Shown one piece after another: positions 1-64,000 of a stretch of DNA of 64,000 nucleotides; position 1 is the stretch's first letter; each line of letters opens with the position of its first letter. This DNA is from Draconibacterium sp. (GTDB lineage: Bacteria > Bacteroidota > Bacteroidia > Bacteroidales > Prolixibacteraceae). The notes beneath the pieces are model-generated. The model saw only the letters and a program-made list of their open reading frames with translations. It was not told the origin of the DNA and did not search any database. The DNA lies in the NCBI GenBank assembly GCA_047975435.1, contig JBKEDN010000292.1, positions 18,513-82,512 of the forward strand, given 5' to 3'. Made by a program: the position numbers and the translations under genes.

Positions 1-3000
1 CTACCCCGTCGGCGGCTTCGAGCACCTGAAACTCTTCGCTTAAATATCCGGCGATAAGCTCGCGCAGGTCGTTGTTGTCTTCCACCAGCAAAATACGTTG
101 TTTTTCGTCGGGCAGCAGGTTTTCTATGTCTTCCTCAAGCGGATCATCCTGCGCATCGATAGCATCAGCAGGCAGTTCCGCTTTCCCGGCCACGGGTGGT
201 GCCCCAAAACATTCAGGGGGGAAAATAGCTTTCGAAGTTGGCAGCGCCACCACTACGTCGGTTCCCATGCCCGGCTCGCTAAAAACGGTAATTTGCCCCT
301 TGTGCAGCAAAACCAGGCTTTTCACAAGCGCCAAACCAATTCCGGTGCCCAGTTGCGGACCGGAATTTCCGGAATCGTTGGTATAAAAACGTTCGAAAAC
401 GCGGGGCAGCGCTTCATCCGAAATGCCGGTACCATTATCCGAAATTACAAGCTGAACGGCGTCTGTAAGCGGATTCCGGGTATTGATCACACAAGAATTC
501 GAATACTGCGAAACAAACATTTCGCCGGCAGTATAAATTTTCACCGAAATCCGGCCTTTGTTTTGGGTCGATTTAAAGGCATTGTTCAGCAGATTCATCA
601 TCACCTTTTCAACGATCTTTTTATCGATCCACACCTCATCCGAAAGTTGCGGATCAGGAAAAATTTCATAGACAATGTTCCGCTGCCGCGCATAATCGGC
701 AAAACCCGATGCCACTTCTTCTACCAGCAGGTTCAGGTTGGCGGGCTGTAATTCCAGTTTCATTTTGCCGTTTTCCACGGTTCTGAAATCCATCAGTTCG
801 TTCACCAGGTTGAGCAGACGTTGTGCATTGCCATTCAAAATGCGATAATAATATTCCTTTAACCCTTCGCGGCGTAACTTTTGCAAAGCGGCGATAATCA
901 GCGAAAGCGGGGTTTTAAAATCGTGCGAGATGTTGGTAAAAAACTGCAGCTGCGACTCGTAAATGGCCTTGTTCTTTTGTTTCTCCACATTTTCGAGGTA
1001 CAGCTGAAGCTGAAGTTTTTTTCGTTCGGAATAATACCTCAGTATCAGCCCGGCAAGCAAAGCCGCCAAAACGGTATAGAGTAAATAAGCCGGCCAACTC
1101 AGCCAGGGCGCGGGTTTCCGAATTACCTTAATCCGTTTTGGAACTTCGTTCCAGATGCCGTCGTTGTTGGCAGCCAGCACTTCAAAATAATAAACACCGG
1201 GCGGCACCTTCGAATACATGGCCGTGCGGTTTGAAGCGTCGATCTCGATCCAACGGTCATCGTAGGCTTTCAGGCGGTATTTAAACCTGGTTTTTTGCGG
1301 AATAAGGTAATTATCCGACGAAAAACGAAATCCAAAATTTGTTTGGTTGTACTTCAGGGTAACTTCCGCAACGTTTTCCTGATTATCGCTCATTAAATCG
1401 AAAGCGGCAGTGGTTTGCCCGATCAGAAATTCGGATATGATAACACGGGGCGCCTTCGTATTAAAGGTAAGCGATTTTGGATCGACAATCGTAAAACCCT
1501 TTGTTCCACCAAAATACAGATTCCCATCGGTATTTTTCATGACTGCCAGCGGATAATATACATCGCCCTGCGTACCATCGTGCTTGTCGTATCTGAAATA
1601 AGTTTTATCGCCGATGTTGTACCTGATCAGGCCGTTATCGGTGCCCAGCCACAAACTCCCTTCGCTGTCGTAACAAATATTAAAAACCGAGAAAATACCG
1701 TATTTCTCCATGTCGTTGAAACGTGTAAAAGTGCCCGAATACGGATTGTATTTTACAATACCGTTACTTAAAGTACCGAGCCACAAGTTCCCCGAGTCGT
1801 CGAGACAAAAGGTACGAAAATTCATAAAAGTAGAATCGGGCGGTACAATTTCGGCTACTTCCTTTGTTTTAACGTTCATCCGAAAAATGCGGTTGCTGCT
1901 GATCATCCACAGCAGATTTTCGCCTTCGCGGATGGCATCGAAAATGTAATGCTCGGTATCTTCGCCGCCAAGTTCGAAATGGCTGAAGCTTTCATCGCTA
2001 AACGACAAATAGGATATTTCCTGCCTGCGGCGCTGATAAATAATCCACAGTCCAGAGTCGCTTTCCAGCACAAGTTTGCGAATGTCGTCTGAAATTAGTT
2101 CGTCGGGGTTTTCAGCCAGAAAATGTTTGAATTCTGCCTTGCCGGGCGTGTATTTATTGAGGCCGCCCGAATAGGTACCGATCCACAAATTCTGGTTTTT
2201 ATCGAGCACCATCGATTTTACATTGTTGTGCGACAAGCTGTTTGCCTGCTCCGTATGCGACAGGTAGGCGAATTCGCCACTCGCTTTGTCCATGCGGTTA
2301 ATTCCGGCTCCCTCGGTGGCAATCCACAAAAACTGTTCGCCTGAAGCAAAACCACTTACCGGAATATAGTTCAGTTTTCCGGGCTGCGGAATGTATGATT
2401 TTATGGGATTTTTTTCGTCGAGGTGAACGTAGCTAACCGCACCGGCGTAAGTTCCGATCCAGATGTTTTGCTGCGCATCTTCGCTGATGGTCCAGATTGA
2501 ATTGTTGGGAATGCTGAACTTATCGGTTCGCGAATGTTTAAAATGCTGGTATTGTTCAGTTTCGGCATTCATTACAAATAAGCCATTCATGGTGCCCAGC
2601 CACAACATGTCGTTTTTGTCAATATGAAACGACCGCACATTATCTTCACTTAAAACAGCAGCAAAATCGATGTGCTTATCGAGTGTAAACGAAGCCAGAT
2701 CGATGCAATACAAACCGTAATCCCTCACCAATACCCACAATTTTCCCTTATGTGCTTTTGCATCCAGTACCAGACCATCTGGCTCGGGCAGGGTTGTGCA
2801 CAGGGTAAAATCATTTTTGGTGTAGTTGTAACGGTAAATGCGGCCAAAGTTGCTAAAGAGGTACAAATCCTTGTTGTACGTGCAAAAAACGGGGCTGATA
2901 TACGAAAGGTTTTTCCCATGAAACGTCGCCGTTTTAAAGGTATTTGCTTTGCGATCATACAAATGCCACCTTTTGTTCTTTCTTATCCAGATGTTATTCC

Positions 3001-3391
3001 GGCTATCAATTTTTACACGTTCAACCCGCCCCTTTTCCAGGAGCATGAAATCATCCAGTTTTCGGTTATAAAGGTGAAGGCCATTATTTGTGGCTACATA
3101 AAGCTGCCCGTCGTGATCAACATCGGTATTCAGAAATTCCCATTCTTTGGTTTGATCGGTAGTTGCAAATTTGCTGAAGTAACGTTTATAAGCATAGCCA
3201 TCGAAACGGTACAGTTCGTTCTCCATCAAAATCCAGATAAAACCATCCTTGTCTTGCTGAATGGATTTTACGCCGTCGTAATAAAAACCACCTTCGGGCG
3301 ATACGGTACGAAAGCGATAGTCGATGCCGGCCCTGACTTGCAGAACCTGCACGAAAAACAAAAAAATAAAAATCAGGAATTTATACTTCAT
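1..3391 (-). CDS. Hybrid two-component system sensor/regulator (HTCS-like: repeat-rich periplasmic sensor + HisKA + HATPase + receiver); 3' end runs off the window
   Basis: Absent from the ORF track because it has no stop inside the window. My minus-strand translation starts at ATG 3391 with MKYKFLIFIFLFFVQVLQV (signal/TM), followed by a long repeat-rich sensor. Then come the H-box QLQFFTNISHDFKTPLSL (about nt 900-950), the ATPase boxes VISDNGTGISDEALPR and GTGIGLALVKSLV (about nt 330-470), and the receiver RILLVEDNNDLRELIAGYLSEEFQVLEAADG (nt 1-110). It lies beside SusC/SusD. Confidence 0.85.
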   Translation of the reverse strand, partial: MKYKFLIFIFLFFVQVLQVRAGIDYRFRTVSPEGGFYYDGVKSIQQDKDGFIWILMENELYRFDGYAYKRYFSKFATTDQTKEWEFLNTDVDHDGQLYVATNNGLHLYNRKLDDFMLLEKGRVERVKIDSRNNIWIRKNKRWHLYDRKANTFKTATFHGKNLSYISPVFCTYNKDLYLFSNFGRIYRYNYTKNDFTLCTTLPEPDGLVLDAKAHKGKLWVLVRDYGLYCIDLASFTLDKHIDFAAVLSEDNVRSFHIDKNDMLWLGTMNGLFVMNAETEQYQHFKHSRTDKFSIPNNSIWTISEDAQQNIWIGTYAGAVSYVHLDEKNPIKSYIPQPGKLNYIPVSGFASGEQFLWIATEGAGINRMDKASGEFAYLSHTEQANSLSHNNVKSMVLDKNQNLWIGTYSGGLNKYTPGKAEFKHFLAENPDELISDDIRKLVLESDSGLWIIYQRRRQEISYLSFSDESFSHFELGGEDTEHYIFDAIREGENLLWMISSNRIFRMNVKTKEVAEIVPPDSTFMNFRTFCLDDSGNLWLGTLSNGIVKYNPYSGTFTRFNDMEKYGIFSVFNICYDSEGSLWLGTDNGLIRYNIGDKTYFRYDKHDGTQGDVYYPLAVMKNTDGNLYFGGTKGFTIVDPKSLTFNTKAPRVIISEFLIGQTTAAFDLMSDNQENVAEVTLKYNQTNFGFRFSSDNYLIPQKTRFKYRLKAYDDRWIEIDASNRTAMYSKVPPGVYYFEVLAANNDGIWNEVPKRIKVIRKPAPWLSWPAYLLYTVLAALLAGLILRYYSERKKLQLQLYLENVEKQKNKAIYESQLQFFTNISHDFKTPLSLIIAALQKLRREGLKEYYYRILNGNAQRLLNLVNELMDFRTVENGKMKLELQPANLNLLVEEVASGFADYARQRNIVYEIFPDPQLSDEVWIDKKIVEKVMMNLLNNAFKSTQNKGRISVKIYTAGEMFVSQYSNSCVINTRNPLTDAVQLVISDNGTGISDEALPRVFERFYTNDSGNSGPQLGTGIGLALVKSLVLLHKGQITVFSEPGMGTDVVVALPTSKAIFPPECFGAPPVAGKAELPADAIDAQDDPLEEDIENLLPDEKQRILLVEDNNDLRELIAGYLSEEFQVLEAADGV

Positions 3392-3555
3392 CTGAAAACC
3401 GGAATGACTATTTCAAACTAATTCAACTTCCACAAAGTTGTTGATACAAGGAATTTCGATTACTGTTTCGTCCCAAAAACGGCTGGCAAAAATAGGGGTC
3501 TTTTATTTTTTTGCGCCTGCCAAAACTCATAAACAGGTGAAAATGAATGTCCAAA

Positions 3556-3590
3556 ATGCAAAAAGATTGCCCGGAAAACCCGGACAATCT
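3556..3590 (-). terminator. Rho-independent terminator candidate after the SGBP-like gene
   Basis: Imperfect hairpin agattgcccgg-aaaa-cccggacaatct, followed on the minus strand by a T-rich run (tttttgcatttt). Confidence 0.4.
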
Positions 3591-3611
3591 TTTAAAACAA
3601 ATAATTAATCG

Positions 3612-4814
3612 TTATTCAACTATGTATTTCCCCAAACCAAATTCGGCTATCTGCATGGTACTTCCGCTTCCGGTATTCCACGAGGTAAGTTCCACTTTCA
3701 CATAGCGGAAATTGTAACCCTCGGGACTTGCAGTCAGCGGATCGGGCAGTTCGAGTAATGGAATATGATAGACATTCTCGTCTTTCTTATGCGGTGCTGT
3801 TGCCCCGGTATTTGGTATCTCAACATTTTCTTTGATTACGGTCCATGTTGTTCCGTCGTTACTCCCCGAAATGGTGAAAGTGTAAGGACGCAGGAATGAA
3901 TAAATGTTGGTGCTGCGGTGCTGCCAAATCACATAATCGAAGTTTTGCGACGATTGCAAATCCACTGTAAAATAGCATTCGGTATAAGTTGTACCGTCGT
4001 ACGAACCGTAAGTTTTCCCGGGTTTTACCATCGCCAGGTAAGTTGCCTGATCCAGGTCGAGAAGATCTTCGGGTTTACCGGTGCTGCCATCGGTAACGTA
4101 ATTGTTTCCGTCGGAATATGAAACAGAAGTGCTCACGGTCCAGGCCGTACGTTCCAGATCAATTTCGCGTTTTACCAGGTTGAGAACGGTTACATTGCAA
4201 TCGCGCGAAATGTTGCTGCCATCGGTGGTTGAAACCGTTACAACAGCCTGTCCAACACTCACCGGAGAAACAGCTCCGTCTTCATTTACCGTAACCACGT
4301 TCTCATCCGACGACTGGTAAGCAAGCGACGGATCCCAGGTATCTTCGGGTAAAACCGTAATGTATTGTGCCAGTTCAAAGGGTGCTGCACCAATTTTCAG
4401 CTCAATATTACTGGCTTCGGCGGCAATTACAATTCCGGTTGCTTTTACCATGTGGTCGGTAATGTTTACACGGTACGAAGTATGAATATCCGATCCGTCA
4501 ACAGAACTAACCGTAATGGTATCGAAACCGATGGCTTTTGGTGTCAGCAAACCTTCGGGGCTAATGCTCAGCATCTCCGGATTGTTATTTGAATAAACAA
4601 CTCCTTTGTTGTCGGCATTTTGGGGCATAATAAAAGGGTTGAGTTGCAGAGTGGCGTTGTCTTTTAGCGAAATCTGCATGTTGTTGTCAACGTATTCGGC
4701 TTCTAGCAAAGTAACGGCGGCCACCTTTATATCATCCTCTTCGGTGCACGACGAGAAAAACAGTGCAAAAGCCAAAAGCAGAATGCTTAATTTTTGATAA
4801 TGTATTGTCTTCAT
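3612..4814 (-). CDS. Surface lipoprotein with Ig-like (Big_2-like) repeats and a C-terminal discoidin/F5-8 type C-like domain (SGBP-like)
   Basis: Lipoprotein signal MKTIHYQKLSILLLAFALFFSSC. There are two repeated Ig-like segments (ITVSSVDGSD / VVTVSTTDGSN). It sits immediately downstream of SusD. Domain names are by-eye assignments. Confidence 0.65.
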   Translation of the reverse strand: MKTIHYQKLSILLLAFALFFSSCTEEDDIKVAAVTLLEAEYVDNNMQISLKDNATLQLNPFIMPQNADNKGVVYSNNNPEMLSISPEGLLTPKAIGFDTITVSSVDGSDIHTSYRVNITDHMVKATGIVIAAEASNIELKIGAAPFELAQYITVLPEDTWDPSLAYQSSDENVVTVNEDGAVSPVSVGQAVVTVSTTDGSNISRDCNVTVLNLVKREIDLERTAWTVSTSVSYSDGNNYVTDGSTGKPEDLLDLDQATYLAMVKPGKTYGSYDGTTYTECYFTVDLQSSQNFDYVIWQHRSTNIYSFLRPYTFTISGSNDGTTWTVIKENVEIPNTGATAPHKKDENVYHIPLLELPDPLTASPEGYNFRYVKVELTSWNTGSGSTMQIAEFGLGKYIVE

Positions 4815-4914
4815 TCGATTTATATTTTTTATTTATCAGGCAGGCTCTGAAACACATCCCAACTTCCCGGGACGCATTTCAGGCCCTTCTTTAATCCTAA
4901 ATTATTTTGAACAT

Positions 4915-6882
4915 TTAGCGCTCAATATCTTCCCATCCGGGCGATTGTGTAAGGTTTTTGTTCAGGGTAAGCTGATCGAAAGGAATCGGCCAGTAGTAGC
5001 GTTTGTCGCTCCAGGGCAAGGTACCATTGCTTAATCGCGGATCGCGTGGATAAGCAATCAGGAATCCGTCAGCATCTACCCAAACTTCTTTACCAATGCT
5101 GGCTTTTTTGGCGCTCCAGGTAGCCGGATCGGTTACCGCTTCGTGTGTTCCGTCGTACATGGCTTGTTTTTCTTCCGTAAATTTCATTCCCCTGAGCGGA
5201 ACAGTGAATAATTTACCGGCTTTCCAGCGCATCAGGTCTTCATAACGCAAACCTTCGAGCACCAGTTCCACACGACGTTCTCTTCTGATTTCGCGGATAA
5301 GCGGCGAAACAGGGTAATCAAGTTTTTCGGCATAAATTTTATCCAGGCGCGGATCGTCGGGCAAATTCGAAATACTGAATTTTGAATTCGGGTAAGTAAC
5401 AAAATCAAAACCGGCACGCTCGCGCAGTTTATTGATGGTGCGGTCGGCATCTTCCTGGGTAAATGTTCCAAGTTCGGCTTTTGCTTCGGCCAGCATCAGC
5501 AGCACTTCGCCATAACGGAAGAGCACGGCAGTTTGCGTTCCGTTTGTAACGGCATTGTATTCTTCGAAATCGCAAACCCAGTGCTTGCAAAACATGTATC
5601 CGGTTACCGTAGAGCCGTTTGCACGGGCATAATTGTAGGCAATTGACGGGTACCTGATACCGTATTTCTCCACATTCATATCGCCGGCACCGGCAGGAGA
5701 AATGGTTTGAAATTCGCCGGGACGGGCAATGGTTTGCCGCAAACGCGGATCGCGGTTTTCGAGTTCGGTCCACAGGCCGTCGTAACCCAGAAAGTTCGGG
5801 TTCTTTTCGTAGCTTCCTTCGCTTCCGCCGGTGTAAATCGGGCGTCCGTCGATACACAGGTATTCGTCAACCAAGCCTCTTGTGGCGCCTTTACTGTAGC
5901 GGCCGCCGGCACCACCGTTGTTCTGATCGAAATAACGCTGCGTGGCATGGCCAATTTTGTCGCCATCGTAAACGCGTGCAAGAATGGCTTCGGTATTGCC
6001 ATCGCTCGCCGGGTTTTTCTGAAAGCTGAATATTTTCCAGTACGGATCGGTGCCTTCGCTGTACAGGCTGTAACGGCCACCGGCAATAATTTCTTCGCAG
6101 GCGGTAACACACTCCTTCAGAAATTTATCGGCACTTGATTCGAGTCCGATTTCGCTGTGGTATTTACGAAATGTACCTTCAAACAAACAAATACGGGCTT
6201 TCAGAAAATTCGCCATGTCGCGGTTGATACGGCCGTCGGGGTTGCCACCCTCTTTCATATTTTCGACGGCAAAATTAATGCTCCAAAGTACCGAGTCCAT
6301 TAATTCAGCTCGCGGCGTACGTGGCGCATAGAGTTCTTCCGAATCAACATTCAAATCGCTTACAAACCATGGAACTTCGCCAAACGCTACCACTTTTTTG
6401 TAGTAGTCCCAGGCTTTAAAAAAATAAGCTTCTGCCGCCCACTTGTTAAGTTCCGACGGATCGTTTACCGAACCTTCGGCCATTTTATAATTCCGCAAAA
6501 AATAATTCACCCTGCGCAGGCTCGACCAGCTCCAGCCTTCGCGTGTACCGCTTTGTGGCACAATATAGGTTTCGTTTAAGCGGCTACTTGCATTTCCGGT
6601 TTTCACCATGTTATCCGAAAACAAATCGGAATAAATAATGGGGCTTCCCTGTACATCGTAAAACGGGGCAACATGACTGTAGGCCCAGCCATTTTGATGT
6701 CCGACAATGTAATCGTTATAAACCTGGTTCAGAAACAAAGGCAAATCACCTTCATTTTTCAGGAAAGCACCTTCGGCCAGTTCCTGAATTGGATCTTGTT
6801 GCAGAAAATCGTCGTTGCACGCGCTGAACAGAATGCCCCCGGCCAGACAAAGTGCAACTATATAATATTTTAGCTTCTTCAT
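4915..6882 (-). CDS. susD: SusD/RagB family nutrient-binding outer membrane lipoprotein
   Basis: Lipoprotein signal MKKLKYYIVALCLAGGILFSAC. The 655-aa product is encoded directly downstream of the SusC-like gene, the canonical PUL pairing. Confidence 0.9.
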   Translation of the reverse strand: MKKLKYYIVALCLAGGILFSACNDDFLQQDPIQELAEGAFLKNEGDLPLFLNQVYNDYIVGHQNGWAYSHVAPFYDVQGSPIIYSDLFSDNMVKTGNASSRLNETYIVPQSGTREGWSWSSLRRVNYFLRNYKMAEGSVNDPSELNKWAAEAYFFKAWDYYKKVVAFGEVPWFVSDLNVDSEELYAPRTPRAELMDSVLWSINFAVENMKEGGNPDGRINRDMANFLKARICLFEGTFRKYHSEIGLESSADKFLKECVTACEEIIAGGRYSLYSEGTDPYWKIFSFQKNPASDGNTEAILARVYDGDKIGHATQRYFDQNNGGAGGRYSKGATRGLVDEYLCIDGRPIYTGGSEGSYEKNPNFLGYDGLWTELENRDPRLRQTIARPGEFQTISPAGAGDMNVEKYGIRYPSIAYNYARANGSTVTGYMFCKHWVCDFEEYNAVTNGTQTAVLFRYGEVLLMLAEAKAELGTFTQEDADRTINKLRERAGFDFVTYPNSKFSISNLPDDPRLDKIYAEKLDYPVSPLIREIRRERRVELVLEGLRYEDLMRWKAGKLFTVPLRGMKFTEEKQAMYDGTHEAVTDPATWSAKKASIGKEVWVDADGFLIAYPRDPRLSNGTLPWSDKRYYWPIPFDQLTLNKNLTQSPGWEDIER

Positions 6883-6947
6883 ATTTTGTTGTTATTAATA
6901 ATTAGAAAATTGAATCCCTTTGAATGTGCTATTCAATTTTAATGCTG

Positions 6948-9900
6948 TTAAAAGCCTACCTGCACACCAAAGGATACGGTTCTTTTGGCGGGGTAAGCAT
7001 CCGAAATCTGATCAGGATCGAATACGCCCGGGATGTCGGTCACTTCAAACAGGTTGTAAGCAGCAACATGGAAACGCAAGCGGTCGATTCCTGCTTTTTG
7101 GGTTAATTCATGTGGCAGGGTGTAGCCCAGCATCACTTGTTTTAGCCGCAGATAAGCGCCGTTCAGCAGGTAGCCCGTTTGAGTGCTAACACCTGAGGTG
7201 TACATCGGAAATTTGGCATCGGTACGTTCCGGTGTCCACGAGCGATCGTACATCCATTGCGAACCGGCACCGCCTCCCCAGTAGGCCGAGCTGCCGGTCC
7301 AGATGTCGCGTTTTGCAATGCCCTGAAAGAAAATGCTGAAATCGATTCCTTTGTAGCCCACATTACCGGTAGCGCTGTAGCGGTAGCGGGGAGTACTGTT
7401 TCCGATAATTCTGCGGTCGCCTGAATCGTCAACGGTATTGTTGCCGCTGCTGATTTTTCCGTCGCCGTTAATATCGCGGTACCACATGTAGCCCGGATAA
7501 AGGTTTCCGGAATGATACGGGCCATTAAAAGTGTAACCCGTTCCCGATTCGTTCTTCACCAGGTCTTCTTCCTGTAAAATCCCGCCGGTTTCGTAGCCCC
7601 AGATTGCACCGGTGTAAGCACCGTCGTATAAATAACTTATGTTTTTGCTTGGGTTGGCAGCGTAGTGTAGCACTTTGGTCCGCGAATCGTAAACGGATAG
7701 TTCAACACCATAACGCAGGCCGTTTTTCAACTGTTCGTTCCATTTAAGCACCAGCTCCCAGCCATATGCTTTAATCGAACCCGAGTTTTCAAGCGGTGCG
7801 CCGGCTCCGAGTACCGAAGGATAAGCCACATCGCCGTTGGTAAGAATATCGGTTGTTTTACGCTCGAAAATATCCAGGTTCATATTCAGTTTATTACTAA
7901 AGAAACCGGCATCGAGCCCGAAGTTGGTAGTAGCTGCTTTTTCCCAGGTTAAGGTTGGCGCAACCAGTCCGGGCACGTTAACCGTTGAAACATAAACGCC
8001 ATCGATGAGCATGCCTGCACTTCCCGAACTCATAACCGCCTGGTAAGGATAGTAACTTCCGGGCTGACTACCGAGTTTACCCCACGAAGCCCTTAATTTC
8101 AGGTTTGAAAGCCAGTTTTGTGTATTGGCCATAAAAGCTTCTTCGGTAATTCGCCATCCGAGCGAGAAAGAAGGAAAGAAAAAGTAACGTTCGTTGGGTG
8201 TAAAACGCGAACTTCCATCGTAGCGGCCGTTCATTTCCACCAGGTAGCGCTCTTTGTAGTTGTAACCTACCCGGCCAAATACTGCGCGCCCGGTACGTTT
8301 CTGAGCGCCGGTTTCGAGGGTATGAAGCGTGATGTCTTCCGCCGCACCCGGTTTTTGAATGTCGGGCGAAAAAAGTCCACGCAAATTACCGGTGAGCGAA
8401 CCGTAAGTAACACTTTCCTGGCTAAAACCTACAATGGCAGAAACATTGTGTGCGGCGCCAAAGGTTTTGTTAAAATCGGCGTAGGTATTTATCAGGTAAG
8501 CATCAACCGAACTTCTTGATAAACGCGCCCTGTTGTCCTGTGCTTCCGATTGTTCAGAAACAGGATTGCTCCAGCTAACGGTAATGTATTCGTGTTGCGG
8601 ACTGTGGCGGTTATACACCGTGGTTTGCGGCAAATACGATAAATCGGCTTTCAGTTTCAACGTTTTTGGAATCACAATAATTTCGGGCGAAATGGCCAGC
8701 GATGTTGACGTTGAAATCGTGCTGCTGCGTGCACCGTACGACAGCCACGCCAGAATATTATCGGTATAAGCACCGGGAACCGGATCGTTTGGCCCGGTTT
8801 GAATCGGCATATTTATGTTTTTACCGGTTTCGTTGCGCATGGCCGACCACAGGTTGCCTTTGCCGCCAACCAGGTAAGGCGCATCGTAAGTGGTTTTATT
8901 GTAGTTGAATTTGGCCTCAATATTAAACCACTTCTTGATTTTACCGTTAATGCGTGCGCTGGCGTTGTAACGTTTATACTCGTCGGTATTGATGTTGTAC
9001 ATTCCTTCCTGGTCCTGATAACCAAGCGATACGTAGTACGAAATCCTGTCGGTACCGTCGGTAAAACTCAGGTTGTGTTTTTGTGTGGGTGTCCAGTTTC
9101 TTACCACTGTTTTGTAGGGATTCATGTTTCCCACCCAAATAATCGAGTTCCCGTCCATGTAATAAGCATTTTCAGGAATTGGATTGTCGATGTACTTTTG
9201 CATGGCCTCCAGCTTTTTCTGGGTGGCATCGCCCACCGAACCGCCGGTCCACACGGTTTTGTCCATCCCGGCTTTTTGAATGGTATATGAATCAAGAATA
9301 TCGGGCAGTGCCGACGGTGTATCCCAGGAAATATCGTAGCTGTAGCTGATTTTTCCATCCTGGTTAAATTTCCCCGTTTTGGTTGTAATCAGAATTACAC
9401 CAAAGGTTGCTTTTGTTCCGTAAATGGCAGCTGCCGAAGCATCTTTAATCACACTCATGCTCTCAATGTCGTTGGGATTCATCTGGTTCAGCAGCGAGGC
9501 TGTCATTTCAATTCCATCCACAAGAATGAGCGGCGAGCCTGCTGTAACCACATACTTTCCGTTACTGTAGGTCATCGACGTTCCACCCCTGATATTGAAC
9601 GAAGGAGTAGTGTTTGGCGAACCGTTGCTGATGCTAACATTCAGGTTTGGGACAACGCCCTGCAGTGCCTGCCCGATATTGGCCACCGGCTTGTTCTCGA
9701 AAGTTTCGGCGGTAACGCTGCTTACGGCACCGGTTACGTTTACTTTCTTTTGGGTACCAAAACCAACCACCACAATTTCATCGATATTCTGCATATCTTC
9801 TAAAAGTGTAACCGTGATTGAGGTTTTGCCATCAAGTGCAATTGACTGTTTTTCGTAGCCAATCAACGAAATTTCGAGAATGGCATCGGGGCTTATCTCA

Positions 9901-10124
9901 TCGATCGTGAATTTTCCGTCGATGTTGGTAACCGTACCCTGCGTGGTACCTTTAATAATTACGTTTGCCCCCACTACCGGTTCATTGTTTTTATCCTTTA
10001 CCAAACCACTTACCTGCTGGGCTTGCGCAAAGAGTGTAAACGAAACCAATAGAAAAAACAGAATGGAAGAAGTCAGTTTTGGAGTAAGAAACTTCTCCAA
10101 AAAGATCTTGTTAGGTTGTTTCAT
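6948..10124 (-). CDS. susC: SusC-like TonB-dependent outer membrane transporter
   Basis: It has a signal peptide and a carboxypeptidase-regulatory-like N-domain (QVSGLVKDKNNEPVVGANVIIKGTTQGTVTNIDGKFTI). The plug region includes IDEIVVVGFGTQKK. The 1058-aa barrel ends ...SFGVQVGF with a terminal aromatic residue. Confidence 0.92.
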   Translation of the reverse strand: MKQPNKIFLEKFLTPKLTSSILFFLLVSFTLFAQAQQVSGLVKDKNNEPVVGANVIIKGTTQGTVTNIDGKFTIDEISPDAILEISLIGYEKQSIALDGKTSITVTLLEDMQNIDEIVVVGFGTQKKVNVTGAVSSVTAETFENKPVANIGQALQGVVPNLNVSISNGSPNTTPSFNIRGGTSMTYSNGKYVVTAGSPLILVDGIEMTASLLNQMNPNDIESMSVIKDASAAAIYGTKATFGVILITTKTGKFNQDGKISYSYDISWDTPSALPDILDSYTIQKAGMDKTVWTGGSVGDATQKKLEAMQKYIDNPIPENAYYMDGNSIIWVGNMNPYKTVVRNWTPTQKHNLSFTDGTDRISYYVSLGYQDQEGMYNINTDEYKRYNASARINGKIKKWFNIEAKFNYNKTTYDAPYLVGGKGNLWSAMRNETGKNINMPIQTGPNDPVPGAYTDNILAWLSYGARSSTISTSTSLAISPEIIVIPKTLKLKADLSYLPQTTVYNRHSPQHEYITVSWSNPVSEQSEAQDNRARLSRSSVDAYLINTYADFNKTFGAAHNVSAIVGFSQESVTYGSLTGNLRGLFSPDIQKPGAAEDITLHTLETGAQKRTGRAVFGRVGYNYKERYLVEMNGRYDGSSRFTPNERYFFFPSFSLGWRITEEAFMANTQNWLSNLKLRASWGKLGSQPGSYYPYQAVMSSGSAGMLIDGVYVSTVNVPGLVAPTLTWEKAATTNFGLDAGFFSNKLNMNLDIFERKTTDILTNGDVAYPSVLGAGAPLENSGSIKAYGWELVLKWNEQLKNGLRYGVELSVYDSRTKVLHYAANPSKNISYLYDGAYTGAIWGYETGGILQEEDLVKNESGTGYTFNGPYHSGNLYPGYMWYRDINGDGKISSGNNTVDDSGDRRIIGNSTPRYRYSATGNVGYKGIDFSIFFQGIAKRDIWTGSSAYWGGGAGSQWMYDRSWTPERTDAKFPMYTSGVSTQTGYLLNGAYLRLKQVMLGYTLPHELTQKAGIDRLRFHVAAYNLFEVTDIPGVFDPDQISDAYPAKRTVSFGVQVGF

Positions 10125-10579
10125 ATCAGAACTATTTTAATAAATAAATGTGTTTAACTGCTGCAATATTAGGTTTGAAGGCACAATTCGAATTACTCAA
10201 ATGATGCTATGTTTTACTCAACTTAAGCGGAATCGTGAAATCCGAATTTCTTAACAGCTCTGCGACAGAATACTACAAGCGGAGAAGATTATTGGGTTGA
10301 ATTGCCTGCCTGTTTAAGCGAAGGAATCAGCACCCGACATTTGCCGGAACAAGATGTTCGGATTTTTCGTGGTATCATTCAAAAGCAATTCTATTTTCGT
10401 TTAATAAGTATGTTGAAGGAATGGCCCGAAAACAAAAGAAAGTGTCAGGAAATTTGTTTTTTGAGAATTACAATCGCTATTGCCCACTAAACTTGCCCCA
10501 GATTTCTCACCCAAATCCTTGGGAAGGTAATACAATGAAGCGAAACCTGTCGGCCTGCGAGGCGGAGAATCCTCTTCAG

Positions 10580-10645
10580 AAAAAAGCGGCAAGCCATCCT
10601 GAAGAAAGGTCTATCGCCGTTTCTTCATTCAGGCTTGCCGCCGCT
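10580..10645 (-). terminator. Long-hairpin rho-independent terminator after the M60-like gene
   Basis: On the minus strand, gcggcaagcctgaatgaagaaa ... tttcttcaggatggcttgccgc is followed by tttttt. It separates the M60 gene from the susC transcript. Confidence 0.5.
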
Positions 10646-10670
10646 TACTTAAAAAACACCTAGTATTAAC

Positions 10671-13217
10671 TTACTTTACAATTAACTTCTGCTGCATTAT
10701 ACCTTTGTCCGACTTCAGTTTTAAAACATAAACACCTGCTGTGGAAATATAAAACGATCCACGATTGGCTGTTACCGGTACTTCCTGAATTTTATGTCCG
10801 GAAATGTCATACACCAAAATGGACTGATTTTCTTGTTGTGTGCTATTCTCTAATTCCACATAAACGGGCTGATTGGTTTTTGCCGGATTTGGGAAAACCC
10901 TGAGTTGCGCTCCTGATTTTTTTTCATAAACTGCGGTTATTTCGGCAGCAGTGCGAACACAGCGAACCGAAGCATAGTGGCGCGAATTGCGGTTTTTACG
11001 CACCATCGACAAGGAGGAGGCGGTAAAAATCTGGTGGTACCAAACTGAAGAGGGATCAAAAAAGCTGGCCTTATTCCCTTTTTCATCGCCCTGATCGTAA
11101 GCCGATGTATTGATATTGTAAACACCTGCCGGCAAAATATTAAAACCAACCTGTTTCCTCAACTCGTTGGTGCCTTTTGAGCCCAATGCGCCTTTTTGCC
11201 ACAGTCCATCGCTGTCGATATCCTGATCGCCGCCACAAACAAGGCACGAAGCTACCTCATCTTCCGCCAACCCATATTCCGCTTTAATTGCCGCATACAA
11301 GTCAGACCAGTCTTGTTGGTTGGCAGCCCGCCAACCGTCGGGGCACCAATCACTTGCCATTTCGCGCGAAGCATAAGTAACATACATTCTTCCGAAGACT
11401 TCGCCGGTGGGATCTTTCTCGGTTTCGGGATAAATACTCAGCACATTTTTCGGCATGTTTGGATCGGATGGATTGTTGAGCCGCTCGTCAACATAATTCA
11501 GGTTTTCGGTAAACCAGTCGAGTTTGCCGTATTTTTTATAGAAATATGTTTTCCCGTCGCGCGCATCGGTAATGGTTCCGGTAGCGTTCGAATAGTCACA
11601 ATATTTCTTTTTGGCGGCTGCCCAGTCAATGTCAGCAATTTGTGTTACCACATCCGGGGTGGCTTCGCCAATCAACGGTAGCGGGCACCACTCGGGCAAA
11701 GCCTGACCCGTAATTTGTGTCAGTTCGATGGCCGAATGCGGAAGTTCCACCATTTTCCCGGCTTCCATTGCTTTGCTTATTTTCTGGTTTAAAGTCTGGA
11801 TATCGTAATCCGTAGTCAGGCGGATTCCCCACTGATTAAAAAACCCGCGCAAATCGTAACCCGTAATTTTTGAGGCTTTCCAGATCAGGTAAGCCCGTCT
11901 TTCGTTTTCGGTGCCACCGTTGGTGCCTTCTTCGCGGGTTACCCGGTGAAGTTGTTTGTAAAATTCGTCGCCAAAAGCCAGAAACAGCTGCTCCCAGGGC
12001 ATAAAACGCAATTCATTCACATCAAAACCGGTAATTGCTTTTAGCTGCTGGTCATCCATGTCGTAAATGCGTTGTTCCACCGGCAGTTTCAAATACGTAT
12101 TGTGAACTTGCTGCCAACGCTGACTACTGGTGCGGTTATAATCGAGATTACCCTTTTGGTGCTGAATACGGCGTTCTACCACATACGAATAAATATTTAC
12201 GGTTGACTCGGTAGCCTTATTTATTTTGTAAGCATTTTGCTGATGCTGGTGCCCCACCTCGTGGCCAATCATCCACGAGCGATCGTAAATGCCAGTATAA
12301 GTTAAGTAGCGCCAAACATGCCCCGCCGGATAACCGGTGTAACCCGCCGAACTGGCATGCGGATATGGACTTGCATTCTCGGTAAAAAGGTGGCGTACCT
12401 CGCCCGCATGCAAACGGTGGTGTATGGGATTGCTGTCGGCATTATCCAGACCGCTGATTTCATCTTCGGTTTCCAACAGCATGTGCAATGTCTCCATCCA
12501 TTTTTGCTTGTCTTCTTTTACCGACAAGGAAATGGCATTTGCCCGGGTTGCGAGCACCACGGCATAATCGGAATAAAACAGCACATCGGGCGTGGTATAT
12601 TGTTCCAGCATGCTTTCAAATTCGGCTTCGCCGGTAACTCCAAAAACATATTTTGGTGCCCTAACGTGCTCGCTTTCCGCCGCAAACTCAACTTTCACTT
12701 TGCCCTGCGGCTCAAAATCAGCTTTGTGGGTGATGTAACTCAAATAAACCAGACCGCCGCTGTGTTGGGTGCCATCAATTATATTTTTCCCGGTTTTTAG
12801 TTGAAAGTCTTTGGGCGAATTATCAATCATGCCAAGTGTACCAACCGTTAACACCGGCTTTCCGTCTTCTGAAGCGACCAGTTCTTCCACATTAACAACG
12901 AGTTTTTTACCCGGATACACATAAAATCCGGTAGGTTGGCGGTCGTACTTTTTTTGTGCATGTGCCAGCCGGATGCGTTCTTTTTCGGCACTGTTAATTT
13001 GCTTGAGTTCGATGGATGTGGGATAAGGTGTTTCTATTTCAGCAAGCAACAATCCTGCAGATTTAATTTCCTGCACATTTCCGCAGGATTCAGATGGTGA
13101 GGGTCGCCGATTTTCATGTTTGCTGCTTTTGGTTAATATCGTTGGAAGAGCAGCACTGGAAGCATTCCAGCTTATTACCAGTAGTAAAAGGAAGATGAAG
13201 CCCGGTTTCATTTGCAT
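10671..13217 (-). CDS. Secreted M60-like (enhancin-type) zinc metallopeptidase with FISUMP-like domain and T9SS C-terminal sorting domain
   Basis: Signal peptide present. The zinc motif HEVGH sits in WMIGHEVGHQHQQNAY. A FISUMP-like block runs ITDARDGKTYFYKKYGKLDWFTENLNY ... HYASVRCVR. The C-terminal region of about 80 aa (LRVFPNPAKTNQPVYVEL ... VYVLKLKSDKGIMQQKLIVK) is typical of Por/T9SS CTDs. Confidence 0.85.
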   Translation of the reverse strand: MQMKPGFIFLLLLVISWNASSAALPTILTKSSKHENRRPSPSESCGNVQEIKSAGLLLAEIETPYPTSIELKQINSAEKERIRLAHAQKKYDRQPTGFYVYPGKKLVVNVEELVASEDGKPVLTVGTLGMIDNSPKDFQLKTGKNIIDGTQHSGGLVYLSYITHKADFEPQGKVKVEFAAESEHVRAPKYVFGVTGEAEFESMLEQYTTPDVLFYSDYAVVLATRANAISLSVKEDKQKWMETLHMLLETEDEISGLDNADSNPIHHRLHAGEVRHLFTENASPYPHASSAGYTGYPAGHVWRYLTYTGIYDRSWMIGHEVGHQHQQNAYKINKATESTVNIYSYVVERRIQHQKGNLDYNRTSSQRWQQVHNTYLKLPVEQRIYDMDDQQLKAITGFDVNELRFMPWEQLFLAFGDEFYKQLHRVTREEGTNGGTENERRAYLIWKASKITGYDLRGFFNQWGIRLTTDYDIQTLNQKISKAMEAGKMVELPHSAIELTQITGQALPEWCPLPLIGEATPDVVTQIADIDWAAAKKKYCDYSNATGTITDARDGKTYFYKKYGKLDWFTENLNYVDERLNNPSDPNMPKNVLSIYPETEKDPTGEVFGRMYVTYASREMASDWCPDGWRAANQQDWSDLYAAIKAEYGLAEDEVASCLVCGGDQDIDSDGLWQKGALGSKGTNELRKQVGFNILPAGVYNINTSAYDQGDEKGNKASFFDPSSVWYHQIFTASSLSMVRKNRNSRHYASVRCVRTAAEITAVYEKKSGAQLRVFPNPAKTNQPVYVELENSTQQENQSILVYDISGHKIQEVPVTANRGSFYISTAGVYVLKLKSDKGIMQQKLIVK

Positions 13218-13435
13218 AATTTTAGGTTTGATTTGTAATTCAACAAAACAAAGAAACGGGCCTGCCGCGAAAAACGTTTACTCATTTTGGTCAGGGTTTT
13301 ACCCGGCAGAATTAAATGAGAAAAACGAGCGTTTATTTTTCTTCAAAATGCTTATTCCCCGGCTGAATCGGAAGCAAATGCCGGCTGAATACATTCAGTG
13401 TTGAATTTTGAGTTTAACCGGGCTACTGCTTTTTT

Positions 13436-14074
13436 TCAGCAATACGAGCGGATCAGCGCTTTCAGGTTAGCGTAGGTATTATTTAAAACTTCGTTCAGTG
13501 CGCTTGTTTTAAACCAGCGAATTTCGGTAATTCCTTCTTCGGTTTCCGGTAAGCCATCTTCGGCACCTTTATAGTCCATTTCGAACCAGTAAGTTTCCTT
13601 AAAAATCCATTCGCCCTTTGTTTTTTTGTAAGGCGACTGGTACAGGTGAAAAGTTGAAGGCAGTGTTTTTACAATTGAATGCCCTTTTATGCCACATTCT
13701 TCTTCCACCTCGCGCACGGCAGCTTCTTCTGCACGTTCTCCTTTATCGATTTTTCCTTTGGGCAAATCCCACTTTCCATTCCTGAAAATAAAGAGCATCC
13801 GGCCGTTTCGCTTTACAACTCCGCCTGCAGCATCAATATTTAAAAGTGCCGACCGGAAGAAAAGATAGGCCGCTTCGGGATTATCATGTTCTATAACAGC
13901 CTCGCTGTATTCCGATTGCCGCAGTTGATCAAGGAAGGCCAACACCGCTGCACCATCAGTAAAAGCGGGCAAAACAAGGCTTGTTTTATCTAATGTTATC
14001 ATCGCAGGCGAGGAAAACCGAATCCTCTTTTCATTCAAAAAAACTTTATACTTTTGCATCGAACAAAATTGCAT
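13436..14074 (-). CDS. Nudix hydrolase
   Basis: Nudix box GKIDKGERAEEAAVREVEEECGI. An alternative start at ATG 14059 (MQKYKVF) is equally possible. Confidence 0.8.
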   Translation of the reverse strand: MQFCSMQKYKVFLNEKRIRFSSPAMITLDKTSLVLPAFTDGAAVLAFLDQLRQSEYSEAVIEHDNPEAAYLFFRSALLNIDAAGGVVKRNGRMLFIFRNGKWDLPKGKIDKGERAEEAAVREVEEECGIKGHSIVKTLPSTFHLYQSPYKKTKGEWIFKETYWFEMDYKGAEDGLPETEEGITEIRWFKTSALNEVLNNTYANLKALIRSYC

Positions 14075-14079
14075 TTATC

Positions 14080-14712
14080 ATGGATTCAACTCAAATTGAA
14101 GTTACAAAACGACTCTTAGAAATCAACACCATAAAGATACAACCCAACAATCCTTTTACATGGGCTTCAGGCTGGAAATCGCCAATTTATTGCGATAACC
14201 GTAAGATTTTATCTTATCCTGAGACGCGTACTTTCATTCGCGACCAGTTTGTGAATGTGATTCGCGAAAAATATCCTAACGCCGAAGTTATTGCCGGAGT
14301 TGCCACAGGAGCTATCGCAATGGGTGTGTTGGTAGCCGAACAACTGGGATTACCTTTTATTTATGTTCGCTCTTCACCAAAAGGGCACGGTTTGGAAAAC
14401 CTGATTGAAGGCGACCTGAAACCTTTTCAGAAAGTAGTGGTGATTGAAGACCTGGTTTCTACCGGGATCAGTAGTTTAAAAGCTGCCGAAGCTGTAAATA
14501 ATTTTGGGGGCGATGTAGTTGGAATGGTTTCCATTTTTACCTACAATTTCCCGCATGCCAAAGAAAACTTCAAAAAAGCGGGCATCGAACTTACCTCGTT
14601 AAGCCGTTACCAAATTCTTATTGACCTGGCACTTGAAGAAGGAGAGATTACCAAAGACCAGGTTGATTCGCTGATGGAATGGCGTGAAGACCCGGCCAAC
14701 TGGGGGAAATAA
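14080..14712 (+). CDS. pyrE: Orotate phosphoribosyltransferase
   Basis: MDSTQIEVTKRLLEINTIKIQPNNPFTWASGWKSPIYCDNR, with the PRPP-binding loop VVVIEDLVSTGIS. I moved the start to the internal ATG at 14080, because the ORF-track extension overlaps the divergent Nudix gene. Confidence 0.9.
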   Translation: MDSTQIEVTKRLLEINTIKIQPNNPFTWASGWKSPIYCDNRKILSYPETRTFIRDQFVNVIREKYPNAEVIAGVATGAIAMGVLVAEQLGLPFIYVRSSPKGHGLENLIEGDLKPFQKVVVIEDLVSTGISSLKAAEAVNNFGGDVVGMVSIFTYNFPHAKENFKKAGIELTSLSRYQILIDLALEEGEITKDQVDSLMEWREDPANWGK

Positions 14713-14739
14713 TTTAGAACTTTATCACAAACAGATAGG

Positions 14740-14776
14740 TCCCGCTCCGGATAATAATCAGGGCGGGATTTTTTTC
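14740..14776 (+). terminator. Rho-independent terminator candidate after pyrE
   Basis: The stem tcccgc ... gcggga is followed by ttttttt. Confidence 0.5.
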
Positions 14777-14789
14777 AAAAAGCAGACAG

Positions 14790-15239
14790 ATGGGTGTTAA
14801 CAAATACGTAAGCGATGTAAAAACAATTGCACACAACCAGCAAATTGTATTTAATTATTTGTCGAATTTCGAGAACTTGGCAACTTATATGAATTCAGGA
14901 CTGATCGAACGAATCACTGAAAAAGTCCCGCAGATCAAAATCACCGAGTTTCAGTCAGACCATGATTCCTGCAAATTCAACATCACCGGGCTTGGAGTGG
15001 CCGAGATTAAAATTGTTAATCGCGAACCGTTTAAAACCATCAAAATTGAAAGTTCGGGCGGGCTACCGCTTAGTTTTACTTTTTGGATACAACTGATCCC
15101 GGTTGACGAATACAATACAAAAATGCGCCTTACCCTCCACGCCGACATGAGTATGATGATTAAAATGATGGTGGGCAACAAACTGGAAGAAGGGCTGAAT
15201 AACCTGGCTGACACACTTACCAGGCTACCTTATCAGTAG
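14790..15239 (+). CDS. Hypothetical protein, possibly SRPBCC-fold
   Basis: Clean 149-aa ORF in a housekeeping block. The fold assignment is only an impression from length and pattern. Confidence 0.45.
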   Translation: MGVNKYVSDVKTIAHNQQIVFNYLSNFENLATYMNSGLIERITEKVPQIKITEFQSDHDSCKFNITGLGVAEIKIVNREPFKTIKIESSGGLPLSFTFWIQLIPVDEYNTKMRLTLHADMSMMIKMMVGNKLEEGLNNLADTLTRLPYQ

Positions 15240-15368
15240 GAAGTTGGCAGTTTAGAAATGGGACAATGAATAAAAAACAACATAAACTTGACGCTTGTGG
15301 CTTGAAGCTAGTGGTTCACAGCGAATAACCTTTGTGTCTTTTAGTCTTCGTGTTCAATCGCAGTACCC

Positions 15369-16109
15369 CTAAAAAATATACTCCACTTCCTTAAACATGT
15401 ATTCTGTTATTTTCCCGGAGCGGCCTTCCAGTTGAAGTTGTCCAAATTCGCCAACTCCGGTAATTCTGGCATCAAAAACCTGATTAGATTTCCGGAAGTT
15501 TCTCCATTGGTTAAAACCAAAGAGATGATTCAGATAAGCCGAATCAATTTGCTGAAACTGTTCAGTTTGCAGCAACTGATACCATTTTCGGAAATAATTG
15601 AGGAATGCCTTTAATACATCCTGCGTATTATACAATTTTCCGTTAAGCTGCTGTAGCGAAACAGGATTTGGCGCATTGGATTGAAACTCCAACTGGTTCA
15701 GATTTAGCCCGATTCCGATAATCGAAAAATCGAGTGTTGAACCTTTTATCGAATTCTCAATGAGGATTCCGGCAACTTTTCGGTTCCCGATATAAATATC
15801 ATTGGGCCATTTTATTGAAACATTATCCACTTCAGCTTGTAAAAGCTCCAGTAATGAAAGGCTCACAATTTTTGAAACCAGAAACTGCCGCGCGGCATCT
15901 AAAAAAGTAGGATAAAGAATCACGCTGGTAAGCAGGTTCTTTTCTGCCTCACTTTCCCAGAAATTGCCAGGTTGACCCTTGCCCCGGGTCTGGAAATGTG
16001 CCAAAACGACAGTGCCATTTTCGGCCCCGTCAGAAACAAGTTGCTTGGCATAGTTGTTGGTACTGTCAACCTCGTCCAAAATGATGATATTTCGACCCGT
16101 TAAAAACAT
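15369..16109 (-). CDS. birA: Biotin-[acetyl-CoA-carboxylase] ligase
   Basis: Motifs GRNIIILDEVDSTNNY, QTRGKGQPGNFWES and KWPNDIYIGNRKVAGILIE. I trimmed the start to ATG 16109, because the ORF-track extension overlaps rsfS. Confidence 0.85.
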   Translation of the reverse strand: MFLTGRNIIILDEVDSTNNYAKQLVSDGAENGTVVLAHFQTRGKGQPGNFWESEAEKNLLTSVILYPTFLDAARQFLVSKIVSLSLLELLQAEVDNVSIKWPNDIYIGNRKVAGILIENSIKGSTLDFSIIGIGLNLNQLEFQSNAPNPVSLQQLNGKLYNTQDVLKAFLNYFRKWYQLLQTEQFQQIDSAYLNHLFGFNQWRNFRKSNQVFDARITGVGEFGQLQLEGRSGKITEYMFKEVEYIF

Positions 16110-16190
16110 TTGAAAATCAAAAGTAAACCATTCTTTCAAAAAATGGTTAATGGACAAAAAGATTATCTTTGTAGAGTTCAAGAATAATTT

Positions 16191-16559
16191 ATGAAGCAAA
16201 AAAAAGCAGAGACAGATAAACTTATTGAAGCAATCCTTGAAGGGATACAACGTTTAAAAGGTAAAAAAATAACAATCATCGACTTAGAAAGCATCAACCA
16301 CACCGAGTGTAGTTCTTTTATAATTTGTCACGGTACATCTTCAACACATGTTGATTCCATTGCTCATTCGGTGGAAGATACTGTTAAGGAAACTTTGGGT
16401 GAAGATGTTTGGCACAGGGATGGCTACCGGAATGCCATTTGGGTGTTACTGGATTATGGCGATGTGATGGTACATGTTTTTCAGGAAGAATCCCGTCAGT
16501 TTTATAACCTGGAGGGCCTTTGGGCCGATGCAAAATCAAGAACAATTGAAGAAGATTAA
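16191..16559 (+). CDS. rsfS: Ribosome silencing factor RsfS
   Basis: The 122-aa product carries FIICHGTSSTHVDSIAHSVED and WVLLDYGDVMVHVFQEESRQFYNLEGLW. Confidence 0.85.
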   Translation: MKQKKAETDKLIEAILEGIQRLKGKKITIIDLESINHTECSSFIICHGTSSTHVDSIAHSVEDTVKETLGEDVWHRDGYRNAIWVLLDYGDVMVHVFQEESRQFYNLEGLWADAKSRTIEED

Positions 16560-16568
16560 TTACGAATC

Positions 16569-18644
16569 ATGGCAGAAAACAATCAGAATAACAATCAAAA
16601 ACAACAAAACGGGAAGGATAATCCTTTCGGACGTCTGACTCCCAATAAAAAAGGCGATGGTAAACCGCCAAAATTTAATGCATACTGGATTTACGGGATT
16701 ATTGCAATCGTATTTCTGCTTGTTCAGTATTACATTAGTTACAGTCATGGCCCGGTTGACACCAATTGGGGCGATGTAAAACAGATGATTGAAAACGGTG
16801 ATGTAGAGAAAATTGAGGTAATCAACGAAAAAGATGCCAATGTTTATATTAAAAAAGACCGTTTAAAAAACTACGAAGACAAGTTTCAGGGTAATTTTTC
16901 GAGCCCCGCAGAAACAGGGCCGCACTTTACGTTTAAAACAGGCCCGATCGAGAAATTTGCTACCGACCTGGCAAATGCACAGGAAGGAAAACCGGATGAA
17001 ATTTTACCATCTTATAAAGATGAAAATAACTGGATACGTGACATTCTTCTTTCATTCGGGCCGTTCATTATCATTATTCTACTGTGGTGGTGGATTTTCC
17101 GCCGGATGAGCCGAGGTGGAGCAGGTGGCGGTGCCGGAGGTATTTTCAACGTAGGAAAGTCGCAGGCCAAAATATTTGACAAAGACCAACGTGTTTCCAC
17201 CACATTTAAAGATGTTGCCGGTTTGGCAGAAGCCAAGCAGGAAGTAGAAGAAATTGTCGAGTTCCTGAAAAATCCGTCAAAATATACCAAACTGGGAGGT
17301 AAAATTCCCAAAGGTGCTTTGCTGGTGGGCCCTCCCGGAACCGGGAAAACCCTGCTTGCCAAAGCTGTTGCCGGCGAGGCTAACGTACCTTTTTTCTCGA
17401 TGTCGGGTTCCGACTTTGTTGAAATGTTCGTAGGTGTTGGAGCATCGCGTGTGCGCGACCTCTTTAAACAAGCCAAGGAAAAAGCACCTTGTATCGTATT
17501 CATCGATGAGATTGATGCCATTGGCCGTGCGCGGGGAAGAAACCCAAATATGGGATCGAACGATGAGCGCGAAAATACCCTGAACCAGCTGTTGACCGAA
17601 ATGGATGGTTTTGATACCAACAGCGGGGTTATTATTCTGGCAGCCACCAACCGTGCCGATATTCTTGACCGTGCCTTGATGCGTGCCGGACGTTTCGACC
17701 GTCAGATACATGTGGAACTGCCCGATTTGAATGAACGCAGTGAGATTTTTAAAGTACACCTGCGTCCGTTAAAACTGAATGAAGACGTAAAAGTTGATTT
17801 TCTGGCCAAGCAAACTCCAGGATTCTCGGGTGCTGATATTGCCAATGTTTGTAACGAAGCCGCATTGATTGCTGCCCGTAAAAACAGGGATGCAGTTACC
17901 AAACAGGATTTTCTGGATGCGGTGGATCGTATTATTGGCGGGCTGGAGAAAAAGAATAAAATTATTTCGCAGGAAGAAAAGAAAACCATTGCTTACCACG
18001 AGGCAGGGCATGCTACCATTAGCTGGCTGCTGGAATATGCACATCCGCTGGTAAAAGTTACCATAGTTCCGCGTGGGAAAGCGCTTGGCGCCGCCTGGTA
18101 CCTGCCCGAAGAAAGATCAATTACCACAAAAGAACAGCTTTTGGATGAAATGTCTTCTGCATTGGGAGGCCGTGCTGCCGAAGAAATTGTTTTTGGAAAA
18201 ATTTCATCCGGAGCACAGAATGACCTGGAAAAAGTAACCAAGCAGGCTTATGCCATGGTAAGTATTTTTGGGATGAGTGAGAAAGTTGGAAATGTAAGTT
18301 ACTACGATTCCACCGGACAATCGGATTACTCGTTTACAAAACCTTACAGCGAAAAAACTGCTGAACTGATCGATGAAGAAGTAAAAATCCTGATCGACAG
18401 TCAATACGAAAGAGCAAAACAAGTGCTGCGTGATCATGCAGAAGGACATACCAAACTGGCTAACTTACTGCTTGAGCGCGAAGTTATTTTCAGCGAAGAC
18501 CTGGAAGAAATATTTGGGAAACGTCCGTGGGAAAAGAAACACCTGATTGGAGACAACGGTAACGGCGATACTAAAACGCCGGAGGTTTCCATCGACGAAC
18601 CCAAAACGGTACAGGATTCGGAAAAAGAAACATTACCGGAATAG
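16569..18644 (+). CDS. ftsH: ATP-dependent zinc metalloprotease FtsH
   Basis: Two N-terminal TM segments, Walker A GPPGTGKT, Walker [10 protein letters not shown], and the zinc motif HEAGHA. Confidence 0.95.
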
Positions 18645-18645
18645 A

Positions 18646-19263
18646 ATGACTTCGGCCCGGGAGGAAATATTAAAGCGGCTAAAACAAGCCACTCATCCGC
18701 AACCGGACGAAATACCTGATTTTGACACTCCCGTTTATTTTCCCATCGGTCAGCCGTTGGAACTGGCTTTCAAAGAAAACCTGGAGAAAATAAGCGGGAA
18801 TGTTTTTTTATGTGCATCTGAAAAAGAACTGTTCAGCCAACTCAAAAGACTGCTGGAAAGCTTCTCTCCGGAGAAAGTCTATTGCAACGAAACTGCACTT
18901 CAGAAAAGCTTGCAAGAAAATGAAATTAATTTTTCGTCTGCCCCCGAACTGCCATCTGATTTAGAGGCAGGAATCACCAGTTGCGAATTTCTAATCGCTC
19001 ACACCGGATCAGTAATGGTGAGCTCGGCCATCGAAGGCGGCCGCCAAATGTTTGTTTTTCCACCGGTCCACATTGTTATTGCGCAAAAGAATCAGCTGGT
19101 TGCATACCTCGGTGAAGCATATTCCGGCATACAAAAAAAATACAAGGACCAATTACCATCACACATTGCATCAATAACCGGGGCTAGCCGCACTGCCGAC
19201 ATCGAAAAAACACTGGTAATGGGCGCACACGGGCCGCGAGCCATCTACGTGTTTGTGGTTTAA
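18646..19263 (+). CDS. LUD-domain (LutC/YkgG-like) protein
   Basis: The start ATG at 18646 lies 1 nt after the ftsH stop. The product begins MTSAREEILKRLKQA. The family call is by eye. Confidence 0.6.
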   Translation: MTSAREEILKRLKQATHPQPDEIPDFDTPVYFPIGQPLELAFKENLEKISGNVFLCASEKELFSQLKRLLESFSPEKVYCNETALQKSLQENEINFSSAPELPSDLEAGITSCEFLIAHTGSVMVSSAIEGGRQMFVFPPVHIVIAQKNQLVAYLGEAYSGIQKKYKDQLPSHIASITGASRTADIEKTLVMGAHGPRAIYVFVV

Positions 19264-19308
19264 TCGATGCATTTATCCTGCATTGCCATATTTTCTTAAC
19301 TTTACGCC

Positions 19309-19521
19309 ATGGAAAAAGGATGGACTCAAGTTTATATGACGGCTGTTGAATACGAAGCTGAAATGGCCAAAGATATTTTGTCCAATGCCGGAATTCAATC
19401 CGTTATACTCAATCAACACGATACAGCTTATCAGTCATTTGGAGAGCTCAAACTATTTGTTTCAGAAAGAGATTATGAAAAGGCTGTTGAGTTGCTCAAA
19501 AATCTAAAGGAAGGTGAGTAA
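19309..19521 (+). CDS. Small DUF2007-like protein
   Basis: 70-aa ORF with compact spacing ahead of cdsA. The family call is tentative. Confidence 0.5.
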   Translation: MEKGWTQVYMTAVEYEAEMAKDILSNAGIQSVILNQHDTAYQSFGELKLFVSERDYEKAVELLKNLKEGE

Positions 19522-20344
19522 TTTAACAATACGATCGATATGGGGGCTAATCTATGTAATTGTTATGATGGGCGGTCTCTTGTTTCACCCCATCGCATTT
19601 GCGGTAGTGTTCGGAACACTTTTATTCTTCACACAATATGAATTTTATGCAATGGTGGAAGGCGCCGGTCATAAAATATCAAGGCTCCCCGGTACATTAA
19701 TGGGTGTTACCTATTTTCTGGTTTGTTTTGGAGTAGCCAATACCGTTCTCCCCAAATCTTTGGTTTTCATTTGTGTCCCTATTATTCTTTTAATGTTTAT
19801 CATTGAGCTGTTTCGCAGTAACCAGAATACTTTGGAACGCAGCGGACTTACCATCCTGGGTTTTATTTACATCGCCGTTCCATTCTCGCTTATAAATTTT
19901 ATTGTCAGCAGTTCGATAAACGGACAGCCCAACATTTATTACCCATGGATTATGGCCGGCATTTTCCTTATCATGTGGACAAATGATTCCTTTGCCTACC
20001 TGATAGGAACACAGTTTGGGAAACACAAAATGTGCACAAGAATATCACCTGCCAAGTCGTGGGAAGGACTAATCGGCGGTGCAGTTTTTGGCATTGTTAT
20101 GGGAATTCTGAATTCCGTTATGTTTCAGGCAGTAGATATGCTAAACTGGATTATTATTGCTGTTTTGACGGTTGGGTTTGGGACATTGGGTGATCTCTTT
20201 GAATCAAAAATAAAACGCGAAATAGGGGTGAAAGATTCGGGAAATATTCTGCCCGGACACGGAGGTTTTCTCGATCGGCTCGACAGCCTGCTTTTTGCAA
20301 TCCCAGCCGTATTTATCTGGTTAATGCTTTCAGGAAACTTTTAA
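19514..20344 (+). CDS. cdsA: Phosphatidate cytidylyltransferase
   Basis: Motifs SWEGLIGG and GDLFESKIKREIGVKDSGNILPGHGGFLDRLDS. The GTG start overlaps the previous ORF by 8 nt. Confidence 0.88.
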   Translation: MSNLTIRSIWGLIYVIVMMGGLLFHPIAFAVVFGTLLFFTQYEFYAMVEGAGHKISRLPGTLMGVTYFLVCFGVANTVLPKSLVFICVPIILLMFIIELFRSNQNTLERSGLTILGFIYIAVPFSLINFIVSSSINGQPNIYYPWIMAGIFLIMWTNDSFAYLIGTQFGKHKMCTRISPAKSWEGLIGGAVFGIVMGILNSVMFQAVDMLNWIIIAVLTVGFGTLGDLFESKIKREIGVKDSGNILPGHGGFLDRLDSLLFAIPAVFIWLMLSGNF

Positions 20345-20347
20345 AAC

Positions 20348-21094
20348 ATGCGAACCATTATTCGACAAATACCCAATGTTATTACATTGATGAACCTGTC
20401 TTCGGGAGTTCTAGCCACCATTTTTGCGATCGACGGACACCTGATCTGGGCCGGAATTTTTATCTGTCTTGCTTCGGTTTTCGATTTTATGGATGGTTTT
20501 GCAGCACGGCTTTTAAAGGCTTATTCTGAAACGGGCAAAGAGCTCGACTCTTTATCTGATGTGGTTTCGTTTGGCGTAGCGCCCGGAGCGATTCTTTTTA
20601 CACTGCTCGAATTTTCACTTTTCGGGAAAAACCAAGCCATTTATGAAATCAGTGCAAGCTGGTACCAGTGGATCATTCTTTTTTCAGCACTGTTGCTTCC
20701 CATCTTTGGCGCCATTCGTTTGGCACGGTTTAATGTTCTCTCAAGCGACGAACCCTTTTTTCGCGGCTTGCCCATCCCTTCCAACGGAATTTTTTGGGCT
20801 TCGCTGGGATTGATGCTTGAATTCCCGAAATACCACGAGTATTTCGAAATGATATATTCTACAAAAAACCTGGTAATACTGGGGCTTTTTATGGCAGGGA
20901 TGATGGTAATTAACCTGCCAATGTTCTCGCTCAAAATGAAAAACCTGAAATGGAGTTATAACTGGTACCGTTATGTTTTTGTTCTACTGGCGGCTGTCCT
21001 CTTAATTGCATTTAACGTATATGGGCTGGCATTAACCATTCTTCTTTACATTTTACTGAATGTGATCTTCTATCTTTTCAAAGTTGAGTTTTAA
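20348..21094 (+). CDS. pssA: CDP-diacylglycerol--serine O-phosphatidyltransferase
   Basis: DGFAARLLKAYSETGKELDSLSDVVSFGVAP matches the CDP-alcohol phosphatidyltransferase pattern D-G-x2-A-R-x8-G-x3-D-x3-D. The protein is multi-TM. Confidence 0.85.
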   Translation: MRTIIRQIPNVITLMNLSSGVLATIFAIDGHLIWAGIFICLASVFDFMDGFAARLLKAYSETGKELDSLSDVVSFGVAPGAILFTLLEFSLFGKNQAIYEISASWYQWIILFSALLLPIFGAIRLARFNVLSSDEPFFRGLPIPSNGIFWASLGLMLEFPKYHEYFEMIYSTKNLVILGLFMAGMMVINLPMFSLKMKNLKWSYNWYRYVFVLLAAVLLIAFNVYGLALTILLYILLNVIFYLFKVEF

Positions 21095-21125
21095 GGCCGA
21101 CAGGCTTATTCTTTGTTGATTTTCA

Positions 21126-21229
21126 GAAAAAGAAAAAGCCTCTGAAAACGGAAGAAATATTTTCCCGAGGGAAAGATTAATAATACGCCATGACAAATTG
21201 ACTTCCGAAACCAGAGGCTAGTATTTTTA
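21126..21229. terminator. Long compound hairpin between convergent genes (bidirectional terminator candidate)
   Basis: gcctctgaaaacggaag (21138-21154) pairs with cttccgaaaccagaggc (21202-21218) and encloses a small hairpin, tttccc-gag-ggaaa. T-rich runs flank it on both strands. Confidence 0.4.
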
Positions 21230-21325
21230 TACAATACGCTTAAATAAGCGCCATTTTCAGCACTTGTACATTAGTTAACAACAAAGGGGAAAAGTTGTTT
21301 TTAAATCAGAAAATAAATTGATTTT

Positions 21326-22489
21326 TTATTTCAAAGGCGCTGCAAATTTTAATACATCTGCTTCTGTAATTTCATTATTGCAAAGGATAATCAACCGCTC
21401 AATTACGTTTCTGAACTCACGGATATTACCCGTCCAGTTAATCTTTTGCAATTCGGCAATCGCGTTCTCCGTTATTGATTTTGCCGGCATTCCGTATTCG
21501 TTGCATATTTGCTGAATAAAATGGTTGGCCAATAAGGGAATATCCTCCAGCCGCTCGTTTAGTGCCGGAACTTTAATCAAAATTACGCTTAAACGATGAT
21601 ACAGGTCTTCGCGAAAATTGTTTTGCTCAATTTCTTCCGAAAGATTTTTATTGGTAGCTGCCACCACACGTACATCTACTTTAATGGCTTTATCGCCCCC
21701 TACCCTGCTGATTTCGTTTTCCTGTAAAGCACGCAGCACCTTTGCCTGTGCCGAAAGGCTCATATCGCCAATTTCGTCGAGAAACAAAGTGCCGCCGTGG
21801 GCTTGTTCAAACTTTCCTTTGCGTTGTTTTACGGCCGATGTAAAAGCGCCTTTTTCGTGGCCAAACAATTCGCTCTCGATCAACTCCGAAGGGATGGCAG
21901 CACAGTTCACTTCCACAAACGGACCGGAAGCGCGGTTGCTTTGCTCGTGAATTCGGCGGGCAACCAGTTCTTTCCCCGAGCCGTTTGCACCGGTAATCAG
22001 CACACGCGCATCGGTTGGAGCTACGCGGTCGGCCATATCCAGAATTTCGGAAATAGCTTTTGATTCACCTACTATCTCGTATTTTTTACTGACTTTCTTT
22101 TTCAGAATTTTGGTTTCGCTTACCAGGTTCGATTTGTCCATGGCATTGCGGATGGTAATCAGCAAACGGTTCAGATCGAGCGGTTTCTCGATATAGTCGA
22201 AAGCTCCTTTTTTTATCGAATCCACCGCAGTATCAATATTTCCGTGGCCCGAAATCATCACAATCGGCGAATCGGGCGCCAATACCACAGCACGTTCCAG
22301 CACTTCAATACCATCAAGACCGGGCATTTTTATATCACACAGTACAACATCGTATTCTGCTGAGCGGATCATTTCAACTCCCTTGTTCCCGTCTTCAGCC
22401 AGGTCAACCTCATATTTTTCGTATTCCAGAATGTCTTTTAAGGTGTTCCGGATACTTCTCTCATCATCTATTACCAGGATCTTTGACAT
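21326..22489 (-). CDS. Sigma-54-dependent response regulator (receiver + AAA+), apparently without a C-terminal HTH
   Basis: Start trimmed to MSKILVIDDE (ATG 22489). The receiver has DVVLCDIKMPGLDG. The AAA+ domain has Walker A GANGSGKE, a GAFTSA loop (a GAFTGA variant) and Walker B LFLDEIGDM. The protein ends ...NVIERLIILCNNEITEADVLKFAAPLK, shortly after the AAA+ core. Confidence 0.85.
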   Translation of the reverse strand: MSKILVIDDERSIRNTLKDILEYEKYEVDLAEDGNKGVEMIRSAEYDVVLCDIKMPGLDGIEVLERAVVLAPDSPIVMISGHGNIDTAVDSIKKGAFDYIEKPLDLNRLLITIRNAMDKSNLVSETKILKKKVSKKYEIVGESKAISEILDMADRVAPTDARVLITGANGSGKELVARRIHEQSNRASGPFVEVNCAAIPSELIESELFGHEKGAFTSAVKQRKGKFEQAHGGTLFLDEIGDMSLSAQAKVLRALQENEISRVGGDKAIKVDVRVVAATNKNLSEEIEQNNFREDLYHRLSVILIKVPALNERLEDIPLLANHFIQQICNEYGMPAKSITENAIAELQKINWTGNIREFRNVIERLIILCNNEITEADVLKFAAPLK

Positions 22490-22672
22490 GTGAATTTTCT
22501 TTATTTGAGACTCTAAAAATAACAGTAGTTGGCAGTAATCAAAAATGATTCCAAACAATAATTACGATGAATATTTCTTCGGGGTGCGCGTGGTCTTTTT
22601 AATATTGTTCGCTTAAAAAAAGTGCAAACAGGTTGTTTTCTGCGTAAATCAACAAAATCAGTGGTACCCGAA

Positions 22673-23049
22673 GGATGTCATCTTTTCGGAGAGATGACAT
22701 CCCCGGGGGCTAATAAACCACGGTTACACCCCACAGAAAGGTCCCGGTTTCCAATAGGAACCAGCGGGCTTACAGACCTTCAAGGTTTCGAAAACCTTCA
22801 AGATCTGATAAAGGACCAGAATCCTGAGGATTCGGATGTTTATAGCAGCAAACATGTTCAATGGGCAATTCGACTCCGGCAGGAGTCGCACCCCCTTGCC
22901 GGTGGATTCGGATGCTATAAACATGCAATCCCTCCGGGATTATTGGATGGGTGAACTAGGGATGTCACCTTTTCGAAAGATGACATCCCTGGCGCAAACA
23001 CCAAAAGGGCTCCATTACAAAGCGAAACCAGCAGGATTACCAGACCTTT
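22673..23049. repeat. Mosaic structured repeat, copy A
   Basis: Hairpin ggatgtcatct-N8-agatgacatcc at 22673-22702, and a ggaaccagcggg module. The main module of about 130 bp, cagaatcc...gggattattgg (about 22817-22946), is shared with copies C and D. A second hairpin, agggatgtca...tgacatccct, lies at 22958-22990. Confidence 0.75.
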
Positions 23050-23056
23050 AACTCAG

Positions 23057-23287
23057 GAAACAACTGCTTTAACCGGAGAAATAAGCACTTGAACCCAGGA
23101 AATGACTGCTCAAGGTGGCGAAATAAGCGCTTCAAGTCAGGAAATGGCCACTTGATCTCAAGAAATATGCGCTTAAGGTTGCGAAATAAGCACTTGAACT
23201 TAAGAAATAAGTCCTTTAAGTGAAGAAATGACCACTTCAGGTCGAGAAATAAGTACTTCGACTCAAGAAATGAGGACTTAAGATGAA
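23057..23287. repeat. Tandem array of 11 units of exactly 21 bp
   Basis: Units start at 23057, 23078, 23099, 23120, 23141, 23162, 23183, 23204, 23225, 23246 and 23267. Each begins GAAA(T/C) and has a near-palindromic core such as AAGCGCTT, AAGTACTT or AAGCACTT. Sequence is degenerate, but there are no indels. A partial 12th unit follows. Confidence 0.9.
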
Positions 23288-23313
23288 GAAATCTGTTTTT
23301 AACTTAGTTAGCA

Positions 23314-23321
23314 TAAGTTTG
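23314..23321 (+). promoter_or_regulatory. Candidate Bacteroidota -7 promoter box (TAAGTTTG)
   Basis: Matches TAnnTTTG 54 nt upstream of ATG 23375. I saw no clear -33 TTTG. Confidence 0.3.
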
Positions 23322-23374
23322 CTTTTTTGGCTATAAAGTGCTAAATAGCAGTATCATTTCTAAATTCTCAGACC

Positions 23375-24022
23375 ATGAATAAAAATCAAATCAACAAAAA
23401 AGAGATGTACGATGCAGTATCGTCGTACCTCGACAGCAAGTCGGCCCTTTGGGCATCCATTCCTAAAGTTGGCGAGTTTAAAAATCAGTTTTCGGCAGTA
23501 ATTGCGCAAATAGAAACGGTGCAGTATGCGCAACAAGAGGCGCAGGTATTTTTGGGTAAAACAAAAACACAAATTAAAAGTGTGGTGGCACAAAAGGCCG
23601 ATATCCTGAACGACAGCCTTGAAGCTTTTGCCCTGGTTACCGGCGACGAAAAACTCAGGGTTAAAATGAGCACCTCCTACTCTGATTTGTACAAGCTGCG
23701 CAACGCCGATTTTGGCCCGGCAGTGCAGGCCATTGTTGCAGCCGCCGAAGAAAACATGGAGGTTTTAACGGCCGAATACGGTGTTACCGCCGAACAGGTG
23801 GAAGGTTTAAAGGCCGATTTAGACGAATTTTTGGCCATTAACGGCCAGCCACGCGCCTACAAAGTGGCATCGGTAGAGGCTACCAAAAGCCTGGAGCTGC
23901 TGTTCGACGAGGCCGACGAAATCCTGAATAACAAACTGGACAAAATAATGAGCTTGTTTAAGCGTCGCGACCCGGGGTTTTACAACGGATACCTCGCTGC
24001 ACGCGTTATTGTGGACAGTTAA
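23375..24022 (+). CDS. Hypothetical, predicted all-helical protein
   Basis: Clean 215-aa ORF followed by a strong terminator. I recognised no motif. Confidence 0.6.
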   Translation: MNKNQINKKEMYDAVSSYLDSKSALWASIPKVGEFKNQFSAVIAQIETVQYAQQEAQVFLGKTKTQIKSVVAQKADILNDSLEAFALVTGDEKLRVKMSTSYSDLYKLRNADFGPAVQAIVAAAEENMEVLTAEYGVTAEQVEGLKADLDEFLAINGQPRAYKVASVEATKSLELLFDEADEILNNKLDKIMSLFKRRDPGFYNGYLAARVIVDS

Positions 24023-24052
24023 TGGTTATATTTTTAAAAGTTGATAATTGAA

Positions 24053-24078
24053 GGGCCCGGTTTTCCGGGCCTTTTGTT
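24053..24078 (+). terminator. Rho-independent terminator
   Basis: ggcccgg-tttt-ccgggcc followed by ttttgtt. Confidence 0.7.
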
Positions 24079-24193
24079 GAGAAAGTATTAAATAGTAGTG
24101 TCAAAATAGCATGGAATGCCGATCTGCGTCAGCGGAAAGCATTTTGAGATACAAGAAACTTTTATATTTAACTAATTAGAAGCATTCCAAAAG

Positions 24194-24952
24194 ATGAATT
24201 CTCAAAAATTTGAAAGTTGGTTAATTACCCATAAAAATTATAGCATAAAAACAATTCAAAACAGAATTTCCAATTGCAGGAATGTCGAAAGACATGAAGG
24301 TGATTTAGACAATCATTTTGCAAACGATGAAGGAAGATCACTTCTGGAAAGATTGTCTTATTCAACCGAAAACCAATTGAATAGTGACATCCCAAATCAC
24401 AAAGTGCCAATACATGGAGATCTGAGAGAAGGTTCAGCTACATTAAAATATGCCGTCAAACTCTATATGAGTTATAAAAATTCAGCTCAACCAGACCGAA
24501 AAAAATTAATTGAAAAAACAGAAAAATTAATTTTAACAAAAAAATTAACTGAATCTGAAAAAACCGTTCTTACAAAATACAGAATTGGACAATCTTTTTT
24601 CAGAAACCAGTTAATCGACTTATGGAATGGTTGCTGTTCTATTTCTGGATTTCGCAAAACTGAATTATTAATTGCTTCTCATATAAAACCCTACAACAAG
24701 TGTAAGGAAAATGAAAAATATGATATTTATAATGGACTATTATTAACTCCTAATTATGACAGATTGTTTGATAGGTTTCTAATAAGTTTTGATAAAAATG
24801 GAAAAATATTAATTTCAAGTACACTTTTAAAAACTGATTTAAAAAAACTAAATATTAAGAAAAATGCTACTATCAAACTTAATGAGAAACATGAACCATA
24901 CATGAAATATCACAGAAAAATATTCTTTAAAAAACTTAAAAAGCTAGCTTAA
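24194..24952 (+). CDS. HNH nuclease (HNH_2-like C-terminal domain)
   Basis: The C-terminal block RIGQSFFRNQLIDLWNGCCSISGFRKTELLIASHIKPYNKC...NGLLLTPNYDRLFDRFLISF resembles the restriction-associated HNH_2 pattern. The gene is visibly AT-rich. Confidence 0.7.
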   Translation: MNSQKFESWLITHKNYSIKTIQNRISNCRNVERHEGDLDNHFANDEGRSLLERLSYSTENQLNSDIPNHKVPIHGDLREGSATLKYAVKLYMSYKNSAQPDRKKLIEKTEKLILTKKLTESEKTVLTKYRIGQSFFRNQLIDLWNGCCSISGFRKTELLIASHIKPYNKCKENEKYDIYNGLLLTPNYDRLFDRFLISFDKNGKILISSTLLKTDLKKLNIKKNATIKLNEKHEPYMKYHRKIFFKKLKKLA

Positions 24953-25222
24953 TATATGTATAAAATTATTCTGCCTCAATTAAATCCCGTATACAAAGAT
25001 GAGATAAATCCGTTGGATTGATTTTGGAAGTTGTGTCTCAGGCTGTAAGACTGAAAGTGGCAAAAACAGAGTTTTGTTTGTAACAAAAAATTTGATTACA
25101 AACCGAAATCAGTGAGTGACCATTTTATGCTGCCACTGGATTAAAGTGATGTCGGATGGTGAAATTGGTTTTATTTTTTAATTCGTTATTTTAGGAGATT
25201 AGATTTTTAAACCGTTTAATTT

Positions 25223-26140
25223 ATGAGTACAAACACAGAACTACTAACTTCAAATGACTTGGTTAATTATTTTAGAGTAATGCACCATGCGGATTATATC
25301 CTGAAGTATCGGGACGATTATAAGTTATTTGCCAATAATATATTACAAGTTGTTACAACAGAAAAGTATCTTAAAGCAATTCCTGATAAAATTTTCATAG
25401 ATGCAATTTCTTTCCATTTTAATGCAATAAGGCTTGTATTTGGAAGATCCTCTAAAAGGTTTCAACAACTTCTTCCAGAAATACCATCCAGTATACAGAT
25501 TAAGTTTCTGTCAGATGCCATTAGTATGGGAGATATTTCTTATAGTTTTGATGAAGATCCAGAAAGTCTTGAGGATATTTATGACGAAGAATTTTTTGAT
25601 TGGCTAGTTCAACTGAAAGAAAGTGTGGCAAAAATTGAGGATTATTTTAATTCTAAGGAATATTTAAATCATAAGCTATCCATGCAAGAATTTATAAATT
25701 GGAAAAATAATGATGGAAAAATTTTTGTTTTTATATGGTTTGAAACAATAAAAGAGCTTAGTAAAATTAAATTAAACGAAAAGGATATCACCAAAGAAGC
25801 AATTCAAGATGCATGGGATCTTTACAACAAGTACTCTCCGAATACAAAGAAGTTCTCAATTCCCATACATAAAAAAACAAAGATTCCTCTTTATATGTTC
25901 TTGGTAGCATTGGAATATATAGCTGCTTTGCATGATAATAAGTTGCTTAAACAACTACCGTATACAGAGGTTCCCAACCAACATAATTTATTAAAACAAT
26001 CAATCCCCCAAAAAGCATCTACTCCTAAAAAGAAGAAGGCTAAACCCCAAAAAAGTCCATATACGTACATGTCGAAAATACCTGGGAAATATCTACCAAT
26101 AACAACTTCAAGTTCCATATGGACGGTAAGAAATAGGTGA
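25223..26140 (+). CDS. Hypothetical protein with Lys-rich C-terminus
   Basis: 305-aa AT-rich ORF with the tail PQKASTPKKKKAKPQKSPYTY. I recognised no family. Confidence 0.5.
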   Translation: MSTNTELLTSNDLVNYFRVMHHADYILKYRDDYKLFANNILQVVTTEKYLKAIPDKIFIDAISFHFNAIRLVFGRSSKRFQQLLPEIPSSIQIKFLSDAISMGDISYSFDEDPESLEDIYDEEFFDWLVQLKESVAKIEDYFNSKEYLNHKLSMQEFINWKNNDGKIFVFIWFETIKELSKIKLNEKDITKEAIQDAWDLYNKYSPNTKKFSIPIHKKTKIPLYMFLVALEYIAALHDNKLLKQLPYTEVPNQHNLLKQSIPQKASTPKKKKAKPQKSPYTYMSKIPGKYLPITTSSSIWTVRNR

Positions 26141-26145
26141 TTCCC

Positions 26146-26262
26146 CCGCTGGCGCGATTTTGTAAATCGTGCCTCAGCCGGCAAGGCTAAAAAAATAAGC
26201 CAGCGGTTTTTTGTTTGTATAAAAAGGTCCCGATTACAAATCGGAACCAGCGAGGGCAAGCT
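26146..26262. repeat. Mosaic structured repeat, copy B (terminator-like)
   Basis: The module ctggcgcgattttgtaaatcgtgcctcagcc is shared with copies C and D. The outer stem ccgctggc ... gccagcgg is followed by tttttt. A hairpin ccgatt-aca-aatcgg and a ggaaccagcgagg module follow. Confidence 0.65.
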
Positions 26263-26293
26263 AGTTCGGCAATAATTATAAAAAACCAAAAAC

Positions 26294-27154
26294 ATGAAAC
26301 AAACACTATTTTTATTACTTATGACAATTATCCTTTTGTCATGTAAAAAAGAGGAAGAAATTCCAATGGAGATAAAAGCTTGTTTTTCGTTTAATTACAA
26401 TGGAGTAATAAATGACGGAGAAATTCAATTTTTAAATTGTTCAGAAAATGCTACTAATTTTCTTTGGGATTTTGGAGATGGACAAACCTCCACCGAAAAA
26501 GAACCTTTGCATCTTTTTGAAAGTATAAATGGCGTGTTTCCTTATTTTGTTACTTTAATTGCTTACAATGGAAATGAGACGGACACTATAAAAAGATCAA
26601 TTTTTGATGATATTCATACAGAAAAACCAAACATATACATCTATCCAGATTCTCAACTAAATCTTTGTTTAAAAATTAATTTTCCTATCGGTGGAAATAT
26701 TGTGAAATCAATTCCGGAATATGGAGATGGATGGTGTTTTAACGTTGATAAAAATGGAATTATTGACAATCAATATACCTATCTATTTTATGAAAGCATA
26801 CAACCAGATATTTACCAATATGAAAAAGGATGGTGTATAAAAAAGGATTCTTTATCTTCTTTTTTTAAACAAAATATGAAAATGTATAATTTTTCAAATG
26901 CTGAAATTCAAGACTTTATTGATTATTGGATTCCATTATTGAATAAAGCGGATTATTATAAAATTTATCCTCAAACAAATAAAATTATCGACAACATAAT
27001 TCAATTAGATTTTTCAGAAAAACCAGATAATGTATATCGTTTATTTTATGGGATTGTTGAAACAGACAAATATTATGAATTAGAAAAACCAACAATTCTC
27101 GCATTTAATCGAAACGGATTTTATGTTGTTGAATGGGGAGTATTTAGAAAATAA
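26294..27154 (+). CDS. Lipoprotein with PKD-like domain
   Basis: Lipobox MKQTLFLLLMTIILLSC. The PKD-like signature is FLWDFGDGQTSTEKEP. The gene is AT-rich. Confidence 0.65.
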   Translation: MKQTLFLLLMTIILLSCKKEEEIPMEIKACFSFNYNGVINDGEIQFLNCSENATNFLWDFGDGQTSTEKEPLHLFESINGVFPYFVTLIAYNGNETDTIKRSIFDDIHTEKPNIYIYPDSQLNLCLKINFPIGGNIVKSIPEYGDGWCFNVDKNGIIDNQYTYLFYESIQPDIYQYEKGWCIKKDSLSSFFKQNMKMYNFSNAEIQDFIDYWIPLLNKADYYKIYPQTNKIIDNIIQLDFSEKPDNVYRLFYGIVETDKYYELEKPTILAFNRNGFYVVEWGVFRK

Positions 27155-27202
27155 CTATTGCTTAGGAAGTACATATTGCAGGGCGGGGTTCGGTGGTAGG
27201 CT

Positions 27203-27412
27203 GCTGGCGCGATTTTGCAAATCGTACCTCAGCCTGCGAGGCTGAAAAAATAACTGCAATCTTTAGAAATGGTTTTGAGAACAGAATCCAGCGGATTCGG
27301 ATGTTTATAGCAGCAAACGTATTTAATGGGCAATTCGACTCCAACAGGAGTCGTACCGTTGTTGGTGGAATTAGATGCTATAAACATGCAATCCCTCCGG
27401 GATTATTGGGAT
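27203..27412. repeat. Mosaic structured repeat, copy C (full main module)
   Basis: Runs ctggcgcgattttgcaaatcgtacctcagcctgcgaggctga ... cagaatccagcggattcggatgtttatagcagc ... cgactccaacaggagtcg ... tgctataaacatgcaatccctccgggattattggg. It aligns closely with copies A and D. Confidence 0.8.
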
Positions 27413-27555
27413 AATGACTGAAAAAGCGAAGATGTATGGATTGTCTTTGGATACCCGAAGATATCCCCCCGTTGGTGCGCGATTCCATCGCGTTCCGTTC
27501 ACAAATAAAATAGTGCACAACTCACAAATAGTAATAAAAACTTAAACCCGAACCC

Positions 27556-28806
27556 ATGAGCCGAATACGAAAAAAGAAAAAACCTAACAGCAAACAACTG
27601 GAGGCTGAAAAACGAAATCATTTTCTCAGGCATATAAAACATATTTTTATTGAAAGTGGTTGCGGGCAGGTTTATCGCGTGCTAACACCAAGGGTTATGC
27701 AAGCATTATATACGATTAAAGACAGCTCGTTAAAAATACGCCCGGGATATTGCCCGTGTTTAAGCAACAGCGAAATCAGGCACCTTAAACAGCTGATTGA
27801 TAAGGAAGCGCAGCACACCCAAGTAACCATTAAAAACAGTGGTTATACCATGTCGATGAAAGTGTTTTACACTTACGGGCTGAGTTTGTATAGTTTGCAG
27901 GGATGGTTTGCCGAGCAGGAAGGACCGGAAATGCAAGAGGCTTATTCCATAATGAAAGAGCGGTTGGATATTATACAGGCTGAAACGGATTTCAGATCGC
28001 GTTTGTTGGCATTTTGCAGTACTTTTTCAATGATCGCATCGGAGCTGAATAAGTTTCAGGTACATGTAAAACCGAAAATTATCACCGAAACCTCGGGACG
28101 TGTAAAAGGGCTGGAATTCGAAATTAATGCATATCCCTGTGAGCAAAAGAAATTTCGAATAGATGGACATACCCGGCCTGCTTTCCGGGTTGGTTCTTAT
28201 GCCTATTATAAGGTTTATCCTGAATGGATACTGGTAAAACGGTCATCATTTGAAAAACCAACACCTTTCAACAATATCGAAATTCCGGTTTACATTCAAA
28301 TGCATGCACTGAATAGGCTAAGTGAACGAATAGATACACTCAGCCGCGATTGTGTGGAACTGTATGTATATCTTTCTTTTCAAAACCCGGTTATTACATT
28401 CTTCCGCGGAAAAATACTTGTTGATTATGTGTACGCACAAACAAAATTGGGTTATTTGCTGGTAGAAATAGTAGATAATGTTTTGTTGATAAAAACATTT
28501 CTACTTCTTACCAACCAGGCCACTCCCGAGGGGGAAAAACTTAAAGCCTTAACCGGGTTATCGAAAATTGATATGCAATACTGGAATATCGACCGTTTAA
28601 GTACCTTTCAAAAAACCGATATTGAAGAAAATGAGGAACTAAAATTGATTTTTAGTACGGCAGGATGTGGCAAGTTGTTTAGCAAGGCCGTTAATTTTCT
28701 TGAAGACGAAGACAAGGAACACAAGCATATTGCCGAAAATATTCTGAAATATTGCCTCAAGGAAGAAGATGAGCCGGGTTCTCCATCCAATGGCGCAATT
28801 TTGTAA
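27556..28806 (+). CDS. Hypothetical protein
   Basis: 416-aa ORF with a basic N-terminus, MSRIRKKKKPNSK. I recognised no motif. The last few codons and the stop lie inside repeat copy D. Confidence 0.5.
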   Translation: MSRIRKKKKPNSKQLEAEKRNHFLRHIKHIFIESGCGQVYRVLTPRVMQALYTIKDSSLKIRPGYCPCLSNSEIRHLKQLIDKEAQHTQVTIKNSGYTMSMKVFYTYGLSLYSLQGWFAEQEGPEMQEAYSIMKERLDIIQAETDFRSRLLAFCSTFSMIASELNKFQVHVKPKIITETSGRVKGLEFEINAYPCEQKKFRIDGHTRPAFRVGSYAYYKVYPEWILVKRSSFEKPTPFNNIEIPVYIQMHALNRLSERIDTLSRDCVELYVYLSFQNPVITFFRGKILVDYVYAQTKLGYLLVEIVDNVLLIKTFLLLTNQATPEGEKLKALTGLSKIDMQYWNIDRLSTFQKTDIEENEELKLIFSTAGCGKLFSKAVNFLEDEDKEHKHIAENILKYCLKEEDEPGSPSNGAIL

Positions 28807-29095
28807 ATCGTACTTCAGCTGGCGCGATTTTGCAAATCGTGCCTTAGCCTACGAGACTGAAAAAATAACTGCAATCTTTAGAAATGGTTTTGAGAACAGA
28901 ATCCGGCGGATTCGAATGTTAATAGCAGCAAACGTAGTTAATGGGCATTCCGACGACAGGAGTCGCACTCCCTTGCCGGTAGATTCGGATGCTATAAACA
29001 TGCAATCCCTTCGGGATTATTGGGATTGGTAAACGAGGGATGTTATCTTTTGAAAAGATGATTACAAACAGGAACCAGCGGGAGCAACCAAGTGG
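28791..29095. repeat. Mosaic structured repeat, copy D
   Basis: The tggcgc(a/g)attttg(t/c)aaatcgt module is duplicated. The full main module runs to gggattattggg. It is followed by the hairpin gggatgttatctttt-gaaaagatgat and a ggaaccagcggg module. Confidence 0.8.
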
Positions 29096-29195
29096 TAGCC
29101 TCACTCGGAGTGAGATCACTAAGTTGCGGTGCTGATCCCGAAAATCATTCGGTGCTAATCGGCATAATTGGCGAGCTATTTCTTTTCAGCAAAAT

Positions 29196-29227
29196 CAAAA
29201 AAAATCCCGATGAAAAACTCACCGGGA
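29196..29227 (-). terminator. Rho-independent terminator closing the psr-yeeE-rhodanese operon
   Basis: On the minus strand, tcccggtga-gtttt-tcatcggga (one mismatch) is followed by tttttttt. Confidence 0.55.
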
Positions 29228-29256
29228 CTTTCAGAAATATATACTTGTATGGTTTT

Positions 29257-29916
29257 TTAGCAACCTCCGGCAGCAACGTTCGATTTTTGACGGCGCTGAA
29301 CCTGAACCGGTTTCTTTACTACTTGTGCTGCTTCGCTTCCGTCTTTTGGGGCGGCCATTTCAGCATAATTAAAACGGGCAATACCCTTTTTAAAGGAGTC
29401 ATCGTTTTGGGTAGTTGCCAGATTATCTTTGTGTTCGAAATAATAGCTATAACCACCCAACAGCAACTTTACATTGCTAAACCCCACCTGGCGAAACAAC
29501 ATCCACGGCCCGTTGGCCTGTAATTCGTCTTCGCCATAAAGGACAACAGTGGTTCCATTATCGCGCAATTCTTTTAAACGCTCTATGTTTTCTTCGCGTG
29601 TGAGGTTATTGGCCGACATATTTTCTGCACCCGGAATATGTCCCTGCCCAAAAACAAAATTATCGCGAATATCGAACAGCACAATGTTTTCAGGCTTGTT
29701 ACTGATTACATCTTCCAACTGCCAGGGATAGAAATAAGCGTCAGAATCGTCAAGCGCTGCTACGCTTTCGCTCATGCTTTTCTCGAAAGTAAGCAGCGGT
29801 TTGTGCACGGTTAAGAAACCAACAATCAGAAGAACCACAAAAGCAGAAAGGGCAATAAGTGTTCTCCACGGATTTAATTCATGTATATGCATGGTATTGA
29901 TTTTTTCAAGTTTCAA
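29257..29916 (-). CDS. Membrane-anchored rhodanese-like protein lacking the catalytic Cys, with C-terminal ...KSNVAAGGC
   Basis: It has a TM anchor (LIALSAFVVLLIVGFL) and the rhodanese pattern VLFDIRDNFVFGQGHIPGAEN ... TVVLYGEDELQANGPWMLFRQVGF. Gly occupies the usual active-site Cys position. The TTG start at 29916 may be replaced by ATG 29892. Confidence 0.75.
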   Translation of the reverse strand: MKLEKINTMHIHELNPWRTLIALSAFVVLLIVGFLTVHKPLLTFEKSMSESVAALDDSDAYFYPWQLEDVISNKPENIVLFDIRDNFVFGQGHIPGAENMSANNLTREENIERLKELRDNGTTVVLYGEDELQANGPWMLFRQVGFSNVKLLLGGYSYYFEHKDNLATTQNDDSFKKGIARFNYAEMAAPKDGSEAAQVVKKPVQVQRRQKSNVAAGGC

Positions 29917-30531
29917 TTAACAACCACCGGCTGCCACATTCGATTTCTCTCTTCGTTGCACCTGAACTTCCACTTTCGAAACATCGGAAGGTTCGGCACT
30001 TGCCCCCGTAAAATACATTTGTGCTCCTTTTCTGAATGTGTAGGTTTCCTGGTCGGCATACGGAGCATCGCCCGAAGGTTGCTGCGGATCGATAATGGTC
30101 TGTATCCAGCCGTTTAACCCTCCCCGCATAACATATGTTCCTTTGTAACCCAGCCTTTTGGTAAGTACCCACATTTGGTCGGCCTTAATATCGTCGTCGG
30201 ATACAAACACTACTTTGGTTCCCTTAATTCCGAAGTAAGAAAGATTTCCCGGGCTCAACAGGCTGTCGAGCGGAATATTAACAGAACGTGGCAACGAATA
30301 ATTTTGAAAATCTTCTTCATTTCTCACATCTACCAGCATCAGCGAAGGATCACCTTTGATAATCATTTTTGCGACCTGGTCGGTAGTTACATACCTTGTT
30401 GGCTGAATAATTTCCTGAAGCAGAATTTCGGGATCAACCTGGTTGGGTTCATCGTTCATTTTCAGGAAAAGGGTTCCAACGGCCAAAACAAGCATTAGTA
30501 TGGTTAGAAAAATATAATTTCTGTTCATCAT
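29917..30531 (-). CDS. Membrane-anchored rhodanese-like protein lacking the catalytic Cys, with C-terminal ...KSNVAAGGC
   Basis: It has a TM anchor (IFLTILMLVLAVGTLFL) and the pattern LMLVDVRNEEDFQNYSLPRSVNIP ... KVVFVSDDDIKADQMWVLTKRLGY. Ser occupies the active-site Cys position. It is a paralogue of the adjacent gene. Confidence 0.75.
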   Translation of the reverse strand: MMNRNYIFLTILMLVLAVGTLFLKMNDEPNQVDPEILLQEIIQPTRYVTTDQVAKMIIKGDPSLMLVDVRNEEDFQNYSLPRSVNIPLDSLLSPGNLSYFGIKGTKVVFVSDDDIKADQMWVLTKRLGYKGTYVMRGGLNGWIQTIIDPQQPSGDAPYADQETYTFRKGAQMYFTGASAEPSDVSKVEVQVQRREKSNVAAGGC

Positions 30532-30532
30532 T

Positions 30533-31135
30533 TTAGAATTTATATTGTTTCATATTCTTACGAACACGTTTTTCGATAAACATGGTTACCCAGAAAGCAG
30601 CCAGCGCAACAACCGTAAAGGCCAACGCAAAATAGGATGCCGGGATTCCGGTAACATCGGTAAGTGTTACATTTCCGAGCGAGCCACTATTGTAAAAGTT
30701 CTCGAACAGCGGGAAAGCCAGCGAAAAACCGAAAATTCCGACGTACAAGCCAATTGTAAAAAACAAGGCATCGAGCTTGCCAATGGCCACACCGGTAAAA
30801 CTGGTTCCCGGGCAATAACCGCCTATTATAAAGCCAAATCCCATGATAATTCCACCAACGATCATCGGCCCTAAATAAGTAGGAAGTATAAATATTTTGG
30901 AAAGATCGAGCCAGCCCAGGTAATCAAAATACATGATGCCCACCATGGCAACGATAAGTGCGGTAAAAAATACGCGAAGTACAACAAAGTTATAGCCATA
31001 AAATACTCCGGCCAGATTTCTTGACGACGAGAATCCGGAGGCTTCCAGAATAAACCCGAAAGCAATTCCGATTAAAATAGCGATTAAAAAATCCCAGCCT
31101 TCGCCAATTATACCGTTAGGAATTAAAGGTCCCAT
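30533..31135 (-). CDS. YeeE/YedE family sulfur-compound transporter, half-size subunit
   Basis: Polytopic 200-aa protein with the motif GGYCPGTS. Confidence 0.8.
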   Translation of the reverse strand: MGPLIPNGIIGEGWDFLIAILIGIAFGFILEASGFSSSRNLAGVFYGYNFVVLRVFFTALIVAMVGIMYFDYLGWLDLSKIFILPTYLGPMIVGGIIMGFGFIIGGYCPGTSFTGVAIGKLDALFFTIGLYVGIFGFSLAFPLFENFYNSGSLGNVTLTDVTGIPASYFALAFTVVALAAFWVTMFIEKRVRKNMKQYKF

Positions 31136-31232
31136 ATTTTATTGTTTTTGAATGTTCTGTTATTATTTTAGTCTCAGTGTTCAGTAAATTAATCTTGCGA
31201 ACTGATTCCTGTAAACTGCGACTGTCAACTTT

Positions 31233-31769
31233 CTATATCCACAATTTTCTAAAGAAGTAGGCGATGATGTACCCGGTTCCAAAAATGCCGAACATGACAA
31301 TTACACCTCCCAGTGCAAACGTTGAAGTTCCGCTAAGTGCGGCGCCACTTGTACATCCACGCCCGAACTGGCTGCCAAGGCCAAACAATGCTCCTCCGAT
31401 GATCGCCAGAATCCAGCGTTTTTTACTGCTTATTTGCGGGCCATGATCGGTTCTGAATTTACCAACACGGCCAAAAATTAACCCGGAAAGCAGACCACCA
31501 ATCAACACACCTAGCGACTCGAAAACCAACCAGGTGTACATCGGTGAATGATCGTCGCTGACAAACTTGCCCATGTAATTATTGGCTTTTGTAGCCGTTG
31601 GGGCAATTGTATTCGAGGTAGTTACCACAGCACTTTTGATGGCGCCGCTGGCTCCAAGCCCTCTGCCTGTAATATAAACTGTTGCAAGTATCAGCAGCCC
31701 CAGCAATACTCCTCCCAGGTAGGGATTGATATATTTGGGCTGACTCCCAATGCTATTATTTACGTTCAT
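31233..31769 (-). CDS. YeeE/YedE family sulfur-compound transporter, half-size subunit
   Basis: Polytopic 178-aa protein with the motif GRGCTSGA. Confidence 0.8.
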   Translation of the reverse strand: MNVNNSIGSQPKYINPYLGGVLLGLLILATVYITGRGLGASGAIKSAVVTTSNTIAPTATKANNYMGKFVSDDHSPMYTWLVFESLGVLIGGLLSGLIFGRVGKFRTDHGPQISSKKRWILAIIGGALFGLGSQFGRGCTSGAALSGTSTFALGGVIVMFGIFGTGYIIAYFFRKLWI

Positions 31770-31788
31770 GTTTATGATTTTTTTTGAT

Positions 31789-32730
31789 TTAGTACAAATA
31801 GCGTGTTATCTGGCCGGCCTCTACCATGATAAAGCGGAACATTAAACCGCCAATCAGAATCATTACCGGAGGCAACCACTTTGGTACATGAAACCCCCAA
31901 AGTTCAAGTGTTTCCATAATTGCCGGGAACACCAGTCCGAGAATAACCACAAATACCCAGAAACTTACGGTAAATGGACCACCTAGGAACAAATTAGCTG
32001 CTTCTATTGCCGTTTGTGATCCGGCCTTGAAACCCATAAAAAGGTGAACGATTAAAAAGAGTTCGATCACAATAAAAATCAAATCGATCCGGCTCAGTTT
32101 TTTACGTTCCTTTTCATCTTTACTGATCCAGATAATGGTTGCCAAACCAGTTGAGAATCCAGAAACCAGGAACAATGGCCCTAAAATAGAAGTGTTCCAA
32201 AGCGGGCGGGCATTAAAGGCCGACAACAAAATACCGGTATAAACACCAAGAATAATAGCGTAGATCATCATTGCCCATGCAAAATATTTCCGGTTTTTGA
32301 TTACCCACGCTTCAAATTGTTCCAGCAAACTAAATTTCCAGTTCCACCCGGGAACCAGTTCTTTCATGTAACTGGCTACCCAAATAAAAGAGAGTGGCGA
32401 AATTACCATCAACGTCCACGCTCCCCAACTCATCGGAGATTCCAGCCTTACAGTTGTATATAACTGCCAGAAAAACAGTTTGTGTTTCAGATCGAGAAAC
32501 AGCGCAAACAAACCCAGCACCAGCGCAATAGGTGCAATAATGGGAGCCCACTTTACCGTTGCCTGCATTTGTTTTTCTTTTCCACGAACCACATAAAATC
32601 CGGCAAAGAAAAGAATACCGGCTGCCAAACCTCCTAAAAACAAATAGAGAGGAATTTGCCAATGCCAGATATTGAGGTATGGATCAATATTCGGAATATT
32701 ACGTCCGCTTACAAATAATTCTTCCTTCAT
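31789..32730 (-). CDS. NrfD/PsrC-type quinol-interacting membrane subunit
   Basis: 313-aa polytopic membrane protein encoded directly after the 4Fe-4S subunit. Confidence 0.8.
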   Translation of the reverse strand: MKEELFVSGRNIPNIDPYLNIWHWQIPLYLFLGGLAAGILFFAGFYVVRGKEKQMQATVKWAPIIAPIALVLGLFALFLDLKHKLFFWQLYTTVRLESPMSWGAWTLMVISPLSFIWVASYMKELVPGWNWKFSLLEQFEAWVIKNRKYFAWAMMIYAIILGVYTGILLSAFNARPLWNTSILGPLFLVSGFSTGLATIIWISKDEKERKKLSRIDLIFIVIELFLIVHLFMGFKAGSQTAIEAANLFLGGPFTVSFWVFVVILGLVFPAIMETLELWGFHVPKWLPPVMILIGGLMFRFIMVEAGQITRYLY

Positions 32731-32742
32731 AAATTTTGTTTT

Positions 32743-33276
32743 TTAGGTAAGAAAATACAATTGAGGTTTTGTACCGGCTTCGGGTGCCAGCACTTTCCAT
32801 TTACGGTCTTTGATGGCCAGTGAAACATCACTGTTTGGATCGTCGAGATCACCAAAATGCAAACACCGCGTTGGACAAACATCCACACAGGCCGGGTTTT
32901 GTCCTTTCTGAACACGGTGTAAACAAAAGGTACATTTATCCACATAACCATCCGGGTGCGAATAACGCGCATCGTACGGGCACGACTGAATACAGGCACC
33001 GCAGCCAATACATTTATCGTGGGTAACGGTTACAATCCCGCCTTCCTCGATGTGGCTGGCGCCGGTAGGACAGCAACGTACACAAGGAGAATTATCGCAA
33101 TGATTACAACGTTCGGAACGAAACTCCAGGCTGATGCTTGGATACGTTCCGTCCACACTTTCCACAATCCAGTCGCGGCAATAGCCATGAGGCACATTAT
33201 TTTCTGTTTGACAGGCTACTACACAGTCGCCACATCCGACACACTTTTTGGTGTCAATTGCCATTGCATATCTCAT
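32743..33276 (-). CDS. 4Fe-4S ferredoxin-type electron transfer subunit (PsrB/PhsB/DmsB-like)
   Basis: Cys clusters CVGCGDCVVAC, CNHCDNSPCVRCCP, CIGCGACIQSCP and CTFC...CVDVCP. Its start overlaps the stop of the catalytic subunit (ATGA). Confidence 0.88.
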   Translation of the reverse strand: MRYAMAIDTKKCVGCGDCVVACQTENNVPHGYCRDWIVESVDGTYPSISLEFRSERCNHCDNSPCVRCCPTGASHIEEGGIVTVTHDKCIGCGACIQSCPYDARYSHPDGYVDKCTFCLHRVQKGQNPACVDVCPTRCLHFGDLDDPNSDVSLAIKDRKWKVLAPEAGTKPQLYFLT

Positions 33277-35528
33277 GCTTTAACCTCCTTTCCTTCACGC
33301 GCAGGTTCTTCTGTTAAAAAAGTTATAAAGTTTCCTCTCATACCGGTTCCTCCCATTACCGGATCAACTGCCACGTTAGTGATCATTTCAGTATCGGCTG
33401 CGCCGCGCCCGAATGCCCTCGACAGTTTTTTGTTATTGTGCCCAAACCCGTGAACCATGTAAACCGAATCCCAGCGAATCCGTTCTGTTACACGCACCTT
33501 CACCGGAAACGATGTTATAGCGCCATCCTGGTTTTTCAGCCACACTTTCTGGTCTTTTTTCAAGCCCCACAAATCAGCCACTTTTGGGTTTACCCAAACA
33601 CTGTTTTCACTCATCAAATCCGAAAGGTTTGGATTGTTTGACGTACGGCTGAACGTGTGCATTGGCGCACGGCCGTAAATGAGGCGGTAGAAATTCTGCG
33701 GTGGTTCCGGGTGCCTGGTATATTTTGGCATCGGATCAAAACCGTGGTCGGCAAAATCAGTGGAATACAATTCTACTTTACCGGTATTTGTATTGAACGT
33801 GAAGTCTTCCCCGTCGCCCAGGTACAACGGGCCACTTTTCCTCGGGAACTTCTTTATCCCAATCTTTTTCATTTCTTCGAGCGAGGTACCCAGCTTTTTC
33901 AGCTGCCAGTCGATCACTTCTGCATAATCATCGTAATTGAAGTAATCATGCAAACCGAGGCGTTCGCCAATTTGTTTGGCAATCCACCAACCCGGTTTCG
34001 AGTCGTATTTTGGCTCGATGGCCGGCATTCGCAAAGCAATGTTGGGTTCGCGGTTTGCTGCCGAACGAATTACATCGTATCGTTCCAGGTAAGTTGCTTC
34101 CGGAAATACCACATCAGCATAACCTGTTATATCCATTGGCATTGTATCCATAACTGCTATAAATTCTACTGCTGCGGCAGCTTCTTTAAACAGCGGTTTA
34201 TCCGGCATCGACAGTGGCAAATTGGTTCCTGCCACCAGCCATGCTTTTACCTGGTGCTCGTAATTATATCGCGGGATTGATGCTTTCAACAGCTCGGTGG
34301 TAATCCCCATTGTTGCCAGCGGATATTTTCCGTAATTCAGGTTCTTCCAGGTCCATTCCGGCTCGGGATATTCCGGTTGCGGAAATTCCGGGATTGAAAC
34401 ACCTTCGGGCATGTACAAGCTTCCACGTTTCCCCCAGGCGCCCAACAAGGCCGAAAGAATGGCCATTGCACGTTCGCGCTGGGTATCGTCACCATACCAA
34501 ACCACATGACGCCCCGGATGAATGACTACTGCCGGCGCTGCTCCCGCCATTTCGCGGGCTGTCCTGCGAATCTGTTCCGGCTCAATGGTGGTAATTCCGT
34601 ATGCCCATTCGGGAGTCATGCTTTTCACATGCTCTTTCAGATAATCAAAACCGAATGTATATTTTTCAACAAATTCCTTGTTGTAGAGCCCTTCGTAAAT
34701 CAACACATGTATCCAGGCCATCAGCAAGGCAATATCAGTTGCCGGCTTAATCGGGAGCCAGTAACTTGAATGTGCGGCTGCCGTTGATAAACGGGGGTCA
34801 ACTGTAATAATGGTTGCACCATTATCAATTGCTTCCGACATTTCCTGTACCTGCGAATTGTGCATGTTCTCACCAATGTGCGAACCGATCAGAACCAAAC
34901 AACGGGTATCCCGGATGTCGGTTGACTCAGGAGAACCAACATACGCACCAAAAGTTGAATAATAGGCAGAAGAACGTGGTCCGCGACAATTGGCAAAAGC
35001 TGGTTCAGCATTGCTTTCAGAACCATAGGCACGCAAAAGATGATGGAAGTGGCCGCCCGGAGTACCGTGATTAAATAACCCAAAAGCTTCCGGCCCGTAT
35101 TTCTCTTTTACCTCTTTCATTTTGCCGGCTACCAAATCCAGCGCTTCTTCCCAGCTTGCTTCCCGGAAATACTGGCTGCCGTCTTTTTTTGTTTCCCTGA
35201 TCAGCGGTGTTTTCAAACGGTCTTCGTCGTAAACCATCCCAACACCGCCTGTTCCTCTCGGGCATAAACGACCGTTACAATGCGGATCTTCCTTATTCCC
35301 AATCACTTTCCTGATTCGGCCATTCTTATCAACGTAGGCCCATCCGGCGCATTTCCAGAAACAAACTTCACAGTAAGTAGGATACGGAGTCAGGTCTTCG
35401 TCACTCACGGGCCCGTCCGATTCCGATTTGAACAAGCCAAACCCGTTCGAACCAAAAGCTTTCAAGCTTAAAGCTGCCGCCCCGGTACCAACTGCTGAAA
35501 TTTTGATAAAATCCCGTCTTGTTTTCAT
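33273..35528 (-). CDS. Tat-exported molybdopterin oxidoreductase catalytic subunit (Psr/Phs/Ttr/Arr-type; substrate unresolved)
   Basis: Start trimmed to MKTRRDFIKISAVGTGAAA, which carries a twin-arginine motif. The N-terminal FeS cluster is CEVCFWKCAGW...CNGRLCPRG. The mature protein is about 750 aa. Confidence 0.88.
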   Translation of the reverse strand: MKTRRDFIKISAVGTGAAALSLKAFGSNGFGLFKSESDGPVSDEDLTPYPTYCEVCFWKCAGWAYVDKNGRIRKVIGNKEDPHCNGRLCPRGTGGVGMVYDEDRLKTPLIRETKKDGSQYFREASWEEALDLVAGKMKEVKEKYGPEAFGLFNHGTPGGHFHHLLRAYGSESNAEPAFANCRGPRSSAYYSTFGAYVGSPESTDIRDTRCLVLIGSHIGENMHNSQVQEMSEAIDNGATIITVDPRLSTAAAHSSYWLPIKPATDIALLMAWIHVLIYEGLYNKEFVEKYTFGFDYLKEHVKSMTPEWAYGITTIEPEQIRRTAREMAGAAPAVVIHPGRHVVWYGDDTQRERAMAILSALLGAWGKRGSLYMPEGVSIPEFPQPEYPEPEWTWKNLNYGKYPLATMGITTELLKASIPRYNYEHQVKAWLVAGTNLPLSMPDKPLFKEAAAAVEFIAVMDTMPMDITGYADVVFPEATYLERYDVIRSAANREPNIALRMPAIEPKYDSKPGWWIAKQIGERLGLHDYFNYDDYAEVIDWQLKKLGTSLEEMKKIGIKKFPRKSGPLYLGDGEDFTFNTNTGKVELYSTDFADHGFDPMPKYTRHPEPPQNFYRLIYGRAPMHTFSRTSNNPNLSDLMSENSVWVNPKVADLWGLKKDQKVWLKNQDGAITSFPVKVRVTERIRWDSVYMVHGFGHNNKKLSRAFGRGAADTEMITNVAVDPVMGGTGMRGNFITFLTEEPAREGKEVKA

Positions 35529-36097
35529 ATAAGAAATATTTTTTAGCAGTAAGGGTAAAATGTTTACCATCCCACTATTCCATTCATCTTACAATATGTA
35601 TATCTAAATATTTATATTTCTAGATATCGTCGCAAATATATAAAGGTTTTGGTAGAAGAAAGCTGTCAGTTGATAATTTGAAACCATTAAAAATAAGCAA
35701 TTTAGATCAATTTTAACCAAGAGCAAAATAAAATACATATGATTATTTCAATATATATCTAATACCTGTAAAACAATTGATTACATCACATTATTTGCAT
35801 TATATTTAGTTAAAAACAAAACACCTTTACGTATTTTATTAAGAACAAATGGCACAATAATATCAAAATACTAAACAACATAAGTTCAATAACTAATTAT
35901 TGGGAATATCCTCTAAACCAAAGACATCTAACTCAATTGTACTGTTTGCAGAAGCATAAAAAAAGACAGACGGTTTCAATTTGTTCCAAATTATCTCATA
36001 TTTGCCAAACCAATAGGAGTAGTGTGTCTGCCAAAACAAGATTTAATGATGTTTAATAAAGACACATAATCCGGGTTTCAAACAAAAATATTAGCAG

Positions 36098-36484
36098 ATG
36101 AACAACAGAAGGACATTTCTGAAAATAGCCATTACCGGAATCGTTGCTTTTTTTGTGTTTATCTGGAACAAGCTAACCTTAACCCATTTGGAGGTTTCGC
36201 GGCAAAAAGAAAGTACCCTTCCATTTAATAAGAATAAGGAAGTTTCGTTTGCCGAGCACTATATTATTGTTACACAAAATAATTCCACCACCGTTTTTTC
36301 GGCACATTGCACACACCTGGGGTGCAAAATTGACAAATCGGAAGGCGACCGCCTGGTTTGTCCCTGTCATGGTTCGGAATACGATTTACAGGGAAAAGTA
36401 CAAAAAGGCCCGGCCTACAAAAACCTGGAGGTTTTACCTTCGCGAATTTCTGACGATGGAAAAAATATCATAATCGGAGCCTGA
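36098..36484 (+). CDS. Rieske [2Fe-2S] protein with Tat signal
   Basis: MNNRRTFLKIAITG, then CTHLGCKI ... CPCHGSEY. Confidence 0.85.
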   Translation: MNNRRTFLKIAITGIVAFFVFIWNKLTLTHLEVSRQKESTLPFNKNKEVSFAEHYIIVTQNNSTTVFSAHCTHLGCKIDKSEGDRLVCPCHGSEYDLQGKVQKGPAYKNLEVLPSRISDDGKNIIIGA

Positions 36485-36485
36485 G

Positions 36486-39185
36486 ATGACCAAAAAGAAC
36501 AACAAAACAACCTTTGGCACTTTGGCGCTGGCCATGTTTTGGCTGGTGGTCCTTTCGGGTGTTGCTTTGGCTATTCCGTTCGATGTAAAAAATCCGTACC
36601 TGAGCATCAGCAACATAATGGTTGTCAATCCATGGGCTTCGTTTACCCGGAATTATCATTACTGGAGTTCCCAGTTTTTTCTGATTTTCAGCCTCATCCA
36701 TTTTTACGAGCATTATCATTACAAGGAAAAAATCGGGTTCAAAAAAGGCATTTCGTTTCGTCTGAGTTTAGCGGTGTTGATTATTTTTTTAGCTATGATC
36801 ACAGGCTTTCTGTTAAAGGGCGATGCCGACAGTCAGCAAGCCCAGCAGATACTGCAAACACTTGCAGAACGTTTGCCACTAATTGGAAAATCGCTGGCCT
36901 TTTCATTGTTAGGCGATCCGGAAAGCTACCAGTTGATTTATGTACACCACATTGCCACCTTCACCATTTTTATAACCATTGCCATGGTGGAACACGGTCG
37001 CAAATTCTGGCCTCCGGCATTGGATTTTGTTGCATCGGCAGCAGGGCTTCTCATCTTAAGTTATCTTTTAAGCGCTCCGCTTCACGACAATCTGAACCCG
37101 GCAGTAAAAGGCCCCTGGTACTTTGTAGGTTTTCAGGAAATACTGCACTGGCTCAAACATCCCGAATGGTCGCTTTTGATCTTTCTGGCGGTGCTTGTAT
37201 TGGTTTATCTCGCCAATTCGACAAGAGGCAAAACCATGTTTTTGAGTAAACGATCATTACTTATTTTTGTCGGTTTGTATTCCATCCTCACCATTGTCGG
37301 ACTATTTTTCAGGGGACAGAACTGGAAGTGGACAACACCGTGGAGCCCGGAATACAAATTTGAAGTGCTTCATAATTTCAGAACGCCAAGGGTAAATTTT
37401 TCACCCGATTTTGAATTGAATGAAGCCATTGCATCTCCGGTAATCCAGGGAAGAAAAGAAAGTTGCCTGGCCTGCCACTCCGGAACACATGGTTTTACCG
37501 ATTCGCACCGGGCCGAAGCAATCGGCTGTATTTCCTGTCATGCCGGAAACCCGTTTGCCACGGGAAAAGAGCAGTCGCACCGTAACATGATCCTTATTCC
37601 GGGAAACCTGGCAAGCGCCCGACAGTCGTGCGGGACCACACAATGCCATCCGCAAATTACAGAGCGGGTACCTACCGGATTAATGGCTACTTTAAGTGGC
37701 ATGATCAGCGTAAACCGTTTTGTTTTTAATGAACAGGATAATCCTGATGAACCGGCACATGTCAGCCAGTTAGGGAATTCTGCTGCTGATGAACATTTAC
37801 GAAACCTGTGTGTGCGCTGTCACCTCGGAAATCCCAAAACCGAAGCGGGGCCGGTAAACGAGTTTAGCCGTGGCGGAGGATGTCTGGCCTGTCATTTAAA
37901 CTACAGTGCTGAAGCGGAAAAAGAACTGGCGGAAAACAACGACGAAATCATGCGGGCACATCCTGAAATAAGCCTGAAAATCACGAACAAGCATTGCTTT
38001 GGCTGCCACAGCCGCTCGGGACGGATTTCGACCAATTACGAAGGCTGGCACGAAACCACACTTACCAAAAACGAAATGCCCGACTCGGTGAATTACCGGC
38101 TGATTGAAGATGAACGTGTATTTGTGAAAAAACAGGAAGATGTACACCACAAATTGGGGCTGGAATGCATCGATTGCCATCATTCGTACGAACTGATGGG
38201 CGATGGCAATCATTATGCACACCAGGAAAACCAGCAGGATGTTCAGTGCTCGGATTGCCACATTAACGGGGAGCCGCGGACCATTGCTGCTGAAGATATG
38301 GACAATGAATCGGCGGTTATTGCTGCACTTCGATTTGGAAATATTGCCGGGAAAAAATTATTGTTGACCGAAAAACACAAGCGGGCGCTAATCAACACTT
38401 TTGTGGAAAACGACTCGGTGTATTTTATCACCAAAAACAGCGGTGTGAAAATGACGATGCGGGCGCCGGCAGCAGTTTGTTCCCGAAACGAGGCCCATTC
38501 CAGCCTGGCATGTTCCAGTTGTCACACTTCGTGGGCACCTACCTGTATTGGCTGCCACAATGCTTACGATTCCAACGAACGCGGATACAACATGATTGAA
38601 AACCGGGAGCAAAAAGGCACCTGGGTGGAATACATCGGGCAATACGAGGCCAAACTCCCGACACTGGGCGTTCGAAAGTCAAAAGACAAAACAGAAGTAG
38701 TTCCGGTAATCCCGGGAATGATTATGACCATTGATATGAAATCATATTCAGGCAACGAAAATGATCCCGAAATTTTCCATCGTTTGTTTGCTCCTGCTTC
38801 TCCACACACCACTTCAGCTAAAGGAAGAAGCTGCGTAAGTTGCCACAACGACCCGGTGGCATTGGGCTACGGAGAAGGCGAGCTTAACTATATGATTATA
38901 AACGGAAAAGGAACCTGGGAATTCAGCTCGCAATATGCAGCTGACCCGCACGACGGACTACCGGCCGACGCCTGGATCGACTTCCTGAAAACCCGTACTG
39001 AAAAGGTGGCCACCCGCTCCGATCTTTTCCCTTTCGACGAGCAACAACAGCAACGCATTCTCACTGTGGGCGCTTGTCTTACCTGTCATGATGAGAAATC
39101 GGCTGTGATGCAACAGAGTTTGAATCATTTTGATGAACTTCTCAAAACCCGGAGCCAGCAGTGTATTCTTCCTGAGTGGAAGTAA
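36486..39185 (+). CDS. Cytochrome b (b6 + subunit IV-like) fused to a multiheme cytochrome c
   Basis: The N-terminal TM region has His pairs H-x13-H (NYHYWSSQFFLIFSLIH) and H-x14-H (HHIATFTIFITIAMVEH), plus a PEWY-like GPWYFVGFQEIL. The C-terminal ~600 aa has 11 CxxCH motifs (CLACH, CISCH, CVRCH, CLACH, CFGCH, CIDCH, CSDCH, CSSCH, CIGCH, CVSCH, CLTCH) and one CGTTQCH. Its start is 1 nt after the Rieske stop. Confidence 0.85.
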   Translation: MTKKNNKTTFGTLALAMFWLVVLSGVALAIPFDVKNPYLSISNIMVVNPWASFTRNYHYWSSQFFLIFSLIHFYEHYHYKEKIGFKKGISFRLSLAVLIIFLAMITGFLLKGDADSQQAQQILQTLAERLPLIGKSLAFSLLGDPESYQLIYVHHIATFTIFITIAMVEHGRKFWPPALDFVASAAGLLILSYLLSAPLHDNLNPAVKGPWYFVGFQEILHWLKHPEWSLLIFLAVLVLVYLANSTRGKTMFLSKRSLLIFVGLYSILTIVGLFFRGQNWKWTTPWSPEYKFEVLHNFRTPRVNFSPDFELNEAIASPVIQGRKESCLACHSGTHGFTDSHRAEAIGCISCHAGNPFATGKEQSHRNMILIPGNLASARQSCGTTQCHPQITERVPTGLMATLSGMISVNRFVFNEQDNPDEPAHVSQLGNSAADEHLRNLCVRCHLGNPKTEAGPVNEFSRGGGCLACHLNYSAEAEKELAENNDEIMRAHPEISLKITNKHCFGCHSRSGRISTNYEGWHETTLTKNEMPDSVNYRLIEDERVFVKKQEDVHHKLGLECIDCHHSYELMGDGNHYAHQENQQDVQCSDCHINGEPRTIAAEDMDNESAVIAALRFGNIAGKKLLLTEKHKRALINTFVENDSVYFITKNSGVKMTMRAPAAVCSRNEAHSSLACSSCHTSWAPTCIGCHNAYDSNERGYNMIENREQKGTWVEYIGQYEAKLPTLGVRKSKDKTEVVPVIPGMIMTIDMKSYSGNENDPEIFHRLFAPASPHTTSAKGRSCVSCHNDPVALGYGEGELNYMIINGKGTWEFSSQYAADPHDGLPADAWIDFLKTRTEKVATRSDLFPFDEQQQQRILTVGACLTCHDEKSAVMQQSLNHFDELLKTRSQQCILPEWK

Positions 39186-39223
39186 TATCAGTTGAAGAAC
39201 GTCCTACATTCGGTGCATCTCAT

Positions 39224-39255
39224 AAAAAAACCTTGAAGATTTTGATTCCTCAAGG
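39224..39255 (-). terminator. Rho-independent terminator after the lipocalin-like gene
   Basis: On the minus strand, accttgagg-aatcaaaat-cttcaaggt is followed by ttttttt. Confidence 0.5.
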
Positions 39256-39308
39256 TCAATAAGTTTATGATATAAACCGAATTTCTGGTAAAACCAAAGA
39301 AAGTCCGC

Positions 39309-39755
39309 TTAATCCATTCGAACATATTTTTCGATGTTGCAATTGTTTTTATCATAATTACCATTTTTGTCAAGTGGAGAAAACAGGTAAACCTGATAAA
39401 GTGTGTCTCCCTTTATTTCGAGATACTGTTGCACTTTCTTTCCCAGAAAGTTGGGAACATTGTGATAGAGCACTTCTTCTGTATAAACATGCCCGGATAA
39501 ATCGTAAGTCCCTCCTCCGTAATTGTTGATAAGTTGCCCACCATTGACACTTTTGCCAACAAACATAAAATATTTATCTGACCAGGTTTTGAGTTGTTCG
39601 CCATTGGCCTGATCCAGGATTGAGATTCTACTTTGTCCGTTTCGGACTAATTCCTGACTGATAAGTTTCCATGTTCCGTTGAGTTTTGTTTTATCGCTTT
39701 TAAAGCTGAAAAGAGCAAAAACTACTGCTAGTAAAATAAGTGTTTTGAGTCTCAT
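39309..39755 (-). CDS. Secreted lipocalin-like small protein (DUF4488-like impression)
   Basis: Signal peptide MRLKTLILLAVVFALFSF, then LNGTWKLIS. The family call is tentative. Confidence 0.5.
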   Translation of the reverse strand: MRLKTLILLAVVFALFSFKSDKTKLNGTWKLISQELVRNGQSRISILDQANGEQLKTWSDKYFMFVGKSVNGGQLINNYGGGTYDLSGHVYTEEVLYHNVPNFLGKKVQQYLEIKGDTLYQVYLFSPLDKNGNYDKNNCNIEKYVRMD

Positions 39756-39852
39756 AATAATATTAAGTTAGATAATTATTTGGTTGGCTTGAAGATAGGT
39801 TTTATTTTTTGTTAATCACAGGTTATATAACATATAAGGCCGCTTTATCTTC

Positions 39853-39887
39853 ACAACAAAAAGCAGCCTCCGAAATACAGAGGCTGC
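39853..39887 (-). terminator. Rho-independent terminator closing the efflux operon
   Basis: On the minus strand, gcagcctc-tgtatttcg-gaggctgc is followed by tttttgttgtg. Confidence 0.6.
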
Positions 39888-39960
39888 AGCATTTCTCATC
39901 GCGTCCTTTTACAGGTTCCGGAAATTAACATCGGTAAACGGGATGAGATATCTAACCTAA

Positions 39961-40680
39961 CTAAACAAATTTTTCGCGTTTTTGCAGATTAAACAAACCA
40001 TAGAGAGTAAACACCAACATACCGATTGCAAGGAAAATCCTGTTCTTCCGGATGGTGCCTTCCCAAATTACTTCGTTCAGGTTGTTGGGAATATCAAAAG
40101 GGTTCAGAAAAGGATTCCACTGCATATTCCGAATAGAATCCTGCAAAATCAGTATTGCAACTCCGATAAGTACCATTGTTACAGCAGTTCCGTTACCATT
40201 TTTTACCACTGTGGAAAACATAAATGCCATGGATCCAAGAAAAACGATCGGAAACATTAACTGATACGCCATCTCCATTATATTCACTTTGTATAACAAT
40301 ACGGAGGCTAAACCCGAGAACAAACCGATAATTAAAAATACCAGTGTGTAAATCATTACCAACCGTACCAGCCATACTTTGTACCGGTAATTAGGTATTC
40401 CAAACAGAATTTCGAGCATCCGGGAATCGTCATCGTTTTGAATCCCGAAAACTGACGGATAAAAGATGAGCAATATTCCGGGAAAAATCAGCAATTCATA
40501 AACTGTTCCATCGGTAATTGTATTGTTTTCCAATACCCGGGTAACGGCAACAAAAAGGAAAAATGCCAAAGCTGCCAGCAAAAACCAGATAAAGCGGTTT
40601 GCAAAAATGATCTTCAGATTGTAACGGATCATCTTAATCAGGATAAATAACCTGTTTTTTATATTGAATTTTGAAGCCAT
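39961..40680 (-). CDS. ABC-2 type membrane permease
   Basis: About 6 hydrophobic helices. Start trimmed to MASKFNIK (ATG 40680), 1 nt after the stop of the RND-ABC fusion gene. Confidence 0.6.
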   Translation of the reverse strand: MASKFNIKNRLFILIKMIRYNLKIIFANRFIWFLLAALAFFLFVAVTRVLENNTITDGTVYELLIFPGILLIFYPSVFGIQNDDDSRMLEILFGIPNYRYKVWLVRLVMIYTLVFLIIGLFSGLASVLLYKVNIMEMAYQLMFPIVFLGSMAFMFSTVVKNGNGTAVTMVLIGVAILILQDSIRNMQWNPFLNPFDIPNNLNEVIWEGTIRKNRIFLAIGMLVFTLYGLFNLQKREKFV

Positions 40681-40681
40681 T

Positions 40682-43600
40682 TTAAACAAAATCTTTAAGT
40701 AAGCATAAATAAGCATCTTCCAGATGAGGAGAAACATTTACCGCATCGGGGGTTGGTTTGTCTTTTGCCAGGCAGCGGACTTTTATATTTTCTCCGTCGC
40801 GCATGTGGTGAACAATCATTTGCTTATTGGCCATGTTATCAAATTCTTTTGCCGGAACCGAAAATTGCCATACAAATTTGTTTCCCATATTAACCATATC
40901 GCTAGGTGTCCCGAAATACTTCAGGTCTCCACGGTTAATTACGGCAACCTGGTTACATGAGCTCGAAATATCTTCGATAATATGCGTTGAGAAGATTACA
41001 ATTCTCTCGCGGCTGAGTTCTACCAAAAGGTTACGGAAACGGATACGTTCGCGCGGGTCGAGGCCAGCTGTTGGCTCATCAACAACCAAAATACGCGGCA
41101 AATTCAATAATATTTGTGCAATTCCGATTCGTTGTTTCATACCCCCTGAGAAGGATCCGATTTTATCATTCCGGCGTTCGTACATATGCACGTTTTTCAG
41201 TACATAGTCCAAACGCTCGTTTCTTACTTTGGTATCCTTTATTCCTTTTAGGATTGCCTGGTAATCGAGAAATTCCCATGCCGACATGTTTTCGTAAGTT
41301 CCGAAAGCCTGTGGCAGATAGCCGATCAATCCCTGCAACTCCTCCCGATACTTTTGTGTATCAAGTCCGTTGATCCAGATTTTCCCGTAGCTCTGTTCCA
41401 GAATACCAGTAATAATTCGCATCATGGTTGATTTTCCGGCCCCGTTTGGCCCCAGTAGCCCAAACATTCCGGTTTTTATTTCAAGCGAAACTCCGTTTAG
41501 CGCCCTGAAAGGTTTCTTACGTTTACCAACCACCGGTATCTGGCGTATCATTGTAAAATAGGCACGGCGCAAACCACCAAGCCGTCCTTCAATACGGGCA
41601 ATGTTCAGGTTCTTTTTCTGAATGTATTCGGCCGAGCTGTAAATAATCAGCAGGATGTACCAGATGATACCTACAAAAATCACCATTCCGAGGTTATCCC
41701 AGTTTTTGAAGAAAACGAAAAGAAAGACTGCCGGAACTCCCCAGAAAATCAGGTTATAAATCCACTTGTTCAATTTCAGGTACAGGTTTTTCCCACTTGC
41801 TTCGTGTTTATTAATAAGCACCTGCTGTACCGGAATCCGTAAGAACATAAGAAAGAAAAATACACCATGAGAAAGAATCCACATCCAAAGCCCGCTTTCC
41901 AGGTAAAAGAATGTAAAATAGACCAGGAATCCGAAAAGAGGCAGTTGCCAAACCATATCGTAAAAATCGCGCAGATGTTTGTAATCGTTTGTTAATCCGG
42001 CACGTTCCCTTATTTTAATTCCCGATTTCCACTCGCGAACAAAACGAGAGTCGCGGTCATAAATCTTTACCAGTTTTTGTACTTTGATCCGGATTGGCTC
42101 ATTTTCGTCGATTACCTTTTCATTGGCTTGGCGAAGGCTTGTCATTACAAATGCAACAACACCCGGCACCAGAATAATGAGGAGCATAAAATCGAGTAAT
42201 TGCCAGAGAAAACTATCTACTTCGAAGTAAACCAGCACTGCACCAACAACAAAAACAGTCAGCATTCCGGCCTTTAAACCCCAATGCAACGATTTTATCC
42301 AGTTTAGCGAATTTTCAAGCCCTGCATAAAGCGTTGGAATAAACACCAGTGTAAGTATTGTACTTAACGAAAGGCCCCCAATTACGGTAATGGCAAACGG
42401 TGCCCCAATAGCGCCAACATATTCAGCCTGTCCCATTGCCAGCGGGAATAAAGCTACAATGGTTGTAATGGCGGTAATAAGAATCGGGCGTACACGCGAA
42501 AGTCCTGCTGTCATTAATGCCCTTGACTTTCGGAAGCCACGTTTTCGAAGAATATTGGTATAATCGATCAGTATAATACCATTGTTTACCACCACCCCAA
42601 TCAGAATAATAAAACCCATTAAAGTGTTGGCATTGAAAAGACTGTTCCCGGTAAAAATAAGTGCCAGGAAAGAACCGATGGCTGCCAGCGGAATCGAGAA
42701 CATCAGTACAAATGGTGTTGAAAGCGATTCGAAAACCGAAGCCAGAATCATCAGGATCAGAATAAAGGCGGCGGCAATCAGAAATTTGAATTCGGAGTAC
42801 TGGTCTTCTTCATGTATAACCTGTACCGCCACTCCCGGAGGCAATTTGTATGCCCCGATAATGTCGTCGATTTCAAGCCGGTAAGCCTCCAGCAGATCTT
42901 TTGAATCTTCTGCTTCACTCACAAAACGGTAATTCAGTTCGATCTGTTTTTCCTGGTTTACACGTGTTATACTGGCCATTCCCTGGGCATATACCAGGTC
43001 TGCCAGGTCCTGCAATTCATAAGTGGCCCCCTGGTTATTACTAATTTGCAGGCGGCGCAAGTCTTCAATTCCTTTTTGCGAATTATCTTCTTCTTCCTCC
43101 CCTTCCGGAAGCTTCTCCTTTATTACAATTTCATATTCTTCTGTTCCTTGTTTGAAATTTACTCCCGAAGTAAATTCACTTGTAAAAGTTCGAAGGTCGG
43201 ATGAGATATTATTTAGTGTAACTCCGTATTCAGTAAGTAAAAGCTGATTAAAAAAGAGGTGCACTTCGGGCCGGTTCCGCGATACACTCACATTGGCCCG
43301 GCGGATTGATTCGAGATCTTCGATGTAATAAAGCAAATCTTCAGCAACGCCTTTCATTACGTCAAAGTTTTCTCCTTTGATAACAATGCGTTCCTGGTTA
43401 CTTCCAATTCCCATAAACTGGGCAAATCCCTGTGATCCGGAGCGTCCTCCTCCGCCACCACCTCCGCCACCGCGGAAACTGGAGCTGGAAGTAGGCGCCT
43501 CCAGGCTAATCTCTGCCTGTGAAATACCTTTTACACGATCTTCCACATCTTTCTTTATTTCGGCAATGCTACGGTCGTCAATGTCTTTGTAATCGTCCAC

Positions 43601-45415
43601 CAGAATAAAGGTCAGAATTGCTTCTTCTTCCTCAATCTTTGAAATCAGGTCTTTCTTTTCCTTTACATCTTCCAACCGGCTTTCCACCTCGGCAACAACC
43701 TTGTCGGTTGCTTCGAGTGTTGAACCGGTGGGCATGGTAACATACACCGAGAATTGTGTTTCTTCCACTTCGCTCAGGTTGTTTACACTTACTGCCAGCA
43801 CAATAAATACGGTTAGGAAGAATACAACGATTGCCCCGATAATGGTTTTTCCCGGAACACGCATACTTGCTTTCAGTAATAAAATGTAAATCTGAATGAT
43901 GCGGTTATTCGTCGTTACTTTCTCGTAAAATATGTTGTGCTGCCGTTTGCCTTTTAAGAGCAAATGTGCGCCCATTGGTATTAGCAACAGGGCAACAAAC
44001 AGCGAAACCATGAGCGTTGAAATAATGGAAACCCCCACATGATTTCCCAGCAGTTTTACCATGTAATCGGTAGAGAATACAAAAGGCAGAAAAACAGTGA
44101 TGGTGGTAAGCGTAGCAGCTAAAATAGAACGCCATACTTCCTGAGTTCCCTGTGTAACAGACTTTTCGGGGCTCATGTGATTCCCCGATAAGCGATAAAT
44201 GTTCTCCAGTACCACAACACTGTTGTCGAGCAGCATCCCGATTGCCAAAACCAAGCCTACCAGTGTTAAGCTGTTCAGCGAAATATTAAAAGCATAAAAC
44301 AGGTTGAAGGCAGTAAAAACCGAGATGGGCATTGCCAGCGCAATAAACGATACAATTCGCATGTTTTTGAGGAACATCCACAAAACAAAAATTGCAAGTA
44401 AACCACCCACCAATGCCAGGTTAATAATCTGATCGATATTTTTCTCCATCGTTTCGGCCAGGTTAGTTTGCACTACAATCTCCACATCTTTTGATGCCAG
44501 CTTTTCATTCAATGCCGCTATCTGGTCCTGTACTTTATGCGACAAATCGATAAGATTGGCCTGCGAGTCGCTTACCAATAACATCGAAACCGCATCGAGC
44601 CCGTTTATACGACTAATGGAAGTCTCTTCCTTTACACCAAAAAACACATCGGCAACATCTTTTAAAAAGATCGGACCGTCGGCCACCACAATATTTTCGA
44701 TGTCTGAAACATTGTCGTACTCTGCCGTTACATGTACAAAGTATTTCTTATCCGACTCGTGCAAATAACCTGCAAAAGTGCGGTTTTGCGAGTTTCCGGA
44801 AATAGCACTACTAATTTGCGCCGGGGTGATTCCGTAGGCTTCGCAGGCAGCAGCATCGTAGGTAACTTCTATCGAGCGCTCTTTCCCTCCGTAAACCGAA
44901 ACAGAGGCTACTCCGTCAACATTTTCGATTTCTGAAGTTATTTCCTGGTCAACAATATTACGAACGCGGTCAACACCACCACTCCCTCGAACCTGCAATT
45001 CCATAAACTGGTTGGTGAGTTGCTCAATATCCACTTTGTTAACCACCACAACAAAATTATCGTCAAGACTGGCACTTGCCATGTCAATCTTTTCCTGCAA
45101 TTTCAGGAATGTATATTTAAAGTTGACGTTTTGTTTGAAATTAACCTGAATGGAAGCCGACTGATTATTAATAAACGACTCCATGCTTTCAATGCCTTCC
45201 ATGGTGCCAATGGCACCTTCAATCGGGATCACTGCCTGGTTTTCCATGTATTTTGGATCTACCTGGGTGCGCGACTGAATCTGCACATAAAGCATGGGCA
45301 GTTCGGCATTGGGCATTAATTCCACCGGAAGCCTTTTATAGGAGATATAACCAAGCATGGTTAACCCTAAAAAGAGCATACTGATGAATATTTTTCTATG
45401 TATGATGAATTTCAT
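40682..45415 (-). CDS. RND (AcrB-type) efflux permease covalently fused to an ABC transporter ATP-binding domain
   Basis: Single 1577-aa ORF. The N-terminal ~1075 aa have RND topology and the TM4 motif IGMLLDNSVVVLENI. The C-terminal part has Walker A GLLGPNGAGKST, a Q-loop (YLPQ), the signature FSGGMKQR, Walker B LVVDEPTAGLD and an H-loop (FSTHII). Confidence 0.85.
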   Translation of the reverse strand: MKFIIHRKIFISMLFLGLTMLGYISYKRLPVELMPNAELPMLYVQIQSRTQVDPKYMENQAVIPIEGAIGTMEGIESMESFINNQSASIQVNFKQNVNFKYTFLKLQEKIDMASASLDDNFVVVVNKVDIEQLTNQFMELQVRGSGGVDRVRNIVDQEITSEIENVDGVASVSVYGGKERSIEVTYDAAACEAYGITPAQISSAISGNSQNRTFAGYLHESDKKYFVHVTAEYDNVSDIENIVVADGPIFLKDVADVFFGVKEETSISRINGLDAVSMLLVSDSQANLIDLSHKVQDQIAALNEKLASKDVEIVVQTNLAETMEKNIDQIINLALVGGLLAIFVLWMFLKNMRIVSFIALAMPISVFTAFNLFYAFNISLNSLTLVGLVLAIGMLLDNSVVVLENIYRLSGNHMSPEKSVTQGTQEVWRSILAATLTTITVFLPFVFSTDYMVKLLGNHVGVSIISTLMVSLFVALLLIPMGAHLLLKGKRQHNIFYEKVTTNNRIIQIYILLLKASMRVPGKTIIGAIVVFFLTVFIVLAVSVNNLSEVEETQFSVYVTMPTGSTLEATDKVVAEVESRLEDVKEKKDLISKIEEEEAILTFILVDDYKDIDDRSIAEIKKDVEDRVKGISQAEISLEAPTSSSSFRGGGGGGGGGRSGSQGFAQFMGIGSNQERIVIKGENFDVMKGVAEDLLYYIEDLESIRRANVSVSRNRPEVHLFFNQLLLTEYGVTLNNISSDLRTFTSEFTSGVNFKQGTEEYEIVIKEKLPEGEEEEDNSQKGIEDLRRLQISNNQGATYELQDLADLVYAQGMASITRVNQEKQIELNYRFVSEAEDSKDLLEAYRLEIDDIIGAYKLPPGVAVQVIHEEDQYSEFKFLIAAAFILILMILASVFESLSTPFVLMFSIPLAAIGSFLALIFTGNSLFNANTLMGFIILIGVVVNNGIILIDYTNILRKRGFRKSRALMTAGLSRVRPILITAITTIVALFPLAMGQAEYVGAIGAPFAITVIGGLSLSTILTLVFIPTLYAGLENSLNWIKSLHWGLKAGMLTVFVVGAVLVYFEVDSFLWQLLDFMLLIILVPGVVAFVMTSLRQANEKVIDENEPIRIKVQKLVKIYDRDSRFVREWKSGIKIRERAGLTNDYKHLRDFYDMVWQLPLFGFLVYFTFFYLESGLWMWILSHGVFFFLMFLRIPVQQVLINKHEASGKNLYLKLNKWIYNLIFWGVPAVFLFVFFKNWDNLGMVIFVGIIWYILLIIYSSAEYIQKKNLNIARIEGRLGGLRRAYFTMIRQIPVVGKRKKPFRALNGVSLEIKTGMFGLLGPNGAGKSTMMRIITGILEQSYGKIWINGLDTQKYREELQGLIGYLPQAFGTYENMSAWEFLDYQAILKGIKDTKVRNERLDYVLKNVHMYERRNDKIGSFSGGMKQRIGIAQILLNLPRILVVDEPTAGLDPRERIRFRNLLVELSRERIVIFSTHIIEDISSSCNQVAVINRGDLKYFGTPSDMVNMGNKFVWQFSVPAKEFDNMANKQMIVHHMRDGENIKVRCLAKDKPTPDAVNVSPHLEDAYLCLLKDFV

Positions 45416-45481
45416 TTTTCTTCGTTTTGCGGAAGTTTTTAAGTAAAAACAGTAAGACTTCCCTTTCTTACATTCATCAAC

Positions 45482-48400
45482 CTATTCAGTAACTTCGGCC
45501 GCCGGTCTATCTTCCGGCTTTACAAACATTTCCCTTACGCGGTCGAGCACATCGTACACACAAGGAATTACAACCAATGTTAACAGCGTTGATGTAACCA
45601 AACCTCCTACAACTGCCAGGGCCATTGGTGAGCGCAACGAGGCGCTTTCGCCAAAACCAACTGTAAGCGGTAGCAAAGCAAGAATAGTGGTTAAACTGGT
45701 CATGATAATTGGGCGGATACGTTGTTGCCCCGCCTGCAGGATTGCCTGTACACGGTCCATTCCGTCTTTTCGCAACTGGTTAATCCGGTCCACCAAAATA
45801 ATGGAGTCGTTTACCGCTATCCCCACCAGCATAATCACCCCAATAATTGCCATTATATTGATGGTTTTCCCGAGGATGAAAAAGATGAGGATTGTTCCTA
45901 CAACCGCAAGTGGAATGGTAAGCAGAATTGTAAACGGATGTATCAGCGACTCGAACTGGGAAGCCAACACCATATACACCAAAATAATTGACAACAGAAG
46001 CGCAAAGGCCAGGTTATCCAGCGATTCCTGTCTTTTTTCTTCTTCACCGGTTACCATAATCCGATAATTGGGCTGTAAGTCGATACCGGCAGTAGCTTCT
46101 CGAATTTCTTTTGAAACATGGTCGAGTGCAAAGCCATTCTCCATCTGAGCAGTTACTTTTCCCAGCCGGTTTTGGTTTCTGCGAATAATTTCTTTAGGCG
46201 AAACACCGTAAGAAATATCGGCGATTTCATTTAAACGAAATACCTGATCGCCCGAGGTGATAAGAAATGAATTTATCTCATCAATCCCTTTTTCGGGAAC
46301 CTTAATGGTAATGTCCTGCATTTCGCCGTTTCTTTCCAGTTCACCGGCTTCTTTTCCTTCCAGTTGTTCCTGTATTTGGCTGATAACGGTAGCGATGTTG
46401 ATCCCGTAAATTCCGGCACGCATCCTGTCCACTTTTATTTCCACTTCCGGCGCGCCGTCTTCAATCGATGTTTTTATGTTGAAAAGACCATTGATTCCCT
46501 GCATTTTTTCTTTTACCTGGTTCACAACGCTTTCAATTTCATCCATTTCTTCACCCCGTACTTCTACAACCACCGGAGCATCTTCTGTTCCCAGTATGGA
46601 TTGTAGCGCACTCTCTTCCTGAGAGAAACTAAGTTCCAGCCCTTCGATATTGGCGGTAAGATTATCGAGTGTTTTTACAATACTTTCGGTAGATACTGTG
46701 GCATCGTTTTTCAGAATAACTTTTAATTCTGCCGTATTTTCACCCTGGAAAACAGTACTTGCATCGCCTGTAATTCCGGTTGACGGGCCTGCCTGCGAAT
46801 ATATCGTTGCCAGATTTTCACCCAGATAATCGATCAGTATATTCTCAATATTTTTAACGGTTGACTCCGTACGTTCCAGTTTTGTACCCTCCTGCAATTT
46901 CAATTCAACCGTTAACTCGCGGGTTTCGGTTTTTGGCATAAACTCGGTCCCGATAAATGGAATCAGCAAGGCCGATGCGGCTATTGAAGCAGTTGTAATA
47001 ATAATAACCAACCATTTTGCTTTTAGTACTTTTTCGAGAAAACGCCCGTAACCTCCCATTTTTATGGATTTGGCCTTTAGAGGCGCTTTTTTGTTCCGGT
47101 AAAAACGATGGTACATCATCGGTATCAGAAAAATGGCAACTACCAGCGACGAGATCAAAGAGAAAGCTACTGTCCATGCCTGGTCTTTAAATAATTCGCC
47201 CGATGCACCGTGCAGATATACGATGGGCAGGAATACAATAATGGTAGTAAGTGTTGATGCGGTAATTGCTCCTCCCACCTGTGCTGTTCCGGAAATGGCC
47301 GCTTCGCGCACACTCATCCCGTTTTCGTGGTTTCGGAAGATATTCTCCATAACAACAATGGCGTTATCTACCAGCATACCGGCGCCCAGTGCAAGCCCGC
47401 CCAAAGTCATAATATTGATGGTGAGGTGGTTAAAGTACATCAGGTTGAAAGTGGCAATAATCGATATCGGAATTGCAACACTTACAATTAATGTGGTTCC
47501 AACTCTTCTCAGGAAAAGGAAAAGAATAAAAACTGCCAATAAAATACCGATGAGTGCTGTTTCCTGCACTTCGCCGATGGCGCTGCTGATAAAACGTCCC
47601 TGGTTGGTTACCACCGTTAGTTTATAACCGGGCAATGCTTTTTCGATGGAAACCAAAGCTTCGTTGATCTGCTCCACCGATTTTACGGTATTGTATTTTG
47701 TTTCTTTAAAGATTGACAGGCCCACACAGCGTTCTCCGTTAATGTGTACAATGTTGGTGGGCTTTTTATTTCCTACATAAACCCGGGCTACATCTTTCAA
47801 ATAAACCGGGGCCATCTCACTGCTTGAATTTTGCCCGGTTGTTTCACTTGAAACAGCTTTGTAGCCTACAATCAGGTTTTCAAAATCTTCGATCGACTGC
47901 AACATCGAAACCCCTTTTACAATGTATTGGGTTCCCATATCAGTAATACGGCCTCCGGAAACATTCCGGTTGAAATTCTCAATCCGGCTCGAAACTTCGT
48001 CCATCGTAAGTCCCTGTGCTTCTAAACGATACGCATCGGTTTCAATAATTATTTCGCTTTCTTCCTGGCCCGATAGTTCTACTTCGGCAACACCTTCCAA
48101 ACGCACCAATTCGTTACGGATGTAGTTTTCGGCTACCTTCCGTATTTCATTCATATCGGTAATTTCATTGTGTGTAAGGCCAATGAGCATCACCGGAGTA
48201 GTATTCGGGTCGTGTTGGGTAATCTTCAGTTCGTCTATTTCTGAATTTTGGGTAAGTGTATTCAGCGCTTTTTGCAGGTCGAGAAAAGCCTCGTCCATAT
48301 CTTTGTTCCATGCATATTCCACGGTAATTTGTGCCGAGCCAACGCGCGAAACGGAAGTTACCTGAATCACATCAGACTGGCGGATTGCCAAGGCTTCGAT

Positions 48401-48601
48401 GTTCTCCACAAACTGTTTTTCCATTTCTTCGGGCGGCCTTTCACCCGAAGTCACTTCCACAAAAATGCGGGGAGAATTCAGGTCCGGGAAAAGGTCAACT
48501 CCCAGTTTATCGTACGAAATATAGCCCAGGAGTACAACTCCCAATACTACCATCAGCACGGTAACCGGATAGTTAACAGAAAATTGAGTTAATTTCTTCA
48601 T
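45482..48601 (-). CDS. RND (AcrB/AcrD/AcrF family) efflux permease
   Basis: 1039 aa with 12-TM RND architecture and the TM4 motif GAGMLVDNAIVVMENI. Confidence 0.92.
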   Translation of the reverse strand: MKKLTQFSVNYPVTVLMVVLGVVLLGYISYDKLGVDLFPDLNSPRIFVEVTSGERPPEEMEKQFVENIEALAIRQSDVIQVTSVSRVGSAQITVEYAWNKDMDEAFLDLQKALNTLTQNSEIDELKITQHDPNTTPVMLIGLTHNEITDMNEIRKVAENYIRNELVRLEGVAEVELSGQEESEIIIETDAYRLEAQGLTMDEVSSRIENFNRNVSGGRITDMGTQYIVKGVSMLQSIEDFENLIVGYKAVSSETTGQNSSSEMAPVYLKDVARVYVGNKKPTNIVHINGERCVGLSIFKETKYNTVKSVEQINEALVSIEKALPGYKLTVVTNQGRFISSAIGEVQETALIGILLAVFILFLFLRRVGTTLIVSVAIPISIIATFNLMYFNHLTINIMTLGGLALGAGMLVDNAIVVMENIFRNHENGMSVREAAISGTAQVGGAITASTLTTIIVFLPIVYLHGASGELFKDQAWTVAFSLISSLVVAIFLIPMMYHRFYRNKKAPLKAKSIKMGGYGRFLEKVLKAKWLVIIITTASIAASALLIPFIGTEFMPKTETRELTVELKLQEGTKLERTESTVKNIENILIDYLGENLATIYSQAGPSTGITGDASTVFQGENTAELKVILKNDATVSTESIVKTLDNLTANIEGLELSFSQEESALQSILGTEDAPVVVEVRGEEMDEIESVVNQVKEKMQGINGLFNIKTSIEDGAPEVEIKVDRMRAGIYGINIATVISQIQEQLEGKEAGELERNGEMQDITIKVPEKGIDEINSFLITSGDQVFRLNEIADISYGVSPKEIIRRNQNRLGKVTAQMENGFALDHVSKEIREATAGIDLQPNYRIMVTGEEEKRQESLDNLAFALLLSIILVYMVLASQFESLIHPFTILLTIPLAVVGTILIFFILGKTINIMAIIGVIMLVGIAVNDSIILVDRINQLRKDGMDRVQAILQAGQQRIRPIIMTSLTTILALLPLTVGFGESASLRSPMALAVVGGLVTSTLLTLVVIPCVYDVLDRVREMFVKPEDRPAAEVTE

Positions 48602-48672
48602 AATAAAAAGTTAGAAGTTGGAAGCATGAAGTTGGAAGTGTTGACGCTTCTCTGTTCCGGCTTCCGGCTTTA

Positions 48673-49749
48673 TTATAAAATCACTTTTACTTTCGAGTTA
48701 TCGCGGAGTGTTTCGTAGCCTTTAATGATCAAACGATCGTTTGGAGCAAGTCCTTCCACAATCTCAATTTCATCCTGGTTGGAAATTCCGGTGGTAATAC
48801 GGCGGTCGTCGGCAGAACTGTTGCGGCCAACTACAAAAACATATTTTCCGCGCGAACCCGACATGATTATATTTTTTGGAATAACGACTACACTGTCTTT
48901 TTGTGCTGTAATAATGTTTGCTTTTATAAACATTCCCGGACGAAGTTTCAATTCCGGATTATCGATCTGCAGTTTTCCGGCAAAGGTGCGTGTTTCGTCG
49001 CTGATTACCGGCGACAATTCGCTAACGTGCCCCTGTAAAGTATCTTCGGTGAGGGTGTAATTGGTGATCAGCACATTCTGTCCCACTTCTATTTCTGATA
49101 TATTTTTTTCCGGAAGATTTATTTCCACGTACATCTGGTCGTAACTCATCAGTTTTACCATCGATTGTCCCGATGCAACACGTACACCTTCAGTATAATA
49201 TGGGAGTTCAACAATAACCCCGGCAAAAGGAGCAACAACCTTCATTTTGGCCAACTGAATCTGAGCATTCTCGTAACTGTTTTGTGCATCGATCGACGAA
49301 ACTTCCGAATTTCTCAACTCGCGAAGCGTAACACCGCCTTTTTCGTACAGCGATTTTTGTTTGTCGTATTCCTGCTGAGAAATTTCAAGATTGAGTTTTT
49401 TCGATTCGAGCGAAAGTCCGTTCAGGTACTCTTCATTTTCGAATTTAATAATCGCCTGTCCTTTTTCAACACGGTCGCCTAATTTGAATTTACGCCCAGT
49501 TTTGGGGTTCACCTGCAATTTATAATCTCCCTGAATTTCGGAAGTAAGTTCGGTTTCCGACTTTGCTTTGGCAGTACCCGTGGTAGTTATAAATTGCTGA
49601 ATGCTTTTTAACTTGATACCCTCAACTGAAACCGGAACAGCAAGGTCGCTGCTCTCAGACGATGGCTGATTGTTACACGAAATGGCGCTTACAACAATAA
49701 AAGCCAGGTAAAGTAATTTTATATTCTTCATTTTTCTACGTTTTTTCAA
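48673..49749 (-). CDS. Efflux periplasmic adaptor (membrane fusion protein), lipoprotein
   Basis: Lipobox VVSAISC, a coiled-coil hairpin region, and position between the TolC-like and RND genes. The start may be the internal MKNIKLL (ATG 49731). Confidence 0.88.
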   Translation of the reverse strand: MKKRRKMKNIKLLYLAFIVVSAISCNNQPSSESSDLAVPVSVEGIKLKSIQQFITTTGTAKAKSETELTSEIQGDYKLQVNPKTGRKFKLGDRVEKGQAIIKFENEEYLNGLSLESKKLNLEISQQEYDKQKSLYEKGGVTLRELRNSEVSSIDAQNSYENAQIQLAKMKVVAPFAGVIVELPYYTEGVRVASGQSMVKLMSYDQMYVEINLPEKNISEIEVGQNVLITNYTLTEDTLQGHVSELSPVISDETRTFAGKLQIDNPELKLRPGMFIKANIITAQKDSVVVIPKNIIMSGSRGKYVFVVGRNSSADDRRITTGISNQDEIEIVEGLAPNDRLIIKGYETLRDNSKVKVIL

Positions 49750-49752
49750 TGG

Positions 49753-51258
49753 TTATTTTTTGTTCTCGGTGAGATAAAGTTCGGCGGGTAAAATTCGTTC
49801 TCCTTTTTCAAAATCGTACAACGACTGGATTTTCAGGTTTAGCAATTCAATTTTATAATTGATAAGCGCCTGGCTAAAAGAGATCTTTTTTTCCGACAAC
49901 TGTGTTTGATACAGATTCAAATCCATACCGGTCAGGTCGCCGTTTTCGTAACGCTCCAGGTTAATCTCGTAGGTTAACTGTGCGTTGCGTTCGTTTTGCT
50001 TGGCAATATCAATTTGTGTTAGCTGGTTTTGTAAGTTGCGATACACCTGGCGTATATCAACAACAATCTGCTTTTTCTCTTCCGAAAGGTTGAGTTCCTG
50101 CGAACGGATCGATGCTTCGGCAGCGGCAATACGTGCTTTCTTTTCTCCCCAGTCGAAAATCGGGATATTAAAGCTCACACCTACCGACGGGCTTTTGGTT
50201 GGGTTTTGGTAAATATTACCCAGCTTTTTGTTGTCGCCGGTAATCCCGAAACGCAGGTTCATTTCACCTTTAAATTCGTTTAAGGCTTTGGTTTCAATTA
50301 AGCTGAACTGACTATTTTCCACATCAATTTCGCGCTGACGAAGTTCCATCCTCGAATCCAGTCCGTTTTGAATAGCCAGGTCGAGATCAATTTTTACAGG
50401 ATTGGCACTGATGTCGGTCAGAATCATAATATCCTGGTACAAATCCATACCCAGGTAAAGCTTTAACTGATCTTTGGCATTTTCGAAACTTACCTCATCG
50501 TTTTGTACACTCGATTTGGCCGTTGAAAGGTTCAACTCTGCCTGGTATTGTTCTTCTTTGGCCGCTAATCCTGCATTTACTTTATTAACAATAATATCGT
50601 AGCTTTTCTGGGTATTTGTAAGCTCTTCTTTTGCAATGTTCAGGTTCATTTGCGCCATGTAAACATTGTAGAAATACTGGGTTACATTTCGCTCCAGGTT
50701 TAATCGCTGAATGGCATAACTGATGTTGGCATTTTCAAGGTTCAACTCCAGTTGTTTGAGCTCCATCTTTAAACGGTTATAGGTAAAAAGCGGCTGATTC
50801 AGGTTCAAATACAGGTTGTTAAAAAATACTTCGCTCCTGTTTTCGTCGGCAGAAAGGGTTGACTTACTGCTCGACCAGCCAAACTCGTTGGTAAGAGAGA
50901 TGGTTCCATCGGTTGGAAGAATAGGTTGAGAAATGGTAAACAAGGTGTTTGACTCAATATTCTCGTTGGTGTACCATTCCGAAAAACGGCTGTCGAACCG
51001 GCGTTGGTTACTGTAGTTTACCGGATTTACTTCGAGCGAGAACCGTGATTTTAATGCTGCACGCTGTGCTTCCAAACTCTTCTGATAGCGCTCCAGGTTT
51101 AGCAACGAAAGTTGAAGGTCGGGGCTGCCCGTTTCGGCTATACTCAAAGCTTTTGCAAGGGTAAGCGCTTCCTGCGCCCGGCTTGTAAAAACACTCGTTG
51201 CCAGAAACAGCAGCAAAAGAATGATTTTCTGAAATTGTTTAATTTTGATTTTTTTCAT
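49753..51258 (-). CDS. TolC family outer membrane efflux protein
   Basis: About 500 aa with duplicated coiled-coil repeats and a signal peptide. Start trimmed to MKKIKIKQF (ATG 51258) to avoid overlap with the upstream gene. Confidence 0.85.
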   Translation of the reverse strand: MKKIKIKQFQKIILLLLFLATSVFTSRAQEALTLAKALSIAETGSPDLQLSLLNLERYQKSLEAQRAALKSRFSLEVNPVNYSNQRRFDSRFSEWYTNENIESNTLFTISQPILPTDGTISLTNEFGWSSSKSTLSADENRSEVFFNNLYLNLNQPLFTYNRLKMELKQLELNLENANISYAIQRLNLERNVTQYFYNVYMAQMNLNIAKEELTNTQKSYDIIVNKVNAGLAAKEEQYQAELNLSTAKSSVQNDEVSFENAKDQLKLYLGMDLYQDIMILTDISANPVKIDLDLAIQNGLDSRMELRQREIDVENSQFSLIETKALNEFKGEMNLRFGITGDNKKLGNIYQNPTKSPSVGVSFNIPIFDWGEKKARIAAAEASIRSQELNLSEEKKQIVVDIRQVYRNLQNQLTQIDIAKQNERNAQLTYEINLERYENGDLTGMDLNLYQTQLSEKKISFSQALINYKIELLNLKIQSLYDFEKGERILPAELYLTENKK

Positions 51259-51280
51259 TTCTATGCTTGATTTAATTGAC

Positions 51281-54200
51281 TTACTGTTCAACAATTTTCA
51301 CCGCATCGGCAAACACCATTCTTAGCTGTGATTTATTTGTTAATTCAATTTTTGCGGTGTCGGGCGAAAAATAAAAGGTTCCCAAATGGTTCCAGCCCGC
51401 CTCGGCATTTTGATAATCCAGTGCAGCTTCTTCCGTTCCGTCGTCGGCGTGAATATTAAAATTGTAGTTTCCTTTTTCCTCATTCCGGTCGCGGCCACGC
51501 ATCCGTGTTTTATACAAATGAAAATACACATCGTAATAGCCTGCTTTTGCAACCGGCACATTCCATGTTGCCACCTGGTCGCCTTCACCACCTTTTATGT
51601 AATATCCCGAGCGGATGTACTCACCATAAAATTCGTCGTTTGTTACGGCAGTCCAACTGGTATTTGGCCTCCACCAGTTAACTCCCTGGTATCTGCGGGT
51701 TTGCTCTTTTTCTTTCACAATCAGCTTTTCGAGTAAACTTACCTGCTCGTTCCTGGTAACCGAGAATTCGGGATCTTCGTTATCTACCACTATTTCGTTT
51801 GGCAGTTTAAACTGAACCGGTACATCGGTAACAAGCTCTTTTTCTTCGGGCCTTGCTTTTGGATCTTCCTCAATCTCGCGGAAAAACTCCATCATGGTTT
51901 GCGGAATATTTTTCGAGGTCATAGTATTGATTATAACCATTCTTGGGTCTCCTTCAAAAAGGTAACTCAAATCTTTGGTTTGATGTGCTTCGAGGAAAAC
52001 AAGTTTGGTGATCGCATCGTCGCTACCGCCGCCCCGGGGGCCAAAACCTCCGCCTCCTCCCAGTCGGAACGTAAGTTTTACCATTCCATCCACATCCGAA
52101 AAGTTGGTTATTTTGGTACTGATCATTGTTTGCATGGCTTCACCACTTTTAGCCTTTACCGCCTTTACCGGGGCAATTAAATAACCCGGAAGCGATTTGG
52201 CTTTAAACCAGTCGTCCATAATCGGCACCAGCTGAATACCAAAAGCTTCGTTAATTTGCTTGTCAAATTCTTCAAAACTAATGTTCTTGAATTTGTTCTC
52301 AGCCAGAATTTTGCGCAGAAAATCTTCAAATTCGGTTTGCCCGGCCTTCCACTGTATCTGTGAGAAAAGTACATCACCTTTTAACTTAATAACATTGTCA
52401 ACAATATCTTGCTGATCCGGATCGGCCAGTACCTGTTCAAAAGTTTCGTCCTGCAGCGCAATATTGGCCAGCACATCTTCACTTTCACCATTCATATTCC
52501 CCATAAAGATGGAGCGCATATCAAGGTTTTGGCTTTTCAGGTAGGCTTCAAATACCCGGTTGGTAATTGGCCATCTGTCAGATTGGATATTGTTTTGAAA
52601 GTTGTATAGCATCGGGAAAATGTAATACGGGTTTCCCGTCTGTTGTACGGTCATTTCTCCCCTTCTGAAATTGCGGTTATCTTCCGTTTCCTCGGTAAAC
52701 TTTCTAAGAAATCCGTGCAACGACTGAATCTCTTTATCCTGATCGGTCATGTCATTTCCTCTTCCGCCCGGGCCGCCCCAGCGCCCCATAAATTCTTTTT
52801 GTTTTTTGAAGTCGGCTTCACGCATCATAAAACCTTTTTCGGCAATAAAAACCTGTTCGGGCTGAACTGCCTCCTGAATTGATGACCACATGCGACCATA
52901 GGTTTTAAACTGGGCCGGAACTTCTACAACTGACAGCCTTTTTTCGCTAAACTCCAGGTTATAGGTTCTTACAAAATCTTCGAAGCGCTCTTTTATAACC
53001 GCCGGAATTGTATCTTTTGACTCTTTAAACTCTTGCGAAAAATAATCGTGCCCGTCAATATACCAAAGGCCGAATTCTACCTTATCCCCTTCTATTTTCT
53101 TTTGTTTGTAATTCCCAATGGTTAGTGAAACCTGTGTTAGCGGATTTTCATTTTCAAAATTAAATTCTCCGGCCGAAACTTCGTTGATTACTCCCTGCGA
53201 TATCGCTTTCAGTCCGGGTGTTGTTTTTACTTTCAGTTCAAAACGGGTAAACTGTGGCTGATGCCAGCTCACATTCGTTGAACTATAGGTAACACCTGCT
53301 TTGGGATACCAGTTTGCCTCTTTGGTGAGCAACACGTATTCGGGCTCAATAAAAGCATAACGCTTGTCAACATTCAGCACAAACTTTCCATATTTTTGCA
53401 TCCGGGTTTCTTCGTCAATATCAAGGTAGCAGTAGGTTTCATCGATCGATCCTGAATAAGTAAAATCAATCAAGGTACTGTCGCCGGGCAATAGATTTAT
53501 TTTGTCAGAAATAATTACAAGTTGTTTGTCGCGCAGAAACGGCGTTGTTGTTCCGTTTATTTTAAGGTCCGAAATATCAAGCCCGCCGTTCAAACTAAAT
53601 ATCAGCTTATGAATGGGCTTTTTCGTATCGTTTAAAACCTTCATGTCAGAGCTCACCTCAATCGTTTTTCCTTTATGCGTAACATTTAATGCATTTGAAA
53701 CGACCGAAACTGAGGGCTCACTTACATATTTATTGTTGAGTTCAACAACCTCGCCCCTTATTTTCTCTGCATTTTTAAAATAATGAATATGATTAAATGC
53801 CAGGTAACCGGCACTACCAATAAAAATAACACCAAAGATTAACGAAAACCAGGTCATTGATTCGGATTGTGGCAGCCTTTTCAGCAGAAATATGGTTAGA
53901 AAAATAAAGCCGGCACCAAGTCCAAAATAGATTCCGCGATGGGCCAGAATTACCGCCAGGTTACCAAATCCAACTATATCGGAGCTCAACATCGGGATGT
54001 TAAAAGCCATATAATCGAAGATGTAGTAAAACTTATCCTGAATAAGAAAGAGGGTTATTCCGATGTAGCCAAGCACCAGTACAAATGTGATGGCTTGGTT
54101 GCGGATTAAAATCATAAACAGAAACGACAAGCCCATAATAAAAACCAGTGTAGGCACACTGATCAAAAGCAGATAAAATACATAGGCTGCCCAGTTTACA

Positions 54201-54622
54201 ACTGTTCCTTCGGTAAGCATATTAAAAACCAGCGCCAGAATAACCACTGCAATATTCAGCACCATAAAAACCTGCATATTGCCAAGTGTTTTCCCAATTA
54301 CGTATTCACCGTTGGTCATCGAACGCATATAAATCACTTCCGTGGTATCAAGTTTTTTATCGCGCTTTAAAAAATCGGATGCAAGAAAAACAGCAATTAC
54401 CGCCTGTGCCACGTTCAGGATCAACAGGTTGAAATAAGGGATAGCACTGGGAATGGCACGAATAGCCCATCCCTGGTCTCCACCTCCCTGGATAACCATC
54501 CCGAAGTTCATTCCGAATAAAACCACCAAAGAGAGTACGCTAAAAATCCGGAAAAACCAGCTGCGAAACAGTGTTTTTCGCTCGTACTTTGCAATAGAAA
54601 AAATATTGTGTAGCGATATCAT
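51281..54622 (-). CDS. ABC-2-like permease (about 7 TM) fused to a soluble domain of about 830 aa and unknown function
   Basis: The N-terminal ~280 aa are polytopic. The rest is hydrophilic, with Gly-rich stretches (GRWGGPGGRGND, LGGGGGFGPRGGGSDD). I found no HEXXH. The gene lies directly downstream of an ABC ATPase gene. Confidence 0.6.
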   Translation of the reverse strand: MISLHNIFSIAKYERKTLFRSWFFRIFSVLSLVVLFGMNFGMVIQGGGDQGWAIRAIPSAIPYFNLLILNVAQAVIAVFLASDFLKRDKKLDTTEVIYMRSMTNGEYVIGKTLGNMQVFMVLNIAVVILALVFNMLTEGTVVNWAAYVFYLLLISVPTLVFIMGLSFLFMILIRNQAITFVLVLGYIGITLFLIQDKFYYIFDYMAFNIPMLSSDIVGFGNLAVILAHRGIYFGLGAGFIFLTIFLLKRLPQSESMTWFSLIFGVIFIGSAGYLAFNHIHYFKNAEKIRGEVVELNNKYVSEPSVSVVSNALNVTHKGKTIEVSSDMKVLNDTKKPIHKLIFSLNGGLDISDLKINGTTTPFLRDKQLVIISDKINLLPGDSTLIDFTYSGSIDETYCYLDIDEETRMQKYGKFVLNVDKRYAFIEPEYVLLTKEANWYPKAGVTYSSTNVSWHQPQFTRFELKVKTTPGLKAISQGVINEVSAGEFNFENENPLTQVSLTIGNYKQKKIEGDKVEFGLWYIDGHDYFSQEFKESKDTIPAVIKERFEDFVRTYNLEFSEKRLSVVEVPAQFKTYGRMWSSIQEAVQPEQVFIAEKGFMMREADFKKQKEFMGRWGGPGGRGNDMTDQDKEIQSLHGFLRKFTEETEDNRNFRRGEMTVQQTGNPYYIFPMLYNFQNNIQSDRWPITNRVFEAYLKSQNLDMRSIFMGNMNGESEDVLANIALQDETFEQVLADPDQQDIVDNVIKLKGDVLFSQIQWKAGQTEFEDFLRKILAENKFKNISFEEFDKQINEAFGIQLVPIMDDWFKAKSLPGYLIAPVKAVKAKSGEAMQTMISTKITNFSDVDGMVKLTFRLGGGGGFGPRGGGSDDAITKLVFLEAHQTKDLSYLFEGDPRMVIINTMTSKNIPQTMMEFFREIEEDPKARPEEKELVTDVPVQFKLPNEIVVDNEDPEFSVTRNEQVSLLEKLIVKEKEQTRRYQGVNWWRPNTSWTAVTNDEFYGEYIRSGYYIKGGEGDQVATWNVPVAKAGYYDVYFHLYKTRMRGRDRNEEKGNYNFNIHADDGTEEAALDYQNAEAGWNHLGTFYFSPDTAKIELTNKSQLRMVFADAVKIVEQ

Positions 54623-54633
54623 CTTTTATTGAA

Positions 54634-55527
54634 TTAGGCGTTCGACCATTGATTTAATTTGTTTTCCATGAAATGAACATAGGCGTGTTCCAGGTTCGGG
54701 GCAATTGGTTTACCCTGGTAACCGTTAATGTCGTTGGCTACCACCTGAACCTCCCACCCTCCATCGATCGGAATGGTAGAGATTACCGGGTATTTTTCAT
54801 TTATTTCGAGGTATTCGTGTTCGGTGGCCTCAATCTGCCACACATTGCCTTCTGCTTCTTTAATCAGCTGTTCGGGCGAACCGGTAAATGCAAGTTTCCC
54901 TTGGTTAAGCAACGCCATATTGTCGCAGGTACTCGAAATATCTCCTACAATGTGCGTGGAAAGAATGATGATAACATCGCGTGTACTAATGGTCGAAAGC
55001 AGGTTGCGGAAACGGATACGTTCTTCGGGGTCGAGACCGGTTGTGGGCTCATCTACAATAATAACCTGAGGGTCGTTAATCAGCGCCTGAGCAATTCCCA
55101 GCCGCCGTTTCATACCTCCTGATAGTTTGTTGGCATTCCGGTCGCGGGCTTCAAAAAGCCCCACTTCTTCCAGCATCTGATCAACTGCCGTGCGGCGTGC
55201 TGCTCCGTTTTTCATTCCCGATAACCGAGCGGTATAATCCAGAAACTCATAAGTTTTCAACTTCGAAAAAAAGGCAAAATCCTGCGGAAGATAGCCCAGC
55301 ATCGAACGGATCTCCCTTCTGTTTTTTGACAACTCCAGATCGTTAAAAAACACTTTGCCGTTGGTTGGTTTCATCAAGGTAACCAATATTCGCATCAGGG
55401 TTGACTTCCCGGCTCCGTTGGGGCCCAGCAACCCGAACATCCCGTTGGGGATATCCAGATTCAGATTTTTAATGGCGTAGCTGCCACCTTTATAGATCTT
55501 GTTCAGATTTTCGATTCGTATTTGCAC
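54634..55527 (-). CDS. ABC transporter ATP-binding protein
   Basis: Walker A GLLGPNGAGKST, signature LSGGMKRR, Walker B IIVDEPTTGLD. It is a paralogue of the NBD fused to the RND protein. Confidence 0.92.
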   Translation of the reverse strand: MQIRIENLNKIYKGGSYAIKNLNLDIPNGMFGLLGPNGAGKSTLMRILVTLMKPTNGKVFFNDLELSKNRREIRSMLGYLPQDFAFFSKLKTYEFLDYTARLSGMKNGAARRTAVDQMLEEVGLFEARDRNANKLSGGMKRRLGIAQALINDPQVIIVDEPTTGLDPEERIRFRNLLSTISTRDVIIILSTHIVGDISSTCDNMALLNQGKLAFTGSPEQLIKEAEGNVWQIEATEHEYLEINEKYPVISTIPIDGGWEVQVVANDINGYQGKPIAPNLEHAYVHFMENKLNQWSNA

Positions 55528-55832
55528 AGCACTATCATAAGGTTAATAACTTGGTCTTTGACTGTAGAAGCCTACAATCGTTTAATCATGTTAGTCGAGA
55601 AAGGTGATTAAAATTACATTCAGAGGTCATTGAATGATTGATTATCTTTTCTCTATTCTCTAAATCATTGCTATCCGGTTAAAAGGAGAGATTACTTCGC
55701 TCTACTCTTTATCGGACAACAGGGAGATTTTACAGAAAATACAATCAGGCTATGACTATAAGCTGTAAACATGTTTGCGGTGCTAACGTTAAAGTACTTT
55801 CAGAAAAAGAAAACAGAAACTCCTGAAAAAAC

Positions 55833-56435
55833 TTAACGTTTCATAATCCCGTAGCAAATAATTTTCAGGATAATATCAACGCTCCGTTCCAGGTTAACAT
55901 CGCCATAATAACCGGCAGTAAGCGGCATTTCAAGGCCTTTGATAGCGGTTGTAATCCCAATTGCCGCTAAGTTAAAATCATAAATCTCGAACTCGTTTTT
56001 ACGAACACCTTCAATCAGAATTCGTTTGATCATCCTGATTTCATCCTGCTCGTATTTTATCTTTACTTCGTCGATAAAACCTACCGCTGTAATGTCGTTT
56101 TCGATGGCATGATAAAAATTAGCCAGGTTACGAAAGGTGGCCAGCTTTGTAAGAATATAGTCGCGCAGTTTATCTACCGGGTCGGTATTACGGTTGATCA
56201 CAATTTCAAGCTCATGAGCCAGAATTTCAACCTCTTTCATTATTACTGCCTGAAAAAGGTCTTCTTTACTTTTGAAATAGTAATACAACGAACTTTTCCC
56301 CTTACGCACTGCATTCGCAATATCGTCGAGTGTCGTTTTTTTAAAACCGTATTTACTGAAAATTTCGCGAGCGATTTTTAGGATGTTCTCGCGATTAGCA
56401 TCTCTTTTGTTCCCGTTTTTGCCAAGATCGTGCAT
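55833..56435 (-). CDS. TetR/AcrR family transcriptional regulator
   Basis: N-terminal HTH region ILKIAREIFSKYGFKKTTLDDIANAVRKGKSSLYYYFKSKEDLF. 200 aa, located upstream of the efflux genes. Confidence 0.85.
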   Translation of the reverse strand: MHDLGKNGNKRDANRENILKIAREIFSKYGFKKTTLDDIANAVRKGKSSLYYYFKSKEDLFQAVIMKEVEILAHELEIVINRNTDPVDKLRDYILTKLATFRNLANFYHAIENDITAVGFIDEVKIKYEQDEIRMIKRILIEGVRKNEFEIYDFNLAAIGITTAIKGLEMPLTAGYYGDVNLERSVDIILKIICYGIMKR

Positions 56436-56563
56436 TGCCTGTTATTTAACGAAAAATATCAACAAATATAATTATTTATTTTGCCGGAAGAACTTTTTAG
56501 AATTTTAAAATCGAAAAGACGATAAAATACCCAACTCTCTCAAAACCCCTATTTTATTCATTT

Positions 56564-58750
56564 TTATGGAGTTGATTTTTCGAAAGTGTCGGGCATCTCG
56601 TTTTTTGCCAAACGAAAATCGAGTTGTTTACGTTCCAGGTTGGTTCTCCACACCTTAACATTTATCGCTTCTCCCAGTTGGTAAGTATTATGCGAATGAC
56701 GCCCAACGAGCATATAGTTACGTTCGTCAAAAATATAGAAATCGTCATCCAACTCTGAAATCGGGATCATTCCTTCAATTTTGTTTTCCAGCTCTACATA
56801 AATCCCCCAGTCGGTAACGCCCGATATTGTTCCCGCATATACTTTCCCCAAATGATCCTGCATAAATTCTACCTGCTTGTATTTAATTGAAGAACGTTCG
56901 GCATTGGCTGCTTTCGATTCCATATCGGATGAATGCTTGCAGAGGTCTTCGTATTTCTGTTCGTTGGCCGATCGTCCGCCGGCCAGGTACTTTTCGAGTA
57001 AACGGTGCACCATCATATCGGGATAACGACGGATTGGGGATGTGAAATGTGTATAATATTCAAAAGAAAGTCCGTAGTGCCCGATGTTTCGGGTAGAATA
57101 GGCCGCTTTTGCCATGGAGCGTATCGCCAGGGTTTCAACCACATTTTGCTCGTTTCTGCCTTTAACGGTATTAAGCAAATTATTTAACGAAGTAGCAATG
57201 GCTTTAGGCGTTGTTAACTGAATGCCATATCCAAATCGTTTTATAAAAGTATTGAATGAAACCAGTTTGTCGGGGTCGGGTTTATCATGAATACGATAAA
57301 CAAAGGTTTTGGCTTTGTTTTTATCTGAAACCTTTCCGATAAATTCGGCTACTCTTTTGTTGGCCAACAACATAAAGTCCTCAATCAGCTTATTGGCCTC
57401 TTTTGCTTCTTTAAAATAAACCGACAAAGGCTTTCCTTTTTCATCGATGTTGAATTTTATTTCAACCCGGTCAAAAGCAATTGAGCCGGATTTAAACCGT
57501 TCTTCCCGAAGTTTTACTGCCAGTTCGTTCATTTTCAGCAATTCTTCCGAAAAATCGCCAGTCCCGGTTTCTATAATCTCCTGCGCTTCTTCGTAGGCAA
57601 AACGACGGTCGGAATATATCACCGTTTTACCAAACCACTCTTTTCTGATTTCTGCATTTTCGTTAAGCTCAAAAACCGCTGAAAAACACAACTTTTCTTC
57701 GTTTGGCCGAAGTGAGCAAACACCGTTCGAAAGCCTTTCGGGCAACATCGGCACAACCCGATCGACCAGATAAACCGAGGTGGCACGGCTCCGTGCTTCA
57801 TCTTCAATAATGGTATTGGGGCGTACATAATGTGTTACATCGGCAATGTGGACACCTACCTCCCAGTTTCCGTTACTGAGCTTTTTTAGGGAGAGTGCAT
57901 CGTCAAAATCTTTGGCATCAACAGGGTCGATGGTAAAAGTGGTGGTTTTTCGAAAATCGCGCCGCTTTTTAATTTCTTCCTCCGGAATCTCCAGCGGAAT
58001 TTTCTCGGCTGCTTTGTCAACATTCTCCGGAAATTTATGGGGAAGTTCAAATTCAGCCAGTATGGCGTGCATTTCTGCATCGTTATCACCGGTGTCTCCG
58101 AGCACCTCTTTTATTTCGCCAAAAGGATTTCGTGCATTTGCCGGCCAGTCACTAATTTCGGCAATGGCCTTTTGTCCGTCTCTGGCACCGTTTAATTTTG
58201 CCTTCGGAATAAAAATATCAAAACCCACTTTCCCGGTTGGAGTCAGGAAGGCAAAATTTCTGGATACCTGAACCGTTCCAACAAATACTGACTTGGCGCG
58301 TTCAACAATCTCTTTTACCTCGCCTTCATAATCATGCTTTTTACGGCGGGCAAACACATGCACCTGCACTTTATCACCTTCCATCGCGTGGTTCAGGTTA
58401 CGCGAAGTAACAATTACCGGGCGGTCGAGCTCGTCGCTCACCACATAGGCAAATCCCTGCGGCTGCATTTCAACCTTTCCGCAAACTGTACCGGTACGGG
58501 CTTTAAACTTATATTTTCCACGTGCTACCAAATCCAGGTAATCATCATCGGCCAGCTCTTGTAAAACAATATTTACCAGTTTACGAGTTTCCGGATCCCG
58601 GATTCCGAGCGAACCCGATATTTGACGATAATTTACTGTTTTCCCGGGATCTTCATATAAACCGGAAAGGATAACACTTTTTAGTTTTTTCTTATTGAAA
58701 GTAGTGGTTTTCCGCTGTTTGTTGCGTTGGTTCTTTTTTTTCTTTGCCAT
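56564..58750 (-). CDS. rnr: Ribonuclease R
   Basis: Basic N-terminus, an RNB catalytic region (TIDPVDAKDFDDALS, HYGL...YTHFTSPIRRYPD) and a C-terminal S1 domain (GTISGVTDWGIYVEL). Confidence 0.92.
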   Translation of the reverse strand: MAKKKKNQRNKQRKTTTFNKKKLKSVILSGLYEDPGKTVNYRQISGSLGIRDPETRKLVNIVLQELADDDYLDLVARGKYKFKARTGTVCGKVEMQPQGFAYVVSDELDRPVIVTSRNLNHAMEGDKVQVHVFARRKKHDYEGEVKEIVERAKSVFVGTVQVSRNFAFLTPTGKVGFDIFIPKAKLNGARDGQKAIAEISDWPANARNPFGEIKEVLGDTGDNDAEMHAILAEFELPHKFPENVDKAAEKIPLEIPEEEIKKRRDFRKTTTFTIDPVDAKDFDDALSLKKLSNGNWEVGVHIADVTHYVRPNTIIEDEARSRATSVYLVDRVVPMLPERLSNGVCSLRPNEEKLCFSAVFELNENAEIRKEWFGKTVIYSDRRFAYEEAQEIIETGTGDFSEELLKMNELAVKLREERFKSGSIAFDRVEIKFNIDEKGKPLSVYFKEAKEANKLIEDFMLLANKRVAEFIGKVSDKNKAKTFVYRIHDKPDPDKLVSFNTFIKRFGYGIQLTTPKAIATSLNNLLNTVKGRNEQNVVETLAIRSMAKAAYSTRNIGHYGLSFEYYTHFTSPIRRYPDMMVHRLLEKYLAGGRSANEQKYEDLCKHSSDMESKAANAERSSIKYKQVEFMQDHLGKVYAGTISGVTDWGIYVELENKIEGMIPISELDDDFYIFDERNYMLVGRHSHNTYQLGEAINVKVWRTNLERKQLDFRLAKNEMPDTFEKSTP

Positions 58751-58929
58751 TGTTTCACAATAATTTCACCAATCCAAGTTAATATAATTCTGCGATAAGC
58801 ACTATTTCCTCAAAGTTTAGTTCTAAAAATTTTTCAGACAATTGATTTCAGTTACACCCCGGGTTAAATTAATAAAGCTTAACATCAAGAGTGAACAGGA
58901 ATTTGTATGTTTGTAGCCAATTTCAACAC

Positions 58930-60867
58930 ATGAAGCTGAAAGGGAAAATACCACTTATTATTATAGCCGGCCTTGCATGGGTCGTTGTTATTTCGTCGTG
59001 TGCAAACATAGGAATGCCTGAAGGCGGGCCAAGGGATTCGGTCCCTCCGGTGTTACTGGAAACAAACCCCAACCTTAGAGAGCTGAATTACAAGGGTAAA
59101 GATGTGCGTTTTACTTTTAACGAATACATTATGCCCGATGAGATATCGGAATCGCTGGTTATTTCGCCCCCATTAAAAAAACGGCCGATTATACGTACCA
59201 AATCGAAAACCCTGATTGTTCAGTTTAATGAAGAACTGAAAGACAGCGCTACCTATTCGCTCGATTTTAAAAACTCGATTGTTGACAACAACGAAAAAAA
59301 CCCAATGGAGAACCTGCGTTTTTCGTTTAGTACCGGCCCTGTGTACGACTCGCTGCGAGTAGCCGGCCGGGTGGTTAACTCGTTTAATATGGAGCCCATC
59401 GAAAAGGGACTTGTATTATTGCAAAGCAACCTGCATGATTCGGCAGTTTTTAAAGTAATTCCGGATTATATTGCCAAGACCGACGAAAACGGGTTGTTTA
59501 TGATTGATAATATTGCACCCGGCTCTTATCACCTTTTTGCAATAAACGACCAGAATAACAATATGCTGTATGACGAAGGGGCTGAAGAAATTGCTTACCA
59601 TAACGAAGTACTGGTTCCGCGCTCCGAATTTCATGCAGAAAAAGATACAATTGCAAACGCAGTAGATTCGTTGCTAATTTTAGGGCATACACAATTTTAC
59701 CCCGAGCCGGTCTATCTGAACTACTTTATGGAAGACATATTTGAGCAGTACCTCGATAAAACAGAAAGAAGCAACGCTTATAAATGTTCTTTTATTTTTA
59801 ACGAATCGGTAGAAGATACATTTGCAGTTCGTTTAATCGATTACGATGTAAGTAACTGGTACCAGCTGGAGTACAACCGAAATATGGACTCGATTGACCT
59901 TTGGATAACAGACACTACACTGGCAAAAGAAGATTCGCTTTACATGGAGCTATCGTATTTTATACTCGATTCTACTGCGGTGCCTTACGTTTTTCACGAC
60001 ACACTTTTGATGCAATACTCCAAGCCTGTAGTAGAAACAAAAAAGAAAAGGAAAAAAGACGACAAAGAAGAAGGCCCGCCTCCGGTGCAACAGTTTAACT
60101 GGGCTACCAATCTCAGTTCGACCATGGAGCTTAACGGAGCAATACGCCTAACATCGCCATCGCCGGTAGCATCGTTCGATAGCACAAAAGTTATACTTTA
60201 CCTTAGCGACGATACGCTGAAAACACCGTTAAACATAAAGTTTCAAAAAGCCCCAAATATCTGGAGAACCTATGTTATTTCGTACGACTGGGAACCTGAA
60301 ACAAAATATTCGCTAAGCATTGACTCGGCGGCCTGCTGGAATATTTATGGTATTTCGAGCATGGAGCTAACCAAAAGTTTCCAGACCCGCGAAGAAGATT
60401 ATTACGGCTCCTTTATTTTTGATTTCAGCAATGTTCCCGGACCAATGATCGTTCAGCTTCTGAAAAACAACAAAGAAGAAGATGTGTTGCGGCAGGCATT
60501 TTTTGATAAAGACGGTGAAGTGACATTTGAGTTGATGCCTCCGGAAAAATACAAGATCAAGATTATTTACGACACCAACGGAAACAGGAAATGGGACAAT
60601 GGAAGTTACCAGGACAAGATTCAACCCGAGTTGGTTTCGTATTTACCCGAGCTTATCAAATTACGGTCGAACTGGAGCGAAAAGCGGATTTGGGATGTTA
60701 CTCCTAATTCCGAATTCATAAAAAATATAGTTGACCAGGAAGCCGAAGAACAAAAACGAAAAGCAGCTGAAGAAAAAGCCCGGAAAGAAAAGAACAACGA
60801 ACGAAGCAATAGTAATTTCAGTCCGGGAAGCAGTGGTTCCAACCTACTCAGGGGCGGAGGTTTTTAA
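58930..60867 (+). CDS. Lipoprotein with N-terminal Ig-like (SbsA-type) domain and Lys/Glu-rich C-terminus
   Basis: Start trimmed to MKLKGKIPLIIIAGLAWVVVISSC (lipobox). It continues PEGGPRDSVPPVLLETNPN. The domain call is by eye. Confidence 0.55.
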   Translation: MKLKGKIPLIIIAGLAWVVVISSCANIGMPEGGPRDSVPPVLLETNPNLRELNYKGKDVRFTFNEYIMPDEISESLVISPPLKKRPIIRTKSKTLIVQFNEELKDSATYSLDFKNSIVDNNEKNPMENLRFSFSTGPVYDSLRVAGRVVNSFNMEPIEKGLVLLQSNLHDSAVFKVIPDYIAKTDENGLFMIDNIAPGSYHLFAINDQNNNMLYDEGAEEIAYHNEVLVPRSEFHAEKDTIANAVDSLLILGHTQFYPEPVYLNYFMEDIFEQYLDKTERSNAYKCSFIFNESVEDTFAVRLIDYDVSNWYQLEYNRNMDSIDLWITDTTLAKEDSLYMELSYFILDSTAVPYVFHDTLLMQYSKPVVETKKKRKKDDKEEGPPPVQQFNWATNLSSTMELNGAIRLTSPSPVASFDSTKVILYLSDDTLKTPLNIKFQKAPNIWRTYVISYDWEPETKYSLSIDSAACWNIYGISSMELTKSFQTREEDYYGSFIFDFSNVPGPMIVQLLKNNKEEDVLRQAFFDKDGEVTFELMPPEKYKIKIIYDTNGNRKWDNGSYQDKIQPELVSYLPELIKLRSNWSEKRIWDVTPNSEFIKNIVDQEAEEQKRKAAEEKARKEKNNERSNSNFSPGSSGSNLLRGGGF

Positions 60868-60930
60868 GCCTGAAATGTTCGGTGGATTTCTCTAAATTTC
60901 GTATGTTTAATCAACTTTTATCAAATTATT

Positions 60931-61227
60931 ATGGCAAGTGTTAGAAATCTGAAAAAAGACATCGACCTGATCATGTCGCTCGCACTAAGTGATTGCTTTT
61001 ATGTACTGGAATACAACAGCAAGATCGACGAAGAAGCCGTGTATGAAATTGCAGGTGAAGTTGTTCAGAAACATCGCGAGTTAAGGCTTCGTGCCATTCA
61101 TCCTGACGGGAAAGATAACCCCAAATTAGTAAAGGAATATTACAAAAGCCTGGTACAAGATATGCTAAAAGCTGCCGACACTGCCCTTGAGAAGCTGTCG
61201 AAGGAAGTAAAAAAAGTAGCGAATTAG
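60931..61227 (+). CDS. Small hypothetical protein
   Basis: 98-aa ORF with no recognised motif. Confidence 0.4.
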   Translation: MASVRNLKKDIDLIMSLALSDCFYVLEYNSKIDEEAVYEIAGEVVQKHRELRLRAIHPDGKDNPKLVKEYYKSLVQDMLKAADTALEKLSKEVKKVAN

Positions 61228-61234
61228 CAAACAG

Positions 61235-61618
61235 TTATTTCAGAAGAAATACTTTGTTGGCTACCACTTTACCGTCATACCAGGTGGTTAGTTCCCATTT
61301 ACCCCGCTTATCTTCCAAAGGCTCCCAGATACAATCGCCCAGATAAAATTCAAAATCATTGGTACGGATAAACTGTTCTCCGGTAAAAGGCGGGCTGATT
61401 TGTCCTTTATCATTCATAAAAGGAGGATGGTCGATCTGAAACTGTACGGTTTCGCCTTTCCCGTTTTTTATGTGCAAAACATACCCAAATTCCGTTCCGA
61501 TGGAAGCTTTTATATCGGTAGAAAAATCAATAATCTTTGGTATTTCCTTGCTCTCACGCTTCCATTTCGAGTACTCTCCGTAGCTGTACATTTTAAAGGT
61601 GGGTCTTCGTTTTGCCAT
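61235..61618 (-). CDS. Hypothetical protein (DUF3859-like impression)
   Basis: 127-aa ORF, convergent with the previous gene at 7-nt spacing. Confidence 0.4.
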   Translation of the reverse strand: MAKRRPTFKMYSYGEYSKWKRESKEIPKIIDFSTDIKASIGTEFGYVLHIKNGKGETVQFQIDHPPFMNDKGQISPPFTGEQFIRTNDFEFYLGDCIWEPLEDKRGKWELTTWYDGKVVANKVFLLK

Positions 61619-61702
61619 CGTTAATTTTACACTAAAGTAATTATTCTTCCTTATTTAGATTAAATTAAAATTCTACTTTTGTAAGCTCATTTATCATGAA
61701 CT

Positions 61703-62062
61703 GTGGAGTTTATCAGAAGACATAGCAAGTTGTGGTTTACGTTGATGTTGCCGGTATATTTATATATTGTCAACAACTCAATTCAAAATAAACACACGCA
61801 CTTTTATGCCAACGGAATGGTGGTGACTCATGCCCACCCCATGCATCCGGCAAAAGGTGAACCAGCAAATCATCACAACCATTCCAAAACAGAAATATGC
61901 TTTTTCAGCACACTTCATTTTGATATTGCCGAGCTTCCGTCTTACATAAACACCATTGCAAAATTACAGGAAATTCATCATGAATACTTTGTAAAGAATG
62001 ATGTTTTACGGATTTCGGCAAAAAATCTGAAATCAAATCCCCGTGCGCCTCCGGTCGGATAA
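61703..62062 (+). CDS. Small His-rich membrane protein
   Basis: One TM (LWFTLMLPVYLYIV), then HTHFYANGMVVTHAHPMHPAKGEPANHHNHSK. It uses a non-ATG start and lies directly upstream of a TonB-dependent receptor. Confidence 0.4.
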   Translation: MEFIRRHSKLWFTLMLPVYLYIVNNSIQNKHTHFYANGMVVTHAHPMHPAKGEPANHHNHSKTEICFFSTLHFDIAELPSYINTIAKLQEIHHEYFVKNDVLRISAKNLKSNPRAPPVG

Positions 62063-62120
62063 TGTCAACTCTCAATCTCTTTTAGTTACGACATTATTAT
62101 TTACCTGATCATTATTTATC

Positions 62121-64000
62121 ATGAAAAACATAATGGCACTTTTTGTGCTTTTATTCAGCTTTTGTGGTGTAAAAGCTGTATCTATCAACGACGACGACGA
62201 AAAAAAAACAAAAACCGATGCCATGTTATTTGGCGATGTAAAATCGGGCGATGACCACATCCCTTTTGCAACCATAACAATTAAAGGAACCACCGTTGGG
62301 ACAGCTGCGGATGCTACGGGGCATTTTAAAATGACAAACATCCCGCTTGGAAAACAAGTAGTTTTGGTTTCAGCCATTGGATACAAACCCTATGAAAAAG
62401 AATTGCTTTTTGAATCGAAAAAAAGTGTTACACTTTTGGCACAACTCGAATCTGACAACATTGGGCTGGAGCAGGTGGTAGTTTCTGCGGACCGGAATGC
62501 CAAAAGCAGAAAAGAAACAGCTACCATCGTAAGCAGCATTAATCCAAAATTATTCGACAGGGTGCAGAGTGTGACCCTTAGCGAAGGGCTAAACTTTTCT
62601 CCCGGCTTACGCATGGAAAACAACTGCCAAAACTGTGGTTTTACGCAGGTTCGTATGAACGGGTTGGAAGGACCGTATTCGCAGATCCTAATCAATTCGA
62701 GACCGGTGTTTAGTGGATTGGCCGGAGTTTACGGACTGGAGTTAATTCCGGCAAATATGATTGAACGCGTAGAAGTAATCCGAGGTGGTGGTTCTTCGAT
62801 GTACGGTAGTAATGCCATTGCCGGAACCATTAACCTGATCACAAAAGACCCGGTGGCAAACAATTTTGAAGGAGCATTTTCGAACAGTACAGTTGGCGTT
62901 GGTTTAAACGGAGAGGCAGCCAACGATTACAATGTAAACATGAACGGTTCTTATGTAACCGACGACTACCGTACCGGGATGAGCATTTTCGGCTTTCACC
63001 GGAAAAGAGATGGTTTTGATGCCAACAGCGATGGCTTTACAGAACTGGCAAAAATAAAGAACCTCACATTGGGCGGAAGGTTATACCAACGCATTGCCAA
63101 CCGTGCCAAAATAACGGTTGACTATTTTAATATTTATGAATTTCGCAGAGGAGGTAACCGTTTTGATTTGCCAATGCACGAAGCCGATGTTACCGAAAGT
63201 GTCACGCACCGTATTAATTCGGGAGCTTTGAACTTCGATCAGCTCTTGCGCGAAAGTGATAAGTTTTCAGCTTTCCTTTCTTTGCAGGGTGTACACCGCG
63301 ATTCGTATTACGGTGCCAACCAGGATCTGTCGGCTTACGGGGAAACCAGCGACCTGACTTATTCGGCAGGTGCCCAGTATATTCGTGAAATAGACTACCT
63401 GATGTTTTCCCCGGCCACCTTAACAGCCGGGATCGAATCAAGCGGAAGTTCGATGGAAGATCAAAAACTAGGGTATTACGATCCTGAAACCAACCAGCAT
63501 TTTGACAATACACTTATTGCAGATCAGAAAATTGCAACCAATGCCGGTTTTTTGCAAGCGGAGTGGAAAACCGAGAAAGTGGTTTTTAGTACCGGTTTAC
63601 GTTACGATCATTACCGGATAACTGAGAAAACCGGTGGTGATGATGAAATTTCGGGGAATGTTGTTAGTCCCCGCGTGAGTGTGCTGTACAATCTGTCGCA
63701 TCACCTTCAGTTTCGTACCGGGTTTGCACGGGGATTTCGCGCTCCCCAGATTTTTGACGAAGATTTACACATCGAGACTTCGGGATCCCGAAAAGTAATT
63801 CATAAAAACGCTCCGGATCTGAAGCAGGAGTCTTCCAACAGTCTGACGGCTTCGCTCGATTTTAGTGAAGAAGTTGGGAAGTGGCAGTTCCAGTTATTAC
63901 TCGAAGGTTTTTATACCCACCTCAATAATCCGTTTGCCAACGAATACGGCACTCCGGATGAAGACGGAACCGTAATTTATACAAGAGTGAATGCCGAAGA
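62121..64000 (+). CDS. TonB-dependent receptor; 3' end runs off the window
   Basis: Absent from the ORF track because it has no stop in the window. My translation from ATG 62121 gives MKNIMALFVLLFSFCGVKA. It continues with a CarboxypepD_reg-like segment, GDVKSGDDHIPFATITIKGTTVGTAADATGHFKMTNIP. The plug includes LRMENNCQNCGFTQVRMNGLEG and IERVEVIRGGGSSMYGSNAIAGTINLITK, followed by barrel strands. Confidence 0.85.
   Translation, partial: MKNIMALFVLLFSFCGVKAVSINDDDEKKTKTDAMLFGDVKSGDDHIPFATITIKGTTVGTAADATGHFKMTNIPLGKQVVLVSAIGYKPYEKELLFESKKSVTLLAQLESDNIGLEQVVVSADRNAKSRKETATIVSSINPKLFDRVQSVTLSEGLNFSPGLRMENNCQNCGFTQVRMNGLEGPYSQILINSRPVFSGLAGVYGLELIPANMIERVEVIRGGGSSMYGSNAIAGTINLITKDPVANNFEGAFSNSTVGVGLNGEAANDYNVNMNGSYVTDDYRTGMSIFGFHRKRDGFDANSDGFTELAKIKNLTLGGRLYQRIANRAKITVDYFNIYEFRRGGNRFDLPMHEADVTESVTHRINSGALNFDQLLRESDKFSAFLSLQGVHRDSYYGANQDLSAYGETSDLTYSAGAQYIREIDYLMFSPATLTAGIESSGSSMEDQKLGYYDPETNQHFDNTLIADQKIATNAGFLQAEWKTEKVVFSTGLRYDHYRITEKTGGDDEISGNVVSPRVSVLYNLSHHLQFRTGFARGFRAPQIFDEDLHIETSGSRKVIHKNAPDLKQESSNSLTASLDFSEEVGKWQFQLLLEGFYTHLNNPFANEYGTPDEDGTVIYTRVNAE

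Follow-up and report, generated by a model that had tools for sequence, protein, structure and literature searches.

In Gram-negative bacteria, the RND pumps are the textbook efflux engines powered by protons and the ABC pumps those powered by ATP, and reviews of tripartite efflux treat these two modes of energisation as alternatives. The locus described here raises the question of what to make of a gene in which both engines are encoded as one protein. It lies in a stretch of 64,000 nucleotides from a Draconibacterium sp. (assembly GCA_047975435.1, contig JBKEDN010000292.1), the whole of which is referred to as the window. We report that this uncharacterised hybrid and its set of partner genes are conserved across at least five bacterial phyla.

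A complete RND permease and a split ABC ATPase in one chain

The initial annotation of this DNA had described an uninterrupted reading frame for a full AcrB-type permease with a complete C-terminal ABC domain, and this description was borne out in all three respects. The frame and its translation show no interruption over 1577 amino acids. Pfam searches placed the domain borders: ACR_tran matched nearly end to end at residues 2-1031 (E 2.2e-164, model positions 3-1018 of 1021), with 12 transmembrane helices by hydropathy, and ABC_tran matched over its full length in the C-terminal part at residues 1306-1450 (E 1.6e-27, model positions 1-137 of 137). It is thus confirmed that a complete RND permease and an intact ABC ATPase are present in a single chain, in which the C-terminal extension beyond the RND part amounts to 545 residues and consists of six helices and the ABC ATPase. 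The gene is organised as follows.

40682..45415, minus strand: RND::NBD fusion gene, one open reading frame, 1577 aa plus stop codon
42317..45415, minus strand: RND permease domain, residues 1-1033 (Pfam ACR_tran; 12 TM helices, two large periplasmic loops)
42125..42286, minus strand: two-helix membrane hairpin after RND TM12, residues ~1044-1097 (hydropathy, AlphaFold2)
42050..42100, minus strand: first beta strand of the NBD with the A-loop, residues 1106-1122, IRIKVQKLVKIY (AlphaFold2/DSSP, conservation)
41516..42049, minus strand: four-helix membrane insertion inside the NBD, residues 1123-1300 (hydropathy, AlphaFold2)
40685..41515, minus strand: NBD core and C-terminal domain, residues 1301-1577 (Pfam ABC_tran, GldA/DrrA class, Foldseek)

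The linker and the NBD (residues 1032-1577) were modelled with AlphaFold2 at a pLDDT of 86.8, and the model agrees with hydropathy. Two helices, a short strand and four further helices had been proposed for this region. The helices were found by both approaches, those of the hairpin at about 1045-1065 and 1069-1094, and those of the insertion at about 1148-1171, 1175-1207, 1211-1238 and 1242-1267. The strand, however, is not a separate element but the first strand of the NBD itself. It spans residues 1110-1119 in the model (AlphaFold2/DSSP) and pairs, together with Y1119, with the NBD sheet; it also aligns with residues 1-13 of A1, the free ATPase encoded in the same locus, once the insertion is spliced out. 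Within it, K1117 is invariant and Y1119 nearly so. The four helices therefore represent an insertion within the NBD, and since 178 residues part the A-loop strand from the next NBD strand, the ATPase domain is not contiguous. To our knowledge, there is no precedent for an ATPase domain broken by four membrane helices, and this interruption constitutes an unusual protein architecture. Fusions with the six extra helices will be referred to as class A, across which the hairpin is conserved, and fusions without them, in which the ATPase is joined straight to TM12, as class B. The four-helix insertion is absent from class B and from the free ATPase. A Foldseek search with the C-terminal model matched ATPase domains only, and no known ABC membrane-domain fold was matched by the six extra helices.

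Despite its interruption, the ATPase domain is intact. The Walker A motif (GPNGAGKST), the Q-loop, the signature FSGGMKQR, Walker B (VVDEPTAGLD) and the H-loop (STH) are all present, and K1328, Q1369, S1423-G1425, D1446, E1447 and H1478 are invariant among 37 aligned homologues with identities down to 27%. The invariance of these catalytic residues argues for an active ATPase that is under selection. With respect to its family, the best NCBIfam matches were GldA, at 174.6 bits against a cut-off of 402.6, and DrrA, at 167.2 bits against one of 312.45, the closest solved sequences were the NBDs of ABCA and NosF, and the closest structures to the NBD model in Foldseek were TM_1403 (4yer), NosF, LptB and ABCA NBDs. 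A match to MacB (5lj9) was limited to the ATPase domain. By these best matches, of which those in NCBIfam lie below the curated cut-offs, the fused NBD would belong to the GldA/DrrA/ABCA (ABC-2) class.

Distribution of the fusion and its partner genes

The fusion gene is embedded in a group of genes that all have the same orientation and that specify further RND and ABC components.

39863..39887, minus strand: terminator-like hairpin (10 pairs, 7 of them G-C, and a T run), a consensus match only
39961..40680, minus strand: P2, small six-helix ABC-2 family permease, 239 aa, starting 1 nt past the fusion stop
45482..48601, minus strand: partner RND permease, 1039 aa, unfused (Pfam ACR_tran, E 7e-223)
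48673..49749, minus strand: periplasmic adaptor (membrane fusion protein), 358 aa (TIGR01730 RND_mfp, E 7e-56, above cut-off)
49753..51294, minus strand: outer-membrane factor (TolC-like), 513 aa (Pfam OEP, E 1.1e-44)
51281..54622, minus strand: P1, large membrane protein, 1113 aa (Pfam domains, homologues)
54634..55527, minus strand: A1, free ABC ATPase, 297 aa, paralogue of the fused NBD
55833..56435, minus strand: TetR-family regulator upstream of the operon (Pfam TetR_N, E 8.9e-15)

The hairpin probably marks the end of the operon, and the position of the TetR gene suggests that its product may regulate it. Both partners of an RND operon, the adaptor and the outer-membrane factor, are encoded in the window, and the partner RND shares 29% identity with the fused RND domain. 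A1 is 41% identical to the fused NBD over 272 aa, including the C-terminal domain. The assignment of the gene 1 nt downstream of the fusion as an ABC-2 permease held up: P2 of the window matches ABC2_membrane_3 weakly (E 2e-4, 21 bits, under the Pfam cut-off of 31.6), and three of five orthologues match ABC2_membrane_2 more strongly (best E 5.8e-8). When five diverse P2 sequences were used as a search profile, only close relatives from the Prolixibacteraceae were retrieved, and the AlphaFold2 model of P2 (pLDDT 56) was too poor for use. P1 has about seven N-terminal helices that resemble ABC-2 permeases, an M1-peptidase-like region and a Golvesin_C domain; the matches to ABC2_membrane_2 (E 8.6e-5) and Peptidase_M1 (E 4.6e-5) are both below their Pfam cut-offs, and neither HExxH nor GxMEN was found in the M1-like region. 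Homologues of P1 are encoded in the loci L002 (E 1e-18) and L007 (E 4e-6), and a direct comparison of P2 with P1 was not significant (E 0.047).

The same collinear architecture was found in more than 120 protein clusters with 78-94% identity and, at 50% clustering, in at least 27 representatives with identities down to 26%. Its carriers belong to the Bacteroidota, Latescibacterota, KSB1, Acidobacteriota and Gammaproteobacteria, and its neighbours are conserved. The database search proposed in the initial annotation returned a wide taxonomic spread. These data also bear on the possibility that a lost stop codon or a frameshift joined two genes into an artefact or pseudogene, to which we assign a practically negligible probability and in favour of which nothing was found. 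The fusions keep the same frame and length (1550-1600 aa), also where the Maribellus and Draconibacterium genomes are complete, and they share a conserved linker sequence. Since more than 120 independent clusters, as well as distant phyla, read through the junction in the same frame, a collapsed stop codon or frameshift was ruled out and an assembly artefact rejected. A scan of species genomes with an alignment of the C-terminal part retrieved mostly ordinary ABC ATPases, through their generic motifs, and one fusion (L009).

In all nine class A loci, P2 follows the fusion directly, and the stop codon of the fusion lies next to the start codon of P2 or overlaps it. Most loci additionally encode a free ATPase that is a paralogue of the fused one, a large permease of the ABC-2/M1-like type and one adaptor; a partner RND is present in nearly all, and an outer-membrane channel is often encoded as well. 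Part or all of the partner set is kept in four of the six class B loci examined, and P2-like permeases are encoded in three of these six. Indeed, although the gene order differs between the two classes, the parts list is shared: a free ATPase, a small permease, a P1-like protein, an adaptor, an RND permease and the RND::NBD fusion, with or without an outer-membrane factor, are encoded in the window, L002, L003, L005 and L095 of class A and in L007, L089 and L090 of class B. In L002, which comes from Microbulbifer, an NRPS lies beside the module, and its product is a possible lead to the substrate. The locus is a conserved system of six to seven genes, among them a free ATPase paralogous to the fused NBD and a large ABC-2 permease. 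The small permeases of L090 and L089 are homologous to the P2 type of the window (hhalign probability 95%); a BLASTP comparison of P2 of the window with the small permease of L007 was not significant. Two paralogous RND genes follow a single adaptor gene in the window, L002, L003, L005, L095 and L089, and in a neighbour-joining tree without support values the fused RNDs group apart from the partner RNDs, each set in a clade of its own. By sequence, the partner RND is thus a separate clade that is inherited together with the fused one. The large gene set is not obligatory, since reduced loci exist: L096 contains the fusion and P2 only, the latter with an ABC2_membrane_2 match (E at most 1e-5), and in the class B loci L006 and L008 no ABC permease is seen near the fusion. 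The class B ATPase may therefore work without an ABC membrane domain.

Possible roles of an ATPase on an RND pump

The initial annotation had left two options, namely that the RND trimer serves, through the fusion, as a tether for the ATPase that belongs to the downstream ABC-2 permease, or that ATP gates or powers the RND pump. It had also suggested, from an alignment by eye, that the relay residues DD (TM4) and K (TM10) of AcrB are DN and N in both the fusion and the neighbouring RND, and that coupling to the proton-motive force might be atypical. The substitutions were verified in a MAFFT alignment with E. coli AcrB, in which the relay positions of the fused RND are D397, N398, N944, R974 and T981. 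The AcrB-type set is thus incomplete, with N398 at the position of D408 and N944 at that of K940, and the equivalents of R971 and T978 are retained in the fusion and in the neighbouring RND. The TM4 Asp and the TM11 Arg are conserved across both the fused and the partner RND lineages. None of the best five solved RND matches to the TM4 region of the partner RND has the DN pattern. However, unfused RND pumps with the same type of relay were found in the Firmicutes, namely in Acetoanaerobium (DN, NN) and Brevibacillus (DF, NN). The unusual residues are therefore real but not linked to the fusion, and the idea that they mark a proton coupling lost through fusion was rejected. In view of the conserved Asp and Arg and of the unfused relatives with this relay, the RND part is probably still driven by the proton gradient. 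With regard to its family, the fused RND domain has MdtB as its closest solved chain (9lyq_B, E 9.5e-60), and both the fusion (434 bits) and the partner RND (623.8 bits) missed the cut-off of NCBIfam RND_permease_2 (1250 bits).

The reading that we prefer, and to which we give about an even chance, is that of a genuine and ancient fusion by which an ABC-2 module is anchored to an RND pump, so that a two-engine efflux machine results. The ATPase domain would be held at the membrane by the six helices, two preceding its first strand and four inserted after it, and would work with P2 and, in most lineages, also with A1 and P1. The module composed of the fused ATPase, P2, A1 and P1 would thereby be covalently anchored to a pump composed of the fused RND, the partner RND, one adaptor and the outer-membrane channel. 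In a first, ATP-driven step, the ABC-2 module might take a substrate from the cytoplasm or the inner leaflet to the periplasmic face, where the proton-driven RND stage would take it over and expel it via the adaptor and the outer-membrane duct. The data establish the fusion itself, an ATPase that is split yet intact, an RND relay core that keeps its Asp and Arg, and the conservation of the gene set; we infer the assembly into a single complex, its stoichiometry and the hand-over of the substrate. Tethering is the favoured one of the two options because P2 follows the fusion in all nine class A loci and because the NBD is catalytically intact and of the DrrA/GldA class. Furthermore, the ATPase and permease genes have exchanged neighbours between the two classes, an arrangement more in keeping with a single complex than with two fixed pairs, and a split into two RND clades is to be expected of a long-standing hetero-oligomer. 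Several observations count against an anchored ABC-2 module: the symmetries of an RND trimer and an NBD dimer do not match, L096, L006 and L008 are reduced, and the extra helices matched no known ABC membrane-domain fold.

If, instead, the fused ATPase acted directly on the RND membrane domain, so that ATP binding and hydrolysis gated or powered the RND cycle through TM12 and the attached helices, ATP would supplement the proton gradient or take its place, with P2 and the remaining ABC parts in an accessory role. We consider this unlikely. The direct attachment of the ATPase to TM12 in class B would suit such a mechanism, as would the lack of D408 and K940 in both RND lineages and the absence of DN from the solved matches mentioned above; L006 and L008, with no ABC permease near the fusion, are likewise compatible with it, but nothing speaks positively for this second option. 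On the other hand, the occurrence of the same relay in unfused RNDs without an ATPase, with the Asp and Arg kept, means that there is no sign of the fusion having cost the pump its proton coupling. P2 accompanies the fusion in all nine class A loci and P2-like permeases occur in half of the class B loci examined, ATPases of this class normally dock on ABC-2 permeases, and the three ATPase domains of a homotrimer cannot all pair into the required dimers. A variant in which the NBDs dimerise under an RND hetero-oligomer, with P2 and the six helices as a transmission element of an ATP-driven or ATP-controlled RND scaffold, is in our estimation distinctly improbable; if true, it would represent the first RND pump run by ATP, alone or with the proton gradient.

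Domain fusions often record functional association alone, and the fusion might accordingly do no more than secure the co-expression or a fixed ratio of two independent machines. The ABC-2 module might then not carry the RND substrate at all, and ATP might move the periplasmic domain of P1 in a mechanotransmission of the NosDFY or MacB type. The extracytoplasmic region of P1, which comprises about 820 residues with the M1-like part devoid of catalytic motifs and Golvesin_C, would be in line with this, as would the NosF-type ABC-2 ATPases among the structural neighbours and the differing gene orders of the two classes. We nevertheless regard mere co-localisation as doubtful, because the fusion persists over deep divergence (26% identity) in two linker forms and because class A preserves an elaborate tether of six helices. 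Moreover, P1 cannot be the sole target of the ATPase, since L096 has the fusion and P2 without P1.

Comparison with known transport systems

A literature search, in which subscription journals were thinly covered, yielded no published description of an RND-ABC fusion. This agrees with the earlier view that no such fusion has been characterised, and the sources included the main review and a transporter-genomics paper. The architecture is already visible in automatic annotation, where JGI lists an 'AcrB/ABC-type multidrug transport system ATPase subunit'. The conservation of the hybrid in at least five phyla with fixed partner genes implies that a single machine can draw on both energy sources. 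The hybrid also offers a natural test system for the way in which a substrate leaves a transporter that faces the cytoplasm and reaches an RND pump that faces the periplasm, for the question whether ATP can regulate the RND cycle, and for the fitting of a trimeric engine to a dimeric one.

The fusion resembles AcrAB-TolC and other HAE-1 pumps in its 12-helix RND with two periplasmic loops, in the adjacent adaptor and TolC-like genes, and in the retained TM4 Asp, TM11 Arg and Thr; it differs from them in the long C-terminal extension, in the Asn residues at the D408 and K940 positions and in the adjoining second RND gene. The arrangement of one adaptor gene and two paralogous RND genes recalls the heterotrimeric RND pump MdtABC of E. 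coli (MdtB2C), of which MdtB is also the closest solved chain, and the distinct, co-inherited RND clades fit this likeness. However, MdtB and MdtC carry no ATPase, and sequence identity is low.

On the ABC side, the class of the ATPase by best matches and the small six-helix permease gene directly after it are shared with the ABC-2 (type V) systems DrrAB, NosFY, GldAFG and YbhFSR, and the second ATPase and second, larger permease of the locus are reminiscent of hetero-oligomeric ABC-2 transporters. In contrast to these, the fused ATPase is covalently attached to an RND permease and broken by four membrane helices, and its NCBIfam scores are far under the equivalog cut-offs. P1 is, by description, similar to TCDB family 3.A.1.145, an ABC-2 permease that carries a fused M1 peptidase domain (M. 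xanthus Q1D520; PMC3924187), in that an M1-peptidase-like region comes after an ABC-2-like membrane domain. Neither of the two has a characterised function, and P1 differs in lacking HExxH and GxMEN and in its additional Golvesin_C domain.

As in the ATP-driven tripartite pump MacAB-TolC, an adaptor and an outer-membrane factor are accompanied by an ABC ATPase in one envelope-spanning efflux system. The single chain of MacB, however, has its ATPase at the N-terminus and also comprises four helices and a periplasmic domain of its own, whereas here an RND permease provides the periplasmic machinery and the membrane parts on the ABC side are of the ABC-2 type. In ArsAB, the carrier ArsB is turned into an ATP-driven pump by ArsA. 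The families are unrelated, the partners of ArsAB are not covalently joined and there is no outer-membrane duct, but ArsAB sets a precedent for a secondary carrier that acquires two modes of energisation by associating with an ATPase.

The fusion and its interrupted ATPase domain

The fusion is encoded on the minus strand (40682..45415) by an uninterrupted ORF of 1577 codons, in which both domains were matched over their full length by Pfam, namely ACR_tran at residues 2-1031 (E 2.2e-164, model 3-1018 of 1021) and ABC_tran at residues 1306-1450 (E 1.6e-27, model 1-137 of 137). The single RND-ABC reading frame described in the initial annotation is thereby upheld, and its domain borders are fixed. 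Residue 2 already matches position 3 of the RND model, which confirms the first ATG as the start codon. The solved sequence nearest to the RND part is MdtB, while those nearest to the ATPase part are ABCA-family NBDs and NosF. In NCBIfam the fused ATPase scores best against GldA, DrrA and related ATPases of the ABC-2 class, and below the equivalog cut-off in each case.

Hydropathy gave the same order of elements in the last 545 residues as an AlphaFold2 model (mean pLDDT 86.8, pTM 0.70), as listed below.

Elements of the C-terminal part of the fusion
Residues about 1045-1065 and 1069-1094: two helices following RND TM12
Residues 1110-1119: cytoplasmic beta strand
Residues about 1148-1171, 1175-1207, 1211-1238 and 1242-1267: four inserted helices
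From residue about 1301: remainder of the ATPase

The strand IRIKVQKLVKIY is the first strand of the fused ATPase itself. This view is supported by the conservation of its pattern, I.I.nL.KiYg, across class A (fusions with six extra helices), with an invariant K1117 and a nearly invariant, A-loop-type Y1119. In addition, DSSP called residues 1110-1119 of the AlphaFold2 model as a strand, a call that presupposes a pairing partner, and every other strand in the model belongs to the ATPase. Lastly, once residues 1123-1300 are left out, the fused ATPase can be aligned to the free ABC ATPase A1 from the first A1 residue (VQIRIENLNKIY) onwards, at 40% identity over 291 residues. Four membrane helices are thus inserted within the ATPase domain and split it. 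The full set of catalytic residues (K1328, Q1369, S1423-G1425, D1446, E1447 and H1478) is invariant in 37 sequences with identities down to 27%, and this conservation argues for an active enzyme.

Distribution and gene neighbourhood

The initial annotation had proposed a database search for the same two-domain architecture. Among 5.8 billion proteins, homologues of the fusion were found in at least 120 clusters (78-94% identity, 1518-1580 aa, both Pfam domains in all), which include complete Maribellus and Draconibacterium genomes. An exhaustive search over 50%-identity representatives with fusion residues 1032-1577 yielded at least 27 class A representatives of 1550-1601 aa, collinear with the fusion over its entire length at identities as low as 26-29%. 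Taken together, these clusters, complete genomes and collinear proteins rule out an assembly artefact. Judged by source names and contig labels, class A occurs on the Bacteroidota side (Prolixibacteraceae, Cyclobacteriaceae, Rikenellaceae and one Bacteroidales MAG), in candidate division KSB1, Latescibacterota and Acidobacteriota, and in the Gammaproteobacteria Microbulbifer and OM182. The product of the gene downstream of the fusion matches a protein of a Draconibacterium sp. MAG at 100% identity, so the window probably derives from that group.

The same representative search identified class B proteins of 1344-1451 aa (P0167, P0185, P0186, P0193, P0205, P0208, P0211, P0213 and P0256; loci L006-L008 and L089-L091), in which a soluble linker joins the RND domain to the ATPase without the extra helices. 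The ATPase domain of P0256 is uninterrupted. In a neighbour-joining tree of RND domains, drawn without support values, the fused RNDs of both classes form one group distinct from all the unfused partner RNDs, which suggests a single old fusion event with the helix insertion added later.

Genes around the fusion in the window, in order, all on the minus strand
1. TetR regulator, 200 aa
2. Free ABC ATPase A1, 297 aa
3. P1 (51281..54622), large membrane protein with ABC-2-like helices, an M1-peptidase-like region and Golvesin_C, 1113 aa
4. TolC-like outer-membrane factor, 513 aa
5. Periplasmic adaptor, 358 aa
6. Partner RND, 1039 aa
7. The fusion, 1577 aa
8. Small permease P2, 239 aa
9. Terminator-like hairpin

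The order A1-P1-adaptor-partner RND-fusion-P2 is shared by loci of Microbulbifer (L002), a Maribellus-like contig (L003), Latescibacterota (L005) and Acidobacteriota (L095). P2 directly follows the fusion in 9/9 class A loci (including L004, L009 and L096), with stop and start codons adjacent or overlapping. It carries a hypothetical annotation, and three of five P2 orthologues match ABC2_membrane_2 (best E 5.8e-8). A1 and the fused ATPase share 41% identity, C-terminal domain included. L096 (10001-15534) is a minimal version, in which nothing but a 243-aa ABC-2 permease comes after the 1601-aa class A fusion; an adaptor, a partner RND, a free ATPase and P1 are all absent within 10 kb. The class B loci L007, L089 and L090 have the same parts list in a different gene order: the small P2-like permease comes after the free ATPase, and in L007 and L090 a P1-like protein lies immediately ahead of the fusion. 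By hhalign (probability 95%), P2 has homologues in the small permeases of L090 and L089, and the 902-aa protein of L007 is a distant homologue of P1. In L006 and L008 the class B fusion stands by itself.

P1 has about seven N-terminal membrane helices with a weak ABC2_membrane_2 match, and its M1-peptidase-like region contains neither HExxH nor GxMEN. Its position beside the free ATPase is conserved in four phyla, and it resembles the uncharacterised ABC-2/M1-peptidase fusion family TC 3.A.1.145 (PMC3924187). A five-glycine run in P1 (residues 855-859, 52046..52060) lies in an FR-GGGGG context similar to that of a nine-glycine run in the periplasmic part of the fused RND (residues 649-657, 43445..43471; GGGG in the family consensus); no such run is present in the partner RND.

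In Microbulbifer sp. (L002:1-20075), the whole ATPase-P1-adaptor-RND-fusion-P2 module is flanked by non-ribosomal peptide synthetase genes, a hint that this module may export a secondary metabolite.

Other features of the window
33273..35570 (-): molybdopterin oxidoreductase with TAT signal, on the strand opposite the next entry
36098..39185 (+): Rieske protein gene, then an 899-aa protein with a cytochrome b domain fused to multihaem cytochrome c domains
39309..39755 (-): 148-aa ORF just downstream of the fusion operon's terminator, without a Pfam or NCBIfam match, with its own terminator-like hairpin (39257..39229)

The proton relay

Relay residues in E. coli AcrB, the fusion and the partner RND, by alignment
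D407: D397, D412
D408: N398, N413
K940: N944, N931
R971: R974, R961
T978: T981, T968

The alignment agrees with the by-eye assignment of DN in TM4 and N in TM10 to both RNDs, and the same pattern was found in every fused and partner RND examined. It is not specific to fusions, since ordinary unfused RNDs of Firmicutes also have a single TM4 Asp and an Asn replacing AcrB K940: DN with NN on an Acetoanaerobium replicon (L094), and DF with NN beside an adaptor gene on a Brevibacillus plasmid (L092). In an Agrobacterium relative the residues are DD and K. Every chain in the best five PDB alignments to the TM4 region of the partner RND has DD, and there appears to be no structural model for the variant with a single TM4 Asp and Asn at K940. 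Because the TM4 Asp and the TM11 Arg are retained, proton coupling through a reduced relay would be the simplest reading.

A putative two-engine machine and known systems

We consider it about an even bet that an ABC-2 module driven by the fused ATPase is covalently anchored to a proton-driven RND pump. In the assembly that we infer, the module would comprise the fused ATPase and P2, plus A1 and P1 in most lineages, and the RND pump would still be powered by the proton gradient, acting via the adaptor and outer-membrane duct; together they would make up an efflux machine with two engines and two stages. Separate machines that are merely co-localised, with the ABC-2 module perhaps moving the large periplasmic domain of P1 in a NosDFY-like manner, seem improbable to us. 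One complex is favoured by the ATPase-permease adjacency, which is swapped between classes A and B, by the doubling of ATPases, ABC-2 membrane proteins and RNDs alike, and by the two co-inherited RND clades. The more radical reading, that ATP directly controls the RND cycle, is likewise unlikely. The symmetries of a trimeric RND and a dimeric ATPase do not match; an MdtB2C-like 2:1 heterotrimer, or pairing of one fused ATPase with A1, would resolve this.

ABC, RND and MFS proteins are regarded as alternative inner-membrane engines of tripartite pumps, and RND heterotrimers are called rare (PMC8277102). In line with the initial annotation, which knew of no characterised RND-NBD fusion, full-text searches of a literature set covering few subscription journals found no description of an RND-ABC fusion, and the fusion is absent from the main tripartite-pump review (PMC8277102) and the transporter-genomics paper (PMC3924187). 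The architecture already shows in automatic annotations and is thus not unseen, only unstudied. The RND permease, probable ABC-2-class ATPase, ABC-2 permease, adaptor and outer-membrane factor are each of a known kind, but their combination is not.
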